From positions 427,862,001-427,926,000 of the forward strand of contig NW_027362771.1 of the NCBI RefSeq assembly GCF_046119375.1: a stretch of 64,000 bases of DNA, read 5' to 3'. Source of the stretch: Phyllobates terribilis (taxonomy: Eukaryota). The notes beneath the pieces were generated by a model. The model made no database searches. It worked only from the letters and a program-made list of their open reading frames with translations, and had not been told where the DNA came from. Position numbers and translations under genes: made by a program. Below, piece by piece: positions 1 to 64,000 of this stretch. Within the stretch, counting starts at the first letter, position 1. The number at the start of each line of letters is the position of its first letter.

Positions 1-514
1 ATCCGTTGAAGCACCTGCTGTTTTTGTGCCTCATCTAGAATTTGTAGCGATGGGCGTGTCCGTAAGAATGGGATCGTATCACATTGTCCACGAAAAGAAG
101 TCGACATCTTAGTTTGGCTGGAAGATGGTCTTTCTTCTGCAGATGTTACTCCCCCCCCACCGTGGGGGGCCTCGACCCACCGGCGGACAGGCACCAGTAT
201 TGGGATAGGGGGGCTGGCCGTCAGGGTCCACCGCGGCTCTGGCACAAACCCGGCGACACAGAGGTGGCACAGGCAGGAACGGACTGGCCGTGTCGGCTTC
301 TCACTTTTTGGATTTTAGAAGGGCATGACATGCCTATATCTGTGTCTCCCCCTCCTTTTACTCCTCCACCTCTTTTCTTTTCGCATGACTATATGTACTT
401 GTCACTTTTCCATGTGTTAGTTGTGTCTTCTGAGCAGTTTGTCAGCTTTTGGACACCTTTGAAGGTGTTTTCTATGTGTTTCTATGTGTTTTTGTTTGCC
501 TGCCATTGGTTTTA

Positions 515-597
515 ACGGTGTTCGAAGGTGTTCGACGAACAGTTCGACGAACAGTTCGGCGAACACACGGGTGTTCGACGAACCGAACCGAACACAT
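515..597. repeat. Short tandem GTTCGACGAACA-like motifs, probably the subterminal region of the adjacent hAT element
   Basis: Repeated gttcga(c/a)gaac motifs directly upstream of the hAT transposase remnant. Confidence 0.5.
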
Positions 598-599
598 GA

Positions 600-2460
600 C
601 AGCAAAGCAGCTGACTAGCTGGGCCGAACGCCAAGGTCCAGAAACAGCGTCTGTGGGTGACATCACTGCCTCTTCCATTGTGTGTGCACGCTAATCCTCT
701 GTCCATGGCACATGCGAAGATGTCTTCTGTCCTGCACCTGTCGTTGCTGACTTGCAACAATCACCATCCACGTCCTTGTCCCTTTGCAGCGTTTAGTTGT
801 CCCTACCACAGTCATTGGAATGCAAGCGCAAGTAAGCAGCCAACCACCCACCCACACGCCACAATACTAAAATACCACATTTCTGGACTGCTCGCTTGCA
901 CTTGAAATGTTGCCTTTTAGGCTCGTGGAGGCGGAAGCTTTCCACAACCTCATGGCGGCGGCCGGGTGTCCATACTCGGTCCCCAGCCGCCACTATTTCA
1001 CCCGGTGTTGTCTCCGCCTTCCACAAGGATGGGTCCCAGAACATTACCCCTGCTCTCCCCAGTTCACTTAAGTGAAAAGGACCGCCTAACCACAAACATG
1101 TGGACAAGTGAATATAGCCAGGGACGGTTTATCTCACTGACGCATTCCACTGGGTTAATATTGTGGAAGCCGGGACTCTGGGACAGAACATGTCCTCCCA
1201 ATGCAGAGGATTGCGGACCATGGATCAATCAGGTTTGCCCCTACATTCTACAGCTCCTGCACCACCTCCTCCTCTTCAGCCTCCATCTCCATGACTTGAT
1301 TCATTTTTTCAGGAGATATTCCAGATTATTTACTTAAACTTCCTGTGTGCCAATAGCAATAAGCAGGACTGTATGCTTAGGCGACAAACCGCACACCATT
1401 GCAGAGTTGTTGAAATCTTTATCAGAGAACCTGGTGGCAGCTCTGAAGCTAGGCAAGCTCGCACACGTAGCATGCCTGGCCAATGTGCTCAACTCAGTGG
1501 TTCTGCGGCTTCTCAAAACCTACTCGGATGTAGAGGCGTCGCTGAAGCGGCTTGATAGAAATACGACCCTGGCTGCTGCATTCAGAATTGATTGGAGAGG
1601 AGACCGTTTGTTTAGAGGGAGACCGATTAGAAGAGAGTTGCAGTAGTGAATAAGAGTGACAGTAAGAGTTTTTGCAGTATCAAAGGTGAGAAAAGGTTGA
1701 CTTCTGGAGAAGTTTTTAAGGTGCAGGTGACATGAGCGAGTGAGTGATTTTCCACTTTGAATAAAGGAAAGTTGTGTGTCAAATATGACTCCAAGACAGC
1801 AGGTGTGCCAAGTGGGAGTTATGGTGGCACCACCTAAAGGAAATTGCAAAGTCAGGTATAGGTAGGTTAGTAGAGGGAGGAAACCGAAGGAGTTCAGTTT
1901 TGGAGATATTAAGTTCAGGCTCTTGTTGAAGAATTATAACAAAAACAAAAAAATTCCCATCTGACAACGCTGACGGCAGAGGTCACAGTCAGACAGTTCA
2001 TTGGACAACCAAGGAGTACAAGCGAGGGAGACACAAACCAAATGCGGCAGAGGCTGGAAAACACTGTCAAAGGTCTGGGACAGTTTTCTCACACCCTCCC
2101 AGCGCCCAGGCCCTGATACATGAGGTACTCTGACAAGGAGGGAAAAGTTTTGGAAGATGCTGAAGAACTATCTTGGCAACCATACCAGCGTCCTTCATGT
2201 TCCTCTCTGTCTCTGTGCCTTACAACTGTTGGGTATCCAAGCTGCACATGTGGCATGAACTGTCTCTCTACGCTTGGAGGTCCTGGCCGTTAGAGTTTTG
2301 TCAGAGATGCTTTTTAGTGCCACCGGGGGCATTATAACTGATAAAAATGATAGGCGCATCCATCCGCCTGTCAACTAAAAATGCTGACAGGCTGACTCTT
2401 ATAAAAATGAACAAGGGCTGGATTGGGCTAGACTTCTGAACACCACCAGATGATAGCATC
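600..2460 (+). pseudogene. hAT (ZBED-like) transposase remnant with internal deletion, interrupted by an L2 fragment
   Basis: Frameshifted translations include EMLPFRLVEAEAFHNLMAA..YSVPSRHYF and HVACLANVLN. The C-terminal dimerisation region is FSATGGIITD..ADRLTLIKMNKGWIG. Colinear with the copy at 58.1-62.1 kb. Confidence 0.85.
1528..1933 (-). mobile_element. L2 LINE reverse transcriptase fragment
   Basis: Minus-strand translation LGVIFDTQLSF..YCNSLLIGLP..LQSILNAAARVVFLSSRFSDAS, typical of the L2 RT C-terminal region. Confidence 0.8.
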
Positions 2461-2533
2461 AAACATAAACTCAAATCCAGTGGTTATTTTTTGGGGAGTC
2501 TATTCCCATGCACCCCTTCACACCCAGACATGG

Positions 2534-3562
2534 TGTGAAGACCCGGGGTCTTCCGTGGGCATAACGCTACTCAGACAACACAGGGTGAGGGTAAAACAGC
2601 GTGGCAATACTTTATTGAACCACAAAGCGGAGAATAAACACATAGAACAGTCCCAGCAAATGCCCAAGATGGTACAACATTACACAGTCTCACCCTTCCG
2701 CTCCTCCCCACTGAGATAGAATAGCCGCAACTTTGGAGACTTCCAGGGCTGACTACCTCAACCAGTGGCCCCCCACTTCAGGCGGGCCCCCACAGAGAGG
2801 AGGTAGTGGCAAGCTTAGGAAGCTAGCAGTCCGTCGAGGTACAAGACCAGGAGACCCGAGGGTCCCAACCTGGCCTGTCTGAGAGTTTCCATGGGGCCAG
2901 GTGACCAGTGGGTCCCTCCTGGCAACTCCAAATGTCTCCATGAGTTCTAAGCGACCGGTGGGTCCCTCCTAGCAACTCCAAAACAACTCCTGGACTCCCC
3001 AAAATGTATCCATGTCTTTCTGATTGTCAATGGAGCAGATCCAAATCTTTCCAGTCAGGGCCGGTACCCTTAGGCTAGAATGTAGAAGACAAATCCATGT
3101 CTCTTTGGATGATGCCATGCAATCCATCTACTTTCCTGAAGGAGGCCTCTCATTCTCCTTCTAAAGGTCTTTCTGATTCTCTGTCCCAAGACTCACTCTG
3201 TCTCAGAAATACCTGTCCCTTCTGCTTCTCTGGGCTCAGCCCCCTGAATGGCCAAACTGCCCTCCCCCTCCTCCCCCAAAGCTTAGTGTGTATATCACAT
3301 GTCAGAGGTAAAGGTGCAGGGCTCACCTATCATTGTTTGAGATAATCTATTTACATAGTCTTATCACAGGGGCTCTTGTAAATGCACATCATTGTTTCAG
3401 AATCAAAGAGCAGATAACATTCAGGGTTATACAAATAGTAGTCTGTGTTAATCAACTAAAGAAGAACAGAGATTAAAGAGTCAACATAAAAATAAAGGAA
3501 TGCTACTCTTGACATCAGAAAGTATGTCTGGCATAATTAAGATTTTACTCTGGGTATACACA
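2534..3562 (-). mobile_element. Solo-LTR-like insertion in the hAT 3' non-coding region
   Basis: Termini TGTGAAGACCC...GGGTATACACA (TG..CA, imperfect inverted repeat) and minus-strand AATAAA near 2610. The hAT flanks rejoin across it. No clean TSD seen. Confidence 0.5.
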
Positions 3563-3574
3563 TCATCAATTGTT

Positions 3575-3900
3575 CTATTTTATGTCGCCCTCCTCCTTCT
3601 CCTCATCCTCCACCACCATATCACCAGGGTGACCATGATGCAACACCCACATAATTTTTTTCTGATTAGAGACGAGTGAATATTTCAAGATTTGTTTCGC
3701 ATTACTATCGCCGTTTTTGCAATATTCGCCAATGTAATTGTTGAGTATTAGCCAAACATTTCCGAACGCCATTGGATTCAATGGGTGCCAAAACCAAACG
3801 CATACACAACACCTTCAAACGGGACCAAAAACTGGTAAAACACACCAATTTAGGGGCAATCACCAGGAAAGTGCCATCAATTGACCCAGAGTACAAGTAG
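3575..3900 (+). mobile_element. 3' subterminal region of the first hAT element
   Basis: CTCCTCCTTCTCCTCATCCTCCACCACCATATCACCAGGGTGACC matches the reverse complement of 58140-58185 in the last hAT copy. Confidence 0.6.
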
Positions 3901-4422
3901 TATAATTATTATTTATTATTATAGCGCCATTAATTCCACAATGCTTTACATATGAAAAGAGGTCGCTGACTGGTACAAGACCAGAGAGGTCCCTGCCCGT
4001 GAGGGCGCACAAACAGTCTATAAGGAATGAGTGAGGACAGAGTAGGTGAGGGTACAGCTGGTCGTACAGCTGGTCGTACAGCGGTATGGTGGAGCGAGGG
4101 TTACTGCAGCTTGTAGGCTTGTCGGAAGAGGTGGGTCTTCAGCTTCCTTTTAAAGGTTTCAACAGTAGGCGAGAGTCTGATATGTTGGTTCAAGAGTAGA
4201 AGGGATGCATAGGAAAAATCTTTTATGCGATTGTGGGAAAAGAAGATAAGACGGGAGTAGAGAAGGAGATCTTGTGAGGATCGGAGGTTGCGTGCAGGTA
4301 TGTACCGGGAGACTAGGTCACAGATATATGGAGGAGACAGGTTGTGGATGGCTTTGCATGTCATGGTTACGGTTTTGAACTGAAGTCTCTGGCCAATGGG
4401 GAGCCAGTGAAGGGATATTATA
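3901..4422 (-). mobile_element. L2 LINE 3' end (5'-truncated)
   Basis: ORF 4101-4457 reads SLHWLPIGQRLQFK..RNLRSSQD..FKRKLKTHLF. A short (TTA/TTTA) tail lies at ~3905-3920. Confidence 0.85.
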
Positions 4423-6713
4423 GGTTGCAATCTTATAGATTGCTGGAGCCAGTCCACAGTAAAAAATCAGCCATGGAGTGTCCGGGAACCTTCCTACAGA
4501 CTTTTCTTAGCCAGGGTTGCTTCTTGGCAGGGTTGGATGGGCCCACCAGAGAACTGGAGACTCCACTGGTGAGCCCAATGTTTTTCAGTCTGACACTGAT
4601 TCTCAGTGAGAGTTGTATTTCACCACAGCCATATTCTTTAGCTCGTTGAAAGGATTGGCATAGAGGGAAACCATATCTAGTCCGGCTGTCATTTCTCCGC
4701 CACCAGGTTCCGGCCATTGTCACACATGACCATGACTGGCTGTATGTTCAGCGGTGAGAGTCACAGATCAGGCTGCTGTGTTACAGCTTTCAACAACTCT
4801 GCAGCGGTGGGCGGTTTGTCACCTAAGCATTAAGCATATTATCTTCAGCACAGCCTGTTGCCGCTTGGCCAAGGCAGTGCTGCAGTGCTTCCGGCTTGTG
4901 ACTGATTTGGTCATTTCGGAGATGGAGGCCAAACAAGAGGAGAAGGAGGATGTCCAGGAGCTGAACAATGTGATTACATTGAGGTTACATTGGCGAGTCT
5001 GGTTTTTATAGTAAAGAAAGATCCTACTGTGTTTTTATTTATTTATTTATTTATTTATTTTTTTATGTCTCTTCAAAAGTGTTGGAGTTCGTCCTAATTT
5101 TTGGCCGCCCTTGAAATTGCTGCATATGCAATAACAGTATAGGAGACACACTCCTTAATAATGGGAAGGACAATTCAAATAGATTCTATATTCTAGAATA
5201 TTAACTGTCTTATCTGAAATTCTTTTACGGCTGAGGTATCGCAGTATGGATAGCGTATTACACCGATCCATCCAGGTATTATTGCCTTATACTGCGTACT
5301 GCCCAAAAAAATGTAAAATGTATTCCCTATCAATAATGCTGTTAGATGCGTTTACAATAGGGACAGGTGGTATCATCACCAGCTACAGATGAGTGTTCAT
5401 TATGGTCGCATAAATGTCTTCCACAGTCCATAACTTTATTTTTTTTATTTCTTTGGCCTTATATACAAGTCATTACCCTGGAAAGAATGTTTCTTAACTT
5501 TTTTTTCCATTTTAGCTTGTTTTTTGTATGTTTTTTTTTTTGTCAGTCAGTAAAAGTGGCGTAATACTCTGACAACATTGTTCACAGATATGCTATTTGT
5601 CAGCGGCTAACTGTGAATAGGTTTGAACCCACAACTGCAATACTTTAAATGGAGTGTAATATTTGACACGTTCACAAAAATTGCTGGATTATTAGTGCAG
5701 TCATATGGGATCACGTCTGATGGCCACGGTGTCAGGCAGTCGCCTAATAGTTTGTTATTTGTCAGCAACCAAGTGTCAATTGGTTCAACAAAACACAGCT
5801 GTCTGACTTTAAATGGAGTGAAATATTTGGCACGCTCCACAAAATTTCTGTATTATTACGGAAGTCATATGGATCACATGTGTTTGATCATTGAAAAAAG
5901 TTCTTCTTCCACAATGCTGTAATATGAATAAAATGAAAAAAATCTGGCTGTATTCTGCGAACAAGCAAATGGAGCTGTAAAATGGTGTACACTGACACAC
6001 TGCTACAAACTATAAATGGAGGACAATATATTCCACGTTCACAACAAATGGCTGATTTTGGAACGCAGTTATATGTGATACATCGACGGAGAACCACGGT
6101 TTTAAAAAGCGGGCCTGTAGTTTACTAATACTATGCTTCACAGCAACCTCGTGTGAATAGCTTCACTGACACGCTGCAACAAAATGTAAATGGAAGCCAG
6201 AAATGGCTGATTTTGGAATGCAGTTATATGTGATACGTCTGACTGCGAACCACGGTTTTAAATAGTGGGCCTGTAGTTTACTAATACTATTCTTCACAGC
6301 AACCTTGTGTGAATAACTTCACCGACACACTGCAACAAAATGGAAATGAAGGCCAATATTTTCCACGTTCAGTTCAAATTTCTGGATTTTTATCGCTGTA
6401 ATATGGAAAAGATCTGGCTGTATTCTGCAGTGCTAACAAGCAAATGGAGCAGAAAAATTGTGTACTCTGGATTGCTTTTTAAGCAAATAATTAGGATTAA
6501 GATAAAAAAAAATTAACCCCTGATATCTGGGGCTATGTCTACAAATATCTGTAACAACAGCAGCAGCAGACAGAATGTGCAAGGGACCACTTTGTGCTAT
6601 ATGCACTGCAGCCTGCCACAAACCCTGCTTGCCTGCCTAACTCCTGCTATCACCACTGAATATATTCAGCTGGATTAGTCCTCAGAAGGACTGTTGGTTA
6701 AGATGGATATATA

Positions 6714-8283
6714 CAGTCATGGCCAAAAGTTTTGAGAATGACACCAAAATGATATTTTCACATGATCTGCTGGCCTCTGGTTTTTATTAGTGTTTGTCTG
6801 ATGTTTATATCACATACAGAAATATAATTGCAATCATATTATGAGGACCAATAGGTTATATTGACAGTTAGAATGAGTTAATGCAGCAAGTCAATATTTG
6901 CAGTGTTGCCCCTTCTTCTTCAAGACCTCTGTAATTCTCCTTGGCATGCTGTCAATCAACTTTTGGACCAAATCCTTACTGATAGCAGTCCATTCTTGCA
7001 TAATCAATGCTTGCATTTTGCCAGAATTTGTTGGTTTTTGTTTGTTCACCCGTCTCTTGATGATTGACCACAAGTTCTCAATGGGATTAAGATCTGGGGA
7101 GTTTCCAGGCCATGGACCCAAAATCTCTATGTTTTGTTCCATGAGCCATTTAGTTATCACCTTTGCTTTATGGCAAGGTGCTCCATCATGCTGGAAAAGG
7201 CATTGTTGGGCGCCAAACTGCTCTTGGACGGTTGGGAGAAGTTGCTCTTGGAGGACATTCTGGTACCATTCTTTATTCATGGCTGTGTTTTTAGGCAAGA
7301 CTGTGAGTGAGCCGATTCCCTTGGCTGAGAAGCAACCCCACACATGAATGGTTTCAGGATGCTTTACAGTTGGCATGAGACAAGACTGGTGGTAGCGCTC
7401 ACCTCTTCTTCATCCTAATAAGCTGTTTTCCAGATGTCCCAAACAATCGAAAAGGGGATTCATCAGAGAAAATGACTTTGCCCCAGTCCTCAGCAGTCCA
7501 CTCCCTGTACCTTTTGCAGAATATCAGTCGGTCCCTGATGTTTTTTCTGGAGAGAAGTGGCTTCTTTGCTGCCCTCCTTGAAACCAGCCCTTGCTCAAAG
7601 AGTCTCCGCCTCACAGTGCGTGCAGAAGCACTCACACCAGCCTGCTGCCATTCCTGAGCAAGCTCAGCACTGCTGGTAGTCCAATCCCGCAGCTGAAACA
7701 GTTTTAAGATACGGTCCTGGCGCTTGCTGGTCTTTCTTGGGCGCCCTGGAGCCTTTTTGACAACAATGGAAGCTCTCTCCTTGAAGTTCTTGATGATGCA
7801 ATAGATTGTTGACTGAGGTGCAATCTTTGTAGCTGCGATACTCTTCCCTGTTAGGCCATTTTTGTGCAGTGCAATGATGGCTGCACGTGTTTCTTTAGAG
7901 ATAACCATGGTTAACTGAAGAGAAACAATGATACCAAGAACCAGCCTCCTTTTAAAGTGTCCAGTGATGTCATTCTTACTTAATCATGACTGACTGATCG
8001 CCAGCCCTGTCCTCATCAACACCCACACCTGTGTTAATGGATCAATCACTAAAACGATGTTAGCTGCTCCTTTTAAGGCAGGACTGCAATGATGTTGAAA
8101 TGTGTTTTGGGGGTTAATTTCATTTTCTGGGCAAATATTGACTTTGCAAGTACAGTAATTGCTGTTAAGCTGATCACTCTTTGACATTCAGGAGTATATG
8201 CAAATTGCCATCACAAAAAATGAAGCAGTAAACTTTGGAAAAATTACTATTTGTCTCATTCTCAATACTTTTGGCCATGACTG
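6714..8283 (-). mobile_element. Tc1-like transposon, DD35E (Traveler-type)
   Basis: TIR CAGTCATGGCCAAAAGT(T/A)TTGAGAATGA at both ends and TA on both sides (6712-13, 8284-85). There are 35 residues between the D of QHDGAP and the E of LNPIE. Confidence 0.92.
6891..7908 (-). pseudogene. DD35E transposase, apparently broken by a single frameshift near 7410
   Basis: ORFs 7399-7908 (HTH, GRPR, FSDES) and 6891-7376 (QHDGAP, PDLNPIE) join by one frame change. Confidence 0.9.
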
Positions 8284-8285
8284 TA

Positions 8286-9847
8286 CACTGTGTGCAGAAT
8301 TATTAGGCAAGTTGTATTTTAGAGGATTATTTTTATTATTGATCAACAACTATGTTCTCAATCAAACCAAAAGACCCTAAATATCCAAGCTTAATATTTT
8401 TGGAAGTTGGAGTGTTTTTTTTTTTAGATTTGGCTATCTTAGGAGGATATCTGTTTGTGCAGGTAACTATTACTGTGCAGAATTATTAGGCAACTTAATA
8501 AAAACCAAATATAATCCCATCTCATTTGTTTATTTTCACCAGGTAAACCAATATCAGTGCACAAAATTTAGAAATAAACATTTCTGACATGCAAAAACAA
8601 AAACCAAAAAAATTAGTGATCAATATAGCCACCTTTCTTTATGATGACACTCAACAGCCTTCCATCCATAGATTCTGTCAGTTGCTTGATTTGTTTTCGA
8701 TCAACATTGCGTGCAGCAGCCACCACAGCCTCCCAGACACTGTTCCGAGAGGTGTACTGTTTTCCCTCCCTGTAGATCTCACATTTTATGATGGACCACA
8801 GGTTCTCTATGGGGTTCAGATTAGGTGAACAAGGGGGCCATGTCATTATTTTTTCTTCTTTTAGACCTTTACTGGCCAGCCACGCTGTGGAGTAGTTGGA
8901 TGCATGTGATGGAGCATTGTCCTGCATGAAAATCATGTTTTTCTTGAACGATACCAACTTCTTCCTGTACCACTGCTTGAAGAAGTTGTCTTCCAGAAAC
9001 TAGCAGTAGGTCTGGGAGTTGAGCTTCACTCCATCCTCAACCCGAAAAGGTCCCACAAGTTCATCTTTGATGATACCAGCCCATACCAGTACCCCACCTC
9101 CACCTTGCTGGAGTCTGAGTCGGAGTGGAGTTCTCTGCCCTTTACTTTTCCAGCCTCTGGCCCCTCCATCTGGCCCATCAAAAGTCACTCTCATTTCATC
9201 AGTCCATAAAACCTTTGAAAAATCAGTCTTAAGATATTTCTTGGCCCATTCTTGACGTTTTATCTTATGTTTCTTGCTCAAAGGTGGTCATTTTTCAGCC
9301 TTCCTTACCTTGGCCATGTCCCTGAGTATCGCACACCTTGTGCTTTTTGATACTCCAGTAATGTTGCAGCTCTGAAATATGGCAAAACTGGTGGCGAATG
9401 GCATCTTGGCAGCTTCACGCTTGATTTTCTTCAATTCATGGGCAGTTATTTTGCGCCTTTTTTGGCCAACACGCTTCTTGCGACCCTGTTGGCTATTTGC
9501 CATGAAACGCTTGATTGTTCGGTGATCACACTTCAAAAGTTTGGAAATTTCAAGACTAATGCATCCCTCTGCAAGACATCTCACAATTTTGGACTTTTCA
9601 GAGCCCGTCAAATCTCTCTTCTCACCCATTTTGCCAAAGGATAGGAAGTTGCCTGATAATTAAGCACACCTTATATAAGGTGTTGATGTCATTAGTCAAC
9701 ACCCCTCCTCATTACAGAGATGCACATCACCAGATTTACTTAATTGGTAGTTGGCTCTCAAGCCTATGCAGCTTGGAGTAGGACAACATGTATAAAAAGT
9801 ATGATGTGATCAAAATACTCATTTGCCTAATCATTCTGCACACAGTG
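8286..9847 (-). mobile_element. Tc1-like transposon, DD37E (TRT-type), degenerate transposase 8613-9629
   Basis: TIR CACTGTGTGCAGAAT(T/G)ATTAGGCAA with TA flanks and an internal direct repeat of the TIR core near 8475. There are 37 residues between the D of MQDNAP and the E of LNPIE. Split over three ORFs. Confidence 0.92.
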
Positions 9848-10214
9848 TAGATATGCAGTGGAATACCTATACTAACTATAAACAAGCAAATCATTCCCTG
9901 ACTCAGCAGCAGCTCTCCCTACTCTGCCTGTTTCCGAGTTAGACTGTGACGAGCATAGCGGCACCAGGTCTTATATAGACCCGATGATGCTATGCGGCCA
10001 GCCAATCACTGTAATGCCCACAACCAACATGGCTACGGCATTACAGTGCGTGGCAAGCAATCACTGCATGTTCATTGGCTCTCTAAAGAGCGCCTAACAT
10101 TCAGGGCGGGGACCCGAGCAACTCGAAAATACTCACCGAGAGCCGAGCTTGTCGAGCACCGTGATGCTCAGGCTAGTACCGAGTAGTGGCAAGCAAGTTC
10201 ACTCATCACTCATC

Positions 10215-10440
10215 ATACAGTTATTGCATATGCAGTGAGTACAACGGCTGCCTAAATATGGGAAATACCCCAATACCAATTTGAAGACACATAGAGGTGG
10301 GCCTCCGTAACAACATGTTCCCATTAGAAAGGAGCGGTTCTGCTATACAGTTATTGCATGTGCAGTGAGTACAACGGCTGCCAAAAATTTGGACGCTCTC
10401 CATTGACCCTTGGAAGAGACGTAGCAGAGGTCCTTATTAA
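10215..10440. repeat. Two ~125-bp tandem units of the hAT 3' subterminal repeat
   Basis: ATACAGTTATTGCAT(A/G)TGCAGTGAGTACAACGGCTGCC occurs twice. Related to the units at 57560-57990. Confidence 0.7.
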
Positions 10441-10451
10441 AACATGAGAAC

Positions 10452-10786
10452 AAATATATATATCAAGTGCTTGTGCAAATAAATATGTACTCATTAAATA
10501 AACGGTGCAATTCATATGTAAGGAATTCATGTTCCAATGTAAACTAGCAAGGACGAAGCAAGGAGCGGAATGGAGTTGCAGCGGTGTGAGGGGGCTGGGG
10601 TATGTCTTCATTTCATCTTTTTATTATGACATGTTATATACCTTTCCCATTTGGGTTTGGACATTGGTTCTGACACTTCCTTCAGTTACGCTAGTTTACA
10701 TTGGAACATGAATTCCTTACATATGAATTGCACAGTGTATATTGTATTAGTACATATTTATTTGCTAAAGCACATTATATATATTT
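10452..10786. mobile_element. Foldback MITE-like element with ~95-bp inverted arms
   Basis: 10505-10548 is the perfect reverse complement of 10690-10733. Imperfect pairing extends outward to 10452/10786. Confidence 0.75.
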
Positions 10787-11029
10787 ATTCTCATTTTTTA
10801 CTTATTCTAGTATAGATGGTTATTAAATATTTTGTATGATTTAATATCTCTTGATTTCACTGGAGGCATATGCAGTCATATATATATATATGTAGATGTG
10901 TATGAATTATATCTTTTTGGCAACATCTATTCAAAAGAGAGGTTTTATATATTGTATATTTGTAAAAACTTTTGGGGACATACCCCTCCCCCCTCCCGAG
11001 CTGTTCTGTATTTAGTTTTTTTTTATGCA

Positions 11030-12709
11030 CAGTACAGACCAAAAGTTTGGACACACCTTCTCATTTAAAGATTTTTCTGTATTTTCATTACTATGAAAAT
11101 TGTACATTCACACTGAAGGCATCAAAACTATGAATTAACACATGTGGAATTATATACTTAACAAAAAAGTGTGAAACAACTGAAAATATGTCTTATATTC
11201 TAGGTTCTTCAAAGTAGCCACCTTTTGCTTTGATGACTGCATTGCACACTCTTGGCATTCTCTTGATGAGCTTCAAGAGGTAGTCACCGGAAATGGTCTT
11301 CCAACAATCTTGAAGGTGTTCCCAAAGATGCTTAGCACTTGTTGGCCCTTTTGCCTTCACTCTGCGGTCCAGCTCACCTCAAACCATCTCGATTGGGTTC
11401 AGGTCTGGTGACTGTGGAGGCCAGGTTATCTGGCGTAGCACCCCATCACTCTCCTTCTTGGTCAAATAGCCCTTACACAGCCTGGAGGTGTGTTTGGGGT
11501 CATTGTCCTGTTGAAAAATAAATGATGGTCCAACTAAACGCAAACCGGATGGAATAGCATGCCGCTGCAAGATGCTGTGGTAGCCATGCTGGTTCAGTAT
11601 GCCTTAAATTTTGAATAAATCCCCAACAGTGTCACCAGCAAAGCACCCCCACACCATCACACCTCCTCCTCCATGCTTCACGGTGGGAACCAGGCATGTA
11701 GAGTCCATCCGTTCACCTTTTCTGCGTCGCACAAAGATGCAGTGGTTGGAACCAAAGATCTCAAATTTGGAAAATTGGACCATTTTGGACATTTTGGACA
11801 AATTTGGACATTAGACCAGTGGAAATCAGACCAAAGCACAGATTTCCACTGGTCTAATGTCCATTCCTTGTGTTCTTTAGCCCAAATAAGTCTCTTCTGC
11901 TTGTTGCCTGTCCTTAGCAGTGGTTTCCTAGCAGCTATTTTACCATGAAGGCCTGCTGAACAAAGTCTCCTCTTAACTGCTGTTGAAGAGATGTGTCTGC
12001 TGCTAGAACTCTGTGTGGCATTGACCTGGTCTCTAATCTGAGCTGCTGTTAACCTGCGATTTCTGAGACTGGTGACTCGGATAAACTTATCCTCAGAGGC
12101 AGAGGTGACTCTTGGTCTTCCTTTCCTGGGGCGGTCCTCATGTGAGCCAGTTTCTTTGTAGCGCTTGATGGTTTTTGCAACTGCACTTGGGGACACTTTC
12201 AAAGTTTTCCCAATTTTTCAGACTGACTGACCTTCATTTCTTAAAGTAATGATGGCCACTCGTTTTTCTTTACTTAGCTGCTTTTTTCTTGCCATAATAC
12301 AAATTCTAACAGTCTATTCAGTACGACTATCAGATGTGTATCCACCTGACTTCTGCACAACACAACTGATGGTCCCAACCACATTTATAAGGCAAGAAAT
12401 CCCACTTATTAAACCTGACAGGGCACACCTGTGAAGTGAAAACCATTTCCGGTGACTACCTCTTGAAGCTCATCAAGAGAATGCAAAGAGTGTGCAAAGC
12501 AGTCATCAAAGCAAAAGGTGGCTACTTTGAAGAACCTAGAATATAAGACATATTTTCAGTTGTTTCACACTTTTTTGTTAAGTATATAATTCTACATGTG
12601 TTAATTCATAGTTTTGATGCCTTCAGTGTGAATGTACAATTTTCATAGTCGTGAAAATACAGAAAAATCTTTAAATGAGAAGGTGTGTCCAAACTTTTGG
12701 TCTGTACTG
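11030..12709 (-). mobile_element. Tc1-like transposon, DD38E (Intruder-type), disrupted copy
   Basis: ~260-bp TIRs starting CAGTACAGACCAAAAGTTTGGACACACC. Near-identical to 42883-44512, but with a ~53-nt insertion at 11772-11824 and stops. Flanked by CA on both sides. Confidence 0.93.
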
Positions 12710-12854
12710 CATATGAATTATACTTTACACTGTTGTGGTCCCGTATCATACCTTTTTGTTGTTTTTTGGTATGTGTGTGAGCCCGCCTCGCTTCAGAGCC
12801 ACCACCAGGTTCCGGCCATTGTCACACATGACCATACTTGGCTGTAGGTTCACG

Positions 12855-13600
12855 GGAGAATTGGGAGTGGAGGATGGGAAGAGCAAATGGAGAATATGGA
12901 GTGGAGGGTGGGAAAAGCACATGGAGAAATCGGAGTGGGAGGTGGGAAAAGCACATGGCGAAATGGGAATGGGAGGTGGGAAGAGCACATGGAGAATTGA
13001 GAGTGGGAGGTGGGAAGAGCACATGGGGAATTGGGAGTGGGGGGAGAGCACATGGAGAATTGGGAGTGGGGAGGGTGGGCAGTGTACATGGTGAATTGGT
13101 AGTTGGGTGGGGATAGCGCATGGTGAATGGTGGTGGGGAGAACACATGGAAAATTGGAAGTGGGGGGATGGGGAGAGCACATGAGGCATTGGGGTGGGGA
13201 AAGCACATGATGCATTGGGGGTAGGGAGAGCACATGGAAAACTGGGAGAGGGGAGAGCACATGATGCATTTGGAGTGGGGGGTGGGGAGAGCACATAATG
13301 AATTGTGAGTGGGGTGGGGAGAGCACATAATTAATTGGGAGTGAGGGTGGGGAGAGCACATGATGAATTGGGAGTGGGCATGGGGAGAGAACATGGTGAA
13401 TTGGGAGTGGGGGGTAGGGAGAGCAAATGATGAATTGGGAGTGGGGGTGGTGAGAGCAAATGATGTATTGGGAGTTGGGAGGAGAGCAAATGATGAATTG
13501 GGAGTGGGGGAAAGTAAATGATGATGAATAGAGGATGGGGGTGGGGAGAGCATGGACATGACATAATGAATTGGGGAGGAGGGTGCATGTAAATATAATG
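12855..13600. repeat. G-rich minisatellite, ~30-35-bp degenerate units (GAATTGGGAGTGGGGGTGGGGAGAGCACATG)
   Basis: About 20 visible units. The Pro-, His- and Trp-rich ORFs here are by-products of the repeat. Confidence 0.9.
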
Positions 13601-14846
13601 AATCGGGGGAGCAGGAGGTACAGAGTAGGGGGCGTTGAGGATGCAGGACTGTGATTGGAAAGGAATTGGGGGAAAGATTACAGGTTCTAATTCATTTATA
13701 TATTTATTATTTGGGGTAGTGGCTATTTACAGTTAGTGGGGGCGCAGGGGTGGATTACAATTTATATTTGGAATGGTGGGTTGCTTAATAACTAATTATA
13801 TATTAATGGTGGGTGCACGTCTGTATTCAGCTGTGTAGTGTAGAAGTTGGGGAATATGCTCTAGATAACTGTGTCTTATTTTATGCAGAGATAAGTCCTG
13901 GCTGGAAGAAGTGATGGCGGTCTGTGCTGGGTGAAGGAGAAAAGCGAAGATGAAGAACTTTACCTAGAGACGTCACCGGTGAGTCAGTGTGGTATCTGTA
14001 CACTGACACTATATACTATGTACTGAGTTCCTGTGTATAATGTCAGTGGTGATCACTGTATTACCTGTACACTATATACAGAGCTCCTGTGTATAATGCC
14101 ACTGGTGATCACTGTATTACCTGTACACTTACACTATACACTGTATACCATGTACAGAGCTCCTGTGTATAATGGCACTTATGGTAATATAAGTATTGTT
14201 GTTTTTTTAATTAATGATCAATATTGTAGTATTCGCTCACTATGTGGTGGTAATATGTGGTTCAGTCATGGTGTGGCGGTATTTGTCCCTTGTATGTGGT
14301 ATTGTTCAGTGACATTGTGGTGGTAATATGTGGTCTGGTCATGGTGTGGCGTTTTTTGTCCCTTGTATATGGTATTATTCGGTCACTATGTGGTGGTAAT
14401 ATGTGGTCTGATCCTGGTGTGACGGTATTTGTCCCTTGTATGTGGTATTATTGGTCATTTTAAAATATGTATGTGACACATTCCTTAAAAGAAAAATAAA
14501 GAAAAATATACCTAAAAAGAATGCTGGATATTTTAAGACATGTTTAATAGGTTAGAGAAGAGTAGGACCCGGCCAGAAGAGTCTACCTTGTCGTGGTGGC
14601 GGCTTACAAAACCTTTTGACCAAAACAAAAGCTGCCGGCTATGTATGTGATCTGGTGTTCGATGGGAACTGGTAATGTGTGATTGGTGAGGACGTGGTGC
14701 AAAAGTGGAGTTTTCCAAGAGTGGGCGGTGGGACTGTAGAAGGTTCGAGGGATGGAGGCAGACCTGGGGTGGAGCCTGGGTGGAGTCTCAATGGGGCCTG
14801 AAAATATTGTCAGTATGGGGCCCTGAAATTCCTGGTGGCAGCACTG
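12855..14846. mobile_element. Non-autonomous repeat containing the G-rich minisatellite and TGTACAC/TGTGGT subrepeats, ending ..GAAATTCCTGGTGGCAGCACTG
   Basis: Its last ~380 bp (14470-14846) recur at 39147-39526. Superfamily not assignable by eye. Confidence 0.6.
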
Positions 14847-17826
14847 GTGGCCTGTGGGGCCTTGGCTGCTTACAGTATTTGCGCTTGTGTTCCAAGGACT
14901 GGGACAACTGAACGCTGCGCTGGGACAAGGACATGGATGTGGTTGCTGATGGTGCTAGTTGAGAGTGCGCACCGACAGGTGCAGGGCGGGAGGCATCTTC
15001 GCATGCACCATGGACAGTGAATTGGCATACACGCACAACAGCGGAACAAGCAGTGGTGTCACCCGCAGACACTGTTTCTGGACCCTTGGCTTTCGGCCCA
15101 CTTAGTCAGATGCTTTGCTATCATGTGCCTGATCATGCTGGTGGTGGTCAGACTGCTACTTTTGCTACCCCTGCTGATGCTGGCCTGGCAGATGGTGCAA
15201 ATGGCCATTTTTGGGTTATCTGCAGAGTCTTTGAAAAAGAATCAGACTCGGGAAGACCTAACAGTTGTACTGGCAACTTCCGTCGTGTTGGTGTTACGGG
15301 GAACGGTTGCCCGCCTTGTGTCTGTGTCCACCACACTGCTTGTTCCTGCCTGTTGTGGTGCTATGCCTCCCTCCCCCTGTGTGCTGCTGTCCTCACTCTG
15401 CTTGTCGATGTCATCCTGGCAGGTTGGGTCAGTGACTTCATCGTCCACCACCTTGTCTTTCACTTCCGCACCCTGGTCCTCCTCCTGACTTTCTGGCAAT
15501 TGTGTCTCATCATCATCCACCTCTTGCGACAGCATTTTCCCACCGTCGTGAATCTATAAATGGAAATTCCCACCGGCCCGAATCTATAAATGGAAAAGTG
15601 AACAGCTCTTCGGAGTGTCCAAGTGTGGGATCAGTTGTCAACGGGCAATTGGCATGGTGAGAGGAAGGAGTATCAGGGTGAGGAATATGCGGTCCAGACT
15701 CACGGTTACTGAGACTTGACCGTGTGGAAGACAGGGTGGTGGTGGTAGTGGCAAAGTGACTGGTAGCATTATCTGCTATCCAACTCACTACAAATGGATG
15801 GATTTGTACTGCAGTTATATGTGATACGTCTGACGGACGCCCACGGTTTTAAGTAGCGGTCTTGTAGTTTCCTATTATTCACAGCTACCACATTTGAATA
15901 GCTTCAATCCATTGTGAAAACACATTATGGTCCGAAAAATAATGGGAACTTGCGCAATCAATTCACATTCTCATCATCTGATGTAGAAACCTCAGATATT
16001 TCTACTGATATATCAGATGGGGATTCAAATTCAGTTAAACCCCAAAGCTATTACTTTAAAAAACAGAGGAATGCAAAAAACGACATAGGAGAGCGGGCAG
16101 GAAGCACCACAAGAGATCCAGACTCCATCAAGCATCGCCTCCGGAATCTCAAGCAATATCCACACTGGATGTAATCAGCTTGTCATCAACCTCATTGACT
16201 GAAGCAGAAACAAATTTATTATCAAGAGGTTTAAACCTTGCCCCCACAAATAATAACCTGGACATTTTTTTAACATTAAAAGACATAAACAAATTTGTGC
16301 GAGATTTAACAGTCAGAAAACATTTTTAGCATGCTGAGACTTATAAAACTAACAAAAAGCCTCCAGCACAAGAAAACATCTTCAAGGGGCTGAATTTTTT
16401 GGAACAAACAAGTTTGGCTTGCTTAATAGATCTCAATGAAAATGAAACACCGATTCAAGATGTACATACCATACTTATGTTATCTACAAAAAATTCATCA
16501 TTTTATCCTGTACAAGCAAGAACTAGTATGATGGATCGATTACAAGAGAATGTGGAGCGAGATTTAAAAACATTACTAAATAATTCAACTAATCCCAGAA
16601 AGAAATACAGTCTAACCAAAGTGGAACTTAAAGCCCTGGAAGATATGCAAGCTAGATCTGATATTACTATCAAAAGATTAGATAAGGGTGGCTCAATAGT
16701 AGTGATGAACAGTGAGGACTATGCTAAAGCTATTAATGACATGTTAGCGGATACCACCATTCATACATCTTTACCCAATGATCCAACAATGTTTTTTCAA
16801 GAAAAAATTCAATAATTGATAAATGAAGGTCTATTTATGGGAATTTTGTCTAAAAAATATTCTTAAAATCTAATAGTTGACCACCCAGTAATACCTATCA
16901 TACATGCATTACCTAAAACGCATAAGTCTGGATTTGATTTATCTAACTTGTCCATGCGCCCTATTATTTCTGGTATTGGGTCCTTTGGCGAAAATGTGGG
17001 ACAATGGCTGGACAATGTGGGACAATGGAATGTGGTCAGCAAGGATGGCGTAGCGCCAGATCCGGAAAAAGTGACAGCTATCCAGGACTGGCAGAGGCCG
17101 ATCACAGTCAGAGAGGTACGTCAGTTCTTAGGTTTGGTTGGGTATTACAGAAGATTTATTAAGGGCTACACGAAGATTGCAGTGCCCCTACAAGATCTTC
17201 TAGTAGGCCAAGCTAAGAAGAGAAGGTCTTCAGATCCGCCGTTGGAATGGGGAATGAAACAAGAAGACTCCTTCCAACAAATGAAACAGGCCCTGACCGG
17301 TGAGGAAATCTTGGCGTACCCAGATTATAACCTACCATTTGTCCTCTACACGGATGCAAGTAATGTAGGCCTGGGAGCAGTACTATCCCAAATACAAGTA
17401 GGCAAGGAAAGAGTAATTGCCTATGCCAGTAGAAGACTTCGACCTACTGAGAGGAACCCGGAAAATTATAGCTCTTTTAAGTTGGAGTTTCTGGCCTTGG
17501 TCTGGGCAGTCACGGAGAGGTTCAAGCATTACTTAGCAGCTTCAAAATGTACCATCTTTACGGACAACAATCCGCTAACACACTTGGATACTGCAAAACT
17601 TGGTGCATTGAAGCAGCGCTGGATGGCCCGGCTATCGAATTACGACTTTACCATCAAGTACCGAGCAGGCCGTGGAAATGCAAATGCTGATGCCCTCTCC
17701 AGAAACCCTCAAGTACATTTGCAAGGGCTTGAAGAAGAAGCAGATGACTTGGAGGAAATAGAACTTCCTGTTAGAACCTTGCTGTTAGGTTTTTTTTCCT
17801 TTGCTGGTCACATGACCTTGTTGGCC

Positions 17827-17833
17827 TATTTAA
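17827..17833 (+). promoter_or_regulatory. TATA-like box in the 5' LTR of element B
   Basis: TATTTAA begins 30 nt upstream of the 9-mer (17857-17865) that is complementary to the PBS. Confidence 0.6.
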
Positions 17834-18190
17834 TCCTGCTCCGCCCTTCTGGCTTTGCTGGACTTCATTGTATATCTACTTTCTAGCTAGCCTGTGCTCT
17901 GTATCTAACTCTGTTAGTTTGCTTGGTCTACGGACCTCTATGTTCTATCTATTTTGTTTGTTCGTCTGTCTGCTACTATTTCTGTTAGGAGGTGTCCCAT
18001 ATTCCTCCCAGTCCTTAGTACTTGTAGGGATTCCCTCCCCACATCTATAGGTCTCCGTACAGACTAGATTAGGACTTTAGCAGGTCTGATCGCAGGATCA
18101 GGTTCCCTGTTACATCGTAGGGATTCAGCTGAGTCCTATAGTAGGGACAGATCTCCTCTCTTTCCTTAGCTTTGGTAGCAGAACTTAACA

Positions 18191-18201
18191 GTAAGTCCAG
18201 C
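18191..18201 (+). promoter_or_regulatory. Non-tRNA primer-binding site (self-priming type)
   Basis: GTAAGTCCAGC directly follows the 5' LTR and lacks TGG. AAGTCCAGC is the reverse complement of LTR 17857-17865. Confidence 0.7.
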
Positions 18202-18244
18202 CTGCAAATTCTCTAAGGAAAGATTTTTTTTTTTTTGTTCCATC

Positions 18245-21200
18245 ATGGTGTCGGTTCAGGATTTGGCTAAACACCTGCAGGGACTCTCTCTGGAAGTGGC
18301 CGAGCTCCGTCAGTACGTGAGTAACTGTCCTGGAGCATATTTCTTGGAGCCTAAGGTATGTTTGCCGGATTTATTTTTTGGTGAACATCGAGAATTTTTT
18401 TCATTTAAAAATGCTTGCTTATTGTATTTTCGTTTGAGACCCAAGTCCTCTGGGGATGAATCCCAGCGCGTAGGGTTCATAATGTCACTTTTGCGCAAAG
18501 AGCCTCAGGAGTGGGCCTTTTCTTTGCAACCTAGTGATACATGCTTCAGATCAGTGGATAGTTTTTTTTCTGCTTTAGGATTATTATATGATGATCCTGA
18601 CCGTGTGGCATCAGCTGAGACTGAGTTGAGACGTTTAAAACAAGGATCAGGTAATGTCGAAAAATATTGTACTCATTTTCGTCGTTGGTCCACTCAAACA
18701 GGGTGGAACGATTCTGCTCTGAAAAGTCTATTTCTTGCTGGGCTCAGTGAAAGGGTTAAAGACCTGCTAATTGCTTATCCTACACCTGAGGATTTGCAAC
18801 AGGCTATGCAATTAGCTATACGGGTGGATAGAAGACTGCGTGCTAGGGTTAATGAGAGCAAATCCTCTGCTATGTCAGTTTCTGGTTATGATAATGTGTG
18901 TACTAACAGTGGTGAACCGATGGAGATTGGATCGGTGGCACCTCGCTCTCAAGAAAAAGACCGTCGTTTTTCGGAAGGCTTGTGTTTCTATTGCGGAAAA
19001 TCTGGTCATTTGATTAAAGGCTGTGAGCTTCGTATGAAGAAAGAAAAAAAAATGGTCAGTCACGCCCGTATTGCCTGTTTAAATTCCAAGGGTATATTTT
19101 TAGCTGCTTCCACGATTGCTCAGGAAAAATTAATGGAATTTCGGGTGTTTGTTGATTGCGGGTCTACACTGAATGTAATTGATGGGGGATTCGTGGAAAA
19201 ACTCAATTTAAAACCTGAACCTTTATCATCCCCCATTGCTCTGGTTTCTGTGGATGGCTCCCCTTTGAAGAATATTACTCTCAAGGTCAGTGAATTTCCT
19301 CTCACTATTAATGGTGTTCACCATGAGAAATTGGATTTGGTAGTGTTGAATAACTTGCCTTCTCCAGTAATATTGGGTTTGCCCTGGTTAAAATTTCACA
19401 ATCCTGTACTGGATTGGTCTACCAGTGAAATTAAATCCTGGAGCCATAAATGTTATGACAAGTGTTGTAACGGGCGTATTGCAGCTTTGGATAGGGGAGA
19501 ATTGCCTATTCCTATTCAGGATTTTTGGAGAGTTTTTTCTGAGAAGGAATCGCAGGTTTTGCCTCCCCATAGAGACTATGATTGTTCTATTGAATTTGTC
19601 CCTGGAGCGACTCTTCCTAAAAGTCGTTTATTTAACCTTACTATTCCTGAGAGGAAGGCTTTGGAGGAATACATACAGACAAGTTTGGCCGCCGGTCACA
19701 TTAGGCCCTCTAAGTCTCCTGTGGCGGTTGGATTTTTTTTTGTAAAAAAAAAGGACGGCGGTTTACGTCCTTGTCTGGATTTTCGTGAGATTAACAAAAT
19801 TACGGTACGCAATCCTTACCCACTGCCATTGATTCCTGATCTGTTTAACCAGTTATTGGGGGCCAAGTGGTTCTCTAAAATTGACCTTAAGGGGGCATAC
19901 AATCTGTTGCGCATGAAGGAGGGTGATGAATGGAAGACTGCTTTTAACACTCCTGTGGGTCATTTTGAGAATCTGGTTATGCCTTTTGGTCTTACTAATG
20001 CTCCTGCATTTTTTCAGAATCTGATTAATGACATCCTTAGACCTTTGATCGGTAAAAATGTGGTTGTGTATTTGGATGACATTTTGATTTATTCGCCAGA
20101 TCTGGAGTCTCATTGGCAGAGCGTGCGTGAGGTATTACAGTTATTAATGGACAATTCGCTTTTTGCTAAGCTGGAGAAATGTGAGTTCGCTGTACAGAGA
20201 ATTAGTTTTTTGGGCTACATTATCTCCAGCAAAGGTTTTGAGATGGATCCGGTTAAGGTTCAGGCTGTGCAGGAATGGCCTAGGCCTATTGGTTTGAAAT
20301 CGATACAGAGGTTTTTGGGTTTCGCCAATTACTACAGAAAATTCATAAAAATTTTTTCTAGTATTGTCAAACCTCTGACTGATCTCACCAGGAAAGGTGC
20401 TGATGCGGTTCAGTGGTCTTCTGAGGCCATTGAAGCTTTTGTGTATCTCAAGGAGAAGTTCACCTCTGCTCCCATCCTTATGCAGCCTGATGTTACTAGG
20501 CCGTTTTTGGTTGAGGTTGATGCTTCCTCTGTGGGGGTTGGCGCAGTATTGTCTCAGGATAACGGGGATGGATTACATCCCTGTGCCTTTTTTTCAAAAA
20601 AATTTTCGGAGACTGAACTGAATTACGATATTGGTAATCGGGAATTATTGGCTATTAAACTCGCATTTGAACACTGGCGCCACTTCTTGGAAGGTGCGGA
20701 ATTTCCCGTTCAGGTTCTTACGGATCATAAAAATCTGATATATCTTGATGCTGCCAAGCGCCTGAATGCCCGTCAGGCTAGGTGGGCACTGTTTTTCTCG
20801 CGGTTTAATTTCTCCGTTACTTACATCCCTGGTACTAAGAATGTTAAGGCGGATGCCTTGTCTCGCAGTTTTTCTCCCATAGTCGGTGCTGAGAAAGAGG
20901 AAAACATTTTACAAGAAGGTGTTGTGATAGCTGCTTTAGACTCCGTTTTGGAAGATGAGATTCTTAAAGCTCAGGAGAATGCCCCATCTAACACTCCTCA
21001 TGGGAGGTTGTTTGTGCCTGGGACCTTTAGGAGAGATTTGTTTGTTGAGTGTCACGAATCTCGGTTGGCAGGTCATCCCGGAATCTCTGAGACCAAGAGA
21101 CTGGTGGGTCGCAGTTTTTGGTGGCCTGGATGGCAGAAGGAAGTCATTAAGTGGGTGCGCCAATGTACTATATGTGCTAGATCTAAGTCCTCACATACTC

Positions 21201-22312
21201 CTGCTGCGGGGTTGCTTTGTCCTTTGGAGGTCCCCAGTGCTCCTTGGACACATTTGGCTATGGACTTTATAACTGACCTTCCCCCCTCTGAGGGTTTTAC
21301 TGTCATCTGGGTGGTCGTGGACCGTTTTAGCAAGATGTGTCACTTGGTTCCCTTCGTCAAACTGCCCTGCGCTAAAACTCTCGCTAAGGCCTTTGTCAAG
21401 GAAATTGTCAGACTTCATGGCGTTCCTACTGACATTGTTTCTGATAGGGGTCCTCAGTTCGTGGCTCGTTTTTGGCGTGCCTTTTGTGACAGGTTGGGAA
21501 TTCATTTGTCGTTTTCGTCCGGATATCATCCTGAATCTAATGGCCAGACAGAAAGGAAAAACCAGGATGTTGAGCAGTTCTTGCGTTGTTTTGTGGCAGA
21601 CAATCAAGAGGGGTGGTCTGAGTTTCTGCCACTTGCCGAATTTGCTCTGAACAATCATACATCTTCTTCTGCTGGTTGTTCGCCTTTTTTTTGTTGTTCT
21701 GGGAGACATCCGTCGTTTGGGTCGTTCTCCATGTTGGGATCTGCCGTGCCTGAGGAGGAGAATTTTTCCGGTGATTTGGAAAGAGTTTGGACGGATGTGC
21801 GTGGTAATCTTCAGGAGGCCAACAGAAAATCTAAAGACTACTTTGATAGGAAACGACAGGAGGTTTTGTTCGCTGTTGGTGACATGGTTTGGTTGTCCTC
21901 TAGGAATCTGCGGTTGAGGATTCCTTCTAAGAAATTGGGTCCCAAGTTTGTAGGGCCCTTTAAGGTGCTTCAGGTTGTCAACCAATCTGCTGTTAGGTTG
22001 GAGGTTCCTACCTCCTGGAGAATTAATCCGGTCTTTCATGTCTCTCTGTTAAAAAAAGCTGTTGTGTCGGATGGTGACGCCTCTGCCTCTGTTCCTCCGG
22101 TGGTGGAGGACGGGGAATATGAAATTTCTCGCATCCTTGACTCTAGACGGTATAGAGGTAGTTTGCAGTATCTTGTGGCCTGGAAAGGTTTCGGACCCGA
22201 GGATAACTCTTGGGTGAGGTCAGATGATGTTTCCGCGTCCAGACTTATCAGAGCGTTTCACAGGAGATTTCCTGATAAGCCTGGTCCTAGGGGATCCGGA
22301 GGATCCTCTTAG
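18245..22312 (+). CDS. Intact single-ORF Gag-Pol polyprotein (gag, CCHC knuckle, protease, RT, RNase H, integrase, chromodomain), 1355 aa
   Basis: CFYCGKSGHLIKGC; VFVDCGS; VYLDDIL; VEVDASS; H..GH..C..C; MDF/SDRG/QTERKN (DDE); YEISRILDSR..QYLVAWKGFGPEDNSW. Confidence 0.96.
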   Translation: MVSVQDLAKHLQGLSLEVAELRQYVSNCPGAYFLEPKVCLPDLFFGEHREFFSFKNACLLYFRLRPKSSGDESQRVGFIMSLLRKEPQEWAFSLQPSDTCFRSVDSFFSALGLLYDDPDRVASAETELRRLKQGSGNVEKYCTHFRRWSTQTGWNDSALKSLFLAGLSERVKDLLIAYPTPEDLQQAMQLAIRVDRRLRARVNESKSSAMSVSGYDNVCTNSGEPMEIGSVAPRSQEKDRRFSEGLCFYCGKSGHLIKGCELRMKKEKKMVSHARIACLNSKGIFLAASTIAQEKLMEFRVFVDCGSTLNVIDGGFVEKLNLKPEPLSSPIALVSVDGSPLKNITLKVSEFPLTINGVHHEKLDLVVLNNLPSPVILGLPWLKFHNPVLDWSTSEIKSWSHKCYDKCCNGRIAALDRGELPIPIQDFWRVFSEKESQVLPPHRDYDCSIEFVPGATLPKSRLFNLTIPERKALEEYIQTSLAAGHIRPSKSPVAVGFFFVKKKDGGLRPCLDFREINKITVRNPYPLPLIPDLFNQLLGAKWFSKIDLKGAYNLLRMKEGDEWKTAFNTPVGHFENLVMPFGLTNAPAFFQNLINDILRPLIGKNVVVYLDDILIYSPDLESHWQSVREVLQLLMDNSLFAKLEKCEFAVQRISFLGYIISSKGFEMDPVKVQAVQEWPRPIGLKSIQRFLGFANYYRKFIKIFSSIVKPLTDLTRKGADAVQWSSEAIEAFVYLKEKFTSAPILMQPDVTRPFLVEVDASSVGVGAVLSQDNGDGLHPCAFFSKKFSETELNYDIGNRELLAIKLAFEHWRHFLEGAEFPVQVLTDHKNLIYLDAAKRLNARQARWALFFSRFNFSVTYIPGTKNVKADALSRSFSPIVGAEKEENILQEGVVIAALDSVLEDEILKAQENAPSNTPHGRLFVPGTFRRDLFVECHESRLAGHPGISETKRLVGRSFWWPGWQKEVIKWVRQCTICARSKSSHTPAAGLLCPLEVPSAPWTHLAMDFITDLPPSEGFTVIWVVVDRFSKMCHLVPFVKLPCAKTLAKAFVKEIVRLHGVPTDIVSDRGPQFVARFWRAFCDRLGIHLSFSSGYHPESNGQTERKNQDVEQFLRCFVADNQEGWSEFLPLAEFALNNHTSSSAGCSPFFCCSGRHPSFGSFSMLGSAVPEEENFSGDLERVWTDVRGNLQEANRKSKDYFDRKRQEVLFAVGDMVWLSSRNLRLRIPSKKLGPKFVGPFKVLQVVNQSAVRLEVPTSWRINPVFHVSLLKKAVVSDGDASASVPPVVEDGEYEISRILDSRRYRGSLQYLVAWKGFGPEDNSWVRSDDVSASRLIRAFHRRFPDKPGPRGSGGSS

Positions 22313-25300
22313 AAGGGGGGGGTACTGTTAGAACCTTGCTGTTAGGTTTTTTTTCCTTTGCTGGTCACATGACCTTGTTGGCCTATTTAATCCTGCTCCG
22401 CCCTTCTGGCTTTGCTGGACTTCATTGTATATCTACTTTCTAGCTAGCCTGTGCTCTGTATCTAACTCTGTTAGTTTGCTTGGTCTACGGACCTCTATGT
22501 TCTATCTATTTTGTTTGTTCGTCTGTCTGCTACTATTTCTGTTAGGAGGTGTCCCATATTCCTCCCAGTCCTTAGTACTTGTAGGGATTCCCTCCCCACA
22601 TCTATAGGTCTCCGTACAGACTAGATTAGGACTTTAGCAGGTCTGATCGCAGGATCAGGTTCCCTGTTACATCGTAGGGATTCAGCTGAGTCCTATAGTA
22701 GGGACAGATCTCCTCTCTTTCCTTAGCTTTGGTAGCAGAACTTAACACTTCCAGCTTTCCATAAAAGTAGAAAATGGAAAATGACAGAAACCAATATCTA
22801 CCAGAACCATCAGGATGTTACACTAAACCCGCTGCCTCATTATGGATGGAAAGAGACCCAAGATAGTGATCCGGCAGTGAGCCTAGTGAAGAGGCTGGTA
22901 AGCCAACCGGATTCCAAACTTGAGAAGAATGCTCCCCCAGAGGCCCAATACCTGTGGAAAGAAAGAAGCAGGTTATTTATCTACTAAAACCAATTGTGCA
23001 GACGGTATATCAATCCAAGGACACATGAAATGGTATGGCAAGTTGTGGTTCCAAAGAGAGACGTCCAAATGGTATTGGAAGCGTACCATAATGGAGCAGG
23101 CACTTTGGATGGAGAAAACTGGAAATACTGTGACGTGAGAGGTTTTATTGGATTGGCATGAGGTCTTCCATAGAAAAATGGTGTAAAAATTGTGGCCCAT
23201 GCTCATTAAGAAGAGGAGATCATAACAACCAGAAAGCACCACTCCAGCCTATCATAACCAAACAGCCCTTGGGACTAGTAGCCTTGGATCATGTCAAACT
23301 CACACCCAATAGATCAGGCTATACTTATGCTCTTACCATGGTGGACCACTATTCCAGATTCCTAGTGGTAGCTCCTGTGAAGGACTTGACAGCTAAGACA
23401 GCAGCAAGAACCTTTCAAGCTTATTTCTGCAGGCCACATGGATATCCAGAACAGGTATAGACAGATCAGGGTCCTGCCTTTGAAGCGGAAATATTTCAAG
23501 TGTTCTGTAGCTTGTATGGATGCAAGAAAATTAGTACGGAATGTGCGAAAAAATGAATCACGTGGTAATAGAATTGCTGAAGACTCTACCCTTGGAAGAC
23601 AGAAACTGATGGCCAGAAAAATTAACAGATCTGATTGACATCTATAACAACATCCCAGTAAGCTCAACTAATTGTACCCCGGCATACTTGATGAGAGCGA
23701 GACCAGGAAAATTTCCAGTGGACTTTGAAATGGGCATTGTAGTTCCTGAGGAAGACCCCTCAAGTGCAGATTGGGATACTAGAAGAACAGAACAATACAA
23801 GAAAATACAGGAGTGTGTTGAGAAAAGTCTAGCAAAATCCAGAGAAAGACAAGAAACCAATTTCAATAAAAACGCACAAGGAATCCCGTTAACCCCCGGA
23901 GAATTGGTTTTGAAAAGGAAAAAGAGACTTCATAAGCTAGATAATCAATGGGAAGAAGAACAATACACTGTATTACCATCCAATTTTGACAACCAGAAAA
24001 CCTGTCTAATCAGCATGGATAACGGAAAAACAACAGCAACAGTGTCCCGAGACCACTTAAAGAAGTGTCCTTAACCCTTACAACAAAAAGAATATATCCC
24101 TTGTCCCATACCAGAAGAAGAGACGCCAAGGACAATTAAGACAGGAGAGTTACCTGCAGATTGGACCCAAATAGAAGGAGCATATTTAATTCCCATGTTG
24201 ACATTTCCACAACCAGTACAAGGATCAAGAGCAGAAGAACCACCTGCTGCAGCCGAGATAGGGAATCCTGCAATCGGTGTACCTGCCATTCCCACTAGGG
24301 GAGTGGGAAGACACTCCGGCATACCTGTGCTATTTAGACCAACACATGAGTCAGTAAGTAGTGTTTGCTCCACACCAGGCTTACCCACCAGTGGAATACC
24401 AGTTTTACGGAGGTCATCACGTATTAATTTTGGACACCCACCACTCAGATACAGGGAGTAAACCATAACAAGTGGGAAATGTAAATAGGTTAAAAAATGT
24501 AAATATGTGGTTAAAGTCAGTATATAGAAGGGTGACGAGTAGACCAAAATAGGTTACACCAGGTACACCACATAAAAAAAGGGGTGAGTAGAGTGGGTGT
24601 AAGAAGCTGTCTAGGGAGAGCAAAATCTTGGTCAATAGGTGACCCCAGGGCCAAAAGGCCTGCAGTGCTTATGACCTGTAGAGGCCCCTGCAGTACCTAG
24701 GACTCTTGCGCCAAGGCACACGTAGCAAATGTTTTATTGAGTATTGCGAATTATTAAGTCTATTTGAATCTTTAAGCCTACAGAGACTTTACCTGTTTGG
24801 ACGTCTGAAACTTTTTGCAAATTTTTAAGAATGGACTGAAGCCACAGGATTGGTGGTAGCAAAAACACATTCCCTTTAACAGCCTGCAGCAGATCGACTA
24901 GCGTTGTATGGACTGGTTATCCGTTTTTCCCATTTTCCTTGGTTATTGTAAATTTTATTTTTGGGACTCTGTTCAAATTACAAATGTAAATGTTAATGTT
25001 ATGTTATCTTTGTTAAAAAAAAAAATGTTTCAGTCCCAGAGGACTGAAGTTGACTAGGGGGGAATGTGACACCCCTGCGGGGAATTACCACAGGATCCAT
25101 AGGTGCAGGGGGAGATGTACGCTTGAGCACACACAACACCTTCCACCCCAGGTCTGAGGGGAGGAGTCAGTTTCCAGGGAGACAGCAAAGCGGCAGTTAG
25201 TCTGGAAAACGGGGGTGAAGGAAGGATGAAAAAGAGAGCTGTGTTGTGAAAGCGCCCTAGAGAGAGGGATGGAGGCTAGAAGGAGAAAGAAAGAGATAAA

Positions 25301-26601
25301 ACGATTATCCCTTTAGCTCACCCGGACACCGGAGTCCGAGATTGCTATTAATTTAGGAATAGCATAGAAAACCCGGACAGATCAGGAGGATCTATTCCCC
25401 CTGAAGAAGAAGGGGAAAGAGGTGCCAAACTTGACCAAGTATAGGACCAGGGGCTCAAAAAAAAAATGGTAGCCCCAAGGAAAGGTCCTCATTGTCAGTT
25501 GTGGAGAAGGACCCCAAAGAAAGTCAAGGTGGCAGGTTCAGCTTAAGGCAGGACTGACCCCAAACAATGCACACAGTGTTAGAGGAGGCTTCACAAATCC
25601 CCTAAGTGAATAACTCTACCTGCACCGAAAAACTGGGTTACCCTCCTGAACTGTACTTGTTACCGGACATCAGTAAAAAAAAAAGAAGGTATTGAAACAA
25701 AGACTTAATGTGTGTGTGTGTGCCTACTTTGTGATTATTGCCTATAGCGCTCGGACAAGCCGTATGCCGATCACCTCAGCGACCATTCACAGCGCTGGTA
25801 ATCGATATTACCAGTTACCACAGGAGGTGTCACGACACAGTACTCCCATCATCCTAACCCCCATCACTTCACTGAGTGTCCAGCCCACGGAACTGGGAAC
25901 CGACCAACCGTGATCCCCACCGAAGTAGCCCATCCATCCCGGTATCCGAGTACCCCTACCCTGTCGACCGAATCAGATATTCCACCATTCATACAATATA
26001 TGAATAATAACCAGTTTAATTTAAAATTCACATATACGACAAACAAAAAGAATATTACTTTTCTTGATTTGGAACTAACTGGAGAACATGATTCATTAAT
26101 ACACAACACCACATACAGAAAACCAGTTTCAGGGAACACTATACTTCATGCCAATAGTTTCCATCCCCCACACACATTGAAAGCTATCCCAGCTGGAGAG
26201 CTACCTTGAGCAAAGAGGAACTGTAGCAACAACACTTCTTTCAAGCAGGAATCGGAAATTATTAAATCGAGACTTGCAGTTCGTAATTATCCTACTTGGT
26301 CATTAAATCGTGGTACAAAAATTGTAGACACGAAACCTAGAAAAAATCTCCTGGATAAAAGACTGAATAATAATGAAAATGCAGAAACAAAAAATATACT
26401 AACTTAAGTACATATAGTACATTTTTTCAATCCATTTCAGACATAGTCAAACGAAATTTAAATATTTTAAGAGACGATGATACTATTGACTCTATTTAGA
26501 GAAAGGAATAAGAATAGTATCTCGCAAAGCTCCAACAATAGGAAATCAATTATCTCCCAGCCTTTACAAATCCCCTGTCACTCCAGCACAAAAAAAACTG
26601 G

Positions 26602-27075
26602 TTGCTAATAAATGGTTTCCACAAATGCGGTTTTACTGCATGTAAAACATGTTCACACACTAAAAAAACAATATCTACTTATTCTAATAGCAACAATGAC
26701 CGGGCTTATAATATTAAAAGCTTTCTCAATTGTAATACGGATCATATTATTTATGTCATAGAGTGCACTTTATGCAATCTAAAATTTGTAGGATCTACAA
26801 CCAGAAAAATGCGAACACGCATAAGAGAACACTTATATGATATAGAACATCCTTCAACACGCAATATATCTAATATTTCTAGACATTTTATTTCCAACCA
26901 TAGTAGACAATTAAATGGGCTTTTTGTCTATGGAATCGAACATATTACAAAGAAACTTCGTGGTGCAGATAGGGAAAAATTGCTTCGTAATAGAGAAGCA
27001 TATTGGATATTTGCATTAAATACCAGAGTCCCCTCGGGTCTCAATCTGAGAAGAGAAATTATCTTACACTATTAA
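26602..27075 (+). pseudogene. Penelope Cys-finger linker + GIY-YIG endonuclease domain
   Basis: KCGFTACKTCSH, IIYVIECTLCNLKFVGST, RTRIREH, REAYWIFALNTRVPSGLN. Confidence 0.9.
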
Positions 27076-27651
27076 AGCTATTGGTATACTATCGTATTGT
27101 TTTTATAAGCTTTGTTTTTATCAATGTTATTTTGTCTTTGTTTTCTTCTGGAATACACACCTGTTGACTGATTTTCCTAATGAACTGGATGTATAGGGTG
27201 CCTCCCTTCTTGCTAGTTCAGATTTATACCAAGTTTAAGAACTAGTGCTGTCCGAAACGCGTATGATATTCAGCATTGTATCCCATGTTTCCCTAATTCC
27301 AGATATGGATTTTTGATTGTTCACATTATCAAGATGGATTTTTTAATATATATAAAATAAAACGTTTTGAATTTAAAATTTTGGACGTTTGGTGAGCTGG
27401 ATCTATTTCTCCTATACCTCTGAATAGCTTCACTGACACACTGCTACTAACTGTAAATGGAAGACATTATTTTCCATGATCGCTACAAATGGCTGGATTT
27501 GTATCGCAGTTATATGTGATATGTCTGATGGATGCCAACGATTTTAAATAGTGGGCTTGTAGCTTCCTATTATTCACAGCGACCACGTGTCAATAGCTTC
27601 ACTGACACATTGCTACAAACTGTAAATGAAGGATAATATTTTCCATGTTCA

Positions 27652-28039
27652 GGCTGTGTGCCCACGTAGCATTTTTCAAGCGTATATGCTGCGGAATTTC
27701 CGCAGCGTAAACGCTTGAAAAACGCATGTATATCCGCACCCCATGGTCCCCAATGGGATTCCGCAAGTTCTATGCACATGCTGCGGATTTTTCCGCAGCG
27801 TTTATGCCGCGTTCAAAAATCCGCAGCATGTCATTTAATTTTGCGTTTCCGCAAGCGGAATTGCCTTAGTCCAATGCATAAAAAACGCAAGGCAATTCCG
27901 CATGTGGAAAACGCGTGATAAACGCGCTAAAAATGCGCGATAAACGCGTGCGGAATTCCGCATGCGTTTTTCCGGGAGAGGACTTGCATTTATGCAGCAG
28001 AAATTTTCTGCTTCATAAATGCAACGTGGGCACATAGCC
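27652..28039. mobile_element. Palindromic MITE with GGCT(A/G)TGTGCCCACG termini (probably PIF/Harbinger-type)
   Basis: TIR GGCTGTGTGCCCACGT / ACGTGGGCACATAGCC, with internal TGCGG/CCGCA motifs. Confidence 0.8.
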
Positions 28040-29017
28040 TTAATGTGAGAGAGTGAACTGTGATAGCAGCAGGAGAGCATTAGGACCCTGTGAGTTTTGC
28101 CTTGCTGAGCTCAGAGCAGGGGCAGATCAGGAGACCCTGTGTGCTGAGGGTGTCTGCTGTGTGAGATTCTGGATGGGGCTTCTGAGAACTGTGAGGACTG
28201 AACTGCAACAAGACTTTCTCTCTACAAGCTTTCCTGTGGGGGTTGATAACCCCTTGCCCTGGTGAAGCTGTGTCCCTGCTTAAGGACGAGTGCTGAGCTG
28301 GGGAAAGCTGTGTGGCTCTTTGGAGTTTTGTGGAAGTCCATGCTGAGTGACTGTGAGAGGAGAGAAGGGGTCCGGTGCCATTCACATTGAGAAGATACTG
28401 ACAAGCCTTGTGAAGAGTTCTTCCCAGACCTTAACCTGAGGCTACAGGACTAAAGTCCCCGGCGTGTGGGCTCGGCATCGGCCGACAAGACAAGGAACCT
28501 TTGCTGTTTTTGTGAACTTTGCTTTTTATTTGGCGCCAAAGTTTTACCGGGACTAGCTGCAGCTACCGAGATAAACAGGCCTGTGATAGACGACATCTTA
28601 GGTTAACGGTACCGTAACTTTAAGATACCCGGGTATCCCTATACTAGGGGAATAAGAGCAATTGGTATAGTTTCATGCATTGTTATTGTTAATAGTGGAA
28701 GGCTTGTACTCAGTGTGCCATCTCAGGGGTCCCTATAGAACACCCTCACTAGATTGACACAGTGTTTAGGTAAAATTGTTCCAGATCTTTAGAATAATTC
28801 ACATAAACTGGAAACCTTGAGATTGGCACATGGATTTCAGCTTTTGCCGATTGTGTGTATTTAGTAGAGACAGTCTCCCAAGGTAGAACCTGAGACTGAT
28901 TGCAATACTGAATTTTAGTTTAATCCCCGTTTTAGTAAAGAAAGTGTTGTTTATTTCTGTCTCTGTCTCAGTTTATGACTCACTGGATCTCTCTCGGACC
29001 TCCGGTCATTACCTTTT

Positions 29018-29035
29018 TGGCATAGTCGGCAGGAT
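29018..29035 (+). promoter_or_regulatory. Primer-binding site complementary to tRNA-Ser
   Basis: TGGCATAGTCGGCAGGAT versus TGGCGTAGTCGGCAGGAT, the complement of the vertebrate tRNA-Ser 3' end as recalled (17/18). Confidence 0.8.
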
Positions 29036-29989
29036 CCAGTGCTTGTCATGGACAGAGGCGAGGGAAGAAATGACTCTGCCGCACCAGCAGCCCCCCCGCT
29101 GGTAGCGGAACCCCTGGCAGCCGCAGCGACTCTGGGAGGATATGTGCCGGTAGGAGCTTTACTCCAGCACATGCCGAAATACGACGAGCGTAACATGCCA
29201 TTGCAGGAGTGGGCTGAGAGGGTCCGGAGTCTTCTGCGTATGTGTAATCTGGCCCCCGCATTATGTCCAGAGTCAGAGAGGAGCACGTTAGAGAAAATTT
29301 TGGAGCTGTTAGAGGGGAGTTCGGGAGGCCGGGCTCTTGTGGCCCAGCTTCGTTCCTTGTTTTTTAATCGGCCCCAAAGGGAATGTGAGACCTTGATGCA
29401 GTACTCGAATACATTGCAGGAAACGTTTAATGAGGTGCAGCAACTAGACCCAGGGTCCATGGGGGCATTCCGAGAGGTAGACCACTTGCTCCGGGATCAA
29501 TTCATAACAGGGTTAGCCAATAAACTCCTTCGAGACAAACTGATGGAGATGACCCAAGCTTCCCGGAATTATCCTTCTGGCAGATTTATCGGGACGCAGT
29601 GGAAAGGGAGGAGGAGTCTACTCTGGTGGTCGAGGGGGCAGTGGATAGTGCACAGCTGGAGGGAGGTCAGGCGCCAGTTTCAGGAGGGGGAGGACTGGTA
29701 TACGTTGTACAGGCTCTGCGTGCCGAACTGAAGGAGCTAAAGCTAGAGGTGTCTAAACTCAGAGCTGGGCCGGCCCCTACTCTCACGGAAGGGCTACCCA
29801 TCGCGTCCTCTGGAATGGTGGTTCCGCAGTCTGCCAGGTCGTCCTCCTCGAATGATTCTGTGTGACCCACGTGGAAGCCCTACCCTGGGAGATGGGGGAC
29901 TCGGAGTCGGGTCCTTTTGATGTAGAGATGGGGTGTAACCGTGGCCCGGACCCAACCCGTGCCCAGGGTCGTCACACTAAAACAAAAGA

Positions 29990-31217
29990 GATTGTACGGG
30001 CTTATCCGGGTTGAGTGGCTGATCTCGACTACGCCACCTGTGGCACCTGGTGAAGGCCACCAGCGCCGCTGCAGTCCGCTGAGGCATGGTGTTATGGCAG
30101 CTGTAGTTGTTACTACTCCCCACAGGCGGAGTAAGGCCTCAGGGCAGAGGGACAGGATGACGCGGGTAGTAGTCTAGGAGGTCTGGTGCTGCGTAGCGCG
30201 GTGTAGTGCAGAACAAAGAGTCCAGAGGCCATAGGGGTTAACTTCCAGGGTTTTTACTCACGTTGCAGAGTACAGCTGCAAGGCTTCTCCCTGCTCCACG
30301 CGGAGTTCTGCGGTCACCAGAGACGGGGGGGGGGGGGTCCGACAACCTCCGAGTAAGTCCAGCGTTCAATCAGGACCCCGCACCAGAGTGTTCCTAGACT
30401 TCAGACTGGGTACTTTCCTGTCTGTGTGTGTGTGTAAATAGGCCGGGTCTCCCTCTGAACTCCTCTCAGAAAAAGGATACGGGTGGCAGCTCCGCTCCTT
30501 CCGTTACCCGGTGGGATCCTCAGGGCCTACTGGGCTTTCCCGACCAGGACGTGGAGTAGCAAGGTCGGGTGTCTGGGGTCGGTACCCCTCTTGCAGCCGG
30601 AATCCCTCTGAATATATCAGGTTGGTGAGGACAGGTGGCGTATACCGCTCCGTCTGCATCCTCCCTGGGATCCATTTGCTGGGGAGCTACACTCCTGAGC
30701 TCCGGGCCTTCTTGGTCATGGTCCTTGACCGGGTTGAGACATTCATTATCTGCAACCTGCCCCTCGACCCAAGGCCAAGGTACGAGGGCTGTGTCTCCAT
30801 CCGATGCAGGCCCACACAGGATCCGCTTACAGGGTAGGAGGTCACAGTAGAACAGTCAAAGAACCATCATGGAGCAAACTGAAGGACAGGCTGACGGACA
30901 GAAAGGACCATTAGAACAGAAAAGGACCTAGAACCAAGATGGCTGCGTATTAAATATTAAATTTTAAGTGTCACTAAAATGTGAGTCCCCCTCCCTCACC
31001 CACTAAATGGTTCCCCTAGCTCTTGGTTCCCCAGTCTCCCTGTAACCAGGAGGGCAGCACCTAGTGCATTCTAGCCCCCTCTGGTGGGAGAAGTGTGGTG
31101 TTGGATGTGAAGGAAGGATCCTGACCATCGCACTGTTCTTACCTCAGAGGAGGAACACTACACTCCATTAGAGAAGTGCAGCATCCCTGTGGCGGTCGAA
31201 CCCTCAGGGGCGCCACA
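29990..31217 (-). mobile_element. Antisense LTR (30039-31217) plus PBS and ~40 nt of leader from another Gypsy, inserted in the gag of element C
   Basis: On the minus strand TGTGGCGCCCC...GGTGCCACA is followed by GG-TGGCGTAGTCG (30026-30036). Confidence 0.8.
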
Positions 31218-34200
31218 ATTCAAGTTCTCGTCCACGAGGATCAGTCACCTGCTGGAGGTGTGGGCGTCGGGGACACATCTCCCGATACTGCCGGATGTCT
31301 GCAGCCCCGGAGCCTCCTTCGTCGGCATTAAACTCCCAGCCGCTGCCATGAGAGAGCGAGCACCAGCGGCCCACCCCCCACAAAGCCCTCGATGGGAAGA
31401 ACAAGATTTGCTCGCATGCAGTCCAGTGCTGGATGCAGAGTTTGAAGGGGGGAAGAAGAGATGCTTGGTTGACACAGGATCCGAATGTACCATAATGCCC
31501 TTAGAGGTATACGAAAGGCACTTCAGTCAACTAGTGGTTCCCGAGGACGGCCGAGTGATACGACTTACCGCCGCTAAAAATGGCCAACTGATGGTGAAGG
31601 GGATCGTGTGGATGCAACTGAAAATGTTTGGTCTAGAGCTGGGTCAGAAAGGGATAGTGCTGGTGGACCACCCTCCTAGAAGAGGGATTGAGGTGACGCT
31701 CGGAATGAACGTTCTGTGAGATTTAAATCATCAGATGTATGCCAGTGAGGGACCCGATACTTGGTTTGTGCTACCCACCATCAACCCACACAGATAATGT
31801 TACACCGTCTAGTGCTGAGCTGCGATCTTCTGAAGAGTGCGGTCCCTGGGGGCCGGGTGGGTCTGGTCTGAGTGCCATCGCGGACCACGATCTAGCTAGC
31901 GCCCCGACAAGAAGAACTCTTAATGCTACCAGTGGGGGCTGCGCAGAGACTGAATGGGCTTGAAGTACTACTCGAGCCAACCCCAGAGAAGTCCTCGTTC
32001 GCCAAGGCGCATGTGGCCCGGTCTCTGGCGATTGTGAAGAATGGACGGGTGCCGGTCAGATGCATCAACGTTCTAGATGAGGTTGTTAAAATTCCTGCTG
32101 GGACCATTCTGGCTGAACTGTTCGTGACAGCAGGGAAAGTGCCTGACAAGGCAGTGTTCGAACTGCGCCCAGATGAACAGTCTTCCCCTGGACATACGCA
32201 GTCGAAGTAGGCCGGACCAAACCTCCTACTGAAGAATGGAATGGTCGTGTGATCATGGACCAGATGGGATTGGATCAGGAGAAACTGACCCCCGTGCAAT
32301 TGGAGCAGCTGGAGAGCGTCTTGTGGGAACATCAAGAGACCTTTTTGCGACATGCGGAGGATTTTGGTTGTTCCCGGATGATTGAGCATGAGATCGCCAT
32401 GGGGGATACCCCTCCTATTAGGGAACGTTATCGTCAAATTCCCCCAACGCTCTATCAAGAGGTGAAGCACATGGTGGCCGGTATGCTTGACAACCAAGTG
32501 ATCCGAGAGAGCCAGAGCCCCTGGGCGGGCCCTGTGGTCTTGGTGCGGAAGAAGGATGGGACCCTTCGGTTTTGTGTGGACTATTGCAAATTGAATGCTC
32601 ACACGGTGCGGGACGCATATCCATTACCTCGCATAGAAGAGTCTCTGTCGGCATTGGGTTGGGCCAAATATTTCTTGACGTTGGATTTAGCAACTGGCTA
32701 TTGGCAGGTACCAATGGCTGAAAAAGATCGGGCCAAGATGGCGTTTGTCCTACCAATGGGGCTCTATGAATTCAACCGGATGCCCTTCTAACGCCCCGGG
32801 AACTTTCCAACGCCTGATGGAACATTGCTTAGGCGATCTGAATTTTGAATCAGTCCTGATATATCTAGATGAAGACCATCTTGAGAAGTTATGTCAAGTT
32901 CTCCGGTGGCTCAGTTGTTATGGCCTAAAACTAAAACCAAAGAAGTGCCAACTGTTACAGAGTCAGATTGAGTATTTAGGTCACGTGGTGACTCCGGACG
33001 GGGTGCAGCCCGTGACCAGTAAGGTCATGGTCGTGCAGGAGTGACCACCTCCCCATACCCTGCGAGAGGTTCGGGCCTTCTTGGGTTTAGCGTGGTACTA
33101 TTGGCGATTTGTACCTAAGTTTTCACAAGTAGTGAGTCCCCTGAATGAGCTTTTAAGAGGGATGGCACAAGGCCCCCAAAATCGCCCCATCCCATGGGGA
33201 CCCCAGCAGCAAAAGGCATTTGAGGAGGTGAAGGCCACCCTAACGAGTGCTCCTTGTTGGCGTATGCCCAGGTTTGATTCCCCTTTCCTGTTATACACCG
33301 ATGGCAGTCTGCATGGGCTGGGGGCGGTACTAGCACAAGTGCAGGATGGTCAGGAGCGAGTAATCGCCTATGGCAGCAGGTCTTTAAGAGACACTGAAAG
33401 CAACCCAGCTAACTACAGCTCGTTTCGCCTAGAGCTACTGGCCCTGGTGTGGGCGATGACGGAACGCTTTGCCGAGTATTTAACAGGAGCTAAGGTGCTA
33501 GTCATGACTGATAATAACCCTCTGGCTCACATAGAAAACGCAAAACTGGGAGCGTTGGAGCAGCGGTAGGTTGCTCGTCTTGCTAAGTTTAACTATCAAA
33601 TTAAGTTTCGCTCTGGGTGGGAAAACGGAAATGCGGATGCACTCTCAAGGGTGCCCCTTGGGTCCTCGGGGGAAAATGTTGATGACCAGCTTGAGGACAC
33701 TGAAACCCCTGACTTGGGCAGGTACCTATCTTCCTAAGTGTGGTACATTCGAGTGGGGTGGCGTAAGGGATGCCGTGCGTTCTGGGAAAAACACCCTCGG
33801 ATTGGGCAAAAGACCAGAACGATTGCCCTGACATTGCACTAGTGCGCAATTGGGTACAAAAAGGGGTGTGGCCGCGTGCAGAGGAAAAGGCCCAGCTGTC
33901 CGCTGAAGGAATGAAGCTACTGCGACAGTGGGATACGTTGTGTGTGTAACAGGGCCTCTTGTACTGTAAGGTGTACCTGCCATCTGAGCTGCAGCACGGG
34001 GACCAGCTAGTAATCCCTATGGGGATGGGTCCGGTGGTCGCTCGAGAGGCGCATAAGAAGAGGGCCCACTTTGGGAGTGAAAAGACACTCCAGTGGCTAC
34101 AGCGAGTCCTCTATTGTCCTGAATTGGGGGGATGGTGACAGAGTCGTGTCGGCAGTGTCGGGTCTGTAAGAGCCCTGAGCAGCGGGCGCCCACGCAACCT

Positions 34201-37200
34201 ATTAAGACTTCATGATTGACTATGTCTTGATAGGATACTCAACGTCTTGGTATTCCTATTGCTTGGTAATGACAGACCACTTCACCAATTATGCTGTAGC
34301 AGTGCCGACAAGAGATCAGACGGCGGAGTCTGCGGCTGAGGCCGTGTGTCAACATTTCATCCAGGTGTTTGGGTGTCCGCAAAGAATACACTCGGATCAA
34401 GGGGCATGTTTTCAGGGGGCATTGATGAAGGAGCTGTACCAGCTGTATGGTATCGCACCGTCGAGAACAACACCTTACCATCCCCAAGGTAACGGAGCTT
34501 GTGAGCGCTTTAATCGGACTCTGTTGCAGATGTTGAGGACGTTAGAGGGTAAACAGCAGGTACGCTGGCCTGAGTATCTCCCCGTATTTATGTGGGCCTA
34601 CAATAATAGAGTGCACAGCACTACTGGCTACTCACCACACTTGTTGATGTTCGGGAGGCCAGGGCGGGACATTGAGGATTTGAGCATGCCAGGTCCCTCC
34701 TCCAATCCCTCTCGGACCGCATCAGAATGGGTTCGAGAACACCGGCGGCGATTAAGGGTGGTGCATCAGGTGGTGGGTGATCGACTCAGTCAGGTGACCA
34801 ATAGGGACGCGCGTCCCGTGCAAGCCGAGCCTTTCTCCCCGGGGGATAGAGCGTTGGTGAGAATCAAACGACGGTCCGGAAAGCTGAGTGAATGATGGGA
34901 GGTGACTCTGTACCTGGTAAAAAAGCGGGTGAGCCCTGAGATTCCAGTCTACGAGGTCGAGCCGGTGGGGACAAGGGGACCAACCCGTAATCTTCATTGT
35001 AACATGCTACAACGGTGCTGGTTTGAAGATGCGGTCCCCGTTTCTACGGAACCACAGGCCGTGTCCCGAGGGGTGGGCATTCCTAATGCTCTTGAATTTG
35101 ATGGTGAGTCTGCCTCTGCGCCTGCTTACTTGCCTCCTGCAATCAATCTGTCCCCTTGTGTAGAGAGTGTTGAGAATGTGGTATGTCCTTCAGAGAACAG
35201 GGAATCAGGTCAGTTACCTGACCTGGATGATGTGGCACAGGGCGCCACACCTCAGGAGGGAGAAGGCTCATTGGCTCCCTCTGATGATACCGCTGAAGAG
35301 ACTTCTGCCCCCTCGGGGGCCGAGTCTGTTGGGGTGGGTCTCAGGAGAACTACTCGAGCTACGGCGGGTATACCCCCACAATGCTATACACAAGACGACT
35401 TTGAGTGGGGAGGTGTGTCGAGGACACCAATCTCTAATGGGGTGGCATGTGAGAGTGTGAACCGTGATAGCAGCAGGAGAGCATTAGGACCCTGTGAGTT
35501 TTGCCTGGCTGAGCTCAGAGCAGGGGCAGATCAGGAGACCCTGTGTGTTTTGAGGGTGTCTGCTGTGTGAGACTCTGGACGGGGCATCTGAGGAGAACTG
35601 TGAGGACTGAACTGCAACAAGACTCTCTCTCTACAAGCTTTCCTGTGGGGGTTGATAACCCCTGGCCCTGGTGAAGCTGTGTCCCTGCTTAAGAACGAGT
35701 GCTGAGCTGGGGAAAGCTGTGTGGCTCTTTGGAGTCTTGTGGAAGTCCATGCTGAGTGACTGCGAGAGGAGAGAAGGGGTTCGGTGCCATTCACATTGAG
35801 AGGCTACTGACAAGCCTTGTGAAGAGTTCTTCCCAGACCTTAACCTGAGGCTACAGGACTAAAGTCCCCAGCGTGTGGGCTTGGCATCGGCCTACAAGAC
35901 AAGGAACCTTTGCTGTTTTTGTGAACGTTGCTTTTTATTTGGCGCAAAAGTTTTCCCGGGACTAGCTGCAGCTACTGAGATTCACAGGCCTGTGATAGAC
36001 CACATCTGAGGTTAATGGTACCATAACTTTAAGATACCTGGGTATCCCTATACTAGGGGAATAAGAGCAATTGGTATAGTGTCATGTATTGTTATTGTTA
36101 ATAGTAGTAGGATTGTACTCAATGTGCCATCTCAGGGGTCCCTATAGAACACCCTCACTAGATTGACACAGTGTTTAGGTAAAATTGTTCCAGATCTTTA
36201 GAATAATTCACATAAACTGGAAACCTTGAGATTGGCACATTGATTTCAGCTTTTGCTGATTGTGTGTATTTAGTAGAGACAGTGTCCTAGGTAGAACCTG
36301 AGACTGATTCATGCAATACTGAATTTTAGACTAATCCCTGTCTTAGTAAAGAAAGTGTTGTTTATTTCTGTCTCTGTCTTAGTTTGTGACTCACTGGATC
36401 TCTCTCGGACCTCCGGTCATTACATTCACAACAAATTTCTGGATTTTTATCGCTGTAATATGGGATCACGTCTGATGATGGAAAAGATATGGCTGTATTC
36501 TGCAGTGCTAACAAGCCAATGGAGCAGTAAAATGGGGTACTCTGGATTGCTTTTTAATCAAATAATCAGGATTAATATAAAAAAAAAATTAGCCCTGGCC
36601 CCTGATATCTTGGGCTATGTCTACGGATATCTGTAACAGCAGGAGCAGACAGAACGTGCAATGAACCCTCTTATGCTGTATACACTGCCACAAACCCTGC
36701 CTGCCTGCCTAACTCCTGCTATCAGTCTTAATATATGCAGCTGGATTAGTCCTCAGAAGGTCTGCTAGTTCAGATGGATATATATATACTCCTGGAGTAC
36801 CACTACCTATATGTAACTATTACACCGCCAATTCTGTCCCTCACACAGCAGCACCCCTCCCTACTCTGCCTGATTCCGGAGTGACTGTGATGAGCCTAGC
36901 GTCACCAGGTCTGATATAGACCTGACGACGCTGTGCGGCCAGCCTATCACTGTAATGCCACAACCAACATGGCTACGGAATTACAGTGTGTGGAAGACAA
37001 TCCCTGCATGTTCACTGGCTCTCTAAAGAGTGCCAAACATTCAGGGCAAGGACCCGGGCTCCCGCCCGAGAAACCCGGAAATACTCGCTGGCATGACGAG
37101 CAGGGTGATGATCGGGCGAGTACCGAGCAGTGGCGAGCACCCTTGCTCATCACTAATCTTAACCTTACAGAGAACAGGAGTAGAAAGCTTTGCTAAATAA

Positions 37201-37237
37201 CTAGAATAACTAGTAGAAAACTTTGCTAAATACTTAA

Positions 37238-37510
37238 AAATATGTTCTCAAGTTTGAAAGTTATTTCCTATCCAAAGGATAGGAGACAACCTTCCGATCA
37301 CTGTGGATCCAACCGCCGTAGCCCCCAACGATAATGAGAACAAATGAAGCAGAGGCCAATCTAGCGCACTGTTTCTCCATTCATTCTACTAGGATCACTG
37401 AAGATCGGCCAAGCGCTGCGGGATAAGTGGGGGCTAAAGCGGTTGGACCACCAAAAAAGTTATTTTCTATACCTTTAACAGGAATAACTTTTAAACTTGA
37501 GAATACCACT
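37238..37510. mobile_element. TTAA-flanked palindromic MITE (T2/Kolobok-like)
   Basis: TTCTCAAGTTTGAAAGTTATTTCCT pairs with AGGAATAACTTTTAAACTTGAGAA. TTAA at 37234-37 and 37511-14. Confidence 0.7.
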
Positions 37511-37631
37511 TTAAGAGTGTCTGTTTCACACCTTCTACAAATTCCAAAGTGCACTTAAGAAGATGAAGTCTTGCAAATATTAAAAATACCTGTGCTTACT
37601 TGATGACAGACCAGGGACTATTGGGGCTTAA

Positions 37632-38298
37632 AGGGAATCTGTATCCCCCAAAATGGGTTCTAAACGAGCCATATGTTGATATAGGATCTTTAGCCCCTAT
37701 AAAATCATTCTAGCACTTTGAGTTACTGGTACAGTACCTGAGAAAACTTTTCATTTTTAAGGAAATGAGGGGGCTTCAGTGCACTTGTGGATAGGTGCAC
37801 CATTAGACCCCTTAATTTTGCATGTTAGGGCTTCGCCTCTTTTGGTTGACAGCGTTCGCATGTGCACTAACACTGTGTCTGGTTATGCGCACACAAAAGC
37901 GGCTGGGCATGTTTTCATACCTGTCTTTTCTCTGCTGATGCCACTCGCTACATTTCTGGGTGTATCAGTGTAGCAAGCAGCATTGGCAGAGCGGAGATAG
38001 GGAGGAGAACATGCCTGGACACCGTATGCGCGCACAGATGTGAACAGGCAGTGTGAATGCTGTCAATCAGAAGCAGGGGACGCCCCCAAGATGCAAATTT
38101 AGGGGTTGTATGTTTCCACTAAGCTCTTGACCATGCCAAGGGTGCACCGAAGGCCTCTCATTTGTATTTGAATTAATCTTAGTTTCTCAGGCACTGCACC
38201 ATTAACAGTACAATGCTAGTATGGTTGTTATAGGAACTATTTCACTTATATCATGATATAGCTCATTTAAAATCCATTTACAGTGTGACAGACCCCCT
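37632..38298. mobile_element. T2/Kolobok-like MITE
   Basis: TTAA-AGGGAATCTGT.. and ..TGACAGACCCCCT-GTAA termini. Confidence 0.6.
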
Positions 38299-38339
38299 GT
38301 AAAGTATGAAATAAGGCTACCAAATGGAATTTGGAATTA

Positions 38340-38620
38340 AGGACACTGTGTCATCATACCAAGAAAGATGCTCCCAGAAATGACAGCAAAGACTCATTAT
38401 ATCCACTCAGGAATCAAAGGATGCCGTTACAAGCCAAAGATTTCATTTTCTGTCCACATCTGATATTATCGAAACAATAAGGAATTGTCATATTTGCAAT
38501 GAGTACCATACAAACAAGCAGAAAAACTACTGATGACCCACAAGGTGCCCTCTCCGCCTTGGAGCAAACTAGGCACAAACTTATTTCCTTACCAGGACAA
38601 TAAATTATTATTTACATTTC
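38340..38620 (+). pseudogene. Old Gypsy integrase zinc-finger fragment
   Basis: Frameshifted reading IHSGIKGCR..DIIETIRNCHICNEY..HKVPSPPWSKLGTNLF. Confidence 0.6.
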
Positions 38621-39146
38621 TGGGAGATTGAATAGATTTTACCACCTCTAAAACCACTATAAAATGCTACAAAGCAAATTTTAGTAGTTATGGAATCCAT
38701 GACTCTCAGACATAATGGACCACAGTGCTGATAATGTCTGTAGCTGTGTATTAATGACGCTATATAAGTGAGTAATGAAATAAAATACATTTGTCAGCTT
38801 AGAGAATCGGATAACACTCAGACAGAGTTTGATTTGACTGTCATTAGCATAATCAGCCCGATTCTCTCGCAAGAGAGCATATACGGCAGTGTGAGCGGAC
38901 CCTAGAATGCAAACATATGCCATAATAAAAGAGCCAATAAAAGAGCCAAGTAACTTCCAGAACGGATTCTCCAGTAGCTTATACATTTTGGTTGGGGAAG
39001 GAATGATTGATGGAATCTGCAATCAGAAATACAGATTATTTATTTATTTATTTTACTCACTTATATAGCGCTATTAATTACACAGCGCTTTACAGACATT
39101 ATAACAAAAAATTGTCACAATCTGGTTACAATTAGTTAAAAAAAAT

Positions 39147-39526
39147 GTATGTGACACATTCCCTTAAAAATAAATAAAATATACCTAAAAAAAGAGTATT
39201 GGATATTTTTAAGAAATGTTTAATAGGTTAGAGTAGAGTAGAGTAAAGCCAGGCAAGAAGAGCCTACTTTGTTGTGGTGGCGGCTTAAGAAATCTTTTGG
39301 CCAAAACAAAAGCTGCTGGCTATGTAGGTGATCTGGTTTTCGATGGGAATTGTTAATATGTGATTTGTGAAGACGTGGTGCAGAATGGAGTTTTTCCAAA
39401 AGTGGGCGGTGGGACTGTGGAAGGTTCAAGGGGTGGAGGTGGAGCTGGGGAAGAGACTGGAGGAGTCTCAAGGGGGCCCGGAAATTTTGACAGCATGGGG
39501 CACTGAAATTCCTAGTGGCAGCCCTG
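39147..39526. mobile_element. Second copy of the terminal ~380 bp of the repeat at 14470-14846
   Basis: Shared GTATGTGACACATTCC, GGTGGCGGCTT..CAAAACAAAAGCTGC and GAAATTCCTAGTGGCAGCCCTG. Confidence 0.8.
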
Positions 39527-39724
39527 CTCTGCAGGGGCTTCTATTTAAACCTCACTGCTGCCTCTGTTCCCTTCTGATGATAGCATACACTACTATAGTA
39601 TGAACATGAAAAATGGCTATTTTATATTTCAAATCCATATTGAAATAAAATAGGAACCAGACATGTCAGCATTTGTAGGTATCCTACCTCAGTAGACTAG
39701 GGGTCATTAGTCCAGACTTACTAA

Positions 39725-40698
39725 GGCTATGTGCCCACGTAGCAGATTTGATGCAGAGCGTTTTGGCCTTCTCTGGCAGAAAAAATGCAAGCGATTTACA
39801 TGCGTTTTTTCTGCCAGAGAGAAGCGTTTTTTCAGCGCTTTTACATTCGTTTTTGCATGCGTTTTTTCAAGCACTTTTCCAAGCGATTTTGAGCATCACT
39901 TGGAAAAGTGCTTGACAAGTTGGTCACACAATATAAATCCATGCAACTGGCATGGATTTATATAGTGTGATCAACTTAGATGCTTTAAATTCTGCATCTA
40001 TAGTAAAAAAAAAAAGAATTAAAAAGCTAAAAATAAAAAAAAACCTGTATACTCACCTCTCCGGTCTCCTCCTGGCGGCGATCCTCTCTCCTCAGTGTCC
40101 CGCGGTGTACTGGCAAGACCTGCGGTGACGTCATTTAGTCAGCTGATGGTCACGCGACCATCACCTGACCACTGACGTCAGCGGTCGCGTGAGCATCAGC
40201 TGACTAAATGACGTCAGCGCATGTCCTGCCAGTACACCGCGGGACGCCGAGGAGAGAGGACGCGGCCGGGAGCAGACAGGAGAGGTGAGTATACAGGTTT
40301 CTTTTATTTTTAACTTTTTTATTTATTTTTTTCACCGAGTGGTAGCCGGGATGAAGAGGAGTTGTAGTCTCCTCTTCATCCTAGCTACCACACGCACCTC
40401 GATTACGCTGCAAACTCACGGCCATTGAATTTAATTGAAACGCAGCAAATCCACATATACCTGCGGGTTTGCTGCGTTTCAATGTTCCTCAATGGCCGCG
40501 TATTTGCAGCGTAATCACGGTAGAAATGGCCATGCTGCGTTTTGCAACGCAATGTGAATTCGGAGCGCTAATTAGCGCATCATGTGCACAGCACATCCGA
40601 ATTCACATTACTTTGCATGGCAGACGGTTTTACAAGCGTTTTCGTGGCCGTAAAAACGCCGCAAAAACGCTACAAAAACGCTACGTGGGCACATGGCC
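39725..40698. mobile_element. Harbinger-type MITE with a central GC-rich hairpin
   Basis: TIR GGCTATGTGCCCACGTAGC / GCTACGTGGGCACATGGCC and TAA on both sides (39722-24, 40699-701). Confidence 0.85.
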
Positions 40699-42195
40699 TA
40701 AAACATAGCTTTAGGTTAAGTTTGCTAACAGTCTGAGGTTTAATCTTTATTACTGAAGGAAATTAGCCTTTGTATACGCCATGAGAGATCCGATGTAGAA
40801 CCAGACACAGACGATTGCACAATATTGTAAATAAGACTACAGGCATATGGCTTAAGATGGAGAAGCTTATTGTAGTACCAAAAATATAAGTGGCTATCTG
40901 AAACCCATTATGATGTATCCAACCTTTAATTAATATTCTGATTATATATTCTGTGTTAAGGTATACTTTATCTGTGAATGTATTTCACTGATACATAGAT
41001 TCTTAACACTGTAAAGGACATATTGATACTCATGCTAGAGAAACTCCATTTTGTCTGCTCGCTTTAAAATCATGTTATTATCACTCCTTGCATAACATAC
41101 ATTCTTTCTTTCTCTTCCCATAGAACTTATCTCACACTAACCTTTTCTCAAGAGAACATTTTGTCAGACACTCTTATCTAACTTGTTTAGGCCAGGTTTG
41201 ACCTTGTAAAATTTCCATAGTGCTTCAAACTAACAATGATAATATGACCATATATGTGTTTCCGTAATAATTGTACTCACATCAGTTAGCCTATAGTATT
41301 GTAGTATGGCTGTAGAGTTGATTGGCTATTTGATATACTCAAAACAATATAAAATGCTAAGCAAAATAAACGGGATCAGAGATTCTTTGAATTCTCCCAA
41401 TACTGAACATTGTTTCCGTTTGGTTTTCTGTGGATTGCAATAAACATAATAATTTGACACTCACTTGGTCAACCGTGAAGGGTTATTGCCCTCCCTTAAC
41501 AACACAATATACTGTCTGGGAAGAAAACCTTGTTCTGATTTAAAACCCGGTGTAGGATTTACTCTTACCATATGTAAACATTGTGACAGAAGTAGAATGG
41601 TCCGTGAGCAGGTCTTGTCCGGTATTGCTTATCTGTGATAGCTGGCCACTGTCACAGGATTGGAATGTTGGACAACAACCTATGAACTTTCATGCTTACG
41701 TAATATTAGGTTGGGTAAGCCTTTTTCTAAAATATAAAAGCTGTTGAAGAATTCAGTTATGGCAGAAGCATTGTGGACCTGTGAAGAGGACGCTCTTCAC
41801 AGTGTAGGACCTAGGATGCATTCTCTGCCCATCACTGAACGCTTCTCCAGCTTTAGTTTCCGGACAGATGATGCACATGCTACTAGGGAAATCTTTTTCT
41901 TCTTCTAATAGTAAATATGTAACCTTTATAAGTATTTAACCTTTAATCTACAAAAGTGTATAAATATAGAATATCATAATATCATACTATTCCTTTGATT
42001 CTGTATTTTATCTTTCAAATTAACTATTATAAATAAAATTGCGCTATATTACAAGTTGTTGCCTTATTTAAATCCGTATCCGAACCTTATTGCTAAAAAC
42101 TTGGCAATACAACTACCCAGTTTGATGGTGAATGAGTCGTCCTTATTTATGACAGTTGGTGCTTACTCTAGGAATTATCTGCATGGTTTTGGTAA

Positions 42196-42758
42196 TGTCA
42201 CGCACAGTGTAAGAAAGACAAAGTGCGACACAAAGGGATGAGGGAAGGGAGCCCAGACACTAGGCAAAGGGGGAAGTGGAGACCTTCTAGGCTGATCTGC
42301 AATCACCCTGTCCCCCCTACCATCCCTATATTGGTTCCTCACCAATCGCCACACAGGAATCTATCCCTGTATTTCTCTAGCACTTGGCCCTGGATAGGGA
42401 AGGGGGATGACCGCTAGTCGATCCCCACTGATAACTAAAGAGAGCAAGGGGAGACAGACACGGGGGAAGTAGCTTAGCTTAAGTCAACTTCAGAGAGATG
42501 GCACACATGTCCTCTTACCACCAGAGAGGAAGTAACAACTGCATTTGCTCTAAGCCTTCACAAGGGGTCATGTGAATGTCACCAGCACCTCCCTCTAGCA
42601 ACATTTAAACACCCAGCTTGGGTGTAAATGAGCCGGAGGGAGGTAGCCGCTGGGTCTTAGAGTGAGACAGATAAGAAAGTGTCTGTAATGCCAAACGCAG
42701 AGATCTTCTGCAGCCAACTGCAGGGCGACTGTCTGTCACTTCTGACACACCCGTGACA
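42196..42758 (-). mobile_element. Solo LTR (563 bp)
   Basis: TGTCACG...CGTGACA termini, with 5-bp TSD GGTAA/GGTAG. Confidence 0.8.
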
Positions 42759-42882
42759 GGTAGTGTGTGTATTTACTTTTCCTCTCCCATTTGGTTGGTC
42801 GCTCCTACTGTTCACTTGTTTTCTACTTTGTTGTTTTGTAATAGAAGGAGAAAACTCTTTCAGAGAATCAGTGCGAGATGTA

Positions 42883-44512
42883 CAGTACAGACCAAAAGTT
42901 TGGACACACCTTCTCATTTAAAGATTTTTCTGTATTTTCATGACTATGAAAATTGTACATTCACACTGAAGGCATCAAAACTATGAATTAACACATGTGG
43001 AATTATATACTTAACAAAAAAGTGTGAAACAACTGAAAATATGTCTTATATTCTAGGTTCTTCAAAGTAGCCACCTTTTGCTTTGATGACTGCTTTGCAC
43101 ACTCTTGGCATTCTCTTGATGAGCTTCAAGAGGTAGTCACCGGAATTGGTTTTCACTTCACAGGTGTGCCCTGTCAGGTTTAATAAGTGGGATTTCTTGC
43201 CTTATAAATGGGGTTGGGACCATCAGTTGTGTTGTGCAGAAGTCTGGTGGATACACAGCTGATAGTTCTACTGAATAGACTGTTAGAATTTGTATTATGG
43301 CAAGAAAAAAGCAGCTAAGTAAAGAAAAACAAGTGGCCATCATTACTTTAAGAAATGAAGGTCAGTCAGTGCGAAAAATTGGGAAAACTTTGAAAGTGTC
43401 CCCAAGTGCAGTTGCAAAAACCATCAAGCGCTACAAAGAAACTGGCTCACATGAGGACCGCCCCAGGAAAGGAAGACCAAGAGTCACCTCTGCTTCTGAG
43501 GATAAGTTTATCCGAGTCACCAGCCTCAGAAATCGCAGGTTAACAGCAGCTCAGATTGGAGACCAGGTCAATGCCACACAGAGTTCTAGCAGCAGACACA
43601 TCTCTTCAACAGCAGTTAAGAGGAGACTTTGTGCAGCAGGCCTTCATGGTAAAATAGCTGCTAGGAAACCACTGCTAAGGACAGGCAACAAGCAGAAGAG
43701 ACTTGTTTGGGCTAAAGAACACAAGGAATGGACATTAGACCAGTGGAAATCTGTGCTTTGGTCTGATGAGTCCAAATTTGAGATCTTTGGTTCCAACCAC
43801 CGTGTCTTTGTGCGATGCAGAAAAGGTGAACGGATGGACTCTACATGCCTGGTTCCCACCGTGAAGCATGGAGGAGGAGGTGTGATGGTGTGGGGGTGCT
43901 TTGCTGGTGACACTGTTGGGGATTTATTCAAAATTGAAGGCATACTGAACCAGCATGGCTACCACAGCATCTTGCAGCGGCATGCTATTCCATCCGGTTT
44001 GCGTTTAGTTGGACCATCATTTATTTTTCAACAGGACAATGACCCCAAACACACCTCCAGGCTGTGTAAGGGCTATTTGACCAAGAAGGAGAGTGATGGG
44101 GTGCTACACCAGATGACCTGGCCTCCACAGTCACCAGACCTGAACCCAATCGAGATGGTTTGGGGTGAGCTGGACCGCAGAGTGAAGGCAAAAGGGCCAA
44201 CAAGTGCTAAGCATCTCTGGGAACTCCTTCAAGATTGTTGGAAGACCATTTCTGGTGACTACCTCTTGAGGCTCATCAAGAGAATGCCAAGAGTGTGCAA
44301 AGCCGTCATCAAAGCAAAAGGTGGCTACTTTGAAGAACCTAGAATATAAGACATATTTTCAGTTGTTTCACACTTTTTTGTTAAGTATATAATTCCACAT
44401 GTGTTAATTCATAGTTTTGATGCCTTCAGTGTGAATGTACAATTTTTATAGTCATGAAAATACAGAAAAATCTTTAAATGAGAAGGTGTGTACAAACTTT
44501 TGGTCTGTACTG
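42883..44512 (+). mobile_element. Tc1-like transposon, DD38E (Intruder-type), structurally complete
   Basis: 263-bp TIRs (42883-43145, 44250-44512) and TA TSD (42881-82, 44513-14). Confidence 0.96.
43297..44349 (+). CDS. Intact DD38E Tc1-family transposase, 350 aa
   Basis: Paired-like HTH, GRPR, WSDES, QQDNDPKH, then 38 residues to the E of PDLNPIE. No stops or frameshifts. Confidence 0.95.
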   Translation: MARKKQLSKEKQVAIITLRNEGQSVRKIGKTLKVSPSAVAKTIKRYKETGSHEDRPRKGRPRVTSASEDKFIRVTSLRNRRLTAAQIGDQVNATQSSSSRHISSTAVKRRLCAAGLHGKIAARKPLLRTGNKQKRLVWAKEHKEWTLDQWKSVLWSDESKFEIFGSNHRVFVRCRKGERMDSTCLVPTVKHGGGGVMVWGCFAGDTVGDLFKIEGILNQHGYHSILQRHAIPSGLRLVGPSFIFQQDNDPKHTSRLCKGYLTKKESDGVLHQMTWPPQSPDLNPIEMVWGELDRRVKAKGPTSAKHLWELLQDCWKTISGDYLLRLIKRMPRVCKAVIKAKGGYFEEPRI

Positions 44513-44514
44513 TA

Positions 44515-45153
44515 AGCAATAAGGAGAAAGAGTGCCATCTGTTGAGCATTTCAAGTTTGGATGCTGGACCCGGTCAGGTGACCTCCAGCAGAGAATTTCA
44601 AAATTTAACGGTCAAGGGCGCAGTGCCTGAGGTGATTTCGGTGCCAGACACAGGAAGAGACGTGACGCAGCCCGGATGCGCTGAAGGAACCAGCGAGAGA
44701 GACCGGGGTGAGAGACACGTAAGGCAAGACGGGTGGCTGCTGGTGAACGAGTGCGGGATTCAGCGCAGCGGTCCCTCAGGTGTCACGGCTACGGAAGAGG
44801 ACCGGGATTTGGATATGACATTAAGGAAATGTTCAAGACCCACCTACCCACGACGTGGTAAACAGCCCCAATTGACAGGACAAAGAGAGGATAGAAACGA
44901 GTCGTGCCGCAAAGATCACGTCAGCAAAAGCCGACGAGTGTCATCACTGATCAGGGCTGTCACTTCGACCGCTCCCTCATGGTACAGGGAACAATCAGGT
45001 TTAGGGTATCAGGTTGGGAGAGGGACGGGTGAGCTGGAACAAGCCAAACGGGATCTAATTGACTTTGTCAGAAAAATACTTAAAGGCCTAGCGGGAATAA
45101 CCGGAGACCCCCCGCTAGGGCCATTTGCAAAACCGGTGGACTTCAGTGATTAA
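44515..45153 (+). CDS. Unknown LTR-internal ORF (213 codons here, plus 15 open codons at 42838-42882 before the Tc1 insertion)
   Basis: Stop-free frame. Peptide blocks are shared with a diverged copy at 55950-56588 (-), with several synonymous differences. No recognised domain and no ATG near the start. Confidence 0.5.
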   Translation, partial: SNKEKECHLLSISSLDAGPGQVTSSREFQNLTVKGAVPEVISVPDTGRDVTQPGCAEGTSERDRGERHVRQDGWLLVNECGIQRSGPSGVTATEEDRDLDMTLRKCSRPTYPRRGKQPQLTGQREDRNESCRKDHVSKSRRVSSLIRAVTSTAPSWYREQSGLGYQVGRGTGELEQAKRDLIDFVRKILKGLAGITGDPPLGPFAKPVDFSD

Positions 45154-45312
45154 TGCCATATTTGCGCTAGATACAATATTTTAGAGAAGGATTTTATTGC
45201 TATTGTTATTGCTATTGTGATGTATTGTGTGTTATTGCTATTGTTATTGCTATTATGATATTTTTCTCATTACTAACCCCTGTTGCAATCCCTTTCAGCT
45301 TTGTTTAATATA

Positions 45313-46881
45313 CACTGTGTTCCAAATTATTATGCAAATAATATTTTCTCAGATTTTCCCAAATTACCTATATGAATTGCAGTCATTGTAATTTTCCAGT
45401 CAAATAACTATTAGAGTACAATTGAAAGGTTTTTGTACAAACTGCCTATGATAACAGTATATTTAAAAAAAAATAAAAAACTCAAACTGCACTCAAAATG
45501 CATGTTCCAAATTATTATGCACAGCAGAGTTTTCAACCTTTTCATTTTAATAAAGAACCAAAAAATGGTCATTTTTGAAATTATAAGCATTAGCAGGTTA
45601 TTACAAACTGAAATCAAACAGTTTTCAACTCAAAACTTTATTCTAGGTGATGTAACATTTGCACATAGGACCCCTTGTTCGAAAGGAGCTTCTGAACTCT
45701 CTCGTCCATTGAATTTGTCAGGTTTTGGATGGTTTCTGCTTCAATTGTTTTGCATGAGGACAGAATACCCTCCCAGAGCTGTTGCTTAGATGTGAACTGC
45801 CTCCCGCCATCATAGACACTCCTTTTGATGATGCTCCAGAGGTTCTCAATGGGGTTGAGGTCAGGAGAGCATGGGGGCCACACCATAAGTTTGTCCCCTT
45901 TTATGCCCATAGCAGCCAGAGATGCAGATGTGTTATGTGCAGCATGAGACGGGGCATTATCATGCATGAAAATGATCTTGCTGCGGAATGCACGGTTCTT
46001 TTTCTTGAACCATGGAAGGAAGTACTGTTTGAGAAACTCAACATACATCATGGAGTTCATCTTTACCCCTTCAGGGATCCTAAAAGGGCCGACAATCTCT
46101 CTCCCCATGATTCCAGTCCAAAACATTACTCCACCTCCTCCTTGTTAGTGCCGTAGCCGTGTTTGCATAGGGTGTCCATCAACCAGCCATCCTCCACTCC
46201 ATCCATCTGGACCATCGAGATCATTTCATGCATGATAATGCCCCGTCTCATGCTGCACATAACACATCTGCATCTCTGGCTGCTATGGGCATAAAAGGGG
46301 ACAAACTTATGGTGTGGCACCCATGCTCCCCTGACCTCAACCCCATTGAGAAACTCTGGAGCATCATCAAAAGGAGTGTCTATGATGGCGGGAGGCAGTT
46401 CACATCTAAGCAACAGCTCTGGGAGGGTATTCTGTCCTCATGCAAAACAATTAAAGCAGAAACCATCCAAAACCTGACAAATTCAATGGACGAGAGAGTT
46501 CAGAAGCTCCTTTCGAACAAGGGGTCCTATGTGCAAATGTTACATCACCTAGAATAAAGTTTTGAGTTGAAAACTGTTTTATTTCAGTTTGTTATAACCT
46601 GCTAATGCTTATAATTTCAAAAATGACCATTTTTTTGTTCTTTATTAAAATGAAAAGGTTGAAAACTCTGCTGTGCATAATAATTTGGAACATGCATTTT
46701 GAGTGCAGTTTGAGGTTTGTTTTTTTTTTAAATATAATGTTATCATAGGCAGTTTGCACAAAAACCTTTCAAATGTACTCTAATAGTTATTTGACTGGAA
46801 AATTACAATGACTGCAATTCATATAGGCAATTTGGGAAAATCTTAGAAAATATTATTTGCATAATAATTTGGAACACAGTG
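45313..46881. mobile_element. Foldback non-autonomous DD37E (TRT-type) derivative made of two inverted copies of the element's 3' part
   Basis: Arms 45313-45978 and 46218-46881 are near-perfect reverse complements, each encoding HDNAPSH..PDLNPIE..VQMLHHLE. TA TSD at 45311-12 and 46882-83. Confidence 0.93.
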
Positions 46882-47829
46882 TATATAGATATATAAATGG
46901 TTATTTATAGCTATTTGACTGCCCTCATTTTGTGACTCTGCGCGGTGCATTCTGACATCCGCATTACAGTTTCATGTCCATTTTACATGATTGTAGTTTC
47001 CTTTCATTCCGTTTGTCTGGTTTGTGCTATGCGTTTCATGTTGGTCCCATACCTCCTTGAGGAAGAAATAGTTCAGTGTGCACTCAGGAGCATAGTAAGG
47101 TTAGCGAACCAAGGCCTCTCTACCTTTAAGAAAACCCCTGGGACAGGGATAGTGAGGGCCCCTCTCCCTTACTTCAGACCAGCACATTGTGACACTGCCC
47201 ATATAACGGTGCAGATAAATAAGAGACAAACAATAATAGCAATAACATACTATATCCACATTGTGCAAGAGATACAATCCACAAAGAGGCTGGTAAAATT
47301 CCACCACACCCGAGGCATGTTATGCAGAGACTGCTTCGGCCAGGGGCGGTGTGGTATCGGAGTGTAAGGTATTTAACCCCTTTACCCCCGAAGATGGTTT
47401 GCACATTAATGACTAGGTTAATTTTTCCAATTCTGACCACTGTCAATTTATGAAAAAATAACTCTGGAACGCTTCAACGAATCCCACTGATTCTGAGATT
47501 GTTTTTACATGAGAGCAATTTTGGAACCAACATTTTTTTTGTTAGGAAGTTATAAGGGTTAAAAGTTGACCATGATTTTTCATTTTTCCAACAAAATTTA
47601 CAAAACCATTTTTTTATGGACCACATCACATTTGAAGTGACTTTGAGGGGCTTCGTGACAGAAAATACCCCCAAAATGATACCATTCTAAAAACTGCACC
47701 CCTCAAGGTGCTCAAAACCACATTCAAAAAATTTATTAATCCTTCAGGTGCTTCACAGGAATTTTTGGAATGCGGAAGAAAACAATTAACATTTAACTTT
47801 TTTTCACAAAATGTTACTTTAGACCCACA

Positions 47830-48900
47830 TTTTTTTATTTTTGCAAGGTTAGCAGGAAAAAATAGACCATAAAATTTGTTGTGCAATTTCTCCTGAGTAT
47901 GCTGATACCCCCATATGTGGGGGAAAACCACTGTTTGGGCACATGGCATGGCTCAGAAGGGAAGGAGCGCCATGTAACTTTTTGAATGCAAAATTTGCTT
48001 GAATAATTAGCGGACTCCATGTCATGTTTGGGGAGCCCCTGATGTGCCTAAACAGTGGAAACCCCACACAAGTGACACAATTTTGGAAACTAGACCCCTC
48101 AGGGAACTTATCTAGATGTGCGGTGAGCATATTGAACCCCTAGGTGCTTCACAGAAACTTATAACCTTGAGCCGTAAAAATAAAATTTTCACATTTTCCC
48201 ACAAAAATGTTATTTCAGCCACAAATTTTGCATTTTTATAATGGTAACAGGAGAAATTGCACCATATCATTTGTTGTTCAATTTCTCCTGAATAAGCCGA
48301 TACCCTATATGTGTGAGAAAACCACTGTTTGGACGCACGGCAGGGTTTGGAAGGGAAGGAGTGCCATTTGACTTTTTGAATGTAAAATTAGCGGACGCCA
48401 TTTCGCGTTTGGGGAGCCCCTGATGTGACTAAATAGTGGAAACTGCCCACAACTGACCCCATTTTGGAAACTAGACCCCTCAAGGAACTTATCTAGATGT
48501 GTGGTGAGCACAGGTGCTTCACAAAAGTTTATAACGTAGAGCCATGAAAATATAAAAATCAAACTTTTTCCACAAAAATGATCTTTTAGCCCCAAATATT
48601 TTCTATTTTCACAATGGTAAGAGGAGAAAATGGACCCCAAAAACTGTTGTGCAATTTCTCATGAGTACGCAGATACTCCATAAGTGGGGAAAAAACACTG
48701 GACGCACGGCAGGGTTCAGAAGGGAAGGAGCACTGTGTGACTTTTTGAACACAAAATTGGCTGGAATCGAGAGTGGACACCATGTCGCGTTAGGAGAGCC
48801 CCTGATGCGCTTGAACAGTGGAAACCCCCCCCCACAAGTGACTCCATTTTGGAAAGTAGACCCCTCAAGGATTTCATCAAGTGGTATAGTGAACATTTTG
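47830..48900. repeat. Three ~350-390-bp tandem subunits
   Basis: Recurrent GGAAGGGAAGGAGC, GAGCCCCTGATGTG..AACAGTGGAAAC and TTTTGGAAACTAGACCCCTCA motifs at ~48090, 48465 and 48855. Confidence 0.8.
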
Positions 48901-48961
48901 AACTCAGAGGTACAACACAGAATTTGATAACATTAGGTCATCATATTGCATAAGTTATCAT

Positions 48962-49241
48962 TAGTCTTGAGCACAAGTGATCGCTACTTGAGTTTGCATC
49001 GGGTAGTCAGGTATGCACCAAGTATCGTGGGCGCTCGAGTGACATGCTCGAGTCACCGCCCCGCATGTTTCATGATTGTTAGACACCCAAATAAAAAACA
49101 TGCTTGGATTTCTTGGCTGCATAACAGCCGCAAAGCATATGGGGCGGAGACTCGAGCATGTCACTCGAGCACCCACGATACTTGGTGCATACCCGAGCAC
49201 TCGATGCAAACTCAAGTAGCGAGCACTTGCGCTCAACACTA
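48962..49241. mobile_element. Palindromic hAT-type MITE (280 bp)
   Basis: TAGT(C/G)TTGAGC termini and an almost fully self-complementary body. 8-bp flanks GTTATCAT/GTCGCCAT (5/8). Confidence 0.8.
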
Positions 49242-49284
49242 GTCGCCATATCGTCATCATTTTTTTTCTTTACCTCTGAAAAAA

Positions 49285-49540
49285 TCCCAACCCCAACACA
49301 AACCTAACCCCAACCCTAATACAATCCTAACCCTAACATAATGCTAACGCCAACCCTAACACTAACCTTAACACAACCCTAACTCAACCTTAACCATAAC
49401 ACAACCCTAACCCTAACACAACCCTAACCCTAGCACAACCCTAAGTCTAACACAACCCTAACCCAACCCTAATCCTAACCTAACCCTAACACAACCCTAA
49501 CCCTAACACAACCCTAATCCTAACCGTAAATCTAATCCTA
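49285..49540. repeat. Degenerate interstitial telomere-like (CCCTAA)n tract with CACAA variants
   Basis: About 40 hexamer-sized units, with a recurrent CCCTAA-CCCTAA-CACAA higher-order unit. Confidence 0.85.
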
Positions 49541-50314
49541 GAGTTTATTTTTTACGCCGTTCCTCGTGCAGTATAAGTAATTAGACAAATTTATTCTTCT
49601 AATAAATCTTCCCTCCCCTGACGAAGCCATTCTTGATGGCGATATGCATGGGGTCTCTCCCCTTGAGCCACTCATTATTGTCACTGTGGCCACAGGCTTA
49701 GTATTTGCTGTAATGCTATAGGCTCATTTCAATGGTTATTTGGCTGTTACTTATTTTCCTGGTAGGTTCTTACATTGCATAACCTCTGCCACTTATTTCA
49801 ATGACTTACTTCTAGATCATGCACATGTTTATTTAATGCTGTCATTGTCAGCAGTGTTGAGGAGGTTGCTCTTTATATGTGCGTATATCTGTGTAAGAAT
49901 ATTTATTCTGTCATTAGTATTTTTTCTGGCAGTTGTTAGCCGGCCAGGTCTTATCTCTATGCACTCGCACTTTGGAGGTTCTTCCTCCCATGGCTTACAT
50001 GTTGTATTTATTTATTTACATATACACTTGTTTAGCCTGTCCATATCTGTAGTTACATTTTTATACATATTAGTGTGACTAAGTAGACTATGTAGCAGCC
50101 ATTGTCCTTACATCTTTAATCACATTGTTATTCATTATTTATTTGTGACATTTTTGCCTGTGGTCCGTTCAGCTTGGTAGTTCAGGGCTGTCATAATCCG
50201 ATTATGGGCTATCTGACATGTCTTGGGTTTTAATTGTTTTTATATTTTCTTGTCTGTGTTTTTGGCTCACTGTGTTGATAAAGTTTCATATTTTGTCTAT
50301 AGATCCCCTTTTTT

Positions 50315-51124
50315 ACATAGTTACATAGTTAGTAAAGCCGAATAAAGACTTGCGTCCATCAAGTTCGACCTGTTAGTTCTGTAATTGCTAAAGTTGATCC
50401 AGAGGAGGGCAAAAACCCCAAATGATTTGGCCAATCTTCACCTGAGGAAAAATTCCCTCCCGACTCTGAAACCAGCAGTCAGAATAAATCCCTGTATCAA
50501 CCTACTATTTTATTTTATTTTTAAGTATATGCAGAAATCTGCCTGGTATCTAGAAATGCATCCAGTCCCCGCTTGAACTGGTTTAGTGAATCCGACATTA
50601 CCGTCTCCTCACTCAGTGAATTCCATATTCTCACTGCTCTTACCGTAAAGAACCCCTTCCTATGCTGGTGCTGAAACCTTTTCTCTTCCAGTCTTAGTGA
50701 GTGCCCTCTTGTTACCGTAATATCCCTCCTTTTGAACAAATCCCGGGCAAGGTCTCTATACTGTCCCCTAACATATTTGTACACATTTATTATGTCCCCC
50801 CTCAACCTTCTCTTTTCCAGGCTGAATAGTCCTAGTTTTGCCAACCTCTCTGGGTATTGCAGTCCCTCCATTCCCTTTATTAATTTTGTTGCCCTCCTTT
50901 GTACCTTTTCAAGCTCATTTATATCCTTTCTATATATTGGGGCCCATAACTGAGCACAGTATTCCAAGTGTGGTCTGACCAGTGCTTTGTACAGTGGAAG
51001 AACAATGTTCTCATCCTTTGCAGCTATACCTCTTCTGATACATCCCATTACCCTGTTTGCCCTTACAGCAGCGGCCTGACTTTGGGCACTCCAATTTAGT
51101 TTGCTATCAATCAAGATGCCCAAG
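50315..51124 (-). mobile_element. CR1 LINE 3' fragment (RT C-terminus and 3' UTR)
   Basis: ORF 50521-51123 LYKALVRPHLEYCAQLWAP..LEKVQRRATKLI..LEKRRLRGD, and an octamer tail (TTACATAG)2 at 50313-50328. Confidence 0.92.
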
Positions 51125-51247
51125 TTTTTTACATTTCTTTTCTTTCTTTGTTACTTTATTCTTTGGGTCGGTGCAATTATAGCGATACCAGATTCATATC
51201 GGGTTTTTATGTTTGGCAGCTGTCGCACACTAAGGCTCGCACACTAA

Positions 51248-53362
51248 GGCTATTTGCACACGATGCGGTTTTAATGCCTTTCCACTGCTGTTTTTCCGCC
51301 GCAGAAACGCATTAAAACCACTTGTTAATAGATCTGCCATGTATAGCAATGGTAATCCGGATGTGCTGTGCACATGGTGTGGAAATTTCCACTCCGGATT
51401 ACTATTGCGGTAAAAACCGCAGCAGGACCATTTATTGCGCGATTCCACGACGAATTCACGCCCATTGACTTGCATTGAATCGCAGGAAACCCGCAGGTAG
51501 AATCTATACCTGCGGATTTGCTGGGTTTCAATGAAAGACAATGGGTGCAAAATCGCGCCGAAAATGCGCTGAGGGTGGTACCCGGGTTGGGAGAGGAGAT
51601 TGCTACTCCTCTCATCCGACCGCTGTTCCCGCTGATAACAGCGGGAGTGACGTGGATGGGAGAAGCTGCAGTCTGCTCTTCCCAGCCACCGTGCCTGTGG
51701 TCAAAAAAAGAAAAAAAAAAAGTAAAAATAAAAAAATAAACGTTTATACTCACCTTATAGACGTCCTCCATTACTAACCTGGGCTTCACGTCAGCCGCCA
51801 ATACAAGGCTGACGTGAACCCCAACCCTATTACCCCACCGCTACAGGGCAGTGGGAAGAGCAAGGCTAAGCTCCAGATTTGTCGCATCTTATGGTTGCGC
51901 CATTTTTGGGACTGCTGAGGGGTGATATTAATAGCTGCGGAGGGGGCTAGTATCCATGGCCCCTTCCCTGGCTATTAATATCAGCCCGCAGCTGTCTAGT
52001 TTAGTCTTTGCTGGTTAGATTTTATAGGGGGACCCCACATCAATTTTTTTCTGGGGTCCCCCTGTAATCTAGTTAGTAAAGGCTAAACAAACAGCTGTGG
52101 GCTGATATTAATTGCCAGGGAACATTGTTGGCTAATGGCCCCTTCCCCGGCTACTAATAATTGCCCTCAGTGGATGGCTTTCCCTCTGCTGGTTATAAAA
52201 ATGACAAGGGAGCCCACAACATTTTTTTTTTAATTTTAGGCTCTGTGCCCATCATTCAGACGTAACAGCGCTTTGGATGCATATTTTTTGCTGCGTCCAA
52301 AACGTGGCATTCTATTGAACACAGGTAAATTCACATGTGTTCACTGAACCATGCGTATTTACTGCATTCAATACATTCTAGTGGTCAAATTTCTGTTGCG
52401 GAGACTAGTGACTCTGCAAGAGAATTTGACATGCAGTGGTCCTGAAAGACGTGTCGCATGTCAGTGTCCACGGGTGATTTGCAGCCTCTGATGCACGCAT
52501 AGTGGACATGGGATTTCTAGAGATCCCATACACTATGCTGTAACATCTGGACGCTGGGGGTTTGACGCTGTATAAACACGCAGCATCCAAATCTGCAGCG
52601 GCTCCTGATCGTGGCCACGTACCCAAACTCACTCGCAGCATGTCAATTTCTGTAGCGGACACGCTACTCTCCGCTGCAGATTTTGACCGATTGAAGTGTC
52701 ATTATATGCGGTGGATTCACATGTATTGACAACAAAAGTGTGGTATTACAACATCGCGTTTTGGACACAACAAAAATACGTTATGTCCAAATCGCTGCTG
52801 AGTGCTGTTCGTGGGGACGTAGCTGCTAACGAACCAGCTGTGAGAAGTTAATTATGGCCAGGGAAAATGTTTGCAAATGGCACCTTCCCAGGTTAAAAAT
52901 AACAGCTCACAGCAGCCGCATAAGTTACATGAATAGAAATGCTAATGAAGATTGGGTGAATGGGACTAGCTGACACCCAGCTCTTTTATTTGGTGATGAC
53001 AAGGTGTCAATCAGACCTTTTCATTACCAAATTTAATTAAAGTAAAGTAAAGAGTTAAATAAACACACAGACACAGAGCAAACACTTTATTTGAAATACA
53101 ACAAACACATTCAGACACAATCATTTAAATGAACCAATATGCTCACCCAGTTCTATGGTAATCCAAGGGTTTAAGCAATGTCCCACCAAATAACTTTATT
53201 TAGCAGAAAAAAGCATTCATTGATGTACAAAAATGCTTAAAAAAAACCATGTAAAAAAAACGTCAAAAACGCATGTAAAATCCACATGCGTTTTTTCTGC
53301 CAGGGAGAGGCAAAAACGCTCAGGAAATTTCTGTTTCAAATCCGCATTGTGCGCACATAGCC
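51248..53362. mobile_element. Long composite Harbinger-type MITE with nested repeats
   Basis: GGCTATTTGCACAC.. / ..GTGCGCACATAGCC termini with TAA on both sides. A smaller related element lies at ~52248-52625. Confidence 0.65.
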
Positions 53363-54206
53363 TAAAACACACTTTTTTTTTTTGCAAAGACTAGTTTTTG
53401 CAATAATTTTTCCATATTTCGGCCGACAGATTCATGTGAGGGCTTGTTTTTTGCTGGACAAATTGACATTTTTATTGGTACCATTTTCGGGCAAATTAAA
53501 TTTTTTGATCACTTTCTATTCTGATTTTTGGTAGGCAGAATAAACAAAAACCAACAATTCAGGAATTGTTTTTTTTTATTTTTTATGCCGTTCCGTGTGT
53601 GGTAAAATTGAGAAGGCAGCTTTATTCATTGGGTGGTCAGTATGTTTACAGCAATACTACATTTATATACTTTTTTTTATGTTTTGGCGCTTTTACACAA
53701 TAAAAAATATTTTATAGAAAAAATATATTTTTTTTGCATCGCTTTATTCTGAGAGCAATACCTTTTCTATTTTTCAGCTGATGGAGCTGTATGGTGGCTT
53801 TTTTTTTGCAGGACAAAATAACGTTTTTAGCGGTACCATTTTTATATACATTCTTTTTCTATCACGTTTTATTCCATTTTTTTTTGGGCGTATGATGATA
53901 AAGCATCGTGTTTTGCTTAGTTTCTTATTTACTTCTTTTACCGTGTTCACTAAAGGGGTAAACTAGTGGGACAGTTTTATAGGTCAGGACGTTGCGATAC
54001 CAGATATGTGTACTTTTATTGTTTTGTTTTTATTCCATAATAATATTTATTTATGGGTACAGTATATTTTTAGTTTTTTGGGATTTGTAATGCAGGTGTC
54101 AGAAATGCAACACGCAGAGACACGAAGTGAGGGCAGTCAGAGATGTGTAAAAACAATTTATATATATATTTATATAAAAATACAGTAATATATATATATA
54201 TATATA

Positions 54207-55762
54207 CACTGTGTGCAGAATTATTAGGCAAATGAGTATTTTGCTCACATGATACTTTTTATACATGTTGTCCTACTCCAAGCTGCATAGGCTTGAGAGC
54301 CAACTACCAATTAAGTAAATCTGGTGATGTGCATCTCTGTAATGAAGAGGGGTGTTGACTAATGACATCAACACCCTATATAAGGTGTGCTTAATTATTA
54401 GGCAACTTCCTTTCCTTTGGCAAAATGGGTCAGAAGAGAGATTTGACAGGCTCTAAAAAGTCCAAAATTGTGAGATGTCTTGCAGAGGGATGCAGCAGTC
54501 TTGAAATTTCCTAACTTTTGAAGCGTGATCACCGAACAATCAAGCGTTTCATGGCAAACAAGCCAACAGGGTCGCAAGAAGCATGTTGGCCAAAAAAGGC
54601 GCAAAATAACTGCCCATGAATTGAGGAAAATCAAGCGTGAAGCTGCAAAGATGCCATTCGCCACCAGTTTTGCCATATTTCAGAGCTGCAACGTTACTGG
54701 AGTATCAAAAAGCACAAGGTGTGCGATACTCAGGGACATGGCCAAGGTAAGGAAGGCTGAAAAACGACCATCTTTGAACAAGAAACATAAGATAAAATGT
54801 CAAGAATGGGCCAAGAAATATCTTAAGACTGATTTTTCAAAGGTTTTATGGACTGATGAAATGAGTGACTCTTGATGGGCCAGATGGATGGGCCAGAGGC
54901 TGGATCAGTAAAGGGCAGAGAGCTCCACTCCGACTCAGAAGCCAGCAAGGTGGAGGTGGGGTACTGGTATGGGCTGGTATCATCAAAGATGAACTTGTGG
55001 GACCTTTTCGGGTTGAGGATGGAGTGAAGCTCAACTCCCAGACCTACTGCCAGTTTCTGGAAGACAAGTTCTTCAAGCAGTGGTACAGGAAGAAGTCGGT
55101 ATTGTTCAAGAAAAACATGATTTTCATGCAGGACAATGCTCCATCACATGCATCCAACTACTCCACAGCGTGGCTGGCCTGTAAAGGTCTAAAAGAAGAA
55201 AAAATAATGACATGGCCCCCTTGTTCACCTGATCTGAACCCCATAGAGAACCTGTGGTCCATCATAAAATGTGAGATCTACAGGGAGGGAAAACAGTACA
55301 CCTCTCGGAACAGTGTCTGGGAGGCTGTGGTTGCTGCTGCACGCAATGTTGAGCGAAAGCAGAACAAGCAACTGACAGAATCTATAGATGGAAGGCTGTT
55401 GAGTGTCATCATAAAGAAAGGTGGCTATGCTGATCACTAATTTTTGGGGTTTTTGTTTTTGCATGTCAGACATGTTTATTTCTAAATTTTGGTTTGATAT
55501 TGGTTTACCTGGTGAAAATAAACAAATGAGATGGGATTATATTTGGTTTTTATTAAGTTGCCTAATAATTCTGCACAGTAATAGTTACCTGCACAAACAG
55601 ATATCCTCCTAAGATAGCCAAATCTAAAAAAACCCCACTCCAACTTCCAAAAATATTAAGTTTGGATACTTATGAGCCTTTTGGGTTGATTGAGAATATA
55701 GTTGTTGATCAATAATAAAAATAATCCTCTAAAATACAACTTGCCTAATAATTCTGCACACA

Positions 55763-55765
<3 letters not shown>
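54207..55765 (+). mobile_element. Tc1-like transposon, DD37E (TRT-type), degenerate transposase 54425-55440
   Basis: Same TIR and protein as 8286-9847, in the opposite orientation. Contains a stop and a frameshift. (TA)n on both sides. Confidence 0.92.

Positions 55766-55808
<43 letters not shown>
55764..55808. repeat. (TA)n microsatellite
   Basis: About 22 TA units abutting the Tc1 end. Confidence 0.95.
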
Positions 55809-55810
<2 letters not shown>

Positions 55811-57559
55811 CCAGGCTTTAAACAAGGGGTTAGTAACAAGGATGAACAGGTAATTTACAATAACAATGAACAATCTCCCAAAATAGTGTGATGCGCCCTG
55901 GCGTGGGAGTCACCACAGCAGTTCTTTAACTCTGTAAATGGTCCTAGCAGGGGTCACCGGTTATTCCCGCTAGGCCGCAAGTCTTTTTCTAACTAAGTCA
56001 ATTAAATCTAGTTTGGCTCTTTCCACTTTGCCCATCCCCCTCCCAACCTGACATTCTAAACCCCACTGCCCACGGTACCGTGGATGATCATTTGACGTGT
56101 CGGCCCTGTTCAGCGATGTAGCTCCTCTGTTTCTCCTGGCGTGACCCCCCTGACGCAGTTCTCTCTTATCTCCTCTCTGCTTGGCCATTGGAAGCGGTCT
56201 CTCGCGCCTTGAATAGCGGGGTCCAGACCTTGTCAGTTGATGGGCAATGTCGGGTACGGTGAAGTCAGTACCACAAGCAGATCCCGGCTCTCCTCAGTGA
56301 CCACGGTACTTGGGGGATCCAGCATTTGTTCACCAGTGTCCGCCTGTGCTGCCTCGTAGGTCTCTGCCTCCAACCTGTCAGGCTGGTTTCCGGAGCTCAT
56401 CCCTCGCGCATCTCCTTCTCCTTGCTGCTTGGCGCCGAAATCACCTCAGGTTTGGCGAGCTCGACCATTATGTTTAAAAACTCCTCACTGGACGTCACCT
56501 GACCGGGTCTCACATTCAAATCTGTTCCCCCTTCAACATTTCTAAGGCATCTTGATTCCGTTTGATTGCAGTCAACCAGCAGATAACAATAAGGCTTTTT
56601 GACTTCTATTACAGATTATTTTTTCATTTTTTTAAATATTTTTACAATTTTTTTTTCACTTTTTTTTTTTCACTTTTCGACACTTTTACGCTTTATCCCA
56701 CTATGGGACTTTCATTTTTTGCAGGCTGATCACTTGTATAGCATAGGGATGCAGAAGCATCCCTGTTCTATGCAAGCTGTCAGCTCTGCACTGGCACAGG
56801 TTAGTTAGATCGTGCACTGCGCATGATCTAACTAACTTCCTGATGCCTGGTGACCTGGATGTCGTCATGACGACATCGGGTCACCATGGTAACGATAGCG
56901 CGAGGTCTCCATTCCAAGGTAAGAGGGGCAGCTTTTCCTGTCCCTGCTCACGAAATGCTGTGATTGACTTCGATCGCAGCATTTCAGGCGTTAATGTGCC
57001 GGAAGCGGTGCAGGACCACTTCTGGCACAGAGTACCGGGTGTCAGAATCAACTGACACCTGGAGGCGATCGCGCCCACACGACCTATGTGCGGGCGTGAT
57101 CGGTGAGGTGTAATAATAATAATAATAATAAGTACCTGGTCATTAAGGTGCAGGTCACAGAGACATATTATTACACCTCACGTCAAAAAAGGGTCAAGTG
57201 GGAATCATCTAATGGGAAACAATAATTAATTGATCGACACCTGTATGTTAAAGACGTTCACGCCCACTCCAATGTGTCCAGCCAATACATACCCATATAG
57301 ATATGAAACGTGGGAACGCCCGCTGTGTATGTCACACACCACCGTGATAGAAAACAGTAAGCAGTGCGATAAAGTCCCTATACCAGAAGTGCGTGTACAG
57401 AATTAGCATAAGCAGGTCACCACTCATGTGACCCAGTACGACCAAATAATGGAAGGCATGTCACTCATCATGTGACCAAATATAGTCACGCGGTAGGGAA
57501 CATGTCACAGATCACAGGACCAAACATGGCCACATGATAACAGCGACCCCTTTGAAGAG

Positions 57560-57990
57560 ACTTAGAGGAGGGCCTCCTGAGAACAATGTTCCCATTATTA
57601 AGAAGTGGGTCTCCCATAGTGTTGGCCTATGCAGTGAATGCAAGGGCTGCCAAAAATTGGGAGGCACTCCAATGCCCCTTGGTAGAGACGTAGAGGGCCT
57701 CATGAAAAAATGTTCCCATTATTAGGAAGTGTGTCTCCCATAGTGTTGGTCTATGCAGTGAATGCAAGGGCTGCCAAAAATTGGGAGGCACTACAATGCC
57801 CCTTGGAAGAGACGTAGAAGGCCTGATGAAAAAATGTTCCCATTATTAGGCAGTGGTTCTGCCATAGTCTTGGCCTATGCAGTGAATGCAAGTGCTGCCA
57901 AAAATTGGTAGGCACTCCAATGCACCTTGGAAAAGACGTGGAGGAGGGCTTCATAAAAAAAAAATGTTCCCATTAGAAATGAGTGGGTCT
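57560..57990. repeat. 3-4 tandem ~120-bp units in the hAT 3' subterminal region
   Basis: CTATGCAGTGAATGCAAG(G/T)GCTGCCAAAAATTGG..AAAAATGTTCCCATTA at ~57625, 57750 and 57875. Confidence 0.85.
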
Positions 57991-58129
57991 CCTATACTTG
58001 TAATGCCCATGTACTAAGTGTATGGTCTGACAAACATTTACCCCTGGGGAGTATACATGAACATACCGTATAATTTTTTTTTTTACAGGCATTATAAACA
58101 CCTTTAAAAAAATTATGCGGGTGTTGCAT

Positions 58130-61100
58130 CACGGACCACGGTCACCCTGGTGATATGGTGGTGGAGGATGAGGAGAAGGAGGAAGACAAGAGCAAATAGC
58201 CAAAATCAGGAAGCGTATAACCATGTGTGGTTGTGAAAAGGTACATGGGAATACACTTCCCAAAAAAAGACACTGGATTTGAGTTTGTTATGCTGCTATT
58301 ATTTGGTAGTGTTGAGAAGTCTGGCCCAATCCAGCCCTTGTTCATTTTATAAGAGTCAGCCTGTCAGCATTTTCAGTTGACAGGCGGAAGCGCTTATCAG
58401 TTATAACTCCCCCAGCGGCACTAAAAACCCGCTCTGATAAAACGCTAGCGGCAGGGCAGGCCAGGACCTCCAAGGCGTAGAGAGCCAGTTCATTCCATGT
58501 GTCCAGCTGGGATACTCAATAATTATAAGGCACAGAGGAATCACGGAGGACGTTGCTACGGTCGGCAAGATACTCCCTCAGCATCTTCCCAAACTTTGCA
58601 CTCCTTGTGAGATTACCCCGCACCTCAGGGCCTGTGCGATGGGAGGGGCTGAGAAAACCCTCCCAGAACTTTGACAGCATTCCCCTGCCTCTGCTGGATT
58701 GGAGTTCTGTCTCTCTCGGCTGTACTGCTTGGTTGTCCAACGAACTGCGACCTCTGCCACCAGCATTTTCAGATGGGAATTTTTTTAATAGATCCGCAAC
58801 ATGGGCCTTCTGGTACTGCCCCATTTTTGTAGACCTGTCCACCTCAGGAATAAGAGATATAATGTTCTCCTTGTAGTGTGAGTCTAGAACTGTCACCAAC
58901 CAGTAATGACTGTCACCCAAAATTTTGAAAACACGCTTTCACGGGAAAGGCAGCGTAGCATAAACTCAGCCATGCGTGCCAGACTGCTAACAGGCAAGAC
59001 TTCCATGTCCTCACCAAGAGGACGACTGACCATGCTCTCCTCCTCCTCCTCCTCCCTGTCCTCAGGCCATCCATGCTGACAGTTGTGCAGGTAGTACCAT
59101 CTTTAGTGCTTGAAACTAGCTCCTGTTCTTCCTCCTCTTACTCATTGTCACCCAATCCACGTTGGGATGAGATGAGGCTGGGCTGTGTGGAATCACCCTA
59201 TATGGTACCTTGCTCCATCTCATCGTGCTCCGCCTGCAATGCATCCTCTTTGATTGTGAGCAGAGAGCGTTTCAGAAGACAAAGAAGCGGGATGGTGACG
59301 CTAATTATGGCATCATCGCCGCTCACCATCTTGGTGGAGTCCTCAAAGTTTTGGAGGATGGTACAGATGTCTGACATCCATGTCCACTCCTGAGGTCTTA
59401 TGTGTGGAGTCTGAACTGAATACCGATGGCCTTGTTGATGCTGGTAGTCAACAACTGCCCTCTTCTGCTCACAAATCCTTTCCAACATCTGCAATGTAGA
59501 GTTCCAATGCATGGGGACATCACACACCAGTCGGTGAGCCGGAAGCTGCAAATGCTGTTGAAGCACGGCAAGGGCGGCGGAAGCTGTAGGTGACTGTCTA
59601 AAATGGGCACACAGGCGGCGTACTTTGACAAGCAGATCCGGCAGCTCCGGGTACATTTTGAGAAACCACTGAACCATGATGTTAAGCACATGGGCCAGGC
59701 ATGGTACATGTGTGAGCTCACCTTGCCTCAGAGCCACTACCAAGTTCCAGCTATTGTCACACACGGCCATGTCTGACTGTAGGTTCAGCGGTGTCAACCA
59801 CTGATCTGCCTGCTCTTTCAGAGCTGTCCACAACTCTTCAGTATTGTGCGGTTTGTCATATTAGCTTCAGCACAGCCTGTTGCCGCTTGGCTGAGGCAGT
59901 GCTGCACTGCTTCCGGCTTGTGACTGATGTGGTCATTTCAGAGATGGAGGCTGAGGAGGATGAGGTGCAGGAGGTGTAGGCTGTGGGGATAACCCTGATT
60001 GACCTAGGGCCCGCAATCCTCGGCGTCGGGAGGATGTATTCCGTCCCAAGGTCTGACTGGGTCCCGTCTTCCACCATGTTAACCCATTGTGCCGTCAGCG
60101 AGATGTACCATCCTGCCCATGTGTCCGTGGTTAGGTGGACTTTCCCTGTAACTGCATTGTTGAGGGCACGGCTAATGTTGTGGGACACATGATTGTGTAA
60201 AGCAGGGACGGCACACCGGGAGAAATAGTGGCGGCTGGGGACCGAGTACCAAGGGATGGTCGCCACCATCAGCTTCCATCTCCACGAGCCTAAAAGGCAA
60301 CATTTCGAGCACAAGCAGTCACGAAAGGTGGGAATTTCGTAGTGTGGCCTGTGGGGCGTTGGCTGCGTATTTGCGCTTGCGTTCCAAGGACTGGGGTACG
60401 GACAACTGAACGCTGCGCTGGGACAAGGAAGTGCTTGCTGATGGTGCTAGTTGAGAGTGTGCAACGACAAGTGCAGGACAGGCGGTATCTTCGCATGCAC
60501 TATGGACAGGGGATTGGCTTGCACGCACAACAGCGGAAGAAGCAGTGGTGTTACCTGCAGACACTGTTCCTGGACCCTGGGGTTTGGCCCACAAAGTCGG
60601 GTGCTTTTCTGCTATGTGCCTGATTATGCTGGTGGTGGTCAGGCTGGTAGTTTTGCTACCCCTGCTGATGCTGCCCTGGCAGGTGGTGCAAATGGCCTTT
60701 TTGGGGTTATCGGCAGAGTCTTTAAAAAGCAACCAGACTCGGGAAGACCTAACAGTTGTACTGGCAACTTCCATCGTGTTGGTGTTACGAGGAACGGTGG
60801 CCCGCCTTTTGTCTGCGGCCACCACACTGCTTCTTCCTGCCTTTTAGGGTGCTCTGCCTCCCCCCCCCTGTGTGCAGCTGTCCTTGCTCTGCATGTCCTC
60901 CTGCCAGGTTGGGTTAGTTACTATAAGGCTATGTGCCCATGATGCAGAAATGCTCTGGATTTTTCCTGAGCGTTTCTGCATCTCCCTTGCAGAAAAAACG
61001 CATGCGGATTTTACATGCATTTTTTCAGCCAGGGACAAGCGTTTGTGACCAAGTTAGTTAAAAAAAAGAATAAAATGGTAAAAAAAAAAAAATATATATA

Positions 61101-62110
61101 TACTCCTTATCCGATGTGTCCGGTCTCTCGCAGTGGTGTAAAAGGACCTTCCATGACGTCATTTAGTCATGTGACAGGTCGCGTGACCCGTCACATGACT
61201 AAATGACGTCATGGCAGGTTCTTTTAGACCATCGCGAGCTGCTGGGGATCCAGGACGCATCACTAAGGAGACTGGCGTCCATTGAAAGGTATAATGTATT
61301 TTTTTATTTTAAACTCTTTTTTTTTTACAGGTACTATGGTTCCCGGGTCTGGATGAGAGTCTCCTCTTCTCCAGACCCGGGTACTATCAGTACATTGAAT
61401 CGCTTAATATCGGCATGTGCACATGTAGTCATGTGGATATTAAGTGATTCAATGCTGCGATTACGCAAAATAATTGGTAGTGCTGCGGATTTTTCCGCAA
61501 TGATAATCAGCAGCGGAAATTTCCGCAGCTTGTGCACAGCACATGCAGATTATCATTAGGGAACATTGCAGACCTTCTACCAAGCGTTTTTTAAGCGTTT
61601 CTGCGGCGGAATTGCCCATGCGGAAACGCTTAAAAACCGCATAGTGGGCACACAGCAATCATCCACCACTTCCGCACCCTGGTCCTTCTCCTGACTTTCT
61701 GGCAATTGTGTCTCATCATCGTCCACCTCTTGTGGCACTTTCCCACCATCGCCTTCGCATTACCGTGGCTGCTCAAATATTTGGGCATCGCTACATGCGA
61801 TCTCCTCTTGCCCCACTTCAAGTGGACCGGGCGAGAGGCCCGAATCTATAAATGGAAAACTGAACAGCTCTTCGGAGTGTCCAAGTGTGGGATCAGTTGT
61901 CTCTGGGCACTCGGCATGGTGGGAGGAAGGAGGATCAGGGTGAGGAATATGCGGTCCAGACTCACAGGTACTGAGACTTGACCGTGTGGAAGACAGGGTG
62001 GTAGTGGTGGCTAAGTGACTGGAAACATTATCTGCTATCCAACCAATAACCTTTTCACACTGCTCTGTGTTCAATAGTGGTGTTCTGCGGTCCCCTATTA
62101 ATTGGGACAG
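58130..62110 (-). pseudogene. Nearly complete but degenerate hAT (BED finger + DDE + dimerisation) transposase
   Basis: BED region, YSVPSRHYFSRCAVPALH..KVHLTTDTW, CDNSWNL..HVPCLAHVLN, LVCDVPMHWNSTLQML, and MNKGWIG. Confidence 0.9.
60927..61657. mobile_element. Harbinger-type MITE inserted in the hAT transposase
   Basis: GGCTATGTGCCCA / GTGGGCACACAGCA termini and a central hairpin with two TGACGTCA. Confidence 0.75.
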
Positions 62111-64000
62111 TGTAATGCACACGCCCGGACTGACTGGCGTGTGCGTGTTTAGTGGTTCCACTGTGCCATGAACCGGAGAGTGCCTGGAAGGGCGTAACTA
62201 AGTATCTGCCCGATCCGACAAAAGGTCGCACGACGGCATACGACGCCAGTGCACCAGGGAGGAACCGAGCAGAGGGACCAGGGTCTACTCCAGGTCAGAC
62301 TCCGGACACGGCTGTTGACCCACACCGGGGAATACAGGAACAGGCAGACTAGAGCGCAGGCTGGGTAGAGTCCAGTACAGACTGGAAGACAAACTCAGAG
62401 CCGCATATGCGGTAAACAAACAGAGTAAAGCGAAACCGCAGGTGCGGTAGACAAGGCTGAGCAGAGCGAAACCGCAGACGCGGTGGACAGGGCTGAGCAA
62501 AGCGAAACCGCAGACGCGGTGGACAGGGCTGAGCAAAGCGAAACCGCAGATGCGGTGGACAGGGCTGAGCAAAGCGAAACCGCAGACGCGGTGGACAGGG
62601 CTGAGCAAAGCGAAACCGCAGACGCAGTGGACAGGGCTGAGCAAAGCGAAACCACAGACGTGGTGGACAGGGCTGAGCAAAGCGAAACCGCAGATGCGGT
62701 GGACAGGGCTGAGCAAAGCGAAACCGCAGATGCGGTGGACAGGGCTGAGCAAAGCGAAACCGCAGACGCGGTGGACAGGGCTGAGCAAAGCGAAACCGCA
62801 GACGCGGTGGACAGTGCTGAGCAAAGCGAAACCGCAGACGCGGTGGACAGGGCTGAGCAAAGCGAAACCACAGACGCGATGGACAGGGCTGAGCAAAGCG
62901 AAACCGCAGATGCGGTAGACAGGGCTGAGCAAAGCGAAACCACAGACGCGGTGGACAGGACTGAGCAAAGCGAAACCGCAGACGCGGTGGACAGGGCTGA
63001 GCAAAGCGAAACCGCAGACGCGGTGGACAGGGCTGAGTAAAGCGAAACAACAGACGCGGTGGACAGGGCTGAGCAAAGCGAAACCGCAGACGCGATGGAC
63101 AGGGCTGAGCAAAGCGAAACCGCAGACGCGGTGGACAGGGCTGAGCAAAGCGAAACCGTAGATGCGGTGGACAGGGCTGAGCAAAGCGAAACCGCAGAAG
63201 CGGTGGACAGGGTTGAGCAAAGCGAAACCGCAGACGCGGTGGACAGGGCTGAGCAAAGCGAAACCGCAGACGTGGCGGACAGGGCTGAGCAAAGCGAAAC
63301 CGCAGACGCGATGGACAGGGCTGAGCAAAGCGAAACCGCAGATGCGGTAGACAGGGCTGAGCAAAGCGAAACCGCAGACGCGGTGGACAGGGCTGAGCAA
63401 AGCGAAACCGCAGACGCGGTGGACAGGGCTGAGCAAAGCGAAACCGCAGACGCGGTGGACAGGGCTGAGCAAATCGAAACCGCAGACGCGGTGGACAGGC
63501 CTGAGCAAAGCGAAACCGCAGACGCGGTGGACAGGGCAGAGCGGGCAAGAACCGCCGGAGCGGTAAGCAAGGCAGAGCAGAAGGGACAGGGCTCTGTTTA
63601 CACGGAACAGACTGGAAGGGAAAGGCAGAACCAGGTACACATAGGATACTTGTAATGAAGTAGCGGGTGGACTCTAAACTCACAAACGGGAGTACAGAGA
63701 CAACGAGTAGGAGATAGGTACGGGATCAGGTTCTGCAGGAAAAGGGAAGGTACGGACAGAGAGAAAAACAGGAAACAGGCTAGGAGAGTATTCAGACAAG
63801 AACAGACACAGCAGCAAGATACAGGAGCGGGTCTAGGTGTGCGGCCCCTAGAAGGCGGAATGAACAGGCTAGGAGCGTGTACACACAGGGCTGGAAATAC
63901 AGCCTCCAGGATAGGCAGAAGACAACAGGCTAGAAGATAATACAGACAGGACACAGTTCAGACATGGGAACTGATACCGAAGGCAGGAAACATAAACGGG
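62111..64000 (-). mobile_element. LTR-like element in reverse orientation, running off the window end
   Basis: hAT homology stops abruptly at GGGACAG|TGTAATG (minus strand ends ..CATTACA). The other end is not visible. Confidence 0.6.
62400..63540. repeat. Homogeneous 36-bp tandem array, ~31 copies (GACGCGGTGGACAGGGCTGAGCAAAGCGAAACCGCA)
   Basis: 12-aa periodicity in all ORF-track translations (DRAEQSETADAV; CGFALLSPVHRV). Confidence 0.97.

Follow-up and report, generated by a model that had tools for sequence, protein, structure and literature searches.

Coding frames that lie over U3 and are thus duplicated in both LTRs are known from HIV nef and MMTV sag; in these env-bearing retroviruses, each of the two is a gene of its own and has a separate start. 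Among LTR retrotransposons, a pol frame running into the 3' LTR is described for CRM group A, centromeric retrotransposons of plants (PMC3059260, PMC3605345), and the accessible text on a pufferfish V-clade1 Gypsy element of 5.6 kb gives a pol of 1119 aa that partly overlaps a 538-bp LTR (PMC11117352). Barthez1 and Barthez2 are larger, with 7.6-7.9 kb, LTRs of 1.0-1.1 kb, a gag of 355-359 aa and a pol of 1339-1394 aa, and in the same partial sources the PNMA genes are listed as Barthez-derived (PMC11117352, PMC3670739). The integrase of Ty1 carries a disordered linker of ~230 residues, the end of which is formed by a short host-binding segment and a nuclear localisation signal (PMC10050235).

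In the window (the whole analysed stretch of 64,000 nucleotides) a long open frame is located inside a solo LTR. It was originally predicted to encode an accessory protein comparable to Nef or Sag, or the tail of a protein starting in the interior of the full-length element. The first reading did not hold: the frame belongs to pol and follows on reverse transcriptase (RT), RNase H and integrase without a break. The second was borne out by two-LTR copies, which place the frame start in pol. The length of this run-on is unusual, the pol-into-LTR layout itself is not. Our literature search resulted in nothing on this family or on a vertebrate Gypsy pol overlap of ~220 codons, although Repbase and subscription journals were outside the search and may already record it.

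The solo LTR and its Tc1 insertions

The element at 42837..46968 on the forward strand is a solo LTR of Ty3/Gypsy lineage A, matching copies of ~930 bp by 90-93%; the same sequence forms both LTRs in two-LTR copies. Its termini are TGTAAT at the 5'-end and ATTACA at the 3'-end, and it is flanked by 4-bp GTTT target-site duplications at 42833..42836 and 46969..46972 (both +). Two Tc1 elements interrupt it, each with a TA duplication. The first (42883..44512, +) has 274-bp inverted repeats and a stop-free transposase frame of 350 codons at 43297-44349, and splits the pol-tail frame. The second (45313..46881, strand not assigned) sits in the TA run of the LTR and is mostly a fold-back with 509-bp arms that are 98% complementary. 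Without both inserts the LTR measures 46+798+85 = 929 bp; ends, flanks and rejoined length as originally predicted were all confirmed. The first Tc1 was missing from 29 out of 29 other fetched loci (including six that duplicate two loci), where the first two LTR pieces are contiguous.

The LTR-encoded part of the frame starts with 15 codons at 42838..42882 (+), which lack a start codon and prolong the upstream pol frame where the LTR is a 3' copy, and continues at 44515..45153 (+) with 212 codons (44515-45150) and a stop (45151-45153). Both pieces are in register, and their 227 codons are an arithmetic sum of separate translations. The predicted ORF of ~227 codons is thus open to 45153 in the window copy, but the family stop of lineage A falls at 215 codons. 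The final 12 codons are private to the window copy: alone among 27 matched copies, it has a C run near 45108-45113 that is longer by one base, so that the frame reads on. The most constrained block, with a predicted amphipathic helix at its end, spans 44998..45075 (+). Located 77 bases ahead of the LTR end, TATAAA at 46892..46897 (+) is likely the TATA box; all 9 LTRs examined, among which lineages A-E are each represented, have TATA(A/T)A at a distance of 76-81 bases from their end. The start site would then be downstream of the whole frame, which would lie entirely in U3. Since reverse transcription duplicates U3, a start-less copy of the frame is present in every 5' LTR and solo LTR. The lineage A solo LTR in the window is an inert, broken remnant.

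A second solo LTR, of lineage B, is encoded on the reverse strand at 54086..56613. It is flanked by an AATC duplication, and its TA run contains a separate Tc1 insert. This copy had been recognized on the correct strand, but with an end at 56588. Its pol-tail frame is disrupted by stops and frameshifts. The peptide blocks compared between the two copies were as originally quoted; instead of about a dozen synonymous differences, 9 synonymous and 16 non-synonymous differences were counted in 52 codons.

Continuity with pol and family assignment

The full-length element is a Ty3/Gypsy LTR retrotransposon (Metaviridae) of about 7.0 kb with LTRs of 930-1000 bp, about 70% of which are coding, a gag of ~335 codons and ~1390 pol codons ahead of the LTR. 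Its pol has the order protease-RT-RNase H-integrase, with a DTGS protease-type motif upstream that was read by eye. The gag matched zf-CCHC (E 1.4e-6) and weakly Retrotrans_gag; a weak match to PNMA (E 0.002-0.009) was below the cut-off. A primer binding site (PBS) directly follows the 5' LTR and a purine tract directly precedes the 3' LTR. The primer may be tRNA-Ser. A pattern combining a T-loop with the PBS complement had 74 genomic matches, and among six loci read, ARAGORN reported one tRNA-Ala and Rfam none. The LTR pairs of two-LTR copies are 95.0-99.4% alike, and exact 4-bp duplications flank six such copies of lineages C and D (among 14 stretches) as well as the locus L036. Among named pols, that of Leptodactylus fuscus came closest, with 75% in RT. 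Lineage A copies were not regionally clustered on contig C1 (29 hits over 32-1222 Mb, KS p = 0.58), in a test that covered best hits only and old copies.

In two-LTR copies the pol frame crosses the polypurine tract into the 3' LTR. In lineage C, the youngest, the integrase catalytic motif is in frame with the LTR stretch at 17 out of 20 junctions, about half of which are segmental duplicates; 12 of the 20 have no stop in between, and all 20 have 225 LTR codons. A single stop-free frame of 1274 codons comprises RVT_1 (61-221), RNase H (290-421), integrase H2C2 (563-619) and rve (633-729), and terminates 225 codons into the LTR. In one lineage B copy, 551 codons are open between the integrase core and the stop in the LTR. 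In lineage A, pol and the LTR stretch are in frame, with point stops only. The spacing from the integrase motif to the LTR is 168 nt in 12 out of 17 A and B copies. The frame is thus almost certainly the C-terminal end of the pol of this high-copy element.

Pol also runs into the LTR in two other families of the same genome, for 41 and ~120-150 codons. A two-LTR Gypsy element of another family in the window, taken for comparison (28044..36424, +; LTRs 95.3% alike), has a pol frame that enters its 3' LTR (35448-36424) for 41 codons. The LTR run-on peptide of a sister family had no tblastn match to the present tail. Another family sharing the PBS stops within 14-15 codons of the LTR start in 22 out of 22 LTRs read. 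The copies of this early-stop family look short and may be non-autonomous.

Selection on the frame and its residues

In all five LTR lineages, A to E, the frame is open for 215-232 codons, and within it indels between lineages are triplets only. Just past the helix lies a one-base shift, owing to which the stop of B, D and E comes about 8 codons earlier than that of A and C. No stop was common to at least three copies of any one lineage. Neutral simulations (net tree length 0.72 substitutions/site) left all five lineages open in 0 out of 3000 runs. The frame is kept open by selection, in agreement with the original claim.

Most tail residues drift near-neutrally, and the last ~50 are under moderate constraint. 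Over the whole LTR stretch the five lineages gave a net dN/dS of 0.89 (0.72-1.19), near the value of 1 that had been named as evidence against an encoded protein; over the last ~50 codons it was 0.53 (0.28-0.83) in the pol frame, not near 1, with 0.96-2.09 in five control frames, for blocks that were picked after conservation had been seen. The narrowest end block alone gave 0.50 (0.23-1.16, overlapping 1) at kappa 4.1. Elsewhere in pol, dN/dS was 0.02 for RT, 0.04 for RNase H, 0.06 for integrase and 0.25 even for the internal linker.

Between lineages A and B, dN/dS was 0.46 with a protein-guided alignment and no weighting, and 0.75 with transition weight and a nucleotide alignment; the latter method was adopted. 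The first block had a low ratio of 0.34 between A and B, which disappeared when five lineages were compared (0.94). The comparison of shared with private variants revealed no clear synonymous excess within A (15:28 vs 71:155) and B (9:21 vs 60:151). The notion that the LTR evolves faster than the interior was also discarded, with an A-C synonymous distance of 0.59 in the LTR and 0.62-0.69 in RT and integrase. The likeness of A and B around integrase is due to recombination, and both lineages are mosaic. The tail provides a clean natural case in which selection keeps a frame open while residues drift, in dual-use promoter DNA.

Putative function of the tail and comparison with known systems

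The predicted fold is disordered and ends in one helix (197-217), which has the best confidence with a pLDDT of about 68. This terminal helix is clearly amphipathic in lineages A, C and D and weakly so in B and E. A single-sequence fold of the integrase end plus tail yielded nothing usable (pLDDT 33). The tail profile had no match among 1.84 billion protein representatives, and the tail had none in Pfam, chromodomain included, none in the PDB by sequence and no usable match in the ESM Atlas. Foldseek also returned no match, which with a low-confidence model is not meaningful. Within 5.8 billion proteins, lengths 303-965 gave none and lengths 966-2755 one match covering 23% of the query; for lengths 700-2230, 18 matches each covered at most half of the query. 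The tail profile scored none of these 18 related pol proteins, from which the tail is absent. They stop shortly past a shared RR..R...G.PP.RY-type motif.

On balance, we favor a reading in which the C-terminal 215-232 pol codons form a long disordered integrase tail, whose predicted terminal helix probably binds a host factor. Pol would be translated via a -1 gag/pol frameshift, and translation would pass the polypurine tract into the 3' LTR, adding these codons. The tail would stay attached to integrase, and the helix would serve nuclear entry or target choice. A protein-level job of the terminal helix seems rather probable, and the frame was likely kept open in five lineages because of it.

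A less probable but serious alternative is that the pol-tail peptide has no job and that openness matters at the RNA level. With a late stop the 3' UTR is shorter, and nonsense-mediated decay of the genomic RNA would be avoided, the end block being kept as promoter DNA. This predicts dN/dS near 1 over about 170 codons together with purged stops and frameshifts, as was observed; the varying run-on lengths of the families (41, ~120-150 and 215-232 codons), their unrelated peptides and the missing tail homologue in the databases searched also fit. However, the low ratio in the last ~50 codons is limited to the pol frame, and most ribosomes should not get past the stop of gag, some 5 kb upstream, which would leave a long 3' UTR anyway. 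The PBS-sharing family that stops early also speaks against it, as far as its copies are autonomous.

It is rather unlikely that the tail is made within pol and then released by the protease of the element to act separately as a small protein, functionally close to an accessory protein. The conserved integrase region does end in a strongly constrained motif-plus-helix (dN/dS 0.03), beyond which lie a basic stretch that varies (0.72) and then the LTR part, and related pols end nearby. Nevertheless, no cleavage site was identified, and the freed piece would be nearly unconstrained and without a fold.

A separate U3 accessory gene of the nef/sag type, translated from a separate start on an RNA that is spliced or initiated internally, is very improbable: position in U3 and a length of about 220 codons resemble nef and sag, but there is no stop between frame and integrase, no Met in the frame common to lineages A and B, and no env or other frame between integrase and LTR, where pol itself occupies the space, and the likely TATA box is downstream of the frame. 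A chance open frame, for which the GC content of 54% and the selection of this stretch for being open could be held, is practically dismissed by the neutral simulations, the many stops in the other frames of lineage A LTRs and the register with pol.

A supposed accessory gene is removed, and where solo LTRs of this clade contain long open frames, these are explained as pol run-on, which can mislead gene finders working on large amphibian genomes. Should the end helix indeed be a host-binding tether, it would provide a clue to nuclear entry and site choice of a prolific vertebrate Gypsy clade, on which our literature search found no study.

Unlike nef and sag, the present frame is the end of pol, without a separate ORF or its own start codon. 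CRM group A shares the extension of the polyprotein frame into the 3' LTR. These are plant chromoviruses, however, with a CR motif, a tRNA-Met primer and centromeric location, whereas our element is an animal non-chromovirus with a tail lacking a Pfam match and copies spread along contig C1. The pufferfish V-clade1 element likewise is a vertebrate Gypsy with pol reaching into the LTR, an overlap described as partial in the accessible text (PMC11117352). Barthez is of the same size class, and the weak PNMA match of our gag, below the cut-off, may be noted here; the available text of that paper reports no LTR overlap for Barthez, in contrast to the ~220 extra pol codons in the LTR here. The Ty1 tail is our working model, with the differences that Ty1 is a Copia element, that its tail is encoded within pol outside the LTR, and that its function is proven (PMC10050235). 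By analogy, we tentatively propose a vertebrate Gypsy clade with an LTR-encoded integrase tether, in which ~70% of the LTR would be both promoter DNA and code for a disordered arm of ~220 residues, with an end helix docking on a host chromatin or import factor. With the arm in U3, LTR-swapping recombination as in the A/B mosaic would then exchange promoter and tether jointly. In animals, such a tether would correspond to the CR motif of plants and to the Ty1 targeting segment.

LTR copies in the window and in the genome

Five related LTR lineages (A-E) of one Ty3/Gypsy element were distinguished. Lineage A includes the solo LTR at 42837-46968, which starts with TGTAAT, ends with ATTACA and has GTTT on each flank. 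Without its two Tc1 inserts (42883-44512 and 45313-46881, each with a TA duplication) it measures 929 bp, in agreement with the predicted TG..CA element of about 930 bp with an exact GTTT duplication. The first insert was absent from all 29 other fetched lineage-A loci; its terminal repeats (97% alike) and stop-free transposase frame of 350 codons indicate a recent insertion. The second has been converted to a fold-back (509-bp arms, 98% complementary) carrying the C-terminal half of the transposase in two copies of opposite direction. Tc1 elements insert preferentially in a TA run beside the LTR TATA motif, which different Tc1 families have struck independently at 45313-46881 and ~54206-55764 and in seven loci outside the window (L010, L016, L032, L033, L041, L044, L045).

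Lineage-A LTRs are numerous in the 10.6-Gb genome (1607 candidates at first pass, of which 40 were scored and 30 fetched). Lineage B, with its window copy at 54086-56613 (-), yielded 2701 candidates. The originally predicted ORF of about 227 codons exists in the window copy (15 + 212 codons), but lineage A generally has its stop at 215; an extra base near 45110 is confined to the window copy among 27 matched lineage-A copies. Instead of roughly a dozen synonymous differences in the two peptide blocks compared between the window copies, 9 synonymous and 16 non-synonymous differences were counted in 52 codons.

The LTR frame as the end of pol

A purine tract immediately precedes the LTR in ten lineage-A loci, and a primer-binding site (PBS) immediately follows it in two. 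The two-LTR element is ordered LTR, PBS, gag (~335 codons, including a CCHC knuckle), pol, purine tract, LTR. Relative to gag, whose end it overlaps, pol lies in the -1 frame, and GTTAAAC directly before the gag stop in this overlap (L036, L045, L052) is presumably a -1 frameshift site. Among the first 30 of 2017 genomic matches to the PBS pattern, lineages C, D and E, all with related LTRs, were recognised, along with members of two further families. Lineage C (~7.0 kb) is young, with LTR pairs 97.8-99.4% alike and exact 4-bp duplications. It also includes elements in tandem that have their middle LTR in common, and a partial LTR duplicated in tandem (L206, L213, L207). The RT of the element is 75% identical to a Leptodactylus protein; its dimensions, together with a weak PNMA match, hint at a possible membership of the Barthez lineage.

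In recovered two-LTR copies the frame continues from pol across the purine tract into the LTR. The LTR contributed 225 codons in all 20 lineage-C junctions, about half of which are segmental duplicates; the integrase catalytic motif lay in the same frame in 17, without an intervening stop in 12. One stop-free frame of 1274 codons spans RT, RNase H and integrase before terminating within the LTR. In lineage B, 551 codons are open between the integrase core and the LTR stop, and in lineage A the LTR stretch is in frame with pol, interrupted by point stops. All 14 long stretches analysed for two-LTR structure have breaks elsewhere or lack the interior. Hence, the LTR frame is the C-terminal end of pol: the predicted start in the internal region stands, whereas an accessory protein does not. 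No Met common to A and B was found in the LTR frame, and the stretch from integrase to the LTR contains no other frame. Since each of the 9 LTRs examined has a TATA(A/T)A 76-81 bases ahead of its end, the whole frame would fall upstream of the start site, so that a solo or 5' LTR would not express it.

Selection on the LTR frame

Codon rows were obtained for A/B from 34 of 73 starts in frame (two dropped for internal compensating shifts and another three because their 5' ends were damaged), C (9 of 9 once 11 duplicates had been removed), D (11 of 14) and E (13 of 24). Within A and B, dN/dS was about 1, as expected from decay after insertion. This within-lineage part was taken off to give net dN/dS across ten lineage pairs. 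Upstream of the LTR, with D and E represented by 2-3 rows only, net values were 0.02 (RT), 0.04 (RNase H), 0.06 (integrase), 0.17 (SH3-like), 0.25 (linker) and 0.03 (motif-plus-helix before the purine tract). The proposed comparison across copies gave a value near 1 over the whole LTR part (0.89; 0.72-1.19), with 1.32 in the N-terminal part, 0.94 in the first block and 0.94 in the middle, and a lower one in the last ~50 codons (0.53; 0.28-0.83). In five control frames the whole stretch scored 1.00-1.14 and its end 0.96-2.09. All these net values are rough counting estimates with codon bootstrap from non-independent pairs and blocks chosen after viewing. The synonymous distance separating A from B (L036-L055) was 0.33 for RT and 0.10 for integrase, fell to 0.02 over the linker and rose to 0.46 within the LTR; this mosaic points to recombination between the two lineages.

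On a tree with a net length of 0.72 substitutions per site, no stop was common to three copies of any one lineage, and all five lineages stayed open in 0 of 3000 neutral runs. Between-lineage indels in the frame are all triplets; a one-base shift occurs just beyond the final helix. The LTR frame must be read to its end, yet most of its residues hardly matter. The main rival explanation, set against the lower value of the last codons, is that a late stop shields the RNA against decay, with an inert peptide, which we consider unlikely.

Proposed role and comparison with known elements

AlphaFold models of 11 natural copies predicted disorder (mean pLDDT 46), with highest confidence at a helix at 197-217. 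The tail peptide had no relative in any of the libraries searched. Related pol proteins from elsewhere have an SH3-like domain, an acidic linker and an RR..R...G.PP.RY-type motif in common and end soon afterwards. The tail would be a long flexible extension of integrase whose short terminal helix acts as a binding segment, after the Ty1 model, and we regard this as rather probable. Its more specific form, with the helix as an LTR-encoded integrase tether, is less likely than not. In Ty1, according to the part of PMC10050235 considered, a disordered linker of ~230 residues precedes a host-binding segment of 16 residues, itself flanked by two localisation signals; the likeness lies in a long disordered linker and a short terminal binding segment, known in Ty1 and predicted here. 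Cleavage of this disordered tail as a separate small protein appears improbable, and a nef-like gene is scarcely credible for a frame continuous with integrase.

Near-identical copies are clustered at 150-300-kb spacing on three contigs (C8, 268-272 Mb; C11, 574-576 Mb; C7, 276 Mb), probably as large tandem segmental duplications. On contig C1 the copies showed no clustering, which gives no support to a centromere-type target.

A two-LTR Gypsy of another family at 28044-36424 (+) has LTRs 95.3% alike, flanks TTAA/TTCA, the same PBS type and a pol frame that continues for 41 codons inside the 3' LTR. For sister family F (L276-L283, ~745-bp LTR, 80% RT identity), 5 of the 6 junctions read have a run-on into the 3' LTR of 122-152 codons; the family F peptide did not match the lineage A-E tail. 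Family G (L116, L119, L121, L132, L139; ~1030-bp LTR) lacks a pol run-on where its LTR begins. The 3' part of this LTR is crossed, up to the LTR end, by a stop-free frame of about 100-200 codons that possibly continues into gag, and LTR pairs ~3.6 kb apart indicate that it is likely non-autonomous. Another element type, with a stop-free gag-pol frame of 1377 codons (18179-22312 (+)) and, by eye, a chromodomain-like end, is inserted in another Gypsy and also occurs inside L038.

Gypsy clades are active in frogs, as stated in portions of PMC4131045 and PMC11011659. The literature searched yielded no description of the lineage A-E family or of so long a pol-LTR overlap. A polyprotein frame reaching into the 3' LTR, as here, defines plant CRM group A elements in the relevant sections of PMC3059260 and PMC3605345; the CR motif is treated in part of PMC6317226. 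The pol-LTR overlap is also shared with pufferfish V-clade1, where it is partial (PMC11117352, in excerpt). The feature is real and its layout known; the length of the overlap is unusual.
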